Below are positions 1 to 64,000 of a stretch of 64,000 nt of DNA, in pieces. Under the pieces are notes generated by a model. The model did not search any database. It saw only the letters and a program-made list of their open reading frames with translations, and was not told the DNA's origin. Positions within the stretch are counted from its first letter, which is position 1. Each line of letters begins with the position of its first letter. The stretch spans positions 12,772,001 to 12,836,000 of the forward strand of contig NC_090415.1 in NCBI RefSeq assembly GCF_036365525.1, given 5' to 3'. Source of the stretch: Heterodontus francisci. Its lineage: Eukaryota. The translations under genes were made by a program, and so were the position numbers.

Positions 1-558
1 GGCCTGATACACTCGGACTTTTGTGTTCCGTGTCAGTGTGCCATTTTCCCACACTCTCTTGGCCAGTCTGGACATAGCAGTGGAAGCCTTTCCCATGCGC
101 TTGTTGATTTCTGCATCTAGAGACAGGTTCCTGGTGATAGTTGAGCCTAGGTAGGTGAACTCTTGAACCACTTCCAGAGCGTGGTCGCCAATATTGATGG
201 ATGGAGCATTTCTGACGTCTTGCCCCATGATGTTCGTTTTCTTGAGGCTGATGGTGAGGCCAAATTCATTGCAGGCACCGCAAACCTGTCGATGAGACTC
301 TGCAAGCACTCTTCAGTGTGAGATGTTAAAGCAGCATCGTCAGCAAAGAGGAGTTCCCTGATGAAGACTTTCCGTACTTTGGACTTCGTTCTGAGACAGG
401 CAAGGTTGAACAACCTGCCCCCTGATCTTGTGTGGAGGAAAATTACTTCTTCAGAGGACTTGAACGCATGTGAAAGCAGCAGGGAGAAGAAAATCCCAAA
501 ACGTGTGGGTGCGAGAACACAGCCCTGTTTCACACCACTCAGGATAGGAAAGGGGTCT
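1..558 (-). mobile_element. RTE-clade LINE fragment (RT domain, frameshifted), runs off the window edge
   Basis: ORF 147..533 has GVKQGCVLAP and ELLFADDAAL; reverse complement closely matches 10960-11520. Confidence 0.9.
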
Positions 559-614
559 CTGACTCTCTGTACTACTAAAGCGTGTCTTTAGTTCCAAAAT
601 GATCGCCGCTTATG

Positions 615-752
615 TCTAAAGGGATCAAGGGATACGCGGACAAAGCGCGAACAGGGGACTGAGTTTGGATGATCAGCCATGATCGTATTGACTGGCGGTA
701 CAGGCTCGAAGCACCGAATGGCTTACTCCTGCTCCTATCTTTCTATGTTTTT
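615..752 (+). mobile_element. CR1 LINE 3' end remnant
   Basis: GATCAGCCATGATCGTATTGA...CGAATGGCTTACTCCTGCTCCT tail, similar to the CR1 tails at 28600-28660 and 53870-53925. Confidence 0.6.
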
Positions 753-1051
753 GTTAAGTTGGTCATTCGGCCCGTCGTGTCGCGGCCGGCTCTCTGCAAG
801 TTCAGCTCACCTCGTCCCACCGACCCGCCTTTTCTCCATTGCTCTACAGTTTTGGTTTATTCTCGACATAATTATCCAATTGTGTTTTGAGGGTCTCCAT
901 TGAATCTGCCCCCAACACACTCGATGTTATTCCTCTCCAATTTCAGATATTTCTGAAGGAATGGGAATATTCTTGCATGACTCACTTTTAGCCAGTAGAT
1001 GGCATCAGTCTACAATCATTTGGATCTTGTGATTTGTGTGCACACATATCG

Positions 1052-1225
1052 ACCGCAATGGGTCTGCTGCTGCCCGGGGAGTTCTCCAAGCACGCCGCCT
1101 TGGCAGGGACAAAAACACTGACGAATTATCCCAGTTCCTTGTAGATCTCCACAATGTACAGAAATAAAACACGAAACGCAACATCTCTTTTAAAATCCGC
1201 CTTCAGCTTCTTTGAAACAACTGCC
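1052..1225 (+). pseudogene. H2B: Histone H2B pseudogene fragment (last 30 codons plus decayed 3' UTR and stem-loop)
   Basis: 1052-1144 translates TAMGLLLPGEFSKHAALAGTKTLTNYPSSL* versus [30 protein letters not shown]; the following bases align to the H2B 3' UTR with a broken stem-loop. Confidence 0.85.
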
Positions 1226-1234
1226 CTGAAAAAA

Positions 1235-1370
1235 TAAACTGACCCTGCCCGGAACTGAGTTTGGCATCAGATAACACAACGGCTCTTCAAAGAGACATCA
1301 AATTGGCAAAAGATAGAGCTGTTATCTCTTGTTGATTCCAGCACATAAACGTCTCAGAAGGATTTGACCA
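1235..1370 (+). pseudogene. H3: Orphan histone H3 stop codon and 3' UTR with damaged stem-loop; coding sequence absent
   Basis: TAAACTGACCCTGCCC...CACAACGGCTCTTCAAAGAGAC...TTCCAGCACATAAACGTCTCAGAAGG aligns with 35539-35675. Confidence 0.85.
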
Positions 1371-1710
1371 CCCTCTTTACTGTCCACTGACAACTCTCGA
1401 AGCAGAGTGACCCAGATTCCTTTGTCTCCATATTGCAGCTGGGAATTTCAGGACCTTGCAGTTCTCAGTGTGAGAGCAGTGACACCATTGTATACAAGAT
1501 ATTTTATCAGAATAGCTCATTTTAGAACTCAAGACACGCCTTAGTGGTATATAAACGGTAGAATTGTAAAAAAAAAAGTCTTGCAAATATGGCAAGAGAA
1601 AATTAAAATGCATTCCATTTGATGAGCAGATAAAAGCTTGACTCCAGTACAATTCATAGCACCACAAAATAACGCGAACAGTATGACATTACCGTCTCTC
1701 AGACAGTAAC

Positions 1711-1751
1711 CAGCCCTTTCACAGATGAAGTGGGTGGCTCTGAAAAGAGCC
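1711..1751 (-). terminator. H2A histone 3' stem-loop and downstream element (HDE)
   Basis: GGCTCTTTTCAGAGCC (1736-1751, minus) followed by ACCCA, then GAAAGGGCTG. Confidence 0.95.
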
Positions 1752-1781
1752 TTTGGGTTGACAAATTCAGGTCAGGCCGCT

Positions 1782-2420
<639 letters not shown>

Positions 2421-3113
2421 TATTGGGGCGACTTCAATATAGAATATCAAATTTATAGTTCTTTTTTTACGGTGAAATAAATAAAACCTTTTTCATATTG
2501 TGTTATTCTACATTTGGTAACAAGTTCCAGATTGGCTTTTACATTCTGACATCTATTCGGGTTTACTCTCTGTCCTTTTTGAAACCAGCGGGCAGAAAGT
2601 CTCTTTCACAACATTCTCCAACCGGGCACATTTCATGTCAATTTTCATAATAATACCGCATCACTGATGAACGATTGTTTGTTATTCGTGGGAGACAACA
2701 GCGGAGTGTAGATTTTCAGTGTCAGGTGTCAGCGTGTGAGACGGAGGGTTCCGACACCACCGGGGGTTCTAGATAATGTAATTATTAATTTCTGAGGTCA
2801 AACTTGAACTAGGGAAATAAGTGACTGCGAACTGATGTATGTGCGTTAAATCAGCTTTTATTGTCGAAATACAAAAAAGAGGCCGAATATGAACACGTCC
2901 GAGAACAAACCTCACAAATGGTCAGTGGCCAGTAATTTATGTACGGGACATTATTAGTTAGAGACAGAAAGATCGCACGGGCAGTGAAACTGCATTAACC
3001 AGAATCTATGGGAGTAAAACAGAGATCACAAAGGCAAGGACACTTGATATATAAATCAATAGAAGTCGATATTATACAGACAATGTTGTAGCTTTTTCAG
3101 AGAAGTTGTGGGT

Positions 3114-3129
3114 GGCTCTTAAAAGAGCC
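3114..3129 (-). terminator. H2B histone stem-loop
   Basis: GGCTCTTTTAAGAGCC followed by ACCCA; HDE-like GAAAAAGCT downstream. Confidence 0.95.
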
Positions 3130-3168
3130 TTTTTGTGTTTTGGGTGTGTTTCAGTACATTGCGGATAT

Positions 3169-3549
3169 TTACTTGGAGCTGGTGTACTTGGTGACCGCCT
3201 TTGTACCTTCCGACACGGCGTGTTTGGCCAGCTCCCCGGGCAGCAGCAGGCGCACGGCGGTCTGGATCTCCCGGGAGCTGATGGTCCTGCGTTTGTTGTA
3301 ATGGGCCAGGCGGGAAGCCTCACGCGCGATTCGCTCGAAAATATCATTCACAAACGAATTCATGATGCTCATGGCCTTGGAGGAGATGCCGGTGTCAGGG
3401 TGAACCTGCTTCATCACTTTGTACACGTAGATGGAGTAACTTTCTTTCCTGGATCTTCTCCGTTTCTTGCTGCCTTTCACTGGCGCCTTCTTCAGAACTT
3501 TCTTGGCGCCCTTCTTGGAAGGTGCTGCAGTTTTCTTCTCGTCAACCAT
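3169..3549 (-). CDS. H2B: Histone H2B, 126 aa
   Basis: MVDEKK...[25 protein letters not shown]...KYTSSK; ATG at 3549. Confidence 0.97.
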
Positions 3550-3600
3550 GATCACGATCAACTTCAAACACAGAATAACCGAAATTTCGCTCCAAGCTCG

Positions 3601-3735
3601 CTTTTTATAGACATCCCCAGAACCCTATGCTAATGAGGGATGGGAGAAGGCCATGTTCATGATTGGCTGGTTTACAATGATGTCACTGCCTGATGTTCTG
3701 TATCTATCTGATTGGGTATCTAAAGTAACCAATCA
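3601..3735 (-). promoter_or_regulatory. H2B promoter: TATA, octamer variant, CCAAT boxes
   Basis: CTATAAAAAG 3601-3610 (minus); ATTAGCAT 3627-3634 at the usual H2B octamer position; CCAAT near 3662, 3711 and 3729. Confidence 0.8.
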
Positions 3736-4098
3736 CATTTTGTGCTTCTCACAGCCACAAACTGTCGCAGCAGTCAGATCGTCCAAACCCCTTTGCCCGC
3801 CCTTATCCATCTACATCAGTGACTTTCTGAGTCCCTCTTCCTCATCAACCATTTCTATTTTGCTCGTACGAACTCGTCTCTTTTTTCACTCTACGTATAA
3901 TTTCTCTATAGTTCCCTTCCTTATCAGGATGTAGCGCCCCTCCGCACTTCCGTCCATCAACAGGACCGAATCGTCCAGCATATTGGGGGTCAGAGTGGGG
4001 CAAATGCGAGCATTGAAGTGCAAGTTCTTATCTCCATGTAGCGTGCCAAATAAGGTTGGTCAGCTGCAGTCACAAGTAACCACATGAAAGATTTATAT

Positions 4099-5191
4099 GA
4101 CAGCGCTTCTGATATGTCTTCCTTTTTCCTCAACCAAGGATACCCTTGTCCTCACTTTCCACCCCATCAGCCTCCACATCCAAAGAATCATCCTCCGCCA
4201 TTTCTGCCACCTCCAGCGTGATGCCACTACCAAATACATCTTCCCCTCCCTTCCCCTGTCAGCATTCCGAAGGGATCATTCCCTCTGCAACACCCTGGTG
4301 CACTCCTCCATTACATCCACCTCCTTGTCCCCTTCCCACGGCACCTTCCCCTGCAATCGCAGGAGGTGTAATACCTGCCCATTTACCTCCTCTCTTCTCA
4401 CAATCCCAGGCCCCAAACACTCCTTTCGAGTGAAGCAGCGATTTACTTGTACTTCTTTCAATTTAGTATACTGTATTCGCTGCTCACAAAGTGGTCTTCG
4501 CTACATTGGGGAGACCAAACGCATACTGGGTGACCGCTTTACACAACACTTCTGCTCAGTCTGAACGCATGACCCCGAGCTTCCGGTTGCTTGTCATTTC
4601 AACACTCCCCCCTGCTCTCATGCTCATATCTCAGTCCTGGGATTGCTGTAGTGTTCCAGGGAACATCAACGCAAGCTCGAGGAACAGCATCTCATTTACT
4701 GATTAGGCACAATACAGCCTGCCAGACTGAATATTGAGTTCAATAATTTCAGAGCATGACGGGCCCCCCATTTTACTTTTATTTTTAGTTATTCTATCTT
4801 ATTTATATTTATTTTTCTGTTTATTTTATTTTATATCATCTTAGTTGGTACAGTTTGCTTACCCACTTTTTTTTCCATGTTGTACTTGTGCCTATTCAAA
4901 TTTCATCCATTAACACCCTATCTGTACTAATGCTTTGTCTTTCAACACACCATTAACATAATGTTTGCCTTTGCTCCATGACCTTCTGGTCAGCTATTCT
5001 GTGACGTTGTCCTTTCTGCACCTTCTCCTTTGTTATCTCATGCCCCACCCCCGCTTTACTTGCTTAAAACATTTCACATTTCTAATATTTACCAGTTCTG
5101 AAGAAGGGCCACTGACCTGAAACGTAAACTCTGCTTCTCTCTCCACAGATGCTGCCAAACCAGCTGAGTTTATACAGCATTTCTTGTTATT
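4099..5191 (+). mobile_element. Penelope-like element, 5'-truncated: GIY-YIG endonuclease part plus terminal region
   Basis: ORF 4097..4564 has CNRRRCNTC and LVYCIRC...YIGETKR..DRF..H; TSD ATGAAAGATT 4084-4093/5192-5201; empty site in the paralog near 38171-38190. Confidence 0.9.
5094..5130 (+). ncRNA. Minimal type I hammerhead ribozyme motif (Penelope-associated)
   Basis: Stem I AGTT/AACT; core CTGAAGA 5098-5104; imperfect stem II; GAAA 5119-5122; loopless AC/GT stem III; GTA triplet 5124-5126. Confidence 0.7.
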
Positions 5192-5459
5192 ATGAAAGAT
5201 TGAGATCGTGACCATTACATATTTCTGGCTGAAACTAGGCGAGGCAAGGGAACTTATTATTACTGGCGACAAATATTCAGGAAAGATAGGTCTGAAAAAT
5301 ATGGAGGGTTGTGCAGTGGAAGGAATTGATCAAATATAATATGATAACACTGGCAGGGATGATGTTTCTGAGGTGTTAACAAAAGAATCTATTTGGTCAT
5401 ATATGCGGAATATGGCAGGAGGAAATGCATGGACATTCTGGGTCGCGAAATATTTGTCC

Positions 5460-6420
5460 TTCCCTGCAGGACATGTGAGTGTGGGATTCATTCTGTGCCC
5501 ATCAGTATGTGATATTTACCCGTGGCTTTTACTCCATATCTGTCAATCTATGGTCAATGATTTGGTCATTTCATTCAATAATTTGAATCTTCAATAGGTG
5601 ATTGTTTTTTTTTAATTCTCCGTAACATTCAGTTTCTAAATGGGTGATGATGGGTTTTGTTCTGTGAGCGTGGGTTTTGTTATGCATCTGTTAATATCTG
5701 ATTTTGGAGTCTGGGCATTTCTCTATCTGTCAATTTCTGAATTGTGAATTTGGATTTTAATCTGCACCTGTCAGTTTCTGGTATGAAAGGTTGTTTGATT
5801 TTGTCTCTGTACCTGTTAGTAAGTGGCATTTTTGTGTAGCTTTACACAGCACATGTTAATTGATGACACGTCAGCGTTGTTTTCACTCAACATGTCAGTC
5901 TCTGGTTTGGAGACCTCACCTGTGTTCTGTATCCATCAGATGTCTACATATGAGGGTGGGTTTTAACCCGTTTCTTTCAATCTGTTGTATGTAAGTACTG
6001 TTTATTATCTGTATCTGTATGTTTCTGATGAACGAATGTGGACTGTATCGCATCCCTGTCAGTGGTTCATTAAGAGATATTTTACAAGGTACCTGCCCGT
6101 TCTGATATGTGAGTATGGGTTGTGATCTACATCTGGCCGTTTCTGGTACGAGACATGAGCATTGTTTTCACTCTGTGTACGTTTGCCTCAAGTGTCAGAA
6201 GCTGGGTTTTGTCATACATCTCATTCTCTGCTGTATGATTGTGGATTTACATCTGTACAAGTTAGTTTCTGATACGGGCGTGTGAATTTTATTCTGTATG
6301 CCAATTTCTGGTATGTGAGTGTGTGTTTTTTCTGTCCTGTCACTTTCTGTTGAACTGTATGATGGATTCGCTTTGGATCTGTGAATTTCTGCTATGTGAA
6401 TGTTGGCTTTCCTTTACATT
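5460..6420 (+). repeat. Degenerate 41-bp tandem repeat block
   Basis: Recurrent TCTGTACCTGTCAGTTTCTGGTATGTGAGTGTGG-like units. Confidence 0.8.
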
Positions 6421-6422
6421 TG

Positions 6423-9180
6423 TCATAGAGTTATACAGCACAGAAACAGGCCCTTTGGCCCACTGTGTCTTTGCCTCCCATCAAGCATGAATCTATTCGA
6501 ATCACATTTTCCAGCACTTGGCCCATAGTCTTGTATGCTATGACGTTTCACGTGTTCATCGAAATCCTTCTCAAATGCTGTGAGGGGTCCTGCCTCTACC
6601 AGCCCTTCAGGTAGTGTGTTCCAGATTCCAACCACACTCTGGGTGAAATATTTTCTCCACAAGTCCCCTCTAAACCTGCTGCCCATTACTTAAATCTATC
6701 TCCCCTGGTTGTTGATCCCTCCACTGAGGGAACGTTTTCTTCTTATCTGTACTATCAATGTCCCGTGTAATTTTGTATACCTCAATCAGTTCCCCCCTCA
6801 GCCTTCTCTGCTCCAAGGAAAACAACCCTAGCCTATCCAGTCTCTCTTCATAACTGAAATGCCACAGCCCAGGAAACATCCTGGTAAATCTCCTCTGCAC
6901 GCTCTCCATTGCAATCACGTCCTTCCTTTGGTGAGTTGACCAGAACTGTACACAGTACTCCAGCTGTGGCCTAACTAGCATTTCATTCAGCTCCCTCATA
7001 ACCTCCCTGCTCTTATATTCTATGCCTCGGCTAATAAAGACAAGTATCCCATATGCCTTCCTAACCACCTTATCTCCCCGTGCTTCTGCCTTCAGTGATA
7101 GATGGACAAGTACACCAATGTCCCTCAGACCCTCTGTACATCTTAGGATCTGGCCATTCATTGTATATTCTCTTGCCTTGTTAGGCCTCCCAAAATGCAT
7201 CACCTCACATTTTCGCACTTCTCTGGATTAAATTCCATTTGCCACTGCCCCACCCATCTTACCAGCCCATCTATATCATCCTGTAATCTAAGGCTTTCCT
7301 CCTCACTATTTATGACACCAATTTTCGTGTCATCTGCGAACTTACTGATCATATCTACTACATTCACGTCTAAATCATTCATGTACACTACAAACAGCAA
7401 TGGTCCCAGCACCGATCGCTGTGGTACACCACTGGTCACAAACGTCAACTCACAAAAACAATGCTCGACCATCACCCTCTGCTTCCTGCCACTAAGCCAA
7501 TTTTGTATCCAATTTGCCAAATTGCCCTGGACCCCATGGGCTCTTACCTTCTTAACCAATCTCCCATGTGGGACCTTATCTGAAGCCTTACTGAAGTCCA
7601 TGTAGATAACATCAACTGCCTTACCCTCATCTACACATCGAGTCACCTCCTCAAAAAATTCAATCAACTTTGTTAGACACGATTTTTTTTTTCAAGTCAC
7701 CTCCTCACTCTGCTTATTATTAAATATTTTTATTAATTACCACCTCCCCCACTCCCTGACATTTTCTATAATCCTCTGGCCTCCGCTGTTTTCTGCCCTA
7801 AGCCTCTCTTTTTTTTTTCCGTTATCCAATCCTCGATATCCCTTGACATCCAGGGTTCCCTGGATTTGTTTGTCCTACGCTTCACCTTTATGGGAACATG
7901 TTGACCCTGAACTCTCATTATTTCCTTTTTGAATGACTCCCACTAGTCTGATGCAGACTTTCCTATAAGTAGCTTCTCACAGTCCACTTTGGCCAGATCC
8001 TGTTTTATCATATTGAAATCGGTCTTCCCCAAATTGAGTACATTTATTTCTGGTCCCTCTTTGTCCTTTTCCATAACTTCCTTAAATATTACAGAGTTAA
8101 TGCCACTATCCCCGAAATGCTCCCCCACTGACACTCCTACCACTTGTCCGGCTTCACTCCCTAGGATTAGGTCGAGCACGGCTCCTTCTTTAGTCGGACT
8201 TTCTACCTGCTGGCTCAAAAAGATCTCCTGTATGCACCTTAAGAATTCTGCCTCCTTTAAGCCATTTGCACTAAGACGATCCCAGTTGATATTGGGTAAG
8301 TTGAAATCCACTACAATTATTACCCTATTATTTTTAAACCTCTCTGAGATTTGCCTACATATCTGCTCCTCTATCTCTCACTGACTGTTTGGAGGCCTGT
8401 AGTGCACTCCCAGCCAAGTGATTACCCCCTTTTTGTTTTTATGTTCTACCCATATGGATCATTTGAGGAATGTTCGAAGATATCATCCCTCCTTATACAG
8501 GAATTGACTCCTTGATCAACTGTGCACTGCCACCTCCTATTTTATACCCTCCCCTGTCATGCCTTAAGATTCAATACCCTGGATTATTGAGCTGCCAGTC
8601 CTGCCCTTCCTTCAACCATGTCTCCGTGAAAACAATAATATCATATTTCCGTGTGTTAATAAATGGCCTCAATTCATCTACCTTACTAGTAAGACTCCTT
8701 GCGTTAAAATAGATGCAATCCAGCCTTGCATTGTTAGTTTGTGTCTTAACATGTCTGCATTTTCTCTGCCTTCCAGACTGACTCAGTTTCTCTTCTATAT
8801 TTGACTGTGCATCAACCCTTACTGCACGTCCCCTCTGTATCCCACCCCCTTGCCAAATTAGTTTACAACCACCACCCACCCCCCTCCCCCAAAAGCACCT
8901 GTAAACCTCCCAGCAAGGATGTTGGTCCTGATCCAGTTCAGGTGCAATCTGTCCAACTTGTACAATTCCCACCTTGGCCAGAAACAGACCCAGTGATCCA
9001 GGAAATTCAAGCCCTCCCTCCTGCACTATCTCTTCAGCCACACATTCATCTGGTCTATGCTCCTATTCCTATAATCACCTGCATGTGGCAGCGGGGGTAA
9101 TCCAGCGATTACAACTTTTGCGGACCCCTTTTCTTTAATCTGCTACCTTGCTTTTGAAGTTCATGTTGCATGACCTCATC
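6423..9180 (-). mobile_element. CR1 LINE, decayed and internally deleted (esterase ORF1 end, endonuclease, RT, 3' tail)
   Basis: ORFs 8571..9041 (YFNARSL, ETWL), 7943..8311, 7200..7667 (DFSKA, KFADDTK), 6670..7218; GGGCC-AAA-GGGCC tail. Confidence 0.9.
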
Positions 9181-9184
9181 CCTC

Positions 9185-9900
9185 TTTGTGCCTGTCAGTT
9201 TCTGGTATGGAATAAAGATCTTTACTCTGTACCTGCTAGTTGCTGGCAAGTGATTGTGACATCAATCCATATCTGTCAGAGTGTGATGTTACTTCAGATT
9301 TTACTCTTCAGCTGTCAGTTTCTGACATGTGAATATGGATTTTCCTCATTCTGGTCACTTACTGCAATGTAAGTCACTCCTTTATTCTGTGCCTGTCAGT
9401 TTCAGGTCTGGAAGAAAGATTTTTTTCATTACCTTTTATAATCTGGCAAGTGAATGTGAGATCACCCTGTATCTGTCAGTTTGTGACATATTACTGTGAC
9501 TTTTACTCTTCACTTGTCAGTTTCTGATACGTGAATGTTTATTTTATTCTGGGTGCCTGTCAGATACTAAAATGCAAGTATGTTTGTTACTTGTAATTAA
9601 TTGGAGTGTTTACTCTTGATCTGTCACTCTCTGGAATGTGAGTGTGGCTCTTACTCTGTGTCTGTCTGTGTTGGATTTGCCAGCAAGTGTTTTCCTTTGC
9701 CTTTCTGTTCCTGATATGTGAATGTGAATTTTACTATGTACCTCTCAGTTACTGGTATGTGATCGTGGTTTTATTCTGTCTCCATGAGCCTATGATTAAT
9801 GATTGCAGCTTGTGTCCAAGGCATGTCAGTATCTTGTTTGCACATGCCCATTCTTATGTGCATGTTGCTTTATGGGAAATGACTAAAGGATTTACTCTTT
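9185..9900 (+). repeat. Degenerate 41-bp repeat block
   Basis: TGTCAG at 9474, 9515 and 9558. Confidence 0.75.
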
Positions 9901-9978
9901 CTTCTGCCATATTACTTCTATGGCTTCAAGGGCTGGTCAGAGACTGGGAATTCTGTGATGAGCAACTCATGTCCTAAC

Positions 9979-10239
9979 TTAGTTTAGTTTAGAGATACAG
10001 CACTGAAACAGGCCCTTCGGCCCACCGAGTCTGTGCCGACCATCAACCACCCATTTATACTAATCCTCCACTAATTCCATGTTCCAACCACATCCCCACC
10101 TGTCCCTATATTTCCCAAACACCTACCTATATTAGGGGCAATTTATAATGGCCAATTTACCTATCAACCTGCAAGTCATTGGCATGTGGGAGGAAACTGG
10201 AGCACCCGGAGAAAACCCATGCAGACACAGGGAGAACTT
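9979..10239 (-). mobile_element. HE1-type V-SINE, 5'-truncated
   Basis: GGTTTCCTCCCACA-type V core; GGGCCGAAGGGCCTGTTTCAGTGCTGTATCTCT(AAACT)n tail. Confidence 0.85.
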
Positions 10240-10288
10240 CCCAAAGTCTTTCTACCACCTACAAGCCACAAGTCAGAATTCTGATGGG

Positions 10289-12163
10289 TACTCCAGGGAG
10301 AATGCTGTCACTGAGACTGCCCTCAATGCAGCCCAGCCTCTACCAGTCATGGATGAGCTGGACATACAGCCAACCAAATCGGAACTCAGTGATGCCATTG
10401 ATTCCCTAGCCAGCGGAAAAGCCCCTGGGAAGGACAGCATTACCCCTGAAATAATCAAGAGTGCCAAGCCTGCTATACTCTCAGCACTACATGAACTGCT
10501 ATGCCTGTGCTGGGACGAGGGAGCAGTACCCCAGGACATGCGCGATGCCAACATCATCACCCTCTATAAAAACAAAGGTGACCGCGGTGACTGCAACAAC
10601 TACCGTGGAATCTCCCTGCTCAGCATAGTGGGGAAAGTCTTTGCTCGAGTCGCTCTGAACAGGCTCCAGAAGCTGGCCGAGCGCGTCTACCCTGAGGCAC
10701 AGTGTGGCTTTCGTGCAGAGAGATCGACTATTGACATGCTGTTCTCCCTTCGTCAGATACAGGAGAAATGCCGTGAACAACAGATGCCCCTCTACATTGC
10801 TTTCATTGATCTCACCAAAGCCTTTGACCTCGTCAGCAGACGTGGTCTCTTCAGACTACTAGAAAAGATCGGATGTCCACCAAAGCTACTAAGTATCATC
10901 ACCTCATTCCATGACAATATGAAAGGCACAATTCAACATGGTGGCTCCTCATCAGAGCCCTTTCCTATCCTGAGTGGTGTGAAACAGGGCTGTGTTCTCG
11001 CACCCACACTTTTTGGGATTTTCTTCTCCCTGCTGCTTTCACATGCGTTCAAATCCTCTGAAGAAGGAATTTTCCTCCACACAAGATCAGGGGGCAGGTT
11101 GTTCAACCTTGCCCGTCTAAGAGCGAAGTCCAAAGTACGGAAAGTCCTCATCAGAGAACTCCTCTTTGCTGACGATGCTGCTTTAACATCTCACACTGAA
11201 GAATGCCTGCAGAGTCTCATCGACAGGTTTGCGTCTGCCTGCAATGAATTTGGCCTAACCATCAGCCTCAAGAAAACGAACATCATGGGGCAGGATGTCA
11301 GAAATGCTCCATCCATCAATATTGGCGACCACGCTCTGGAAGTGGTTCAAGAGTTCACCTACCTAGGCTCAACTATCACCAGTAACCTGTCTCTAGATGC
11401 AGAAATCAACAAGCGCATGGGTAAGGCTTCCACTGCTATGTTCAGACTGGCCAAGAGAGTGTGGGAAAATGGCGCACTGACACGGAACACAAAAGTCCGA
11501 GTGTATCAGGCCTGTGTCCTCAGTACCTTGCTCTACGGCAGCGAGGCCTGGACAACGTATGCCAGCCAAGAGCGACGTCTCAATTCATTCCATCTTCGCT
11601 GCCTTCGGAGAATACTTGGCATCAGGTGGCAGGACTATATCTCCAACACAGAAGTCCCTGAAGCGGCCAACATCCCCAGCTTATACACACTACTGAGTCA
11701 GCGGCGCTTGAGATGGCTTGGCCATGTGAGCCGCATGGAAGATGGCAGGATCCCCAAAGACACATTGTACAGCGAGCTCGCCACTGGTATCAGACCCACC
11801 GGCCGTCCATGTCTCCGTTATAAAGACGTCTGCAAACGCGACATGAAATCGTGTGACATTGATCACAAGTCGTGGGAGTCAGTTGCCAGCATTCGCCAGA
11901 GCTGGCGGGCAGCCATAAAGACAGGGCTAAATTGTGGCGAGTCGAAGAGACTTAGTAGTTGGCAGGAAAAAAGACAGAGGCGCAAGGGGAGAGCCAACTG
12001 TGCAACAGCCCCAACAAACAAATTTCTCTGCAGCACCTGTGGAAGAGCCTGTCACTCCAGAATTGGCCTTTATAGCCACTCCAGGCGCTGCTTCACAAAC
12101 CACTGACCACCTCCAGGCGCGTATCCATTGTCTCTCGAGATAAGGAGGCCCAAAGAAGAAAGA
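10289..12163 (+). mobile_element. RTE-clade LINE, 5'-truncated, with an uninterrupted 605-codon RT plus C-terminal zinc-finger frame (10289-12106)
   Basis: YRGISLL, QCGFR, FIDLTKAFD, GVKQG, FADD, CSTC...H...C; short 3' UTR with AAAGAAGAAAGA tail; ACTC duplication 10290-10293/12164-12167. Confidence 0.95.
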
Positions 12164-12520
12164 ACTCTCCACTTGCTTGGTTGAGTGCAGCTCTAAAAAC
12201 ACCGAAGAATCTTGATACCATCCAGGACAAATCAGCAGGCTTGATTATCTTACCATTCACCAGGTTATGCATTTACTCCCTCCACCCACCAGTGCACAGT
12301 GTGTCCCATCTAAAAGATGTACTGCATCAACCTGAGGAAGTACCGTACAACAGCACCTTCCAAACCCATGACATCTGCTACTGACTGGAACATGGGCAGC
12401 AAGCTTATGAGAACATTACCACCTGCAATTTCATCTCTAGTTTGCACAACATCCTGACTTCAAAAATATAACACCATTCCTTCATCATCACTCAGCCCAA
12501 ATTCTGGAACTCCCACTTTT
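12164..12520 (+). mobile_element. Old CR1/L2-group LINE 3' remnant, the host of the RTE (5' piece at 10240-10293)
   Basis: Both flanks align contiguously with 30190-30600. Confidence 0.75.
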
Positions 12521-12953
12521 ATGAATGACATTCGTTCTGTAGCTGTTCATCAATGGTACAGTCTGAGTGTAGAACTTATTCTGCATCTGACACTCTGAAA
12601 GACAGGGTCTGTTTGTTTATATTTAAGGAACAATGAAGGATCTCTTACACACCTAGATCTGTCCAAATATCTGTCCCTCTTTGTATGGTGTGTGTGTGAG
12701 GGATTCATTCTTTATCTCAGAATGTGGAATGTGACTATATTTATCTCTGTCACTTACTGATATGTGCATGTGCACTTTTCACTCTATCTGCCAGCTTCTG
12801 ATGTGAGTGGATTGTTTTCTGTACCTGTCATTTACTGATGAATTGAACGGTGGTTTTGGTTTGAATCGCTCACTTTCTGTTATGTGAATATGAGTATTCC
12901 TTCGTACTTGTCAATTACTGGTATTGAAGTAAGATCTTTAAACTGCACCTAAT

Positions 12954-13193
12954 ACAAAGCAAAATACTGTTAATGCTGGAAATTGGAAATAAAAGCAGAA
13001 AATTCAGTAAATACACAGCAGGACAGCCAGCATCTGTGGAGACAGAAACAGAATTAGCCTTTCAGGTCAATGACCTTTCATCAGAAAGGTCTGTCCTGAT
13101 CAAAGGTCATTGACCTGAAATGTGAACTGAATTTCTCTCTCCACAGGTGCTGCCAGACTTGCAGAGCATTTCCAGCATTTTCCATTTTCATTT
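12954..13193. mobile_element. Head-to-head inverted pair of short Penelope terminal fragments
   Basis: Two copies of CTGAT(G/C)A-AAGGTCATTGACCT-GAAA...CTCCACAG(A/G)TGCTG in opposite orientation. Confidence 0.8.
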
Positions 13194-13194
13194 A

Positions 13195-14070
13195 CACTGT
13201 ACATGGACATGTACATGTTCTGGCAAGTGAATGTGGGATCAATATTTAACCTTTCAGTTCTGATACGCAAATGAGGATTTTACCCAGCATGTTGTCAGTT
13301 CCTGCAGTGCAATTATCTGATTTATTCTGTAACTTTATGATTGTGGTAATTGATTGTGGGTTTGACCCTACATCTACCAGTCTCTGTAATGTGAATGTGG
13401 CTATTACTCTGTATTTATCTGTGCACAATTTGTGAGTGTTTGTTTTCCTCTCCGTGTCTGTTTCTGACATGTAAATGTGGATTTTGCTATGTACCTCAGT
13501 TACTTTATGTGTATGTGCTTTATTCTGTTTCTGTCCATCTGTGGCGAGCTTCACATTTTCCCTGTACCTATCAGCATCACACTTCTTTGTATGGCCATTA
13601 TTCTGCACTTGTTGGTTTATGGTAGTGCTTGAATTACTCTTTCCTTCTCAGTCTCTGATATGCTACTATAGATTTTCCTCTTTACTTGTAAGATTCCACT
13701 CTGTGATAATGTTGTTTCTCTGTCTGTCTGCGTCTGGTATGCTATTGTAAGATTTACTGTGTGCCCATCAGGTTCTGGTATTTAAGTATGAAGTTAACAT
13801 TGTAACATTCAATTTGATCTGTGTGAATCTGCTTCTGCCTTGAACTGACAGTTTCTATTCTGTGAGTGTACATTTACAAGTGCACTTGTTAATTTCTGCT
13901 AAATAACTGTTTGTTTTACTCTGTGCATGTCAGTTGCTGCAATGGGAAGTTGGGAAAGGTTTTTAATTCTGAAAATGGCAATTACCGATAAGTAAATGTG
14001 GGTTTTACTCAGTAACTCTCATTCTCTGGTATTTGAGTTTGTGTCTTTTTATTCTGGTTAGCTGTCACAC
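13195..14070 (+). repeat. Degenerate 41-bp repeat block (also 12530-12950)
   Basis: Same unit; paralogous to 40600-41355. Confidence 0.7.
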
Positions 14071-14918
14071 TCACTTCTCTGAAGTTGGAGACCAAAACTG
14101 CACACAGTATTCTAGATGTGGTCTCACCAATGCCCTGTATAACTGAAGTATAACATGCTTATTTTCATTTTCAATTCCTCACGTAATACTGGATAACATT
14201 CCATTTGCCTTCCTTCTGTCTTGCTGTAACTGCACCCTAACTTTTTTGACTCATGCACTAGAACACCTAGATCCCTCTCCAGAATTCTGCAGTCGCTCAG
14301 CACTGAAATATTTTTAAATCTTCCTGACAAAGTGAACAACTTCCGATTTTCTCACATTGTACATCATCTGCCAGATTCCTGCCCACTCACTCAACCTATC
14401 GATATCAGTCTTCAACTTCCTTATGTCCTCTTCACAACATACATTCCTACCTATCTTTGTTTCATCTGCAAATTTAGCTGCCATGTCATCACTCCCCTCA
14501 TCTACGTCATTGATATAAATTGTAAAAAGTTGAGGCCCCAGCACACGTCACATCCTGCCAATCAGAAAAGGACCCATTTCTGCATTCTGTGTGTTCTGCC
14601 AGCCAGTCAATCTTCTATCCATGCCACTATGTTACCCATGAGCTCCTACTTTGCACAATAACCTTTTATGTGGCACCTTGTCAAATGCCTTCTGGAAATC
14701 CAAGTACTGTCTGTCAACCGGGTTCCCCTTTATCCACAGTGCATGTTAGTCCTTCAAGGAACTTCAATAAATAGGATAAACATGATTTCCCCTTCACAAA
14801 ACCATGCTGACTATTCCTGATGACCTTATGTTTCTCAAAATGCCCAGCTATAGCCTCCTCATTGATCAATTCTACCACCTTCCTCATGACAGGTGTCAAG
14901 CTAACTGGCCTATAGTTA

Positions 14919-15030
14919 ATGTTAACTCTGCATCTCTCTCCACAGATGCTGCCAGACCTGCTGAGTATTTCCAGCATTTCTTCTTTTTGTTTCAAATTTC
15001 CAGCATCTGCAGTATTTTGCTTTTATATTA
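14919..15030 (+). mobile_element. Short Penelope-derived insertion
   Basis: GTTAACTCTG...CTCCACAGATGCTGCCAGACC...; TSD CTATAGTTA 14910-14918/15031-15039. Confidence 0.85.
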
Positions 15031-15725
15031 CTATAGTTACCCTTTCTCTGCCTCCACATCTTCTCGAATAGAGGGGTTATATTTTCTACTTTCCAGTCTG
15101 ATGTCACCTTTCCAGAATCTTACGAATTTTGAAAAATGAACACCACCAAATCTATTACTTCCGTAGCCACCATTTTGAAACTCCTAGGATGAAGCCCATC
15201 GGGATCTGTGGACTTGTCAACCCGTTGCTCCATCACTTTACTCAGTACCACTTCCCTGGTGATTGTAATTTCAACAAGTTCCTCTCTTCCATCCACCTCC
15301 TGATTTACAGCTATGATGGGAATGTTTTTTGTATATGCAACAGTGAAGATAGAAGCATTTTTTAATGTACATTTCTTCTGTCATTTCCTTATTCTCAACC
15401 TTTAACTCTTAATTTTCATTCTCTAGAGGACCCAACACTCAATTTACTTGCACTTTTCCTTTTCTAATACCTATGGAAACTCTTGCTATCCGTTTATCGA
15501 TTTCTAGCTAGCTTAAACCCATGCTCTAATTTATTTTTCTACTGATTAACCTTTTAGTCATTCTCTGCCATTCTATATATTATGACCAATCATCTGACCT
15601 GCCACTCATCTTTGCTCAATTCTATGCTTTTTCATTCAGGTTGATGCCTTCCTTAACTTCTTTAATCAACCATGGTTTGGGGATCCTCCCCTTGGAATTT
15701 TTCTTTATGGTAGGGATTTGCTTAT

Positions 15726-17228
15726 TAGAATTAGAACATTACAGCGCAGTACAGGCCCTTCGGCCCTCGATGTTGCGCCGACCTGTGAAACCATCTGACC
15801 TACACTATTCCATTTTCATCCATATATCTATCCAATGACCACTTAAATGCCCTTAAAGTTGGCGAGTCTACTACTGCTGCAGGCAGGGCGTTCCACGCCC
15901 TTACTACTCTCTGAGTAAAGAAACTACCTCTCACATCTGTCCTATATCTATCACCCCTCAACTTGAAGCTATGTCCCCTCGTGTTTGCCATCACAATCTG
16001 AGGAAAAAGACTCTCACTATCCACCCTATCTAACCCTCTGATTATCTTATATGTCTCTATTCAGTCACCTCTCCTCCTCCTTCTCTCCAACGAAAACAAC
16101 CTGAAGTCCCTCAGCCTTTCCTCGTAAGACCTTCCCTCCATACCAGGCAACATCCTAGTAAATCTCCTCTGCACCCTTTCCAAAGCTTCCACATCCTTCC
16201 TATAATGCGGTGACCAGAACTGCACGCAATACTCCAGGTGCGGTCTCACCAGAGTTTTGTACAGCTGCAGCCTGACCTCGTGGCTCCGAAACTCGATCCC
16301 CCTACTAATAAAAGCTAACACACCATATGCCTTCTTAACAGCCCTATTAACCTATTAATACTCTCCTTGATTAACAATGCCACACCCACCCTCACCCCCC
16401 ACCCCCCCCCCCCCCCCCCACCCCTTTTACCATCTTCTCTGTTCTTACTGAAACATCTAAATCCCGGAACCTGCAACATCCATTCCTGCCCCTGCTCTAC
16501 CCATGTCTCCGAAATGGCTACTACATCGAGATCCCAGGTACCAACCCATGCTGCAAGCTCACCCACCTTATTCCGGATGCTCCTGGCATTGAAGTAGACA
16601 CACTTTAAACCAAGTTCTTGCTTGCCAGTGCCCTCTTGCGTCCTTGTAACCTTATCCCTGACCTCACTACTCTCAACATCCTGTACACTGGCACTACAAT
16701 TTAGGTTCCCATTCCCCTGCTGAATTAGTTTAAACCCCCCCGAAGAGCACTAGCAAATCTCCCCCCCAGGATATTGGTACCCCTCTGGTTCAGGTGAAGA
16801 CCATCCTGTTTGTAGAGGTCCCACCTACCCCAGAAAGAGCCCCAATTATCCAGGAAACCAAAACCCTCCCTCCTGCACCATCCCTGCAGCCACGTGTTCA
16901 ACTCCTCTCTCTCCCTATTCCTCGCTTCGCTATCACGTGACATGGGCAACAACCCAGAGATAACAACTCTGTTTGTTCTCGCTCTAAGCTTCCACCCTAG
17001 CTCCCTGAATTTCTGTCTTAAATCCCCATCTCTCTTCCTACCTATGTCATTGGTGCCTATGTGGACCATGACTTGGGGCTGCTCCCCCTCCCCCTTAAGG
17101 ATCCCAAAAACACGATCCGAGACATCACGAACCCTGGCACCTGGGAGGCAACACACCAACCGTGAGTCTCTCTCGTTCCCACAGAACCTCCTATCTGTTC
17201 CCCTAACTATGGAGTCCCCAATGACTAA
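15726..17228 (-). mobile_element. Younger CR1, 5'-truncated and internally deleted, nested in the older CR1
   Basis: SGNH esterase 16725..17159 (HIGTND, DGLHL); endonuclease start 16350-16600; ORF2 C-terminus 15800-16350; (TTCTAA)n tail. Confidence 0.9.
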
Positions 17229-18399
17229 TTTGAGTATTCTGAAATATCCACTTAAATGTCTGCCACTGCTTCTCTATTGAACTATCTCCTGGCCCAGTAA
17301 CCCAGTTCCCTTCAGCTAGCTCTGCTCTCATGCCCACATAGCTGCCCTTATTTAAGTTTAAAATACTAGTCTTAGATCCACTCCTCTCATTTTCAAACTG
17401 GATGTAAACTTCAATCATATTGTGATCATTGCTACCAAGAGGTGCATATACTCTGAGGTCATTAATTAATCCTGTCAAATTACACAATACCAAGTTTAAT
17501 ATAACCTGCTCACTGGATGGTTCTAGAAGATACTACTCAAAGAAACTATTTTGAAAGCATTCTATGAACTCCTCATACAGGCTTCTATTATCAATCTGAT
17601 TTTTTCCAGTTTATATGTTGATTAAAATCACCCATGATTATTCCCATCCCTTTATCACAAGCACCCATTAGTTATTCTTGTAGACTTCATCCTACATTGT
17701 GATTACTGTCTGTGGGCCTGTAGACTACACCCAATAGTGCCTTTTCCCCCGACTATTCCTCAACTCCACCCAAACCGATTCTCCATCCTGATCTCCTGAA
17801 CCAAGGTCATGTCTAACTATTGCACGAATGCCAATCTTGATTAACAGTGCCACCCCTTCAACTTTACCTAGCTTCCTATTCTTCTTGAATGTTACACACC
17901 CCTCAATATTGAGGACACAATCCTTGTCATCCTGCAGCCATGTCTCCATAATGGCTATTAGATCATATTTATTTCCTTCAACATGTGCTATCAGTTTCTC
18001 TACTTTGTTATGAATGCAACATGCATTCACATGCAGAGCCTTTAGTTTTATCTTTTTGTTATCCTTGTAACATCTAGTGTTGCCTGTTGGTCTGTTCTTA
18101 GTTTTTTTTCTCTTTGTCCTTTCCTGCCATTCTCTGGCCTTCATTTCCCATATTATTATTGTGTTTTCCTGCCTTGACATTATCCCTTGATTTGTTACAT
18201 CTGCTAAAGCTTGTTCCTCTACCCCTTTGTTTAGATCAAGTGCCTCTCTACATCCCTAGTTATACGGTTTGCTCGAACACTGGTCCCAGCTTGGTTCAGG
18301 TATAGACTGTCCGAACGGTACAGCCTCCACTTTCCCTAGTACTGGTGCCAGTGCCCCACAAACTGAACCTGACTTCTCCCACACCAGTCTTGGCGGGTG

Positions 18400-20330
18400 T
18401 AAGTTTCACTGTATATCTCTCAATCCCCAGTCTACAATTTACCTCTTTCATTTTCGGATTTTGAGTGTGGCTTTATCTGCACCTGTCAGTTTGTTTTATG
18501 TTAGAAACGTCTTATTCAGTACCTTTCAGCTTCTGTTGTGTGTGTGTTCTGGCTTGTAATTTGTCCCCATCAGTATATGGTATGTGAGTGTGGATTTGAC
18601 AGTTAATATTACATTCTTGGCATATGAGTGGGAGTTCATACTTTATCTTTGATTGTCTAGTAGCCAATTTAAGGTTTAACCTGCGCCCTTAAATGTCTCA
18701 TGTGTAGCTGTGGTTTTTAACCTGTCTCTGTCACTGTCTGCTACAAGAGTAAGGGTTTCCGTCTGTTATTTGAGTGTGGAATTTACATCTCTACATTCTC
18801 TCGGATGTGAATGTGAGTTTTAATCTATACATGCCAGTTTCTGACATTTGGCTGTGAGGTTTACTTTGTACATTGTCATTCTCTGATATGTGACTGACAA
18901 TTTTATTCTGAACCTGTCAGTTTATATTCTGTCTGTGTGAGTTTTAGCCTGTATCTGTCAGTGTCTGATATATGAATCTTCTTAATTATGTGTGTGTTGA
19001 TCTGTATCTATCAGTGTCTGGAGTGCAATTGTCAGTTTTACTTTGTACCTGTCAGTGTCTGTTGTGGATGAGAGACTGTCACTCTCTAACTGTTAACTTC
19101 TTGCAATTCATTATGGATTTCACTCTGTGTCTGTCAGTCTCTGGTAGTTAAGTGCAGCATTTATACTGTATCTCCTAATTTCTGATATGTGAATGTAGAT
19201 ATTAATGTGTACCTGTTGGTTTCTCCTATGAGAGTCTGGGCTAAAATCTGTTTCTGCCAGTTTCTCTTATGTGAGGGTGGCATTTATTCAGTACCTGTTA
19301 CTGTCTGAATTGTGAGAAGGTTTTAATCTTTCTCTGTCAGTTGCTGGTTTGTGAATGTGGGTTTATTCTAGATCTTTTAATGTTTGTTATTTTCTGGGAT
19401 ATGATTGTAGTTTTTGATCTGTATCTGTCAGTTTCTATTACTTGAGTGAGTTTTACTTTGCACCAGTTGTCTTTTTAGATTTCGATTTAGATTTAGATAT
19501 ACCGCACTGAAACAGGCCCTTCGGCCCACCAACCATCAACCACCCATTTATACTAATCCTACACTAATTCCATATTCCTACCACATCCCCACCTGTCCCT
19601 ATATTTCCCTACCACCGACCTATACTAGGGGCAATTTATCATGGCCAAATTACCTATCAACCTGCAAGTCTTTGGCATGTGGGAGGAAACCGGAGCACCC
19701 GGAGGAAACCCACGCAGACACAGGAAGAACTTGCAAACTCCACACAGGCAGTACCCAAAATTGAACGCGGGTCGCTGGAGCTGTGAGGCTGCGGTGCTAA
19801 CCACTGCGCCGTCTTCTGGTATGTGAGTGTCAGTTTTAAGCTGGACCCGTAAAGTTAAGGTATGAAAGTGTGGGTTTATTCTGTATCTTTCAAACTCTAG
19901 TGTGTGACATGGGGCCTTTTTCTGAATCTGTCGATTTCAGCTCTGTAACTGTAAGTTTTAATCTGCAACTTACAGTTCCTGATAGGTGTGTGAGCACATT
20001 TTCTTTTTTTCTGCAGCGATCAACGTCGACTACATGAGGATGTGTGTTGTTCCTATCTTTCAATTTCTAGCATTGAAGAATTGCTTTTCCTTTGAACATC
20101 TCAGTCTCTGCAATGTGTCCATGGGTTCTACATGGTAACTGTCTGTCTCTGTTAAGTGACTCTGGTGTGATTCTCTATCTGACAGTCTCTTACCTGTGAG
20201 TGGTTTTATTTTCTTCTCTGTAGCTGTCAGTTTCCCTTCAATGGCTGGAGGTTTTAATCTTTACTTAAACTCTTTAATAATTTGTAAATGTGAATTTCAC
20301 TCTGTGTCTGTCTGTGTACATTATCTGAAT
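18400..20330 (+). repeat. Degenerate 41-bp repeat block, interrupted by a SINE
   Basis: GTCAG-like anchors at 19051, 19133, 19256 and 19297, spaced in multiples of 41. Confidence 0.85.
19474..19810 (-). mobile_element. HE1-type V-SINE
   Basis: tRNA-like head GGCGCAGTGGTTAGCAC...GTTCAATT; TSD GTCTT 19469-19473/19811-19815. Confidence 0.9.
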
Positions 20331-20655
20331 GTGGTTAGCACCGCAGCCTCACAGCTCCAGCAACCCGGGTTCAATTCTGGGTACTGTCTGAGTGGAGTTT
20401 GCAACTTCTCCCTGTGTCTGCGTGGGTTTTCTCCGGGTGCTCCGGTTTCCTCCCACATGCCAAAGACTTGCAGGTTGATAAGTAAATTGACCATTATAAA
20501 TTGTCCCTGGTATCGGTCGGTGGTAGGGAAATATAGTGACAGGTAGGGATGTGGTTGGAATTACTGTAGGATTAGTATAAATGTGTGGTTGATGGTCGGC
20601 ACAGACTCTGTGGGCCGAAGGGCCCGTTTCAGTGCTGTATCTCTAACTAACTAAA
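20331..20655 (+). mobile_element. HE1-type V-SINE
   Basis: GTGGTTAGCACCGCAGCCTCACAGCTCCAG head and (CTAA)n tail; absent from the paralog near 25665. Confidence 0.9.
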
Positions 20656-21339
20656 CATCAGTTTCAGGTATGTGAGGGTGAGATTCACTGTCTCCAGAAT
20701 GCGTCCCTCTTGTGAAATTGACAGAGTGCCTTTTAATCTGATCGTGGGTTCTGCTTTTGAACTTTACCAACTTTCAGCAGTATTGATTTGGAATGGATTG
20801 GATACAATGTCTGTCTCTTCTGATTTGTTTGATTGCTGAATTGGAAATGTGTCTCTAAACTTAGGATCAGTGAAACTTTGACTACATCTGCTTCTTGTGA
20901 CAATGACATGAACTGAAGGCCTATGGGAGTGGTACTGTACCTTGTGATGGAAGGAGCCGACTGCACTTGCCCTTGTGCCTGGGAATCATCACATTCATTC
21001 TGCTCCCTTGAACTATTCACCGACAGTAAGGAAGAAAACTATGTCTTGTAAGTCACGATCAGTTGAGGTGGAAGCTGGAAAAGAGATTAATGTAACATTT
21101 CAATTAATAATATTTATGACTAATCACAAAGGCGAACCAAAAATACAAAGAATATCACTGTCTGATTCCACTGCAGCTCTCAGCATCTGCTGACGAGGTG
21201 TCCTGGCAGTTTCACAGCAATTTTGAGACATCCAGAAACAAGCCAACATCTACACTGCTCCAAGATTGGAACGATCTGATGGAGCAGGGATATTTGTGCA
21301 GGTCAGGTTTCTATTTAGATCTGGCATTATAATGTAATA

Positions 21340-21950
21340 ACCTAAGAACTAGGAGCAGGAGTCAGCCATTCAGCCTCTCCAGCCTGATCCACCATTCAAT
21401 AAAATCATGTCTGATTTGATCTTGGCTTCATTTCCATTATCCTGCCTGGCCAAAAGCCCATTCCTCCCTTGTAGATCAAAAGTTTAACTCATCCTTGAAT
21501 ATATTTCATAATCCAGCCTCCACTACTCTCTGGTGCAGAGAATTCCATCGATTAATGATGCTTTGAGAGAAGAAATTCTTCCTTACCTCTGTCTAACATG
21601 GTAGACCCCTTATTCTGAAACTGTGCGACGTGGTTCTTGATTCCCTCAGGAGGGGAGATATCTTCTCAGCATCTACTCTGTCAAGACCCCTCAGAATCTT
21701 ACATTTTTCAATAAGATTAGCTCTGATTATTACTAATTCCAATGTTTGTAACACAAACTGCTCAACCTTTTGCTCATAAGACAGCCTCTTCATCTCAGGA
21801 ACCAACCGAACGAATCTTGCCTGAACTGCATCCAATGCACGAAGGAGACCACAACTGTATCCACTACTCCAGGTAAGGGCTCACCAACACCCTGCAAATT
21901 TGTAGCAAAACTTTCCTAAATTTATATTCCAGCCCCCTTGCAGGTAATGC
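21340..21950 (-). mobile_element. CR1 3' fragment (paralog at 26380-26960)
   Basis: ORF 21593..21835 DAVQARFVRL...LRGLDRVD. Confidence 0.8.
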
Positions 21951-22054
21951 CAAAAGTCTGGCTCTGTTTTCACTATTCACTTTTCAATAACAACAAACAG
22001 CGTGAAACCAGAGCTAAACCAGGAACAAGCATTACAGGTTTGAGAAGCAATTTT

Positions 22055-23895
22055 TTTGTTCATTACTTCTGCCATTTCCTTATTACCAAACTTGAACTTT
22101 CAATTTTCATTCTCTCGAGGACCAACACTCACTTTACTTACACTTTTCCTTTTCAAATGCCTGCAGAAACCCTTGCTATCCGTTATTACATTTCTAGCTA
22201 GCTTACTCCCGTGCTCTAATTCCTTTGCTCCTGATTAAACTTTGGTCAGAATATATAGAATGGCACAGAATGACTCAATCATCTGACCTACCACTCATCT
22301 TTGCACAATTGTATGTCTTTTCATTCAGGTTGATGCCTTCCTTAACTTCTTTAATCAACCATGGATGGAGGATCCTCCCCTTGGAATTATTCTTTACAGT
22401 AGGGATATACTTATTTAAAGTATTCTGAAATATCCACTTAAATGTCTGCCACTGCTTCTCAATTGATCAATTGATCCCAGTTCACTTCAGCTAGCTCAGC
22501 TTTCATGCCCACATAGTTGTCCTTATTTAAGCTTAAAATATTAGTCTTAGACCCACTCCTCTCACTTTCAAACTGGATGCAAACTTCAATCATATTGTGA
22601 TCATTGCTACCAAGAGGTGCATTTCCTCTGAGGTCATTAATTAATCCTGTCAAATTGCACAATGCCAAATCGAGCAAGTTCTAGAACATGCTGCTGGAAG
22701 AAACTATCTCGAAAGCACTCTATGAACTCCTCATACAGGCTTCTATTACCAATCTCATTCTTTCCAGTTTATAATTATTTACTTCAGACATACAGCACTG
22801 AAACAGGCCCTTCAGTCCATCGAGTCTGTGCCAACCATCAACCACCCATTTAGACTAATCCTACATTAATCCCATATTCCTACCCCATCCCCACCTTTCC
22901 TCAATTCTCCTATCACCTACCGAAACTCGGGGCAATTTATAATAGCCAATTTACCTATCAACCTGCAAGCCTTTGGCTGTGGGAGGAAACTGGAGCACCC
23001 GGTGAAAACCCACAGAGTCACAGGGAGAACTTGTAAACTCCGCACAGGCAGTACCCAGAATTGGACCTGGGTCGCTGGAGCTGTGAGGCTGCGGTGCTAA
23101 CCACTGCACCACTGTGTTGTTTAAAAACACCTGTGATTCTTTCCATCTCATTATCACAAGCACCCAATAGATATTCTTGTATCCTTCATCCTAAATTGTG
23201 ATTACTGTCTGGGGGCCTGTAGACTGTTCCGACTGGTGCCTCTTTCCCCCGACTATTCCTCATCTCCACTCAAACCGATTCTACATCCTGATCTCCTGAA
23301 CCAAGGTCATGTCTAACAATTGCACCAATACGATCCTTGATTAACAGTGCCAGCTCTCCACCTTTACCTAGCTTCCTGTTCTTCTTGAATGTTACATATC
23401 CCTCAATATTGAGGACCTAATCCTTGTCATCCTGCAGCCATGTCTCCATAATGACTATTAGATCATATTTATTTACTTCAGCGTGTGCTATCAGTTTCTC
23501 TACTTTGTTATGAATTCTACATGCATTCACATAAAGAGCCTTTGGTGTTATCTTTTTGTTATCTTTGTCACATCTAGTGTTGACTGTTCGTCTGCTCTTA
23601 GGTTATTTTTCTCTGCCCCTTCCTGCCATTCTTTGGCCTTCATTTCCCATATTACTATTGTGTTCTCCCACCTTGACTCTACCCCTTGATTTGTTACATC
23701 TACTAAAGCTTGATGACTCTACCACTTTGTTTAGATCAAGTACCTCTCTACATCCCTAGTTATATGGTTTTCTCGAACACTGGTCCCAGCTTGGTTCAGG
23801 TGTAGACTGTCCAAATGGTACAGCCTCCACTTTCCCTAGTACTGGTGCCAGTGCCCGACGAAGCGATCCTCACTTCTCCCACACCAGTCTTGGCG
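22055..23895 (-). mobile_element. Decayed CR1 endonuclease region, duplicate of 15365-18385 lacking the nested CR1
   Basis: ORF 22459..22677 LGSNDHN; nucleotide alignment to the paralog. Confidence 0.8.
22781..23116 (-). mobile_element. HE1-type V-SINE
   Basis: Head, V core and tail all present. Confidence 0.88.
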
Positions 23896-23904
23896 GGTGT
23901 AAGT

Positions 23905-25700
23905 TTCACTGTATATCTCACTCCCTGGTCTACAATTTACCTCTGTCAGTTTCAGTTTTTGAATGTGGCTTTATCTGTACCTGTCAGTTTGTTTTATGTG
24001 AGAAATGTCTTATTCTGTACCTTACAGCTTCTGGTGTATGCGTATCTGTCTTGTACCTTGTCCCCATCAGTATATGGTATGTGATTGTGGATTTGACACA
24101 ATATTACATTCTTGTGTATATGAGTGGGGGTTCACACTTTATCTTTGATTGTCCAGTATGCCAATTTAAGGTTTAACCTGTGCCCTTAAATGTCTCATGT
24201 GTAGCTGAGGCCTTGAACCTGTCCCTGTCTGGTATAAGAGTAAGAGTTTCAGTGTGGATTTTACACCACATCTCTCCACGCTCTCGGATGTGAATGCGAT
24301 TTTTAATCTGTACATGCCAGTTTCTGACACTGGCTGTGAGGTTTACTTTGTACATTGTCATTCTCTGAAATGTGACTGCCAATTTTATTCTGAACCTGTC
24401 AGTTTTTTTTCTCTGTGTGTGAGTTTTAGCCTGTATCTGTCAGTATCTGGTATATGAATCTTCTTAATTATGTGTGTGTTGTTCTGTATCTATCAGTGTC
24501 TGAAGTGCAATTGAAAGGTTTACTTTGTACCTGTCAGTGTCTGTTATGGATGAGAGACTTTCACTCTCTGTTAACTTCTTGCAATTCACTATGGATTTCA
24601 CACTGTGTCAGTCAGTCTCTGGTAGGTAAATGTGGCATTTATACTGTATCTCCTAATTTCTGATATGTGAATGTAGATTTTAATGTGAACCTGTTGATTT
24701 CTCCTATGCAAGTCTTTTTACAATCTGTTTCTGCCGGTTTCTCATATGTGAGGGTGGCATTTATTCTGTACCAGTTACTTTGCGAAATGTGGGAAGAATT
24801 TACTCTTTCCCTGTCAGTTGCTGGTATGTGAATGTGAGTTTATTCTGGATCTTTCAATCTTTGGAATTTGAGTCCATGCTTTACCCTATATCTGTTTGCT
24901 TCTGTTAAGTGAATGAGGGATTAAATCTGTACCTGTCCATTGATTGTATATGAATGTAGTTTTCAGTCTGTACCTGTCAGTTTATGGAAAATGAAAGTGG
25001 TTTTATTTCACTAACTGCCAGATTCTGATATGTGACTGTTGTTTCATTCTTTACTTGTTATTTTCTGGGATATGATTCTGGTTTTTGATCTGTACCTATC
25101 AGTTTCTGTTACTTGAGTGAATTTTACTTTGCACAGTTGTCTTCTGATATGTGAGTGTCAGTTTTAAGCTGCACCTGTATGATAGGTTAAACCTCAAGGT
25201 ATGATAGTGTGGGTTTATTCTGTGTCTTTCAAACTCTAGTCTGTGACATTTGGCCTTTCTCTGAATCTGTCGATTTCTGTTCTGTAACTGTACGTTTTCA
25301 TCTGCAGATTACAGTTCCTGATAGGTGTATGAGCATATTTTCTTTGTCTGCAGTTATCAATGTCTATTACATGAGTATGTGTGTTATTCCTAGATTTCAA
25401 TTTCTGTTATTGAAGAAATGATTTTCCTTTGTGCTTCTCAGTCTCTGCAATGTGTCCATGGCTGTTACTGGTAACTGTCTGTCACTGTTAGGTGACTCTG
25501 GTTTTATTCTCTATCTGACAGTCTCTTGCCTGTGAGGGGTTTTATTTTCTGCTCTGTAACTGTCAGTTTCCTTTCTGTGGCTGAATGTTTTAATCTTGAC
25601 TTAAACTTTTTAATAATTTGTAAATGTGAATTTCACTTTGTGTCTGTCTGTATACATTATATGAATGAGTTTATTTTTATTTTGTCAACATCAGTTTCAG
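23905..25700 (+). repeat. Degenerate 41-bp repeat block
   Basis: Paralog of 18400-20330. Confidence 0.85.
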
Positions 25701-27310
25701 GCATGTGAGGGTGAGATTCACTGTCTCCAGGATGCACCCTCTTGTGAGATTGACAGAGTGCCTTTTAATCTGATAGTGGGTTCTGCTTTTGAACTTTACC
25801 TAACTTTCAGCAGTATTGATTTGGAATGGATTGGATACAATGTCTGTCTCTTCTGATTTGTTTGATTGCTGGATTGGAAATGTGTCTCCAAACTTAGGAT
25901 CAGTGAGAGTTTGACTACATCTGCTTCTTGTGACAATGCCATGAACTGAAGGCCTATGGGAGTGGTACTGTACCTTGTCTGTGATGGAAGGAGCCGACTG
26001 CACTTTCCCTTGTGCCTGGGAATCATCACATTCATTCTGCTCCCTTGAACTATTCACCGACAGAAAGGAAGAAAACTATGTCTTGTAAGTCACGAGCAGT
26101 TGAGTTGGAAGCTAGAAAAGAGATTAATGTAACATTTCAATTAATAATCATTATGACTAATCACAAATGCAAAACAAAAATACAAAGAATATCACTGTCT
26201 GATTCCACTGCAGCTCTCAGCATCTGCTGACGAGATGTCTTGGCAGTTTCACAGCAATTTTGGGACATCCAGAAACAAGCCAACATCTACACTGCTCCAA
26301 GGTTGGGACGACCTGATGGAGCAGGGATATTTGTGCAGGTCAGGTTTCTATTTCCATCTGGCATTATAATGTAATAACCTAAGAACTAGGAGCAGGAGTC
26401 AGCCATTCAGCCTCTCCAGCCTGATCCACCATTCAATAAAATCATGTCTGATTTGATCTTGGCTTCAGCTCCATTATCCTGCCTGGCTAAAAACCCATTA
26501 CTCCCTTGTAGATCAAAAAATTAACTCATCCTTGAATATATTTAATCATCCAGCCTCCACTTCTCTCAGGGGTAGAAAATTCCATAGATTAATGACGCTT
26601 TGAGAGAAGAAATTCTTCCTTACCTCCGTCTGAAATGGGAGACCCCTTATTCTGAAACTGTGCGGCGTGGTTCTTGATTCCCTCGAGGGGAGGTATCTTC
26701 TCAGCATCTACTCTGTCAAGACCCCTCAGAATTTTACATTTTTCTATAAGATTAGCTCTGATTATTACAAACTCCAATGAGTGTAACACAACCTGCTCAA
26801 CCTTTTCCTCATAACGTAACCTCTTCATCACAGGAAGCAACCGAACGAACCTTGCCTGAACTGCATCCAATGCGAAGGAGACCACAACTGTATCCGGTAA
26901 TCCAGGTGAGGTCTCACCAACAACTGACGTTTATATTCCATCCCCCTTGCAATAAATGCCAACAGTCCGGCTCTGTTTTCACTATTCACTTGTCAATAAC
27001 AACAAACAGCGTGAAATAGGAGCTAACCCAGGAACAAGCATTACAGGTTTGAGGATAAAAACAGCCATGAATTTCAACAGCAGGTTCTTCACCTTTTGTC
27101 TCACTTACGCAGTGCACACGCAGCCCAAGAAATGCCTCTGCCTTCCGCCGCTCACTCCATGTTACCGGATCACTTCCTGCCTCACTCTGTCTCTTGCAAA
27201 CAACTCGCAACCCTCCTGAACTTGCCCCAAAGTCAATGACGATCTCTGAGCCAGATTGCGGACAAGTTTCCCCAAACAAAGTGCTGCTGGAAGGAGACTG
27301 CTGTTTGCTG

Positions 27311-27480
27311 ACTTACCCCGATACTGTAATATCTCCATTCCCTCTGTTAAAAACAAACCCTTTCCCCTCTTTGAATAAATGCCGTTCAATAGCTTTGCAG
27401 GCACAGGGGAGCGCATGCGCTCAGTCGGTCAACAACTCTCAGAGGTGTGGGCGGGGCTTTACCGCGCATGCGCTTCTTTC
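27311..27480 (-). promoter_or_regulatory. Candidate promoter and first exon: two NRF1-type palindromes, GC box, downstream splice donor
   Basis: GCGCATGCGC 27411-27420 and 27464-27473; GGGCGGGG between them; minus-strand ATG at 27338 and GTAAGT at 27316-27311. Confidence 0.55.
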
Positions 27481-28009
27481 GGCAACGCTTTGAAAAACAA
27501 AAATACAAACAATTGGAACTTTATTCAGTTCAGTTTTATCACATTGTGAGCAATGGAACAGGGGCTGCGGGTAAGATAGAGAAGGTTCACATCTGGGAGA
27601 TTACCCCTTTATAAAGTTCAATTTGAGATTATTCTCTGCAGTATGTTTGCCCAGTTTCTCAAAGCAATCCTTGGAGGGAGTCGGTGTGTTTGCTGGGATC
27701 GCGCAGGATTTAATATCTGACAATAACAGTCCTAGATTCATGTAATCACATTGAAAATGTCTGTCACTGAGTGTCAGAGCGAACGGTTCGAGCTGAAACA
27801 TTGCAGAGACCTCAACAGGGCAGAAAAAAAGTTACATTTGGGACATTGTGTGACTCACTTTCGGACACGTCCTCAGATTGTGAGATTAATAATGTGGCTG
27901 CTTGTGGCACCATATAAGTGAGAGATAAGTTTGTATCGTCGGTCTCCCCGGGTGGATCTTTCGAGATAAAACGAATCTGACATTTCAGCCTGCAACTCAA
28001 TAATTACAG

Positions 28010-28665
28010 TTCAGTCAGTCTAACCTCAGTAGTGAGCAAAATATTGGAATCATTCTGAGAGACAGGATAAACTGTCACTTAGAAAGGCATCCATGAGGGT
28101 CTGTGGGCCATTCGGATTAATGTATACAGTACTGGTCTCCTTATTTAAGGAATGGTGTAAATGCATTGGAGGCAGTACAGAGAAGGTTCACGAGGCTAAT
28201 GCCTGGAATGGACGGGCTGTCTTACGAGGAAGGATTGGACAAGCTAGGCTTGTATCCACTGGAATTTAGAGTAAGATGTGACTTGATTGAAACATATAAG
28301 ATCCTGAGGGGTCTTGACAGGGTGGATGTGGAAAGGATGTTTCCCCTTGTGGGAGAATCTATAACTAGGGGTCACTGTTTAAAAATAAGGGGTCGCAAAT
28401 TTATGACAGAGATAAGGAGATTTTTATTTTCTTTCGGAGGGTCGTGAGCCTTTGGAATTCTCATCCTCAAAAGGCGATATAAGCAGAGTCTTTGAATATT
28501 TTTAAGGCAGTGTAAATAGTTTCTTGACGAACAAGGGAGTGGAGGATTACCGGGGGGTGCTGGAAATGTGAAGTAATCAGTAGAGACAAAAACTTATTGA
28601 ATGGCATGGCAGAGCAGGCTCGAAGGACCGAGTGGCCTACTCCTGATCATAATTCGTATGTTCGT
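28010..28665 (+). mobile_element. CR1 3' fragment
   Basis: ORF 28166..28447 EAVQRRFTRL; tail with TTCGTATG repeats. Confidence 0.85.
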
Positions 28666-28669
28666 ACAT

Positions 28670-30735
28670 GAGGATCGAGTTACCAACAGCAGCAGAATTG
28701 TACTCAACTGCAATCTGTAATCTCATGGCCCGGCATATCCCCCACTCTACCATTACCATCAAGGCAGGTGACCAAACGTGGTTCAATGAAGAGTACAGCA
28801 GGGCATGCCAGGAGCAGCACCCGGCATACCTCAAAATGAGGTGTCAACCTGGGGAAGCTACAACACAGGATTATTTGGGGGCCAAATTGTGTAAGCAGCA
28901 TGCGATAGACAGAGTCAAGTGATCTCATAACCAACAGATCAGATCTAAGCTCTGCAGTCTTGTCACATCCAGCCATGAATGGTGGTGCACAATTAAAAGA
29001 CTAACTGAAGGAGGTGGCTCCACAAATATCCCCATCTTCAATGATGAGGGAGCCCAACACATCAGTGTGAAAGATAAGGTTGAAGCATTTGCAACAATCT
29101 TCGCTCGAGGTGCCGAGTTGATGATTCATCTCGGACTCCTCCTGAATGCATCAGCTATTTCGATTCACTCCGTGTGACATCAAGTAACGACTAAAGGCAC
29201 TGGAGACTGCAAAGGCTCTGGGCTCCAACAATGTTCTGGCAATAGTTCTGAAGACCTATTCTCCAGAACTTGATCTGCCCCTAGCCAAGTTGTTCCAGTA
29301 CAGCTACAACATTGGCATGTACCTGACAATGTGGAATATTCCCCAAGTATGTCTTTGACACCAAAAGCAGGTCATGTCCAAGCTGGACAATCAGCCTACT
29401 CTCAATCATCATAAAAGTGATGGAAGATGTCATCAACAGTGCCATCAAACGGCATTTGCTTTGTAATAACCTGCTCAGTGACGCTCAGTTGGGATTGCGC
29501 CAGTGCCAATCAGCTCCTGACCACATTACAGCCGGAGTTCAAACATGGACAAAAGAGCTGAATTCAAGAAGTGAAGAGAAAGTGACTGCCCTTGACATCA
29601 AGGCAGCATTTGACCGACTATGGCATCAAGGAACCCTTGCAAAACTGGGGTCAATGGGAATCAGTGGGAAAACTCTCCGCTGGCTGGAGTCATACCTAGT
29701 GCAAAGGAAGATGGTTGTGGTTGTTCGAGGTCAATCATCTCAGCTCCAGGACTTCACTGCAGGAGTTCCTCAGGGTAATGTCCTCGGCCCAACCATCTTC
29801 AGCTGCTTCATCAATGACCTTCCTTCAATCATAACGTCAGAAGTGGGGATGTTCACTGATGATTCTCCAATGTTCAGCATGATTCGTGACACCTCAGCTA
29901 CTGAAGCAATCCGTGTAGAAATGCAGCAAGACCAGGACATTATCCAGGCTTGTGCTGATAAGTGGCAAGTAACATTCGTGCCACACAAGTGCCAGGCAAC
30001 TACCATCTCCAACAAGAGAGAATCTAACCATCTCCCCTTAACATTCAATGGCAATTAGCATCGCTAAATCCCCCACTATCAATATCCCAGGAGCTACCAT
30101 TGACCAGAAACTGAACTGGAGTAGCCATATAAATACCGTGGCTACAAGAGAGGATAGGAATCCTGCGACGAGCAAATAACCTGCTGACTCCCCAAAGCCT
30201 GTCCACCATTTACAAGGCAGAAGTCTGGAGTGTGATGGAATACTCTCCACTTGCCTGGATGTGTGCAGCTCCAACAACACTCAAGAAGCTCGACACCAGC
30301 CAGGACGAAGCAGCCCACTTGATTGCCACCCCATGCACAAACATTCACTCCCGCCACCACCGGTACACATCAGAGCAGTGTGTAACATTTACAATATGCA
30401 CTGCAGCAACGAACCAAGGCTCTTTCGACAGCACTTTCCAAACCCGCGACCTCAACCAACTAGAATCTCAAGGGCAGCTGATGCATGGGAACACCACCAC
30501 CTGCAAGTTCCGCTCCAAGTCACACATCATTCTGACTTAGAATTATATTGCTGTTCATTCACTGTCACTGTGTCAAAATCCTGGAACTCCCTTCCTAACA
30601 GCACTGTGGCTGTACCTACCTCACATGGAGTGCAGCAGTTCAAGAAGCCATTTCACCACAACCTCCTCAAGGGCAGTGAGGGATGGGCAATAAATGCTGG
30701 CCGAGCCAGCAACACCCACATCATATGAATGAATT
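28670..30735 (+). mobile_element. CR1/L2-group LINE, 5'-truncated and decayed
   Basis: RT ORF 29417..30058 (LDIKAAFD, GVPQG, FTDD); ATGAATGAAT tail. Confidence 0.85.
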
Positions 30736-30744
30736 TGAAAAAAA

Positions 30745-30975
30745 GTGTGGCGGTGTTCTGGAACTCACTACCTGAAAGGGTAGTTGAGGCATAAACCTTC
30801 AACTCATACAAAAGAGGTCTGGATATGCATCTCAAGTGCCGTAATCTGCGGGTTACGGACCAAATGCTGGCAGCTGGGATTAGAATAGGTGGAATTCTTT
30901 TCGGCTGGCACAGACACGATGGGCCAAGTGGCTTCTTTCTGTGCCATAAAATTTCGATGCTTCTATGATTCTAAG
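30745..30975 (+). mobile_element. CR1 3' tail fragment
   Basis: GGCACAGACACGATGGGCCAAGTGGC...TTCTATGATTCTA. Confidence 0.65.
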
Positions 30976-31965
30976 TGAATAAATATCTCTCTATCTCACC
31001 ATCCTCCAAGCCTCTCCCCCAATCCAGATCTTTCTCTCTCTCTGCCTTTTTCTCGCTATTGATGCTGTCTCTCTCCCTCTGCCTTTGGTGCTGTATCTAT
31101 GTTGGAGATACAGTTACTAAGTGTTATATGTATGCATTCTATTGTAGTACTGATAGTCTCTCTCTCTGAATATTCAGGTGAAGGTGAAATACTGTTATTC
31201 AGTGTGAAAGGGACACACAGTTGGAAATTGTAAGACTGAAACGGTCTGTCTCCCTCCCTCTCTCACCCCTCTCTCTCTTTCACTCTCCCTCTCTCTGTCG
31301 CTCTGTTGTTGTATATGAAAGAGGAATGAAGTTATTGAGCGTGTTATGGACACGCTGAAGAGACGTACGGTATTGGAACAGTGAACACGCCACCGGTGCC
31401 GCAGGTGAGACGGTCACTGTCACTTCTCCGCTCGGATGTTCGAATCTGACGGTGTGTTTATCTGTCTTCAGTCCTGAATCTAAGCACGGAGAGAACCAGC
31501 CTGTCACTGCCTGGAACAAAATAAAAACACTGTGTATGAATGTGGGATTATTGTGCAACTGGACGTCTCTCCTTGAGAATGGGATGTCTAGGACACCTAG
31601 AAAAAAATATGGATGGAATGTAGGGACAGACAGGGCATAATTTGTATTTTCACCGTCAGGAAACATGCTTGTGTGTGATCAATATAATAACATCAAAGCC
31701 GATATTGGTTTGAACAGATTCAAAGCTGTGATTGGCTCTTGACGCCAAATCTGGGAAACAGACAACATTCGCAGCGCCAGTCTCAGAGTGTTTAACACTT
31801 GCTGAGCCTAGAAAATGCAAATACCCACCGTGAATCCGCAGCACAGGCCGAGCGGAGGGGAAATCCTGTCCTGGAAATGCTAAATTTAACGACCTGAGAT
31901 TGTGTGGATGTGAATATTGTGGAAGAGAGTGTATTAAAGGGGCGGGCGCGTTAGTCTAATGCCAC

Positions 31966-32390
31966 TGTGTTTGTGGGTCTGGTCTCATCGCCGGATTTCC
32001 GAGTCCCTCTTGCGTAAAATAACAAGATTTTCCAGTCAAAGAAGCACTTTGCTCCCCTTCTAATCCTCAAAGTGGGAATTCAGTGTTGTTTGTTTGTTGA
32101 TTTCAAGATTTTAGTCGAAAAGTATGGAACATGTCAGCGATCGGCTGAGAGTCATCAGTGCAGCAATGAAACGGGTTTCAGTCGAAAATGGAGTCTTTAC
32201 TTCAAGCGAAACCTTTGTGACAGCAAACATTCTGATGTCAGAGACAGGAAGGATCTAGCCTGGGACTCTGGAATACCCGAATTTCAGTGGAATTGGAGAG
32301 TTTAGGACCAGAGAGAAACACAGAGAGTCAGCAGGAGCCGGGAGCTGACAGCAGGTTGTCTCCGCCCCGTCCGCTCGCTGCCTTTAAGTT
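31966..32390 (+). promoter_or_regulatory. H1 promoter: TG box, H1 (AC) box, GC box, weak TATA
   Basis: TGTGTTT 31966-31972; AAACACA 32316-32322; CCGCCCC near 32362; CTTTAAG 32382-32388. Confidence 0.7.
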
Positions 32391-32466
32391 GCTCAGTGCC
32401 GCCACCACCAGCTTCATTTCTCACCCAGTTCTGACTGACAGAGAGACTTTGTGCAGAGTCCTGGAC

Positions 32467-33180
32467 ATGACCGATACTGCAGCCGCCGAAACGGCTCCTC
32501 CAGCCGCCGCCGCTCAAGTCAAGACTCCCAAGAAGAAGAAAGCGGCTCCCCGGAAGGGGTCATGCGGTCCCAAGTTGGGCGAGCTGATCCTCAAGACTGT
32601 GGCGGAATGCAGTGTCCGCAGTGGGATGTCACTGCAGGCAATAAAGAAGGCTCTGCGTGTTAAAGGTGTCGATGTGGAGAAGGGCAAGTTCCAAATCAAG
32701 CAAAGTATCAAGCGGCTTGTGGCGAAAGACTTCCTGGTGCAGACGAAGGGCACGGGGGCGTCCGGCAGCTTCAAAATCGCGAAACAGGAAAAGAAGGGAA
32801 ATGTGGTGAAGAAGATTAAGACAGGAGCAGCCAAGAGATCTTTAGTGAAGAAAACAGCTGCCAAGAAACAGATAACAAAGAAAACAGCCAAGAAATCCCC
32901 AGGGAAGAAAATAGTCGCCAAGAAAGTGAGCAGCAAGAAGACAGCAGCCAAGAAAGTGAGCAGCAAGAAGACAGCAGCCAGGAAAGTGAGCACCAAGAAG
33001 GCGGAAACACCAAAGAAGGCGGTAAAGAAAGCAACGCTTCCAAAAAAATCTCCAGCGAAGAATGCCAATAAAACCAAGAGGGCCACGGGCGGAAAGCCGC
33101 CCAAGAAAGTCCAATCATCAAGGGGCGGGAAGAAGCCGAAAGCAGCAAAGGCTCAGAAAGCAGCTCCTGGAAAGAAGTGA
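32467..33180 (+). CDS. H1: Linker histone H1, 237 aa, stem-loop type
   Basis: MTDTAAAETAPP; globular domain ending LVQTKGTGASGSFKI; K/A-rich tail; ATG at 32467. Confidence 0.95.
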   Translation: MTDTAAAETAPPAAAAQVKTPKKKKAAPRKGSCGPKLGELILKTVAECSVRSGMSLQAIKKALRVKGVDVEKGKFQIKQSIKRLVAKDFLVQTKGTGASGSFKIAKQEKKGNVVKKIKTGAAKRSLVKKTAAKKQITKKTAKKSPGKKIVAKKVSSKKTAAKKVSSKKTAARKVSTKKAETPKKAVKKATLPKKSPAKNANKTKRATGGKPPKKVQSSRGGKKPKAAKAQKAAPGKK

Positions 33181-33216
33181 AACAGCACGGGAAACCTGTA
33201 GACATCTGAACCCAAA

Positions 33217-33258
33217 GGCTCTTTTCAGAGCCACCCACGTCTCTCAGGAAAGAGCTGA
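33217..33258 (+). terminator. H1 stem-loop and HDE
   Basis: GGCTCTTTTCAGAGCC 33217-33232; GAAAGAGCTG downstream. Confidence 0.95.
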
Positions 33259-33859
33259 TCCGCCGATCAAATGATCCCTGTCCCGCAGTCGTGTGCACAT
33301 TTCACCTAGAAATGATTTGAAGTAAATCCAGGTTCCCTGGTGACTCTCAACCCAGCCCTTCCTCACTCTCTGCAACAAATCAGGGATGTCCGGGCCTCAC
33401 TGTACCCGGGTATATGTTCGGTGAAGTCTCAGTTCATGCTCGTTTCAGGGTGACAGCCTGTAACACAGTAACACGGGCGAGATACCCCACGTCACATCTC
33501 AAACTCCAATACATGATTTTGTATAATTCAGCTGGGGTTCGGTTTCAGTAAACTGCTCAATCCGTCTGGGAGGAGAGGTGTGCCGAAACAGGTTGACTTG
33601 TGATCGGAAGCACTGCACTTAGGCGGGTGTATTACGAACTTTTATTTGTTACAGATCCGTATTTAGACCGCCGGTTTTTGTTACCATTGGCGATAAAGGC
33701 CGAATCTCCAAGTTTTATGCTGAGCTCTAATGTCGAGAATTGTTTTTTCTTGAATTCGCGGTTCGAGCAAGTGGGAGGCGGAGCGAGAGGATCAAAGACA
33801 TTTCTCTGCTCTGTCTGTCACTCAGTTTCCTCCAGACACGCCTCTGGCTCTCTGTCTCT

Positions 33860-33892
33860 TTCTCAGTCAGGTCGGGGCAGGCTGTATAAAAA
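33860..33892 (+). promoter_or_regulatory. H4 promoter: site-II-like box and TATA
   Basis: TCAGTCAGGTCG 33863-33874; TATAAAA 33885-33891. Confidence 0.65.
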
Positions 33893-33938
33893 GGCAGCAG
33901 AAACTGCTCGTTTCTCATTCAGAATTAGGTTTGTGTAA

Positions 33939-34259
<321 letters not shown>

Positions 34260-34289
34260 ACAAATCGACCTTGTCTACCAAAAACAAAA

Positions 34290-34305
34290 GGCTCTTATAA
34301 GAGCC
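34290..34305 (+). terminator. H4 stem-loop with atypical TATA loop
   Basis: GGCTCT-TATA-AGAGCC followed by ACCCA. Confidence 0.9.
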
Positions 34306-34755
34306 ACCCAAAACCTCATATAGAGATAAGTGACCTTGAAACTGCAGCGGGGATGTCTTGGGATGTGAAATTGTTGTAGCTCATCCAATGTTATGTGGAC
34401 TTTATCAGATCAGTATTGCATTCTCTTATAGTCACTTTACGTGTCGCACATTTTTTCACTGTCTTCTTCTGTTCCATGTTTAATAACCGCGTCATGAATT
34501 AAAAGATTGCATTTGATAATGTCCATTGCCGACCTGAATTGCCGGTAAAGATGTAGAAAAGGATTTACTCCCGTTAGAGTAAGAAATGGCCGGAGCTTTA
34601 TTCCCGCCAGAGACCGAACAGGGAATGAATCCCTATTCAAACCGTGTTGGAAGACACAGAGGGGGATCTCGGGCGGAAAAAAATGACGCTAAAAGCACTG
34701 AGATTTTATAATCGCTTCCGCCAAATTAGGTTTTCTTTCATCTTTGCGTCCTTTA

Positions 34756-35075
34756 TAATTTGAAAATGGCGGGCTTTTTGAAATTGATTCAATTTCAGTT
34801 GCATTTCAACCGGATGTTGCCGGGACTGGAAAAAATGCAGCTCTGAGGAAAGATTGAATGGTCCGTGGTTGTTCTCTCTGGCACAGAGAATGCTTTGAGT
34901 AGTTTGCTAATTTTAAATTGGCGGGCTTTTTGAAATTGATGAAATTTCAGTTGCAGTTCAACCAATCAGGGAGCAGCAATTCCCACCGCCCTTTTCCATC
35001 GTTTCAAATTGGATGATGGACGGGGCTTCATCCAATCACAACATTAGGGCGGTCCTTCGACTGTCTTAAATAGGC
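34756..35075 (+). promoter_or_regulatory. H3 promoter with a duplicated 56-bp element, two CCAAT boxes, GC box and TATA-like box
   Basis: Direct repeat 34756-34811/34908-34963; CCAAT at 34962 and 35032; TTAAATA near 35066. Confidence 0.7.
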
Positions 35076-35100
35076 AGTCCCTGAGCAGCTTCATCATTAA

Positions 35101-35541
<441 letters not shown>

Positions 35542-35584
35542 ACTGACCCTGCCCTGAACTGAGTTCGGCATCAAATACCACAAC

Positions 35585-35626
35585 GGCTCTTTTAAGAGCC
35601 ACCAAATGGACAAAAGAAAGAGTTGT
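35585..35626 (+). terminator. H3 stem-loop and HDE
   Basis: GGCTCTTTTAAGAGCC 35585-35600; GAAAGAGTTG downstream. Confidence 0.95.
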
Positions 35627-36018
35627 GATCTCTTGTTCATTCCAGCACATAAACGTCTCAGAAGGTTTTAACCACATATTTAGTCAAAGCCGGGAGACAC
35701 ACATTATATTGTCCGTCTCCGGCAACTGGAGATTTCATGACGTGGCAGTTGTAAGATCTGCAGTAGCGATACCAATGTGCACAGCGCATTTTAATAGACC
35801 GGCGATCGTTTTAGGACTGAACAAATGTTTGTGGTACATAAAGGGTAGAATGGTAAAAGTGCCTTTCCAATAGGGTCTGAGGGAATTAGAATGTATTTCA
35901 TCTGATGAGCAACTAAATACCAAAATCCAGTACACTTCATTCCAACACAAAACAATGATAACAGTGTAATATTACAGTCTCTCAGACAGTAACCAGCCCT
36001 TTCACAGATAAAGTGGGT

Positions 36019-36034
36019 GGCTCTGAAAAGAGCC
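36019..36034 (-). terminator. H2A stem-loop
   Basis: GGCTCTTTTCAGAGCC on the minus strand. Confidence 0.95.
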
Positions 36035-36064
36035 TTTGGGTTCACAGATTCAAGTCAGGCCGCT

Positions 36065-36574
<510 letters not shown>

Positions 36575-36913
36575 TCATTGTGCTGTATATGTAACCAATC
36601 AGAGAGCTGCTCAATTCACCAATCACAAGAAGACAGTGAGTTGAGAGCGGAAAATAAGAGCGCGAAATGGTCAGGCTCCCAACGATATTTCACATTTGAA
36701 AAGCCCGCCAATATATTTGTAAAACAAATGTACTTATTCGTAAATATAGTCAATCTTCAACACGGCAACCAAGTAACTGAGAACATCTTTAAATTGACCG
36801 GATTTAAACAGAGATTTACAACCGCCATCAAATATTTGCAGAGTATTCGTATTAACATAAAAAGAATTCGATAATCATGATGATGTTGTAGCTATTTCAG
36901 AGAAGTTGTGGGT

Positions 36914-36929
36914 GGCTCTTAAAAGAGCC
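36914..36929 (-). terminator. H2B stem-loop
   Basis: GGCTCTTTTAAGAGCC on the minus strand. Confidence 0.95.
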
Positions 36930-36968
36930 TTTTTGTGTTTTGGGTGTGTTTCAGTCCATTGCGGATAT

Positions 36969-37349
36969 TTACTTGGAGCTGGTGTACTTGGTGACCGCCT
37001 TTGTACCTTCCGACACGGCGTGTTTGGCCAGCTCCCCGGGCAGCAGCAGGCGCACGGCGGTCTGGATCTCCCGGGAGCTGATGGTGCTGCGTTTGTTGTA
37101 ATGGGCCAGGCGGGAAGCCTCACCCGCGATTCGCTCGAAAATATCATTCACAAACGAATTCATGATGCTCATGGCCTTGGAGGAGATGCCGGTGTCAGGG
37201 TGAACCTGCTTCATCACTTTGTACACGTAGATGGAGTAACTTTCTCTCCTGGATTTTCTCCGTTTCTTGCTGCCCTTTGTTGGCGCCTTCTTCTGAACTT
37301 TCTTGGCGCCCTTCTTGGAAGATGCTGCAGTTTTCTTCTCGTCAACCAT
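36969..37349 (-). CDS. H2B: Histone H2B, 126 aa
   Basis: Canonical histone fold; ATG at 37349. Confidence 0.97.
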
Positions 37350-37497
37350 GATCACGATCAACTTCAGACACAGAATAACCGAAATTTCGCTCCAAGCTCG
37401 CATTTTATAGACATCCCCAGAACCCTATGCTAATGAAGGATGGCAGAAGACGATGCTCATGATTGGCTGGTTTACAATGATGTCACTGCCTGATGTT

Positions 37498-37795
37498 GGG
37501 CGGCACAGTGGTTCGCTCCGCAGCCTCACAGCTCCAGTGACCCGAGTTCAATTCCCGGCACTGCCTGTGTGGAGTTTGCAAGTTCTCCCTGTGTCTGCGT
37601 GGTTTTCCTCCAGGTGCTCCGGTTTCCTCCCACATGCTGGTTGATAGGTTAATTGGCCATTATAAAAATAGGTGAGGATGTGGTAGGAATATGGAATTAG
37701 TGAAGGATTAGTATAAATGGGTGGTTGATGGTTGGCACAGACTCGGTGGGCCGAAGGGCCTGTTTCAGTGCTGTATCTCTAAAACTAAAAGCTAA
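37498..37795 (+). mobile_element. HE1-type V-SINE inserted in the H2B promoter
   Basis: GGGCGGCACAGTGG head and AAACT tail; empty site near 3697. Confidence 0.9.
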
Positions 37796-38439
37796 ATCTG
37801 TCTGATTGGATATCTAAAGTAACCAATCACACTTCATGCCTATCACAGCCACAAACTGACGCAGCAGTCAGATCGTCCAACCCCCTTTGCCCGCCCTTAA
37901 CCATGACTTTCTGAGTCCCTCTGTCTCTTCAACCATTTCCATTTTGCTGGTACGAACACGTCTATTTTTTCACTCTGTACATATAATTTCTCGACACTTC
38001 CATTCCTTATCAGGATGTACCGTCCCTGCTGCACTTCCGTCCATCACCAGGACGGAACCGTCCAGTATAGTTGGGGTCAGACATGGGCAAGTGCAAGCAT
38101 TGAAGTGCAAGTCTTTAAATCTATGTTGCGTGCCAAATAAGGTTGGTCAGCTGCAGCCACAAGCAACCACATGAAAGATTTATATAGTGGCAATTACATA
38201 ATTCTGGCTGAAACTAGGCGAGGCATGGGAACTTATTATTACTGGCTACAAATATTCAGCAAGACAGGTCTGCAAAAATATGGAGGGTTGTGGAGTGGAA
38301 AGAGTTGATCAAATATAATATGATAACACTGGCAGCGATGATGTTTTTGAGTTATTAACAAAAGAATCTATTTGGTCATATATACGGAATATGGCAGGAG
38401 GAAATGCATGGACATTCTGGGTCGTGTCATGTTTGTCTT

Positions 38440-39425
38440 TCCCTGCAGGACATGTGAGTGTGGCTTTCATTCTGTGCCTGTCAGTATGTGATATTTAACT
38501 GTGGCTTTTACTCCGTATTGGTCAATCTATGGTCAATGATTTTGTGATTTAATTCAGTAATTTCAATCTTCAATCGGTGATTCTGTTTTTCTTTCTTTCT
38601 CTGTAACATTCAGTTTCTAAATGGGTGATGATGGGTTTTGTTCTGTACCTATGAGCTTCTACTGAGTGAGTGTGGGTTTTGTTATGCATCTGTTAATATC
38701 TGCTTTTGGAGTCTGGGCATTTCTCTTTATCTGTTAATTTCTGAATTGTGAATTTGGATTTTAATCTGCACCTGTCAGTTTCTGGTATGAAAGGTTGTTT
38801 GATTTTGTCTCTGTACCTGTTAGTAAGTGACATTTTTGTGTAGCTTTACACAGCACATGTTAATTGATGACACGTCAGCATTGTTTTCACTCTACATGTC
38901 AGTCTCTGGTTTGGAGACCTCACCTGTGTTCTGTCCCCATCAGACGTCTTCATATAAGGATGGGTTTTAACCTGTTCCTTTCAATCTGTTGTATGTAAGT
39001 ACTGTTTATTATCTGTATCTGTAAGTTTCTGATGAATGAATGTGGACTGTATCACGTCCCTGTCAGTGGTTCATTAAGAGATATTTTACACTGTACCTGC
39101 CCGTTCTGATATGTGAGTGTGGGTTGTGATCTACGGCTGGCCGTTTCTGGTATGAGACATGAGCATTGTTTTTACTCTGTGCATGTTAGCCTCAAGTGCA
39201 GAAGCTGGGTTTAATAGTACTGCTCACTCTCTGCTGTATGATTATGGATTTTCATCTGGACAAGTTAATTTCTGGTACGGGCATGTGAATTTTATTCTCT
39301 ATGCCAATTTATGGTATGTGATTATGTGTTCTTTCTGTTCTGTCAGTTTCTGCTGAACTGTATGGTGGATTTGCTTTCAATCTGCCAAGTTCTGCGATGT
39401 GAATGTTGGTATTACTTTGTATTTG
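38440..39425 (+). repeat. Degenerate 41-bp repeat block
   Basis: Paralog of 5460-6420. Confidence 0.8.
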
Positions 39426-39429
39426 TCAT

Positions 39430-40410
39430 CGAGAGATAGAGTCATAGAGTTATACAGCACAGAAACAGGCCCTTAGACACATTGATGGCCGGCACAGGCA
39501 CAATCAGTGATCTATTCTAATCCCATTTTCCAGCACTTGGCCCATAGCCTTGTATGCTATGGCCTTTCAAATGTATATCTAAATACTTCTTAAATGTTGT
39601 GTGGGGTCCTGCCTCTACCACCCCTTTCAGGTAATGTGTTCCAGATTCCAACCACCATCTGGGTGAAAATGAAAAAAAAAACAATCCTCAAAACTCCTCT
39701 AAACCTCCTGCTTCTTACATTAAATCATGGCTGATCTGTTTCTGACTTGAATTCCACACTCCTATCTCCTCCCAATAATCTTTGATTCCCTTGCCTAACA
39801 AGAATCAATCAAGACCTGACTGAAAAAAAATATATTCATTGACACCGCCTCCACCACATTCTAAAGCACTGAATTTCAAAGTCTCACAAACCTCAGAGGG
39901 ATAAAAAAAATCTCCTCATCTCGGTCCTAAAAGTGTGACCCATACTTTTAAAGCAGCGCCCCCGATTTCTGAACTCATCCACAAGAGGAAACATCCTTTC
40001 CCCATCCACCTTGTCAAGACCATTCAGGATCTTATACACTTCAATCAAGTCTCCCCTCACTCTTCTAAACTCCAGTGAAAACTAACCCAGTCTGTCCAAC
40101 CTTTCCTCATAAGACATCCACTCAATCCAGGTATCAATCTAATAAACCTCCTCTGAAACACCTCCAACACATTTACTTCCTTCCTTAAATATGGAGACCA
40201 AAACTGCACACAGTATTCGAGCTGTGGTCTCACCAAAGCCCCGTATAACTGAAGCATAACATCCTTAGATTAATTTTCAATTCCTGTTGGAATAAAGGAT
40301 AACTTTCCAATTGCCTTTGTGATTTGCCATACCTGCATACTAACGTTTTATGACTCAAGCACAAGAACACCTGGATCCCTCTGCACCTCAGAATTCTGCA
40401 GTCATTCTCC
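39430..40410 (-). mobile_element. Two fused CR1 3' fragments
   Basis: Tail matches 6423-6690; ORF 40057..40257 [15 protein letters not shown]. Confidence 0.8.
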
Positions 40411-40412
40411 AC

Positions 40413-40598
40413 AGATACTCAGCAGGCCTGCCAGCATTTGTGGAGACAGAAACAGAGATAACCATTCTGGTCAATGGTCTTTCATCAGAAAGGTCTGTTC
40501 TGATCGAAGGTCATTGACCTGAAATGATAACTCACTTTCTCTCTCTACAGGTGCTGCCAGATTTGCAGATTATTTCCAGCATTTTCTGTTTTCATTTC
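40413..40598. mobile_element. Inverted Penelope terminal pair (paralog of 12954-13193)
   Basis: Same TCATCAGAAAGGTCTGT(T/C)CTGATC centre. Confidence 0.75.
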
Positions 40599-40599
40599 C

Positions 40600-41355
40600 A
40601 CTGTACATCGTATATTCTGGCAAATGAATGTGGGATTAATCTTTAACCTTTGGTTTCTGATCTGTAAATGTGGGTTTTACCGAGCATGTTGTCAGTTACT
40701 GCAATGCAAATATCTGTTTTATTCTGTAACATTTTGTTTGTGGTAATTGATTGTGGGTTTTACTCTGCATCTGCCAGTCTCTGTAATGTGAATGTGGCTT
40801 TTGTCTGTGCATGATTTGTGAGTATGTGTTTTACTTTCCCTGTATGTTTCTGAATGTGGATTTTGCTATGTACCTCAGTTACTTTATGTGTATATGTTGT
40901 ATTCTGTTTCTGTGCATCTATGGTGAGTGTAACATTTCCCCTGTATCTATCAGAATCACTCTTGCGAGGATGGTCATTATTCTGTATTTGTTGGTTTATG
41001 GTAGTCCTTGATTTATACTTTTACGGTCACTCTCTGATATGCTACTATACAGTTTACTCTGCACTTGTCAGATTCTGCTATGTGATATTGTCTTTTATCT
41101 ATCTGTCTGTGTCTGGTATCCTATTGCAAGTTTTACTGTCTACCCATCAGCTTCTGGTATTTAAGTATGAGGTTCACATTGTATCTTTCATCTTGTTCTG
41201 TGTGAATCTGCTTCTGCCTTGAACTGACAGTTTCTACTCTGTGAGTGTACATTTGAAGGGTGCTTGTTAACTTCTGCGAAATAGATGATAGTTTTACTCT
41301 GTGCATGTCAGTCACTGCAATGGGAAGTTGGGATTCATGCTGTATCTGCCATTTG
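40600..41355 (+). repeat. Degenerate 41-bp repeat block
   Basis: Paralog of 13195-13955. Confidence 0.75.
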
Positions 41356-41371
41356 ATTTATTGATCTATTC

Positions 41372-42417
41372 TGGTTTTTGGCTGGCCCATAGAAGACAGA
41401 GGGTGGTAGTAGATGGAAAGTATTCAGCCTGGAGCTCGGTGACCAGTGGTGTTCCACAGAGATCTGTTCTGGGACCTCTGCTCTTTGTGATTTTTATAAA
41501 TGACTTGGATGAGGAAGTGGAAGGCTGGGTTAGCAAGTTTGCCGATGACACGAAGATTGCTGGAGTTGTGGATAGTGTGGAAGGCTGTTGTAGGTTGCAA
41601 TGGGACATTGACAGGATGCAGAGCTGGGCTGAGAAGTGGCAGATGGAGTTCAACCTGGAAAAGTGTGAAGTGATCCATTTTGGAAGGTCGAATTTGAATG
41701 CAGAATACAGGCTTAAAGACAGGATTCTTGGTAGTGTGGAGGAACAGAAGGATCTTGGGGTCCATTTCCATAAATCGCTCAAAGTTGCCACCCAAGTTGA
41801 TAAGGGTTGTTAAAAGGCGTATGGTGTGTTGGCTTTCATTAACAGGGGGATTGAGTTTTAAGAGCCGCGAGGTTATGCTGCAGCTCTATAAAGCCCTGGT
41901 TAGACCACACTTGGAATATTGTGTTCAGTACTGGTCGCCTCATTATAGGAAGGATGTGGAAGCTTTAGAGAGGGTGCAGAGATTTACCAGGCTGCTGCCT
42001 GGACTGGAGGGCATGTCTTACGAAGAAAGGTTGAGGGAGCTAGGGCTCTTCTCATTGGAGCAAAGAAGGATGAGAGGTGACTTGATAGAGGGGTACAAGA
42101 TGATGAGAGGCATAGATAGAGTGGATAGCCGGAGACTTTTTCCCACGGTGGAAAGGGCTATCACCAGGGGGCATAATTTTAAGGTGATTGGAGGAAGGTT
42201 TCGGGGAGATGTCAGAGGTCGGGTCTTTACACAGAGAGTGGTGGGTGCGTGGAATGCACTGTCAGTGCTGGTAGTAGAAGCAGATACATTAGGAACATTT
42301 AAGCGACTCTTGGATAGGTACATGGATGATAGTAGAAAGAAGGGTATGCAGGTAGTTTGATCTTAGAGGAGGTTAAAGGTTCGGCACAACATCGTGGGCC
42401 GAAGGGCCTGTACTGTT
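41372..42417 (+). mobile_element. CR1 3' portion (RT C-terminal half)
   Basis: [20 protein letters not shown]; GGGCCGAAGGGCC tail. Confidence 0.92.
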
Positions 42418-42753
42418 TAGTTTAGTTTAGAGATACAGCACTGAAACAGGCCCTTCGGCCCACCGAGTCTGTGCCGACCATCAACCACCCATTTATACTA
42501 ATCCTACACGAATCCCATATTCCTACCACATCCCCACCTGTCCCTATATTTCCCTACCACCTACCTATACGAGGGGCAATTTATAATGGCCAATTAACCG
42601 ATCAACCTGCAAGTCTTTGGCATGTGGGAGGAAACCAGAGCACCTGGAGGAAACCCACGCAGACACAGGGAGAACATGCAAACTCCACACAGGCAGTACC
42701 CAGAATTGAACCCGGGTCGCTGGAGCTGTGAGGCTGCGTTGCTAACCTCTGCG
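42418..42753 (-). mobile_element. HE1-type V-SINE inserted in a CR1 tail
   Basis: TSD CTGTACTGTT 42408-42417/42754-42763. Confidence 0.92.
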
Positions 42754-42766
42754 CTGTACTGTTCTA

Positions 42767-44315
42767 TACCCCGTATCCTGAGACTGTGACCCCTGGTTCT
42801 GGACTCCCCAGCCATCGGGAACAACCTCCCTGCATTCAGCATGAATCCTGTTAGAATTTTATAGGTTTCTATGAGATCCCCTCTCATTCTTCTAAACCAA
42901 AGTAAATGTAGGCCTACTCTCCTCGTACATCAATCCTGCCAGCCCAGGAACCAAGGCGAGAACAAAATTCCTAAGATAAATAGACCAAAACTACACACAA
43001 TACGGTGGCACAGTGGTTAGCACCACAGCCTCACAGCTCTAGCGACATGGGTTTGGTTCTGGGTACTGCCCGTGTGGAGTTTGCAAGTTCTTCCTGTGAC
43101 CATGTGGGTTTCCGCTGGGTGCTCTGATTTTCTCCCACAGCCAAAGAGTTGCAGGTTGATAGGTAAATTGGCCATTGTAAATTGCCCCTAGTATAGGTTG
43201 GTGGTCGGGAAGGTGGGTAGAGGTAGGGAATATGGCATTAATGTAGGATTAGTATAAATAGGTGATTGTTGGTCGGATGGGGTTAATGTAGGATTAGTGT
43301 AAAAATAGGTGGTTGTTGGTCAGCACAGACTCGGTTGTCCAAAGGGCCTGGTTCAGTGCTGTATCACTCTATGACTCTAAATACTCCAGATGAGTCTCAC
43401 CAAGGCCTTGTATAACTGCAGTAAGACATCTGTGCTCCGACACTGAAATCCTCTTGCAACGAAGGCCAACATACCATTTTCCTTCCTAATTGCTTGCTGC
43501 ACCTGAATGCTTGCTTTCAGCGACTGATGTACAAGGACACCCAGGTCTCGTTGCACCTCCCCCTTTCCCTATCTATCACTATTCAGATAATAATCTGCTT
43601 TACTGTTTTAAAACCAAAGTGGATAAATTCACTTTTATCCAATTTATATTTCATCTGCCACACAGTTGCCTACTCACCCAACTTGTCCAAATCACATTGG
43701 AGCCTTTTGCATCCTCCTCACAGCTCACAATCCCCCCCCCCCCCCCCACCCCAAACCCCACCCCCAGCTCTGTCTCATCTGCTAACCTGGAAATGTTACA
43801 TTTACTTCCCTCACCCAAGTCTGTAAGATATATTGTGAATAGCTGGGGCTCAAGCACAGTTTCCTGCAGTACCCCACTGGACCCTACCTGCCACCCAGAA
43901 ATATACCCATTTATTCCTGCTCTGTTTCCTGTCTGTCAACTAATTCCCAATCCCTGCCAGTATATTACCCCCAATCCCATGTGCTTTAATTTTGCACACT
44001 AACCTCTTTTATGTGGGACCTTGTCAAAAGCCTTCTGAAAATCCAAATGCACCACATCCACTAGTTCTCCATTATCGAGTCTGCTAGTTCCATCCTCAAA
44101 AAACTCCAGTGGATTTGTTAAGCATGACTTCTCTTTCGTAAAATTATCACATCCTTTATAATAGACTCCAGCAATTTCCCCACTACTGATGTCAGGTTCA
44201 CTCGTCTGTAATTCCTTTTTTTTCTCTCCCTCCTTGTTTTAAATAGTGAGGTTACATTTTCCACCCTCCAATCTGTACGAACTGCTCCAGAGTCTACAGA
44301 ATTTTGGAATATCCG
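42767..44315 (-). mobile_element. Decayed CR1 RT region containing an HE1 SINE (43003-43378, +)
   Basis: ORFs 42594..42887 and 44118..44363; paralog at 61165-62705. Confidence 0.8.
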
Positions 44316-44511
44316 GTACTTCATATGTATCTCAGGCATTGTGGTGACAACTCTTTGTTTCACACGTTAATGTATCAATATGTGTTTCCTTGTGTTTAAT
44401 TTAAAATATGGATTAACAATGTTTTATTGCTGTCGGTTTTATTCAATTCTTGTTTGTGAGTTGTATCTCTGCAAAAGCAATTGTGAATGACAATCTTTCA
44501 ACCAAAACCAA

Positions 44512-44750
44512 ACATCCCCACCTGTCTCTATATTTCCCTACCACCTACCTATACTAGTGACAATTTATAATGGCCAATTCACCTATCAACCTGCAAGTCT
44601 TTTGGCTTGTGGGAGGAAACCGGAGCTCCCGGAGAAAACCCACGCAGACACAGGGAGAACTTGCAAACTCCACACAGGCAGTACCCGGAATCGAACCCGG
44701 GTCCCTGGAGCTGTGAGGCTGCGGTGCTAACCACTGCGCCACTGTGCCGC
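44512..44750 (-). mobile_element. HE1-type V-SINE, 3'-truncated
   Basis: GGCGGCACAGTGGCGCAGTGG (A box) and GGTTCGATTCC (B box). Confidence 0.9.
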
Positions 44751-44754
44751 CACT

Positions 44755-46454
44755 GTTTCTTCCAGAAACATCTAAATCTCGGAACCTGCAACATCCATTC
44801 CTGCCCCTGCTCTACCCATGTCTCCGAAATGGCCACTACATCGAGATCCCAGGTACCAACCCATGCTGCAAGCTCACCCACCTTATTCCGGATGCTCCTG
44901 GCGTTGAAATAGACACACTTTAAACCAGGTTCTTGCTTGCCAGTGCCCTCTTGCGTCCTTGTAACCATATCCCTGACCTCACTACTCTCAACATCCTGTA
45001 CACTGGCACTACAATTTAGGTTCCCATTCCCCTGCTGAATTAGTTTACCCCCCCCCGAAGAGCACTAGCAAATCTCCCCCTCCAGGATATTGGTACCCCT
45101 CTGGTTCAGGTGAAGACCATCCTGTTTGTAGAGGTCCCACCTACCCCAGAAAGAGCCCCAATTATCCAGGAAACCAAAACCCTCCCTCCTGCACCATCCC
45201 TGCAGCCACATGTTCAACTCCTCTCTCTCCCTATTCCTCTCTTCGCTATCACGTGGCACGGGCAACAACCCAGAGATAACAACTCTGTTTGTTCTCGCTC
45301 TAAGCTTCCACCCTAGCTCCCTGAATTTCTGTCTTAAATCCCCATCTCTCTTCCTACCTATGTCGTTGGTGCCTATGTGGACCACGACTTGGGGCTGCTC
45401 CCCCTCCCCATTAAGGATCCCAAAAACACGATCCGAGACATCACGAACCCTGGCACCTGGGAGGCAACATACCAACCGTGAGTCTCTCTCGTTCCCACAG
45501 AACCTCCTATCTGTTCCCCTAACTATGGAGTCCCCAATGACTAATGTTCTGCTCCTCTTCCCCTTCCCTTCTGAGCAACAGGGACAGACTCTGTGCCAGA
45601 TATCCGTACCCCATTGCTTACCCCTGGTAAGTCGTCCCCCGCAACAGTATCCAAAACGGTATACCTGTTGTTGAGGGAAACGGCCACAGGGGATCCCTGC
45701 ACTGCCTGCTGGTTCCCTCTCCTTCCCCTGACGGTAACCCATCTACCTACTTCTTTTACCTGAGGTGTGACTACCTCCCCATAACTCCTCTCAATAACCT
45801 CCTCCGCCTCCCGAATGATCCGAAGTTCATCCAGCTCCAGCTCCAGTTCCCTAACGCGGTTCTCGAGGAGCTGGAGTTGGGTGCACTTCCCACAGATGCA
45901 GTCAGCAGGGACACTCTTGGCGACCCTTACCTCCCACATTCTGCAGGAGGAACATGCAACTGCCTTAACCTCTATTCCCACTATTCCAAATTCCCAACAA
46001 ATCTACTGAAAAACAAAAAGTCAAAACTTGTTAGGTTAGCAATCCAACGGACAGAACTTCCTAAATAAAAAGCTTACCTTATCAACACACCAGAGTACTT
46101 TTTTTATGGTTAGAGGAGGAGGGTGGGTGGGAGACACTACACGTGTAGTGTCTCGGGTACAGCCACCACACAAATATATACCTTTTTCCTTACCCAGCAG
46201 TCCCCTGGTCCTCCGAAAACAAAAGGGAATTCACTTTTAAACTTACGCTGAAATTGACTTCACAGCTGTAAGCCCGTTCACGCACCTCCACTGCTATCCA
46301 CGCTGCGGACACCGAAACTAAAAGAAAGAGATTCTAAACCACACAACTATATACCTTTTTCCTTACCCAGCAGTCCCCTGGTCCTCCGAAAACAAAAGGG
46401 AATTCACTTTTAAACTTACGCTGAAATTGACTTCACAGCTGTAAGCCCGTTCAC
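44755..46454 (-). mobile_element. CR1 5' half: 5' UTR, ORF1 (Zn-finger, coiled coil, SGNH esterase; frameshifted) and ORF2 endonuclease start
   Basis: CSSC..CGKC and LELELDEL (45541..45981); GDS, HIGTND, DGLH (45065..45742); YFNARSI (44579..44968). Confidence 0.92.
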
Positions 46455-46469
46455 TAAAACTAAAAGCTA

Positions 46470-47312
46470 CTATTAACTCCCCATTCTCATTCTCTAAAGG
46501 ACCAACACTCACTTTACTTACACTTTTCCTTTTTAAATACCTATAGAAACTCTTGCTATCCGTTTTTACACTTCTAGCTAGTTCTGTCATAATCTAATTT
46601 ATTTTCGGCTGATTAACCTTTCAGTCATTCTCTGCCATTCATTATATTCTGACCAATCATCTGACCTGCCACTCGTCTTTGCACAATTCTATGCTTTTTC
46701 ATTAAGGTTGAGGCTATCCTTAACTTCTTTAGTTAACAATGGATGGTGGGACCTCCCCTTGGAATTTTACTTTACTGTAGGAATATAATTCCTTTGAGTA
46801 TTCAGAAATATTGCCTTCAATGTCTGCTACTGCTTCTCTATTGATTTATCTCCTCGCCTAGTAACCCAGTTCAATTCAGCTAGCTCAGCTTTCATGCCCA
46901 CATAGTTGTCCTTATTTAAGTTTAAAATACTAGTCTTCGACCCACTCCTCTCAATTTCAAACTGGATGCAAAATTCAGTCATATTGTGGTTGCTGCTACC
47001 TAGAGCTGCCTTTACACTGAGGTCATTAATTAATCCTGTCAAATTACACAATACCAAATCTAATATAACCTGGTTCCAGAATGTACTGCTCAAAGAAACT
47101 ATCTCAAAAGCATTCTTTGAACTCCTCGTCCAGGCTGCTATAACCAATCTCATTTTTCCCGTTTATATGTTGAATAAAATCCCCATTATTATTTCCATCC
47201 CTTTATCACAGGCACCCAAAATTTGTTCTTGTCTACTTTACCCTACATTGTCATTATTGCTCAGTGGCCAGGACACAACTCCTACTAGTGACTTCTTTCC
47301 CCCACTATTCCC
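46470..47312 (-). mobile_element. Decayed CR1 endonuclease region (third paralog of 22055-23260)
   Basis: ORF 46827..47153. Confidence 0.75.
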
Positions 47313-47314
47313 TG

Positions 47315-48790
47315 GTCTACAATTTATCTCTGTCAGTTTCTGATTTTGAGTGTGAGTATATCTGTACCTGTTTTATGTGAGAACCGTCTTATTCTGTACC
47401 TTTCAGATTTTGATGTGTCTGTGTGTCTGGCTTGTACTTGGTCCCAATCAGTTTCGAATATGAGTGTGTGGATTTGACTGTTAATATTACATTCTTGGGA
47501 ATATGAGTGGGGGTTCACACTTCATCTTTGAGTGTCCAGTTAGGCCAATTTAAAGGTTTAATCTGTGCCCTTAAATTTCTAATGTGTCGCTGTGATTTTT
47601 ATCCTGTCACTGTCACTATCTGTTATAAGAGTAAGGGGTACATTCTGGTTTTTGATTGTGGATTTTTCACCACATCTCGACATTGTCTCGGATGTGAATG
47701 TGATTTTTAATCTCTACATGCCAGTTTCTGACATATGGCTCTGAGGTTTAATTTGTACATGTCATTCTCTGGTATGTGACTGCCAATTGTATTCTGAACC
47801 TCTCAGTTTCCTTTACCTGTGTGCGAGTTTTAGTTGGTATCTGTCAGTATCTGGTATATGAAGCTTCTTCCTTATGCGTATGTTTTGTTCTGTATTTGTC
47901 AGTGTCTGAAGTGCCAATTGTCAGGTTTTCTTTGTACATTGTCACTCTCTGTTATGCATCACAGACTTTCCCTCTCTAACTGTAAATTTCTTACAATTCA
48001 CCGTGGATTTCACTCTGTGTCTGTCAGTCTCTGGTAGTTAAGTGTGGTTTTTATACTTCATCTCCTAATTTCTGATCTGTGAATGGAGATGTTAATCTGT
48101 ACCTTTTGGCTTCTAGTGTGCGAGTCTGTGTTTCAATCTGTATCTACCAGTTTCTCATATGTGAAGGTGGCATTTATTCTGTACCAGTTACTTTCTGAAA
48201 TGTGTGAAGGTTTCAATCTTTCCCTGTCAGTTTCTGGTATGTGAATGTGGGTTTATTCTGGATCTTTCAATCTTTGGAATTTGACTACATGCTTTATCCT
48301 ATACCTTTTTACTTCTGTTAAGTGAATGAAGGATTAGATCTGTACCTGTCCATTGATAGTAAATGATTATCTGTTTTAGTCTGTACCTGGCAGTTTCTGG
48401 CAAAGTAAGGTGGTTTATTTCTCTACCTGCCAGATTCTGATATGTGACTGTTGTTTTATTCTGTACCTGTTATTTTCTGTGATATGAATCTGGTTTTTGA
48501 TCTGTACCTGTCAGTTGCTGTTACTTGACTGAGTTTCACTTTGCACCAGTTGGTTTCTGGTATGTGAGTGTCAGTTTTAAGTTGTACCTGTAAAGTTAAG
48601 GTATGACAGTGTGGGTTTATTCTGTATCTTTCAAACTCTAGTGTGTGATATGGGTTTTTTTGTCTCTGAATCTTTCGGTTTCTGGTCTGCAGGTTTGTGT
48701 TCTTATCTGCGTCTTACAGTTCCTTATAGGTGTCTGTGTGCACATTTCCATTTTCTGCAGCTATCAACGTCTGCTATGTGAGTATGTGTA
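47315..48790 (+). repeat. Degenerate 41-bp repeat block
   Basis: Same unit; paralog of 23930-25385 and 57000-58150. Confidence 0.85.
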
Positions 48791-48794
48791 ATGT

Positions 48795-50780
48795 GTGAAG
48801 ACCAAGGCAAAATATTGGGAAAAATTATTTGCCATTTCCCTGTTCCCCATTATCAGTTCTCCAGTTGCATCCTCTGAGGTCCCCTCACTCACTTTAGCTA
48901 CTCTCGTTCTTTTCATACAGCCGGAGAATCTCTCGCTGTTTGTTTATATATTTCTCGCCAATTTACTATCAGAATCAATGTTCCCCCTCTTTATTAACAT
49001 TTTAGTCATCCGTTGCTGATTCCTAAAATATTCCCAATCAACTGGCCCACCACTAGTTTTTGCCTCTTTGTATGCCTTAGTTTTTAATTGGATATTCTCC
49101 TTGGCAGCATTTATTAACCACAGATGCTTCATCCTTCTCTTTTTGACTGGGATAAATTTTTGCTCAGCATTATGAAATATCTGTTTAAATGTCTGCCACT
49201 GCTCATCCACTGACCTTCCCCTTAATCCATTTTCCCAGCCCACTTTAGACAACTCTTTCTTCATACCACAGCAATTGCCATTGTTTAATTTGAGGACACT
49301 GGTTTGAGACCCGAGTTGCTCGCCCTCAAACTGAATTTGAAATTCTACCATGTTGTGATCACTACCCCATAGAGGATCCTTCACTACAATATCTCTTGTT
49401 AATCCTATCACATTACACATTACTAGATCCAAAATAACCTGTTCCCGGGTATGTTCTGTAATGTATTGATCGAAGTAACAGTCCCTGATGTACTCTACAA
49501 ATTCACCTTCCATATTACCTCTGCCAATCTGATTTGTCCAGTCAACATGCAGATTAAAATCATTCGTGACTATTGTAGCACCCTTCTTACATGGCTCCAA
49601 TAATTCCCGATTTATACTTTGTCCTACAGTGAGACAGCTCTTCGGGGGCCTATGGATGACTCCCACCCGTGACTTCTTCCCTTTGCTATTCCTTATTTCC
49701 ACACAAACTGATTCCACATCATGATCTATTGCACCTATTTCACTACTCAACACCGCACTGATACCATCCTTTATTAACAAAGCTACCCCACCTCCTTTTC
49801 CTTTTTGCCTATTTTTCCAGAGCATTGTATACCCTTGAATATTGAGTTTCCAGTCTTGGTCACCCTGCAACTACGTCTCTGTAATAGCTATCAAGTCACA
49901 TTCATTTATTTCTATTTGTGCCGCCAACTGATCTATCTTGTTACAAATGCTGTGTGCATTCAGATAAAGAGGCTTTGACTTTTTATCATTATTATTCATT
50001 CTGGTTCTAATTTCTGCTGAACTCTGCTGCTAATATTAGCTGCACCTTCCTGTCATACTTTGATTACCGTTTGCCTCTTCACTACTCTGCACCTCTGTTC
50101 TCTCGTTCCTTTTTGATTTTTGAAGCTTCCCTTCAATTGAACGCCACCCCCCACCCCACACTAAAAAATTTTTAAAGTCCTATCTACAACCCTCGTTATA
50201 TGATTCGCCAGGACATTGGTCCCAGCATGGTCCAAATGAAGCCTGTCCCAGTGGAACAGCTCTCTCCTTTCCCAGTACTGGTGCCAGTGCCCCAGGAATT
50301 GGAACCCGTTTCTCCCACACCAATCTTTGAGCCATACGTTTACCTCTATAATCTGATTTACCCTACACCAATTTGCACGTTGCTCTGGTAGCATTCTGGA
50401 GAGTATTACCTTTCTGGTTCTGCTTTTTAATTTAGCCCCAACCTGCTCATAGGCCCTGAGCAGAACCGGATTCCTTGTCCTACCGATGTGGACCAAGACA
50501 GCTGGATCCTTCCCCTCCCACTCCAAGTTACTCTCCAGTCAAGAAGAGATGTCATTAATCTCGGCACCAGGTCGGCAACACAGCCTTTGGGACTCCCTGT
50601 TATTGATGCCAGAGAGTGGTATACTTCCCCAAAATCTGCAATCCCCTATTACTAATCCCCCCACTTGAATAGCGCTTTGAACCACGGTGCTGTGGACAGT
50701 TTGCTCATCCTCCCCTACAGCCTGTGCCCTCGTCCACACAGGGAGCAAGAAGCTCATACCTATTGGATAAGGGCTAATGA
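48795..50780 (-). mobile_element. Decayed CR1 (esterase ORF1 and endonuclease)
   Basis: ORFs 48944..49870 (GGGVAL, GSDH) and 50161..50526. Confidence 0.88.
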
Positions 50781-51560
50781 TATGTATATGAATGTGGGCC
50801 ACATTCTGGACTTTCAGTCTCTGGTCCTGTGTGTGAATGTAGGGTTTATTCTGAATTTGACAGTCTCTGGTACTGAATGTGTGCTTGGAATGCATTCCTT
50901 ATGTGTCTGTCTATGGGGGAGTGTGTAAGTGTGGGAGACATTCTGTATCTGCCAGTATCTCGACTGTGCACACAGGATAGACACATTCAATATATGTAAG
51001 TTACTGATACTGTGTCTGTATATGTAATTCATTCCTGATCTGTGAGGTTCTGGCACCCTGGTTGAGTGTAGGATTCACTCTGCATCTATGTGTCTTTGTG
51101 CTATCAATATGTGTTTACTTGTGTTTAATTTAAAATATGGATTAACTATATTTTATTGCTGTAGGTGTTATGCAATTCTTGTTTGTGAGTTGCAGTTTGG
51201 TATCCAATTTGTATCTCTGCAAAAGCAATTGTGAATGACAATCTTTCAATTTTAGAGCATGACCTGATATGTAATGTCAAATTCCATCAGTTTGTAGAAA
51301 ATGAATTAATCCTGTGTGTTTTTGTCAGACCCTTAGTGACATGTTTGGACTGGTGTGTAACTTGTGTCTCAGTTTATATTGTGGGGTATGTTATTGGGAT
51401 TCATTCTGTCGCTTTCAATCAGGTACATTTGTTCAATTCTACTTAAGATTTGGTAATTGAATTGTAACCAAGGTGACACAATGTATTTAAATCTGATACT
51501 GTGTGTTTTTGGACTGTAATTGATATATCTACCAGTCAGTTGGAGTGAAATAGAAACGAC
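50780..51560 (+). repeat. More diverged 41-bp-related block
   Basis: Scattered TCTGTATCTGCCAG and TTTCAGTCTCTGG units; paralogs at 60550-60895 and 62705-63200. Confidence 0.55.
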
Positions 51561-52267
51561 TACTATCTCTAATGCTCTGTTTGACTATTGAATTGATAAT
51601 GTGTCTCTTTGGGATCTGTGTGGGTCTGACTACTTCTTTTGTTTGTTACAGTGGAAATGACGACCTGACCATGTCAGTGTGCTTTGTGAGTGATACTGTA
51701 CCTACTGTGTATTGGAACGAGCTGGATGCACGTTTCCTTCTGTCGAGGAGTCATGCCTTTCATTCTGGTTCCTTCAAGTGTTTGCCTGCAGGAAAAGAAA
51801 GGCAACTCTTATACTTGAATAACAGCTGAGTGAGAAGACAGAAAAGTGATCAATGTAATCTTTTCAATAATAAACATTCTGAACAATCACAAAAGGAAAG
51901 TTAACAACACAAGCAGTGTCAGTGTCTGAGTCCACTGCAGTACTGCAGAACTCTGCTTCTACTTGCCAGGTATTTGGAACGGTTTTATAACAATATTGTG
52001 ACATTCAGAAACACCCCAAGCCCCGCACTGCTCCATGAATTGGAATACCCGATCGAGTAGTGACATTTGTGTAAGCCAGATTTCTATTTCCATGTCTCAT
52101 TGTTCAACGGACAACAAGTAAGCACTGTTTAAAAAAGTGTCCTTAATCTTCTCACCTGGTCCCTTCAAATCTACCGCATCTTTATTGTTCAGCAATTTTC
52201 TTCTGCTGTACTCTATTTAGTAACAATAAATAGTGAGATACTGGATCTGAATCAGGAACATTCATTA

Positions 52268-52403
52268 CTGAAGAAGGGTCACTGACCTGAAACGTTAACT
52301 CTGCTTCTCTCTCCACAGATACAGCCAGACCTGCTGAGTATTTACAACATTTCTTGTTTTTATTTCAGATTTCCAGCATCCGCAGTATTTTGCTTTTTAT
52401 TAT
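52268..52403 (+). mobile_element. Short Penelope-derived insertion that begins at the hammerhead core
   Basis: CTGAAGAAGGGTCACTGACCTGAAACGTTAACT; TSD AACATTCATTACTG 52257-52270/52404-52417. Confidence 0.9.
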
Positions 52404-52685
52404 AACATTCATTACTGTTTGGAGAGAGAAATCAGCAATGATTTTCAATAGTGAGTTCATCATATTCTGTCTCTCTCTCCCTGTCCAGACACTGCCTGAG
52501 AAAGACCTCTCCCTTCCCCCCCCAGCTCACTCCATGTTCCAGGACCAGTTCCTGCTCCACAATACACATTACAAACTGTCCCCCACTCCCGCTGAATGTA
52601 CCCGGTAATCAATGCTAATCTTTCAGCACATCGGCAGACGCGGGGCCAAATCTGTTGTACTGCTGTGAGCAGATACTGTTTGTTC

Positions 52686-52835
52686 ACTTACCCCAGGCTT
52701 GTAATGTCTCCATTTGCAGCTGATTTAAACAATCACAGTGAATGGTGCTCAGAGGCAGTGCTGGGGGATGGGGTGCGCATGCGCTCTTCTCCGCGTTATG
52801 ACGTCATATTCGACAGGCCTCTATCGCGCATGAGC
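52686..52835 (-). promoter_or_regulatory. Paralogous candidate promoter and first exon: NRF1-type sites and CRE
   Basis: TGCGCATGCGC 52774-52784; TGACGTCA 52799-52806; GCGCATGAGC 52826-52835; minus-strand ATG at 52713 and GTAAGT at 52691-52686. Confidence 0.55.
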
Positions 52836-53452
52836 AGATCTCTGCAGAGAGAGCGGGAACAGGCGAGAGGAGCCGGGAGATAAAAGGAGCCGAAGCCAGA
52901 GACCAGAAGCAGCAGCGAGAGCCGCTCGGTTCTGTTCTGTGGACCTGCTTGACCAGCAAAAGGTGAAGTGTGATGTCACAGGAGAGCTGCTCAGTGATTG
53001 GTGGGTATTTCTTTCTTCCATTTGAGCAGTGGGAGTGGTGAGAGTGCGAGCCAGGGGGCAGCCGGGAAGGTAAGTTTCACTAGAAAGTACTTACCTCGTG
53101 ATTGGGCGGACACGGACACAGGGACTGCTGGGTAAGTGAACTTATATATTCAGGCAGTGGCTAAACCTGAAACACTACACGTGTAGTGTCTCCCACCCAT
53201 CCTCCTCCTCTAACCAAAAAAAAAGGACTCTTGTCAGGAGGGTTCGGTGAGGTAAGTTTTTTCCTTTATTTTTTTAAATCTCTTTTGTCAATTTAGAGTG
53301 GAGGGGATGGAAGCTAGGGCAGTTGCATGCTCCTCTTACAGGATGTGGGAGGTAAGGGTCACCACTTGTTTAATATAGGCAGGCATCAAGATCGGCGCAG
53401 GCTTGGAGGGCCGAATGGCCTGTTCCTGTGCTGTACTGTTCTTTGTTCTTTG
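52836..53452 (+). mobile_element. CR1 5' UTR and first ORF1 codons joined to a CR1 3' tail
   Basis: ATG at 53307 gives MEARAVACSSYRMWEVRVT, compare 45541..45981; tail GGGCCGAATGGCC...TGTTCTTTGTTCTTTG. Confidence 0.75.
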
Positions 53453-53925
53453 AGGCAGTTGAGAGGAGGTTCACTGGACTGATTCCAGATATGAAAGGTT
53501 TGTCTTATGAAGAGAGATTGAGCAGTTTAGGCCTTTGCTCTCTAGTGTTTAGAAGAATGAGGGGAGATCTAATCGAGGGATATATAAGATGATTAAGGGG
53601 ATTGACAAAGTAGACAGAGAGGATGTTTCCTCATGTGAGGCAATCTAGAACGAGAGGCCATCGTTTCAGAATAAGGGATAGCAGATTTAAAACAGAGATG
53701 AGGAGACATTACTTCTCTCAAAGGGTCGTGAGACTGTGGAATTCACTACCCCACATTGTGCTGGATGACGGGACGTTGAGTAAAGTTAAGGAGGAGATGG
53801 TCAGATTTTCAATTAATAATGGGTTGAAGGGTTATGGAGAACGGGAAGGAAAGTGGAGTTGAGGACGAAATGAGATCAGCCATGGTTGTATTGAATGGTG
53901 GGGCAGGTTTGAGGGGCTGAATTCT
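53453..53925 (+). mobile_element. CR1 3' fragment
   Basis: ORF 53623..53862 RTRGH..., FSQRVV. Confidence 0.8.
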
Positions 53926-54315
53926 TCCTCCATTTCTCACCATCTCTTGCTCTCTCACTCTCTCCCTCTCACCTATTTTCTCTCAGTCTCTCCATCTCTC
54001 TCTCTCCATCTCTGTCCAATTGAGGAAATTCTTCCTCCATTTCTCTCCATCTCTTGCTCTGTCACTCTCTCCCTCTCACCTGTTTTCTCTCAGTCTCTCC
54101 ATCACTCTCTCTCCATCTCTGTCCAATTGAGGAGATTCTCCCTCCATTACTCACCATCTGTTGCTCTCTCACTCTCACCTATTTTCTCTCAGTCTCTCCA
54201 TCTCTCTATGATTCTTTCAAGCTCAGTCCTTCCTCTCTCTCTCTCTCCCCATCACTCTCTCTTTTCTATTTCCGTCTCTATTACTTGCTCTCCAACTGTC
54301 TTGCTCTCTCTGTCC
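53922..54315 (+). repeat. CT-rich tandem repeat, about 107-bp period, about 3 copies
   Basis: TTCT(T/C)CCTCCAT at 53922, 54029 and 54136. Confidence 0.8.
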
Positions 54316-54379
54316 ATGTTGGGTCCTTTTAAGAGTTTGGGACAGTTCTGGTGGTGCAGGGTCCCTTTAAGAGTCTGGT

Positions 54380-54810
54380 GCTGACCCCCCTCCCCCACCC
54401 CGGGGGGTGGGGTTACAAGTCGCCCAAACCGCGGCTGCGCGGAGGCTGGAAGCACATTTTGACCCCTTGACCTCCAGACACGTGGGGCCAGGCAGCCAAT
54501 GAGACCTCATTGACGCCAGAGCGGGAGGGAGGTGTCATCAGCCGCCATGTTCGCGTGACGTCACCCGCCGGCTACTTATTTCCGCAAAGAGCAGCTGAAA
54601 GGAAAAGGAGAAGCGGCTTCAGCTGTCGATCTCAATGGGGGAAAGTTGAACGTCTGAGCCGGGGGAGAATATAAAAAAGCGGCATTTAACGCTCTTGTGG
54701 AGATGCGCATGTGCGGAGCATCCTCCCAGAGTGCAGCGCGGCCTGTACCGCAGAAAGGGGCCGTTCCCAGTCGCGCGGCATTGTGGGAGCCGCAGGACGT
54801 CATTGCCCCC
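54380..54810. promoter_or_regulatory. CpG-rich housekeeping-type promoter
   Basis: E-box 54479, CCAAT 54496, YY1-type GCCGCCATGTT 54541, CRE 54556, TATAAAA 54670, NRF1-like 54704, ZNF143-type GCATTGTGGGAG 54778. Confidence 0.65.
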
Positions 54811-55124
54811 TCATTAACTCAGTAAAAATTAACTCATTCCCTTTCAGCTCTCTATCCCTCCTTTTCATATTGCAGGCTGACATGGGCTTTTTTGGCATTC
54901 ATTACACCATCCCGGGTGTGATCAGATACTCTGTCCCTTCGTAATCGATTTCCCGTCCCTCCAACAGCTTGTGCTTGTTATTGGCTTTTCTCCTCCTGAA
55001 ATGGTTGCTGAATTTGTTGATCTTTTTCTCCTGGCTTCATAGCTAACCCTCTCTCCCTCTGTCTCTCTCATAGTGTCAAAGAGAGCAGGAGGGAGAGAGA
55101 GAGGAAGACGGAGAAAGACACAGA

Positions 55125-55780
55125 GAACAACCCCAGCTTCTCCAATCTATCCACGTAACTGAAGTCCCTCATCCCTGGAACCTTGCTCGTGAATCTTTTA
55201 TGCATCCTCTCTACAGCCCCCACATCCTTCCTAAAGTATGGTGTCCAGAAATGGACACAATACTAGATGAGGATGAAGCAGTGTTTTATAAAGCTTCATC
55301 ATAACCTACTTGCTTTTGTACTCTCAGCCTCTATTTACAAAGCCTGGATCCCATATGCCTTTTAACCACTTTCTCAACCAGCCCTGCCACCTTCAATTTG
55401 TGCACAGACATCCCCAGGTCTCTCTGTTCCTGCACCCACTTCCTTCTCTTCTTAGGTTCCCATGACAGAGAGGGACAGAAGGACAGGGAGGTCTAGAAAT
55501 AAGTACGGAGAGAGAGAGCAAACAAACAGGAAACACATATGGGAACACCACCACCTGCAAGTTTCCCTTCCAGTCTCACGCCATCCTGACTTGGAACTAT
55601 ATCACCATTCCTTCACTGTCACTAGGTCAAAATCCTGGATCTCACTTCCTAACAGCACTGTGGGTGTAACTACCCCACATGGACTGCAGCGGTTCAAGAA
55701 GGTTCAACAGCAATTCGTGATGGGCAATAAAATGCTGACATAGCCAATAATGCACACATCCAACAAATGAATAAAAAATA
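55125..55780. mobile_element. CR1 fragment (55125-55440, -) and CR1/L2-group 3' end (55535-55780, +)
   Basis: Similarity to 6820-7140 and 30485-30735 respectively. Confidence 0.7.
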
Positions 55781-55819
55781 ATAACAATTTGGCACCAAGT
55801 CACTAAAGGGGAGACCACT

Positions 55820-56455
55820 GGAGGGACAGAGACAGAGAGAGAAGGTGAGAGATGGAGTGACAGGGAGGGAAGGACAGATGGAGGGATAGAGAGAGAGAGT
55901 GACAGAGAGAGAGGCAGAGACAGAGATAGAAGGAGAAAGACGGAGAGACAGAGAGGGAAAGACAGATGGAGGGAGAGAGAGAGAGACAGAGATAGAAGGA
56001 GAGAGAGGGAAAGACAGAGAGACAGAGATGGAAGGACAGAGAGGGAAAGACAGATGGAGGGACAGAGAGGGAAAGACAGATGGAGGAACAGAGAGAGAGA
56101 GGCAGAGATGGAAGGAGAGAAAGGGAGAAATAGACAGGGAAAGACAGATGGAGGGACAGAGAGAGATACAGAGATAGGAGAGAGAGGGAGTGTCAGGGAG
56201 GGAAAGACAGATGGAGGGACAGAGTGAGAGACAGAGAGAGAAGGAGACAGATGGAGTGACAGGGAGGGAAGGACAGATAGAGGGATAGAGAGAGAGACAG
56301 AGATAGAAGGAGAGAGAGGGAGTGACAGAGAGACAGGCAGAGACAGAGATAGAAGGAGAGAGAGGGAGTGACAAGGAGGGAAAGACAGATGGAAAGACAG
56401 AGAGAGAGACAGAGAAAGAAGGAGAGAGAGGGAAAGACAGATGGAGGGACAGAGT
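55820..56455 (+). repeat. GA-rich purine minisatellite
   Basis: Repeated GAGGGAAAGACAGATGGAGGGACA and GAGACAGAGATAGAAGGAGA units. Confidence 0.92.
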
Positions 56456-56999
56456 GTTCGGTGCTGTATCACTCTATGACTCTAAGTACTCCAGATGAGC
56501 CTCACCAAGGCCTTGTATAACTGCAGTAAGACATCTGTGCTCCTGTACTCAAACCCTCTTGCAACGAAGGCCAACATACCATTTTCCTTCCTAATTGCTT
56601 GCTGCACCTGAATGCTTGCTTTCAGCGACTGATGTACAAGGACACCCAGGTCTCGTTGCACCTCCCCCTTTCCCTATCTATCACTATTCAGATAATAATC
56701 TGCTTTACTGTTTTAAAACCAAAGTGGATAACTTCACTTTTATCCTATTTATATTTCATCTGCCACACAGTTGCCTACTCACCCAACTTGTCCAAATCAC
56801 ATTGGAGCCTTCCGCCACTCACTGGTCTTCATTTCCCATGTTACTATTCTGCTCTCTTACCTTGACTCTACCCCTTGATTTGTTGCACCTACCCAAGCTT
56901 GATCCCTTTACCCCTTGGTTTCATTCAAAGCCCTCTCTACTTCCCTAGTTATGCAGTTTGCCAGAAAACTGATCCCTCTCAATTTACCTCTAAATTCCC

Positions 57000-58150
57000 T
57001 AGTCTACAATTTATCTCTGTCAAGTTCTGATTTTGAGTGTGAGTATATCTGTACCTGTTTTATGTGAGAACCGTCTTATTCTGTACCTTTCAGATTCTGA
57101 TGTGTCTGTGTGTCTGGCTTGTACTTTGTCCCCATGAGTTTAGAATATGTGAGTGTGGATTTGACTGTTAATATTACATTCTTGGGAATATGAGTGGGGT
57201 TTCACTCTTCATCTTTGAGTGTCTAGTAGGCCAATTTAAGGTTTAATCTGTGCCCTTAAATTTCTAATGTGTAGCTGTGGTTTTTATCCTGTCGCAGTCA
57301 CTATCTGTTATAAGAGTAAAGGGTACATTCTGGTTTTAGCTTGTGGATTTTTCACCACATCTCTACATTGTCTCAGATGTGAATGCGATTTTTAATCTCT
57401 ACATGCCAGTTTCTGACATATGGCTCTGAGGTTTAATTTGTGCATTTCATTCTCAGGTATGTGACTGCCAATTTTATTCTGAACCTCTCAGTTTCCTTTA
57501 CCTGTGTGCGAGTTTTAGTCGGTATCTGTCAGTATCTGGTATATGAATCTTCTTCCTTATGCGTATGTTTTGCTCTGTATTTGTCAGTGTCTGAGGTGCC
57601 AATTGTCAGGTTTTCTTTGTACCTGTCACTCTCTGTTATGCATCACAGACTTTCCCTCTCTAACTGTAAATTTCTTGCAATTCACTGTGGATTTCACTCT
57701 GTCTGTCAGTCTCTGGTAGTTAAGTGTGGTTTTTATACTTCATCTCCTAATTTCTGATCTGTGAATGGAGATTTTAATCTGTACCTTTTGGCTACTAGTG
57801 TGTGAGTCTGTGTTTCAATCTGAATCTGCCAGTTTCTCATATGTGAGGGTGGCATTTATTCTGTACCAGTTACTTTCTGAAATGTGTGAAGATTTCAATC
57901 TTTCCCTGTCAGTTTCTGGTATGTGAATGTGAGTTTATTCTGGATCTTTCAATCTTTGGAATTTGAGTACATGCTTTATCCTATACCTTTTTGTTTCTGT
58001 TAAGTGAATGAAGGATTAGATCTGAACCTGTCCATTGATAGTAAATGAATATCTGTTTTCGTCTGTACCTGGCAGTTTATGGCAAAGTAAGGTGGTTTAT
58101 TTCTCTACCGGCCAGATTCTGATCTGTGACTGTCATTTTATTCTGACTTG
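57000..58150 (+). repeat. Degenerate 41-bp repeat block
   Basis: Near-identical paralog of 47315-48465. Confidence 0.85.
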
Positions 58151-60540
58151 ATTTGAATGCATTAAGCTTTTCTAAATATCCTGCTATTTCTTCCTTCATA
58201 ATGGACTCCAGCATTTTCCCAATGACAGATGTTAGACTGACTGGCCTATCGTTTTCTGCTTTTTTGTCTCCCTCCCTTCGTGAACAAGGGCATCACATTA
58301 ACGGTTTTCCAATCTGCTAGGACCCTCCTGGAATCCACTGAGATCTGGAATATTTTGACCAATGTTTCCATTACCTCTGCAGCCACTTGGTTTAAAACTC
58401 TAGGATGTAGGCCATCAGGTCCTGGCGACTTGTCTGTCTTTAGTCCCATTAGTTTATCAAGTACTTTGTCCCTCGTTATAGAGACAGTTACAAGATCTTT
58501 CTTCCTATTCGGCCCTTGATTATCTGATATCTGTGGGACGTTTATAGTGTCCTCCACTGTGAAGACAGATGCAAAATATTGGTTTAAATTATCTGCCATT
58601 TCCCTGTTCCCTGTCATCAATTCTACAGTCACATCCTCCAAAGTCCCACACTCTCTTTAGCTACTCTCTTTTTCTATACCCATAGAAGCTCTCACTGTTT
58701 GTTTTTATATTTCTTGCCAATTTACTTTCATAATCATTTTTCTCCCTTTTTATTAGCTTTTTAGTCATCCGCTGCTGGTTCCTAAAAAAATTCTCAATCG
58801 TCCGGCCTACCACTAATCTTTGCCGCTTTGTATCCCACAGTTTTTGATTGGATACTCTCCTTGACTGAATTTGTTAATCATGGGTGGTTCATCCTTCTCT
58901 TTTTGACTGGGATTAATTTTTCCTCAGCATTATGAACTATCTGTTTAAATGCCTGCCACTGCTCATCCACTGACTTTCCCCTTACGCTATTTTCCCAGCC
59001 CGCTTTGGACAACTCTTTCTTCATACCACTGCAATTGCCTTTTTCAAGTTAAGGACACTGGTTTGAGACCAGAGTTGCTCGCCCTCAAACTGAATTTGAA
59101 ATTCTACCATGTTGTGATCACTACACACCAGAGGATTCTTAACTACGATATCTCTTATTAATACTACCTTATTACACATTGCTAGATCTAAAATACCCTG
59201 CTCCCGGGTAGGTTCTGCAATGTATTACTCTAAGTATCAGTCCCTGATGCATGCTACAAATTTGTCTTCAATGTTACCTCTGCCAATCTGATTTGTCCAC
59301 TCAATATGCAGATTAAAATTACCCATAACAATTCTGCCACCCTTCTTACATGGCACCTTTATTTCCCGATTTATACTTTGTCCTACAGTGAGCCAACACG
59401 TAAGGGACCTATAGTCGAATCCCACCCGTGACTTCTTCCCCTTGCTATTCCTAATTTCCACCCAAACTGATTCTACATCATGATCTATTGCACCTATATC
59501 ACCACTCACCACTGCACTGATACCTTCCTTTGATAACAAAGCTATCCTACCTGCTTCTTCTTTTTGTCTATTTTTCTAGAACGTTGAATATTGAGTTTCC
59601 AATCTTGGTCACCCTGCAACTACGTCTCTGAAACAGCTATCAAGTCACATTCATTTATTTCTATCTGTGCCATCTACTCATCTACCTTTTTCCAAATGTT
59701 GGGTGCATTCAGTTCAAGAGCCTTAAGCTTTGACTTTTTACCATTATTAGTCATTCTGGTTTTAATTTCTGCTGCACAGTTCTGCTAATATTTTCGGCAC
59801 CTTCCTGTCACACTTTGATTACCATATGTCTCTTCACTAGCCTGCACCAGTGCTTTCTCATTCCTTTTTGATTTTTTAAACTTCCCTTCAATTGAAACCT
59901 TCTCCCCACTAATTACTTTAAAGTCATATCTACAACCCTAGTTATACGATTCAACAGGACACTGGTCCCAGCATGGTTCAAATGAAGCCCATCCCAATGG
60001 AACAGCTCTCTCCTTCCCCAGTACTGGTGCCACTGCTGCATGAATTGGAACCCATTACTCACACACCAAACTTTGAGCCACACGTTTACCTCTCCAATCT
60101 TATTTACCCTATGCCAATTTGTCCATGGCTCAGGTAGTAATCTGGAGAGTATTACCTTTGATGTTCTGTTGTTCAAATTAACCCCGAGCTGTTCCTTGTA
60201 CCTCAGCAGAACCTCTTTCAAGCCCTACTTATGGCATTGATATCTATGTGGACCACAACAACTGGATCCTTCCCATCCCACTCCAAGTTCCTCTACAGTC
60301 CAGAAGAGATGTCCTTAATCTTGGCACCAGGTAGACAGCACAGCCTTCAGGACTCCCTGTCTTTGCTGCAGAGAACGGTATCTATTCCCTGAACTATGCT
60401 ATCCCCTATTACTAAACCCCCACTTGAATGGCACTCTGAACCACGGTGCTGTGGTCAGTTTGCTAATCCTCCCTGCAGCCTGTGCCCTCGTCCACATGTG
60501 GAGCAACAACCTCATACCTCATGGATAAGGGCTAAGGATA
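58150..60540 (-). mobile_element. Decayed CR1 (paralog of 48795-50780)
   Basis: ORFs 58246..58641 (KSPGPDGLHPRVL), 59237..59539, 59913..60221. Confidence 0.88.
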
Positions 60541-60895
60541 AGGATAATGATATGACTGTGGATCACATTCTGTACCTTTCAGTCTCTGATCCTGTGTGTG
60601 AATTTAGGCTTCATTATGAATTTGACAGTCTCTGGTACTGAATGTGTGTTTGGAATTCATTCCCTTTGTGTTTGTCTCTAGGGGATTCTGTACATGTGTG
60701 AGAAATTCTGTATCTGCCAGTATCTGTACTGTGCACACATGTTGGACTCATTCAATATATGTAAGTTACTGATAATGTGTCTGTATTTGTGATTCATTCT
60801 CGATCTCTGAAGCTCTTGTTCTCTGTTTGAGTTTAGTATTCATTCTGCACCTCGGTGGCTATGTGCTGTTTGTGAGTGTGGGATCCTGCTGTATT

Positions 60896-62705
60896 CATAG
60901 AAACATAGAAAATAGGAACAGGAGAAGGCCCCCAAAGGGCTTGCTTCACCATTTAAATAGGGATCATGGCTATTTGTCCAATTCAGTGCCCTGTTCCCAC
61001 ATTCTCCCCATATCAGTTGATCCCTTTGGCATTAAGAAATATATCTATTTCCTTCTTGAATATATCTAATAACTTGGCCTCCACTGCCTTCTGCGGCAGA
61101 CAATTCCATAGGTTCACCACCCTCAGTGAAGAAATTTCTCCTCATCTCAGTTCTAAATTGCATACCCCGTATCCTGAGACTGTGATCCCTGGTTCTGGAC
61201 TCCCCAGCCATTGGGAACATCCTCCCTGCATTCAGCATGTATCCTGTTAGAATTTTATAGGTTTCTATGAGATCCCCTCTCATTCTTCTAAACCAAAGTA
61301 AATGTAGGCCTACTTGACCCAATCTCTCCTCGTACATCAATCCTGCCATCCCAGGAACCAAGGCGAGAACAAAATTCCTAAGATAAAGAAACCAAAACTG
61401 CACACAATACGGTGGCACAGTGGTTAGCACCACAGCCTCACAGCTCCAGCGACATGGGTTTGGTTCTGGGTACTGCCTGTATGGAGTTTGCAAGTTCTCC
61501 CTGTGACCATGTGGGTTTCCGCTGGGTGCTCTGATTTTCTCCCACAGCCAAAGACTTGCAGGTTGATAGGTAAATTGGCCATTGTAAATTGCCCCTAGTA
61601 TAGGTTGGTGGTTGGGAAGGTGGGTAGAGGTAGGGAATATGGGATTAATGTAGGATTAGTATAAAAATTGGGTGGTTGTTGGTCGGATGGGGTTAATGTA
61701 GGATTAGTATAAAAATGGGTGGTTGTTGGTCAGCACAGACTCGGTTACCCAAAGGGCCTGGTTCAGTGCTGTATCACTCTATGACTTTAAGTACTCCAGA
61801 TGAGTCTCACCAAGGCCTTGTATAACTGCAGTAAGACATCTGTGCTCCTGTACTCAAATCCTCTTGCAACGAAGGCCAACATACCATTTTCCTTCCTAAT
61901 TGCTTGCTGCACCTGAATGCTTGCTTTCAGCGACTGATGTACAAGGACACCCAGGTCTCGTTGCACCTCCCCCTTTCCCTATCTATCACTATTCAGATAA
62001 TAATCTGTTTTAAAACCAAAGTGGATAACGTCATTTTTATCCAATTTATATTTCATCTGCCATGCAGTTGCCTACTCACCCAACTTGTCCAAATCACATT
62101 GGAGCCTTTTGCATCCTCCTCACAGCTCACAATACCTCCCCCCAAACCCCACCCCCAGCTCTGTGTCATCTGCAAACCTGGAAATGTTACATTTACTTCC
62201 CTCACCCAAGTCTGTAAGATATATTGTGAATAGCTGGGGCTCAAGCACAGTTTCCTGCTGTACCCCACTGGACCCTGCCTGCCACCCAGAAATATACCCA
62301 TTTATTCCTACTCTGTTTCCTGTCTGTCAACTTATTCCCAATCCCTGCCAGTATATTACCCCCAATCCCATGTGCTTTAATTTTGCACACTAACCTCTTA
62401 TGTGGGACCTTGTAAAAAGCCTTCTGAAAATCCAGATGCACCACATCCACTAGTTCTCCATTATCTAGTCTGCTGGTTACATCTTCAAAAAACTCCAGTG
62501 GATTTGTTAAGCATGACTTCTCTTTTGCAAAATTATCACATCCTTTATAATAGACTCCAGCATTTTCCCCACGACTGATGTAAGGTTCACTCGTCTGTAA
62601 TTCCTTTTTTTTCCCTCCCTCCTTGTTTTAAATAGTGAGGTTACGTTTTCCACCCTCCAATCTGTACGAACTGCTCCAGAGTCTACAGAATTTTGGAATA
62701 TCCGG
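60896..62705 (-). mobile_element. CR1 3' portion containing an HE1 SINE (61411-61789, +)
   Basis: (CATAGAAA)n tail at 60896; ORF 62241..62450 LDFQKAF. Confidence 0.85.
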
Positions 62706-63783
62706 TACTTCATATGTATCTCAGGCACTGTGGTGACAACTCTTTGTTTCACACGTTAATGTATCAATATGTGTTTACTTGTGTTTAATTTAAAATATGG
62801 ATTAACAATGTTTTATTGCTGTAGGTTTTATTCAATTCTTGTTTGTGAGTTGTAGCTTTTTATCCAATTTGTATCTCTGCAAAAGCAATTGTGAATGACA
62901 ATCTTTCAATTTTAGAGTATGACCTGACATGTTATGTTAAATTCCATCGGTTTGTAGTAAATGAACTAATCCTGTATGTTTTTGTCTGACCCTTAGTGAC
63001 ATGTTTACACTGGTGTGTAATTTGTAGCTCAGTTTATATTGTGGGGTATGTTATTGGGATTCATTCTGTAGCTTTCAATCAGGTACATTTTGCCTGTTCT
63101 GTTTAAGATTTGGTATTTGAATTGTAGCCAAGGTGACACAGTGTATTTAAATCAGATAATGTGTGTGTTTTTGGACTGTGATTCATGTATCTACCAGTCA
63201 GTTGGAGAGAAATAGAAACAAATACTATCTCTATGCTCTGTTTGACTATTGGATTGATAATGTGTCTCTTTGGGATCAGTCTGGTTCTGACTACTTCTTT
63301 TGTTTGTTACAGTGGAAATGACGACCTGACCGTGTCACTGTGCTTTGTGACTGATACTGTACCTAATATGTGTTGGAACGAGCTGGAGGTACTTTTCCAT
63401 CTATTGACGAGTCATGACTTTCGTTCTGGTTCCTTCGAGTGTTTGCCTGGCAGAAAAAAAAGGTAACTCTTACACTTGAAGAACAGGTGAGTGAGAAGAC
63501 ACAAACTGCTTCTGTTTCCCAGGTATTTGGAGCAGTTTTACAGCAATTTTGTGACATTCAGAAACAACCCATGCCCCGCACTGCTCAATGACCTGGACGA
63601 CTCAATGGAGAAGTGACATTTGCACAAGCCAGATTTCTATTTCCATGTTCAATTGTTCAATGGACAAGAAGTAATAACTGTTTAAAAAAGTGTCCTTAAT
63701 CTCCTCTCCTGATCCTGCAATAGAGAGTCTTTGAAAATCTGCCATGTCTTCATTATTCAGCCATTTTTCCCCCACCATTCATC

Positions 63784-64000
63784 GAGAGATACAATACCTA
63801 AACAAGCCCTTCAACCCATCGAGTCCATGCTGACCACCAACCACCCATTTATACCAATCCTATATTAATCCCATTTTTCCCTCTAAAGTCCCCACTATTC
63901 TCCCACAACATATCTACACCAGGGGCATTTTTTTTTTTTGCAATGGCTAATTTACCTATCAACTTGTAAGTCTTTGGCATGTGGAAGGAAACCAGAGCAC
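63784..64000 (-). mobile_element. HE1-type V-SINE, runs off the window edge
   Basis: Tail and V core similar to the other copies. Confidence 0.8.

Follow-up and report, generated by a model that had tools for sequence, protein, structure and literature searches.

A repeated promoter-exon module in the histone spacer of Heterodontus francisci as a candidate distal promoter of H2B

Replication-dependent histone genes are, by textbook description, intronless, end in a stem-loop and are expressed in S phase. In the window analysed here, meaning the whole 64,000-nucleotide stretch of Heterodontus francisci contig NC_090415.1, the spacer of a tandem histone repeat carries a multi-copy module of promoter and short exons, which raises the question of what RNA this module produces. 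The initial annotation proposed a spliced lncRNA family whose last exon would be a tandem 41-bp array, serving as a scaffold at the histone locus. That interpretation as a whole is partly supported, and the module is probably not a stand-alone repeat lncRNA. The reading preferred here, which is given about an even chance, is that the CpG/NRF1 promoter and its short exons constitute a second, distal H2B promoter, whose message would be made outside S phase and damped by upstream ATGs.

Both units of the window have the module at the head of the histone-repeat spacer and on the strand of H2B, which bears out its proposed co-amplification with the histone genes. In unit I, H2B (3169-3549, minus strand) has its own TATA promoter and 3' stem-loop; in unit II, H2B (36969-37424, minus strand) is followed by H2A and faces H3, H4 and H1. 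The gene is identified as cluster H2B, with Histone3 stem-loop matches at 3089-3134 and 36890-36934. The 5' region of H2B in unit I (3550-3624, minus strand) contains two candidate acceptors recognized from sequence, TAG/ 75 nt and AAG/ 12 nt before the ATG, the former upstream of the TATA box; the same two are present in unit II (3561/3624 in unit I, 37361/37424 in unit II, minus strand). The order promoter, exon 2, arrays A, B and C, H2B is identical in both units and lies entirely on the H2B strand; all module copies share one orientation, tied to the histone unit, and the distal promoter and exons are located 15-24 kb upstream of the two H2B genes, with 14-22 kb between the exons and H2B. 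Among the five histone genes, only H2B is in the path of the distal transcript on the sense strand. Both H2B genes have a GT across the stop codon, and several shark H2B models carry C-terminal extensions, none of six of which exceeded all shuffles in the window.

Twin sites matching the NRF1 consensus, taken from an excerpt of PMC10810270, mark the distal promoters of unit I (27411-27473) and unit II (52775-52835), neither motif match being assigned a strand. GCGCATGCGC is located at 27411, 27464 and 52775 and GCGCATGAGC at 52826, with twin spacings of 53 bp in unit I and 51 bp in unit II, as the initial annotation had described (about 52 bp); the twin pattern occurs at two places in the window and in 0/100 shuffles. 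The CpG observed/expected ratio reaches 0.90 and 0.82 at the two promoters, versus 0.40 across the window; the array and second segment have 0.13-0.19. The two promoters are only 67% alike, yet both keep the twin sites and the CpG content. Together with splice joints in family members, these motifs and CpG values uphold the proposal of a spliced, multi-copy, minus-strand Pol II-type unit. Another CpG promoter, at 54.5-54.9 kb, was rejected as a module promoter, its sequence being unrelated to the others.

Splicing was assessed by comparing a stretch without H2B with contigs from four of seven sequencing runs guessed to be RNA (two studies, two runs each; word shares 0.05-0.18 across the seven runs), which carry no strand or library record and may be unspliced RNA or DNA. 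Fifteen of 40 joints are listed, and besides them there are 25 joints, 962 loose ends and 3275 pieces. Links from the exon-1 zone to the exon-2 zone make up five of the 15 listed joints (of 40), with one more in a further table. Four are resolved and coincide with GT-AG positions, running from GT donors at 27092 (twice), 27104 and 27108 to AG 26112 or to a 51786-type exon start, with both studies represented; both of these acceptors had been predicted. In most joints the shorter arm is 22-30 letters long, with 82% likeness. At 12/12 checked sites the contigs carry the paralogs' letter, differing from the window copy, and they look, by sequence, like paralogs of the module rather than the copy in the window. 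Exon 1 of unit I is delimited by contig joints at 27093-27390 (minus strand), with an approximate 5' end that is inferred from promoter position only. Its donors in family members (27108, GTAAGT; 27104, GTGAGA; 27092, GTGAAG) are 4, 12 and 16 nt apart, which argues against a single reading frame across the joint. The exon-1 region of unit II (52400-52770, minus strand), assigned by homology, keeps GTAAGT at 52691 and has lost the three unit I-type donors. Intron 1 contains a LINE-like relic (26380-27050, no strand assigned) with a 66-72% match to other dispersed relics. No contig covers 27462-27962 in runs X1 and X2, a hole that proves nothing, and further joints occur at 26167-27150, 27176-27269 and 25955-26178.

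The donor originally proposed, at 27316, does not appear among the 15 of 40 joints listed, and two listed contigs (records 15 and 31) run unbroken across it. The associated ATG and GTAAGT (27311-27338, minus strand) lie inside exon 1 in the contigs listed, where the ATG would be an upstream ATG. An ATG followed 22 nt later by GTAAGT is indeed present at both 27338 and 52713, the only two of 12 minus-strand GTAAGT with such spacing; the pair nevertheless represents one homologous site, and its 9-nt identical run falls short of the longest run that 67% identity would predict (median 13). The peptides MEILQYR and METLQAW were rejected as a coding first exon, their frames ending after 58 and 15 codons in modelled joins, and an 84-residue exon-1 frame has no Pfam match.

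The second segment occurs four times in the window, as initially reported. Exon 2 of unit I (25974-26111, minus strand), defined by contig joints and homology, comprises 138 nt from AG 26112, or 84 nt from 26058, the position of the other subfamily's AG, which reads CG in the 26-kb copy; it ends at AG/GTACAG. Its tandem duplicate (20941-21074, minus strand) has a 4-nt deletion and is not preceded by a promoter of its own, exon 2 of unit II (51702-51785, minus strand) is 84 nt long, and a third, partial copy (63363-63446, minus strand) is recognized by homology. The four acceptors had been taken as one conserved site and turn out to be two: AGs 21075/26112 and 51786/63447 are non-homologous, 54 nt apart, and each subfamily lacks the other's AG. 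Conservation of splice sites above flanks between paralogs had been set beforehand as a test, and between the two subfamilies the splice sites are no better kept than their flanks; neither is exon 2 (58/84 versus 101/143 and 79/106). The ATG at 26026 is retained in 4/4 copies.

No frame is open in all copies, in agreement with the earlier statement that none is shared. A coding exon 2 was rejected, there being no third-position excess between subfamilies (differences of 9, 6 and 11 by codon position); the 52-kb and 63-kb pair does show 2, 2 and 9, but in a frame that contains stops. Protein searches with module peptides found no match, and 0/4 module peptides have a Pfam family versus 5/8 neighbouring TE frames. 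A derivation of exon 2 from decayed array units was likewise rejected, with no clear periodic matches. The 21-kb and 26-kb exon segments are more alike than their flanks (27/670 versus 288/2930 differences), an excess read, from sequence, as conversion rather than selection because the patch is not exon-bounded and other pairs show the reverse.

A profile search confirms the 41-bp array, with 214 matches on the plus strand, one on the minus strand and a commonest spacing of 41 in the window. It stands at the module copies, as proposed, and also in further blocks at 5.5-6.4, 9.2-9.8, 12.5-14.1, 38.4-39.4 and 40.6-41.3 kb. All blocks lie on the plus strand. In unit I, block A (23900-25720, T-rich strand) holds 37 units and its duplicate (18400-20660) 32 units with two SINEs inside; block B (9175-14070) survives as pieces at 9.2-9.8, 12.5-13.0 and 13.2-14.1 kb separated by an RTE-type LINE and a short repeat, and block C (5480-6450) has 14 units. 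The counterparts in unit II are blocks A (47300-48800, 31 units), B (40590-41340, 15 units) and C (38440-39450, 17 units), and a third copy of block A (56990-58160, 24 units) has no histone gene directly after it. Insertions discounted, no more than about 0.8 kb separates the array from the start of H2B. The claim that the second segment runs directly into the array is correct for two copies, that at 26 kb, with a unit at 25671, and, with a SINE in between, that at 21 kb. After the copies at 52 and 63 kb, only scattered 41-bp units and a LINE relic of 2 kb come ahead of the main array.

The array is decayed. Units are about 53% alike (mean identity within blocks 49-56%) with no column kept above 86%, versus best-hit identities of 79-93% between matching blocks of different units, so it is not homogenised as active satellite DNA would be. 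Its copies diverge like flanking transposon relics (597/5731 versus 635/5594 substitutions, P 0.12), many LINEs and SINEs interrupt it, and a length constraint on the unit was rejected, gaps per substitution being the same as in TE relics (P 0.32). The array RNA folds no better than shuffles (z 0.14), and a search of intron and array for a small structured RNA such as a snoRNA or miRNA gave no Rfam match (best E 0.21; fold z 0.14 and 0.77). The longest ORF of the read-through model, 79 codons, is within the range of shuffles, and AATAAA occurs 36 times on the transcribed strand versus 11.6 expected. A 21-base array pattern had one chance bacterial match in metagenomes and none in viral contigs; a zinc-finger gene downstream was rejected, none of three loose pattern matches being a real finger array. 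Contigs cover the array in 4/4 runs. One X5 contig continues below 25955 and one X3 contig covers 25782-25794, past the exon-2 donor and towards the array. Contig depth is high at 25959-26125 and low over the array in X1 and X2, and similar at both places in X3; such depth cannot rank the parts.

The link between exon 2 and H2B comes from computed gene models in other sharks, among them XP_059498003, XP_059498483 and XP_078057554, with annotated introns. N-terminal H2B extensions map to exon 2 in zebra shark (three loci) and starry smooth-hound (two loci), amounting to six of 38 extensions scanned, of which P0090, P0150 and P0151 map only when anchored and not blind. In a blind scan of both strands of the window, the 48-residue extension of smooth-hound P0235 and P0238 ranks the four exon-2 copies first, at the same ATG in all four (46-49 bits; 0/100 shuffles as high; P0235 tblastn E 4.5e-6), with at least 30-31 base differences in 144 and its best match in the unit II copy, extending to about 51608. 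These smooth-hound models read through AG/GTACAG, where a genomic fusion is indistinguishable from splicing. Zebra shark P0152 likewise has the four exon-2 copies as its top four window matches (residues 1-41, 0/60 shuffles), and its second part ends at AG/GTACAG (19/57 differences, P 0.0005, anchored); P0150 fits exon 2 to the last base and continues into the H2B 5' UTR (20/57, P 0.009 versus the best of 88 placements). The exon-2 ATG starts models in both of these other shark orders. In five isoform-labelled models the match to the genomic frame stops four codons short of the H2B ATG, at the position of AAG/ in the window.

Exon 2 is absent from all horn shark models retrieved, and no H2B extension could be tied to exon 1. 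Among the horn shark contigs, compared over a stretch without H2B, there is likewise none that links exon 2 with H2B. Horn shark P0139 connects CAG/GTGAGG, within array C, to the TAG/ that precedes the H2B TATA box, and therefore needs an upstream start; its first exon matches 38953-38924 (minus strand) in block C of unit II, and CAG/GTGAGG at 5919 in block C of unit I corresponds to the donor in a paralogous H2B model. Such computed joins also connect H2B with a short repeat in P0060, a LINE relic in P0136 and the antisense H1 promoter in P0111, so some models may be forced. P0101, P0157, P0221, P0251 and residues 1-36 of P0238 found no placement in the window, and the MQMD of P0008 has no exact source there.

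Under the distal-promoter reading, the NRF1 promoter would drive transcription independently of the cell cycle, and exon 1 would be spliced to exon 2 and then, along the same strand, onto H2B, a join that we infer for the horn shark. The other-order annotations would reflect real RNA. The 41-bp array would be mostly intron, because gene models from two other shark orders connect exon 2 to H2B; it would be an old array carried by unit duplication, with occasional cryptic exons and read-through. The long-leader H2B RNA would be translated, with output lowered by upstream ATGs. Four modelled leaders contain 3-6 upstream ATGs versus none in the short leader. In the window the exon-2 ATG and the H2B frame are also out of register, and the RNA may accordingly yield next to no protein. 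A rationale comes from excerpts of PMC5100578 and PMC3661734, in which spliced, polyadenylated forms from human cluster H2B genes provide for non-dividing cells.

The same observations have been weighed against three other explanations. An old promoter trapped in open histone spacer, whose RNA splices to any downstream site, H2B included, and has no function, is unlikely. Such a by-product fits the turnover of splice sites between subfamilies with several donors and acceptors in use, the lack of extra conservation in exon 2, the relic-like drift of the array and the assorted spacer pieces joined to H2B; it sits poorly with NRF1 sites and CpG content retained in promoters only 67% alike, with an exon 2 linked to H2B across three shark orders, and with an ATG kept in every copy that starts models in both other orders. 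If anything slightly less probable is the lncRNA family of the initial annotation, in which the array as last exon would be a protein scaffold. Exon 1-exon 2 splicing, contigs extending past the exon-2 donor and covering the array, peptides without protein matches, the short read-through ORF and the AATAAA excess all agree with it, and transcribed 41-bp repeats in chicken form nuclear domains, as described in an excerpt of PMC7151628. Against the last-exon scaffold stand the models from two other orders that join the exon-2 homolog to H2B, the low likeness of units and columns, the LINEs and SINEs that break the array, its drift like transposon relics, and the strandless contigs that may be unspliced RNA or DNA. 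A scaffold role may still hold for read-through forms.

A repressive isoform resembling LUTIs, in which the H2B frame sits behind inhibitory uORFs, gives little protein and lowers the short S-phase mRNA by run-through, is decidedly improbable. NRF1 is broadly active in the available portion of PMC10810270, which would contrast with a stage-specific switch, and the sense-strand path takes in a single histone gene of the five, H2B. On the other side, the upstream ATGs of the modelled leaders, the distal promoter on the same strand upstream of H2B's own, and splicing at the family level suit this mechanism, which is described for yeast NDC80 and human MDM2 in parts of PMC5655150 and PMC6469420; moreover, with one acceptor placed ahead of the TATA box, distal transcription would cross the proximal promoter. 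A broader version, doubtful at present, is that histone repeats in at least three shark orders contain a built-in promoter switching H2B between a short S-phase and a long spliced uORF message, with transcription through the array and the H2B promoter setting H2B in non-dividing or germ cells. Such control of a tandem canonical histone gene was not found in the literature searched.

If the distal-promoter reading is true, it would account for the many unusual H2B entries labelled 'isoform X1/X2' in shark annotations, would show splicing and stem-loop processing competing on a single gene, and would reveal a housekeeping-type promoter, 14-22 kb away, that is repeated along with the histone unit and can be followed through three shark orders. 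Known human exceptions add a 3' exon; a 5' route in sharks would be an independent answer to H2B supply, or restraint, outside S phase.

The satellite of newt histone clusters is a homogeneous 222-bp repeat, whereas the shark array is decayed, with units about 53% alike. In an excerpt of PMC11602149, newt and Xenopus histone read-through likewise involves tandem repeats between histone genes, which in the shark are present in RNA-type contigs; those transcripts start at histone promoters and run on, whereas the shark module has its own promoter motifs and a spliced RNA that runs towards H2B, the array contigs being strandless. The chicken CNM and PO41 repeats, as seen in parts of PMC11602149 and PMC7151628, share a 41-bp unit and transcribed arrays; they are centromeric or subtelomeric higher-order arrays in birds, and the likeness is one of unit length, with no sequence relation implied. 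With Xist and Rsx (PMC6633197, in part) the module shares a Pol II-type spliced RNA near tandem repeats and the lack of a conserved ORF; unlike them, it is multi-copy and, in models from other sharks, connected to a coding gene, and its repeats are probably intronic and drifting. The LUTIs of NDC80 and MDM2, going by excerpts of PMC5655150 and PMC6469420, have in common with it a distal promoter, a 5'-extended isoform with the full ORF and leader uORFs, the shark leaders being modelled; here, however, the target is a tandemly repeated histone gene, the leader would be spliced across a long repeat-filled intron, and silencing is only a candidate. Human HIST1H2BC, BD and BK, in the portions of PMC5100578 and PMC3661734 available, are likewise stem-loop cluster H2B genes with a proposed role in histone supply outside S phase and with spliced forms, which in the shark come from gene models. 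The human genes have their introns after the coding region and gain an exon downstream, whereas in the shark the extra exons would lie 5', 14-22 kb upstream, under an NRF1/CpG promoter of their own that is repeated along with the histone unit.

The minus-strand module that heads the histone-repeat spacer, comprising a CpG promoter with twin NRF1-type sites, exon 1 and an exon 2 segment, is most likely a distal promoter with leader exons of H2B. The promoter motifs, the order of the parts, the exon 1-exon 2 joints of the family and the fusion of exon 2 to H2B in gene models of two other orders are directly observed. The initial annotation had proposed a family of spliced, repeat-rich lncRNAs; its observations are confirmed in part, and its interpretation, partly supported, is redirected to the distal promoter of H2B.

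Within the 64-kb window, to which all statements on DNA refer, H2A and H2B lie at 1.8-3.5 kb, and 32.5-37.3 kb is occupied by a complete set of H1, H4, H3, H2A and H2B; seven histone stem-loops are also present. The H2B at 3169-3549 belongs to a 22-member protein cluster in which all 14 named members listed are Heterodontus francisci H2B, and at least 21 H2B clusters of the same kind are listed, which identifies the locus as a large histone array of the horn shark. Self-comparison resolves two parallel minus-strand units, each running from the promoter through the exon segment and arrays A, B and C to H2B, with roughly 0.8 kb of unique sequence just before the gene (unit I, promoter at 27.4 kb; unit II, promoter at 52.75 kb and H2B at 36969-37424). 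Identity between the units drops outward from H2B, from 97% (H2B) through 91% (C), 85% (B), 86% (A) and 72% (exon segment) to 67% (promoter). The copies at 21 and 63 kb are partial duplicates. A decayed fragment of an H2B C-terminus occupies 1051-1217 on the plus strand, where unit II has H3. The H1 at 32467-33180 is 237 residues long, its tail containing a 30-bp repeat, and its exact sequence has no match in the protein collection searched.

The twin NRF1-type sites are found as claimed, at 27411/27464 and 52775/52826, a pattern present in none of 100 shuffles; the excerpted text of PMC10810270 gives GCGCATGCGC as the NRF1 consensus. Both promoters have retained CpG, with observed/expected ratios of 0.90 and 0.82 vs 0.40 for the window. 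The arrangement of an ATG followed after 22 nt by GTAAGT does occur twice, but both instances are the same homologous site, aligned at 67% identity, and their conservation is unremarkable. A third CpG-rich, promoter-like stretch at 54500-54880 (CpG observed/expected 0.97) carries GCGCATGTGC at 54705 and also TGACGTCA, which we take to be a YY1-like word. It is unrelated to the module promoters, has a plus-strand pyrimidine-AG at about 54876 and no assigned gene, and is flanked by CT-rich and GA-rich repeats that form an inverted pair (53920-54300 and 55820-56454).

Transposable elements are interspersed among these parts, with the class names CR1, RTE, Penelope and SINE presumed from Pfam matches. 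An RTE-type LINE (10148-12106 and 1-558) retains an open reverse transcriptase frame of 652 codons, and the 96% identity of its second copy implies recent activity. An esterase ORF1 is carried by young CR1-type copies (16442-17229, 44757-46460 and 52850-53360), which are 97.6% alike, and a CR1-type 5' end directly adjoins the unit II NRF1 sites, oriented away from them. In unit I only, an insertion with a GIY-YIG fragment (4098-5192, Penelope-like) separates array C from the H2B promoter; unit II has instead a SINE within the H2B promoter (37499-37796). A tRNA-like ARAGORN call at 44676-44748 falls within the head of a SINE copy and is no separate tRNA gene.

The second segment is indeed present in four copies, which form two subfamilies sharing about 70% identity. 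The acceptors proposed for these copies fall into two separate sites 54 nt apart, each absent from the other subfamily. All four copies retain AG|GTACAG, at 25973 in the 26-kb one, so that the exon measures 84 or 138 nt. Peptides of the module have no relatives in protein and family searches.

Joints between the two exons come from four of seven runs of two studies, guessed to be RNA, in which 5-18% of sampled words are present; these four were aligned to 23120-28110 at 82% likeness. The exon-1 zone is linked to the exon-2 zone by five of the 15 joints listed and by one more tabulated. Joint 26111-27093 (runs X1 and X2, two contigs each) skips CT..AC, that is, GT..AG on the minus strand. Three further joints, 26054-27092 and 26054-27108 with TG between (X1, X2) and 26054-27130 with 29 intervening letters (X3, X5), place the donors at 27092, 27108 and 27104 and enter exon 2 at the G-C-A that begins it after a 51786-type acceptor; we infer the AG of this acceptor, since the 26-kb copy has CG there. 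Joint 26308-27105 (X5) runs from donor 27104 to an acceptor near 26313, and joint 26167-27150 has no splice-site explanation. These donors lie 4, 12 and 16 nt apart, so no single frame crosses the joint. The donor originally suggested, 27316, is used by none of the 15 joints listed among 40, and contig records 15 and 31 cross it unbroken. The joints have short sides of 22-45 letters, in strandless contigs with no library record. Because the contigs carry the letter of in-window paralogs at 12 of 12 sites checked, splicing is demonstrated for the family rather than for the 26-27-kb copy itself.

The link to H2B comes from N-terminal extensions of shark H2B gene models, compared by protein sequence rather than exon coordinates. 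They form a non-random sample, drawn from the best 120 of 7435 matches and from listed members of clusters chosen because they are from sharks and are either extended or isoform-labelled. Scanning 38 distinct extensions against both window strands by least base difference per codon, 25 are merely the genomic frame upstream of H2B and six match exon 2. For two loci of Mustelus asterias, P0235 and P0238, the four exon 2 copies rank top from a shared ATG (46-49 bits, 0/100 shuffles, E 4.5e-6 for P0235), and the extensions continue about 90 nt beyond the exon-2 donor. For Stegostoma tigrinum P0152, the four copies rank first when one frameshift is allowed (shuffles 0/60 for residues 1-41, 1/60 for 1-57); without it the match to exon 2 is not significant. 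One part of this extension agrees with the acceptor frame (7/39, an anchor picked after the match was known), another ends at the donor (19/57), and the exon start then appears a second time (8/27). P0090 and P0151 share this exon and pass anchored tests only (P 0.018 and 0.005), and P0150, from a third locus, fits exon 2 to its last base, followed by four codons of H2B 5' UTR (P 0.009).

Other models join different sequences to H2B. In the horn shark, a CAG|GTGAGG within array C (P0139) or a short repeat (P0060) is joined to an acceptor that precedes the TATA box of H2B. P0111 and P0136 join H2B to unrelated pieces, P0111 (Hemiscyllium) opening with sequence that matches the H1 promoter region at 32417 in antisense; P0101, P0157 and P0106 are wholly or largely without placement in the window scan. 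Among shark H2B entries, many carry an isoform label or belong to a series of consecutive accessions for a single protein, and these probably represent UTR variants. A GT spans the stop codon in both H2B genes (3169-3172 and 36969-36972), and several models carry C-terminal extensions (P0155, P0159, P0161, P0176, P0125 and P0181), together hinting at 3' splicing of H2B; no placement for the exons of these extensions was found in the window.

The 41-bp array stands as described, with 214 units on one strand and one on the other, a commonest spacing of 41 and 67% identity to consensus. Its units are 49-56% alike inside a block, vs 79-93% for corresponding blocks of different units, indicating an old array copied with the histone unit and not homogenised. 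In substitutions as well as gaps, its copies diverge from one another much as neighbouring transposon relics do, and the array does not qualify as an active satellite. Its blocks hold 36 AATAAA and 26 CAGGTA on the minus strand, and one AATAAA and 35 GT[AG]AGT on the plus strand, an asymmetry dictated by the unit consensus.

It is proposed that transcription from the distal promoter would cross the spacer and that the primary transcript would then be spliced to H2B, with introns of 22.4 and 14.3 kb and the array mostly intronic. That the product is instead a lncRNA with a repeat exon is unlikely; contigs do cover the array in all four runs, some of X3 and X5 lying beyond the exon-2 donor, and exon 2 is fused to H2B in the gene models. 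By-product splicing, in which the joins would serve no purpose of their own, has a small but appreciable probability. Modelled leaders contain 3-6 upstream ATGs, and in the window the ATG of exon 2 does not share the H2B reading frame, so H2B output would be low. A repressive long isoform is quite improbable. For the distal promoter of H2B, a low-level supply outside S phase has about an even chance of being the role, a reading favoured by the broad activity of NRF1 promoters and by the spliced forms through which human H2B genes cover the same need.

The exon-H2B joins are already present, unremarked, in public gene models. Literature screened by title and the start of the abstract, mostly non-subscription papers, yielded no shark histone-spacer transcript or distal H2B promoter, and the available portions of two shark genome papers (bioRxiv 2025.06.08.657570, PMC10620051) mention neither. 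According to the parts available of PMC5100578 and PMC3661734, human H2B genes supply H2B outside S phase via spliced forms, and the predicted working of the shark module is most like that of these messages. If silent, it would most resemble the NDC80 and MDM2 long isoforms, as outlined in the accessible text of PMC5655150 and PMC6469420.
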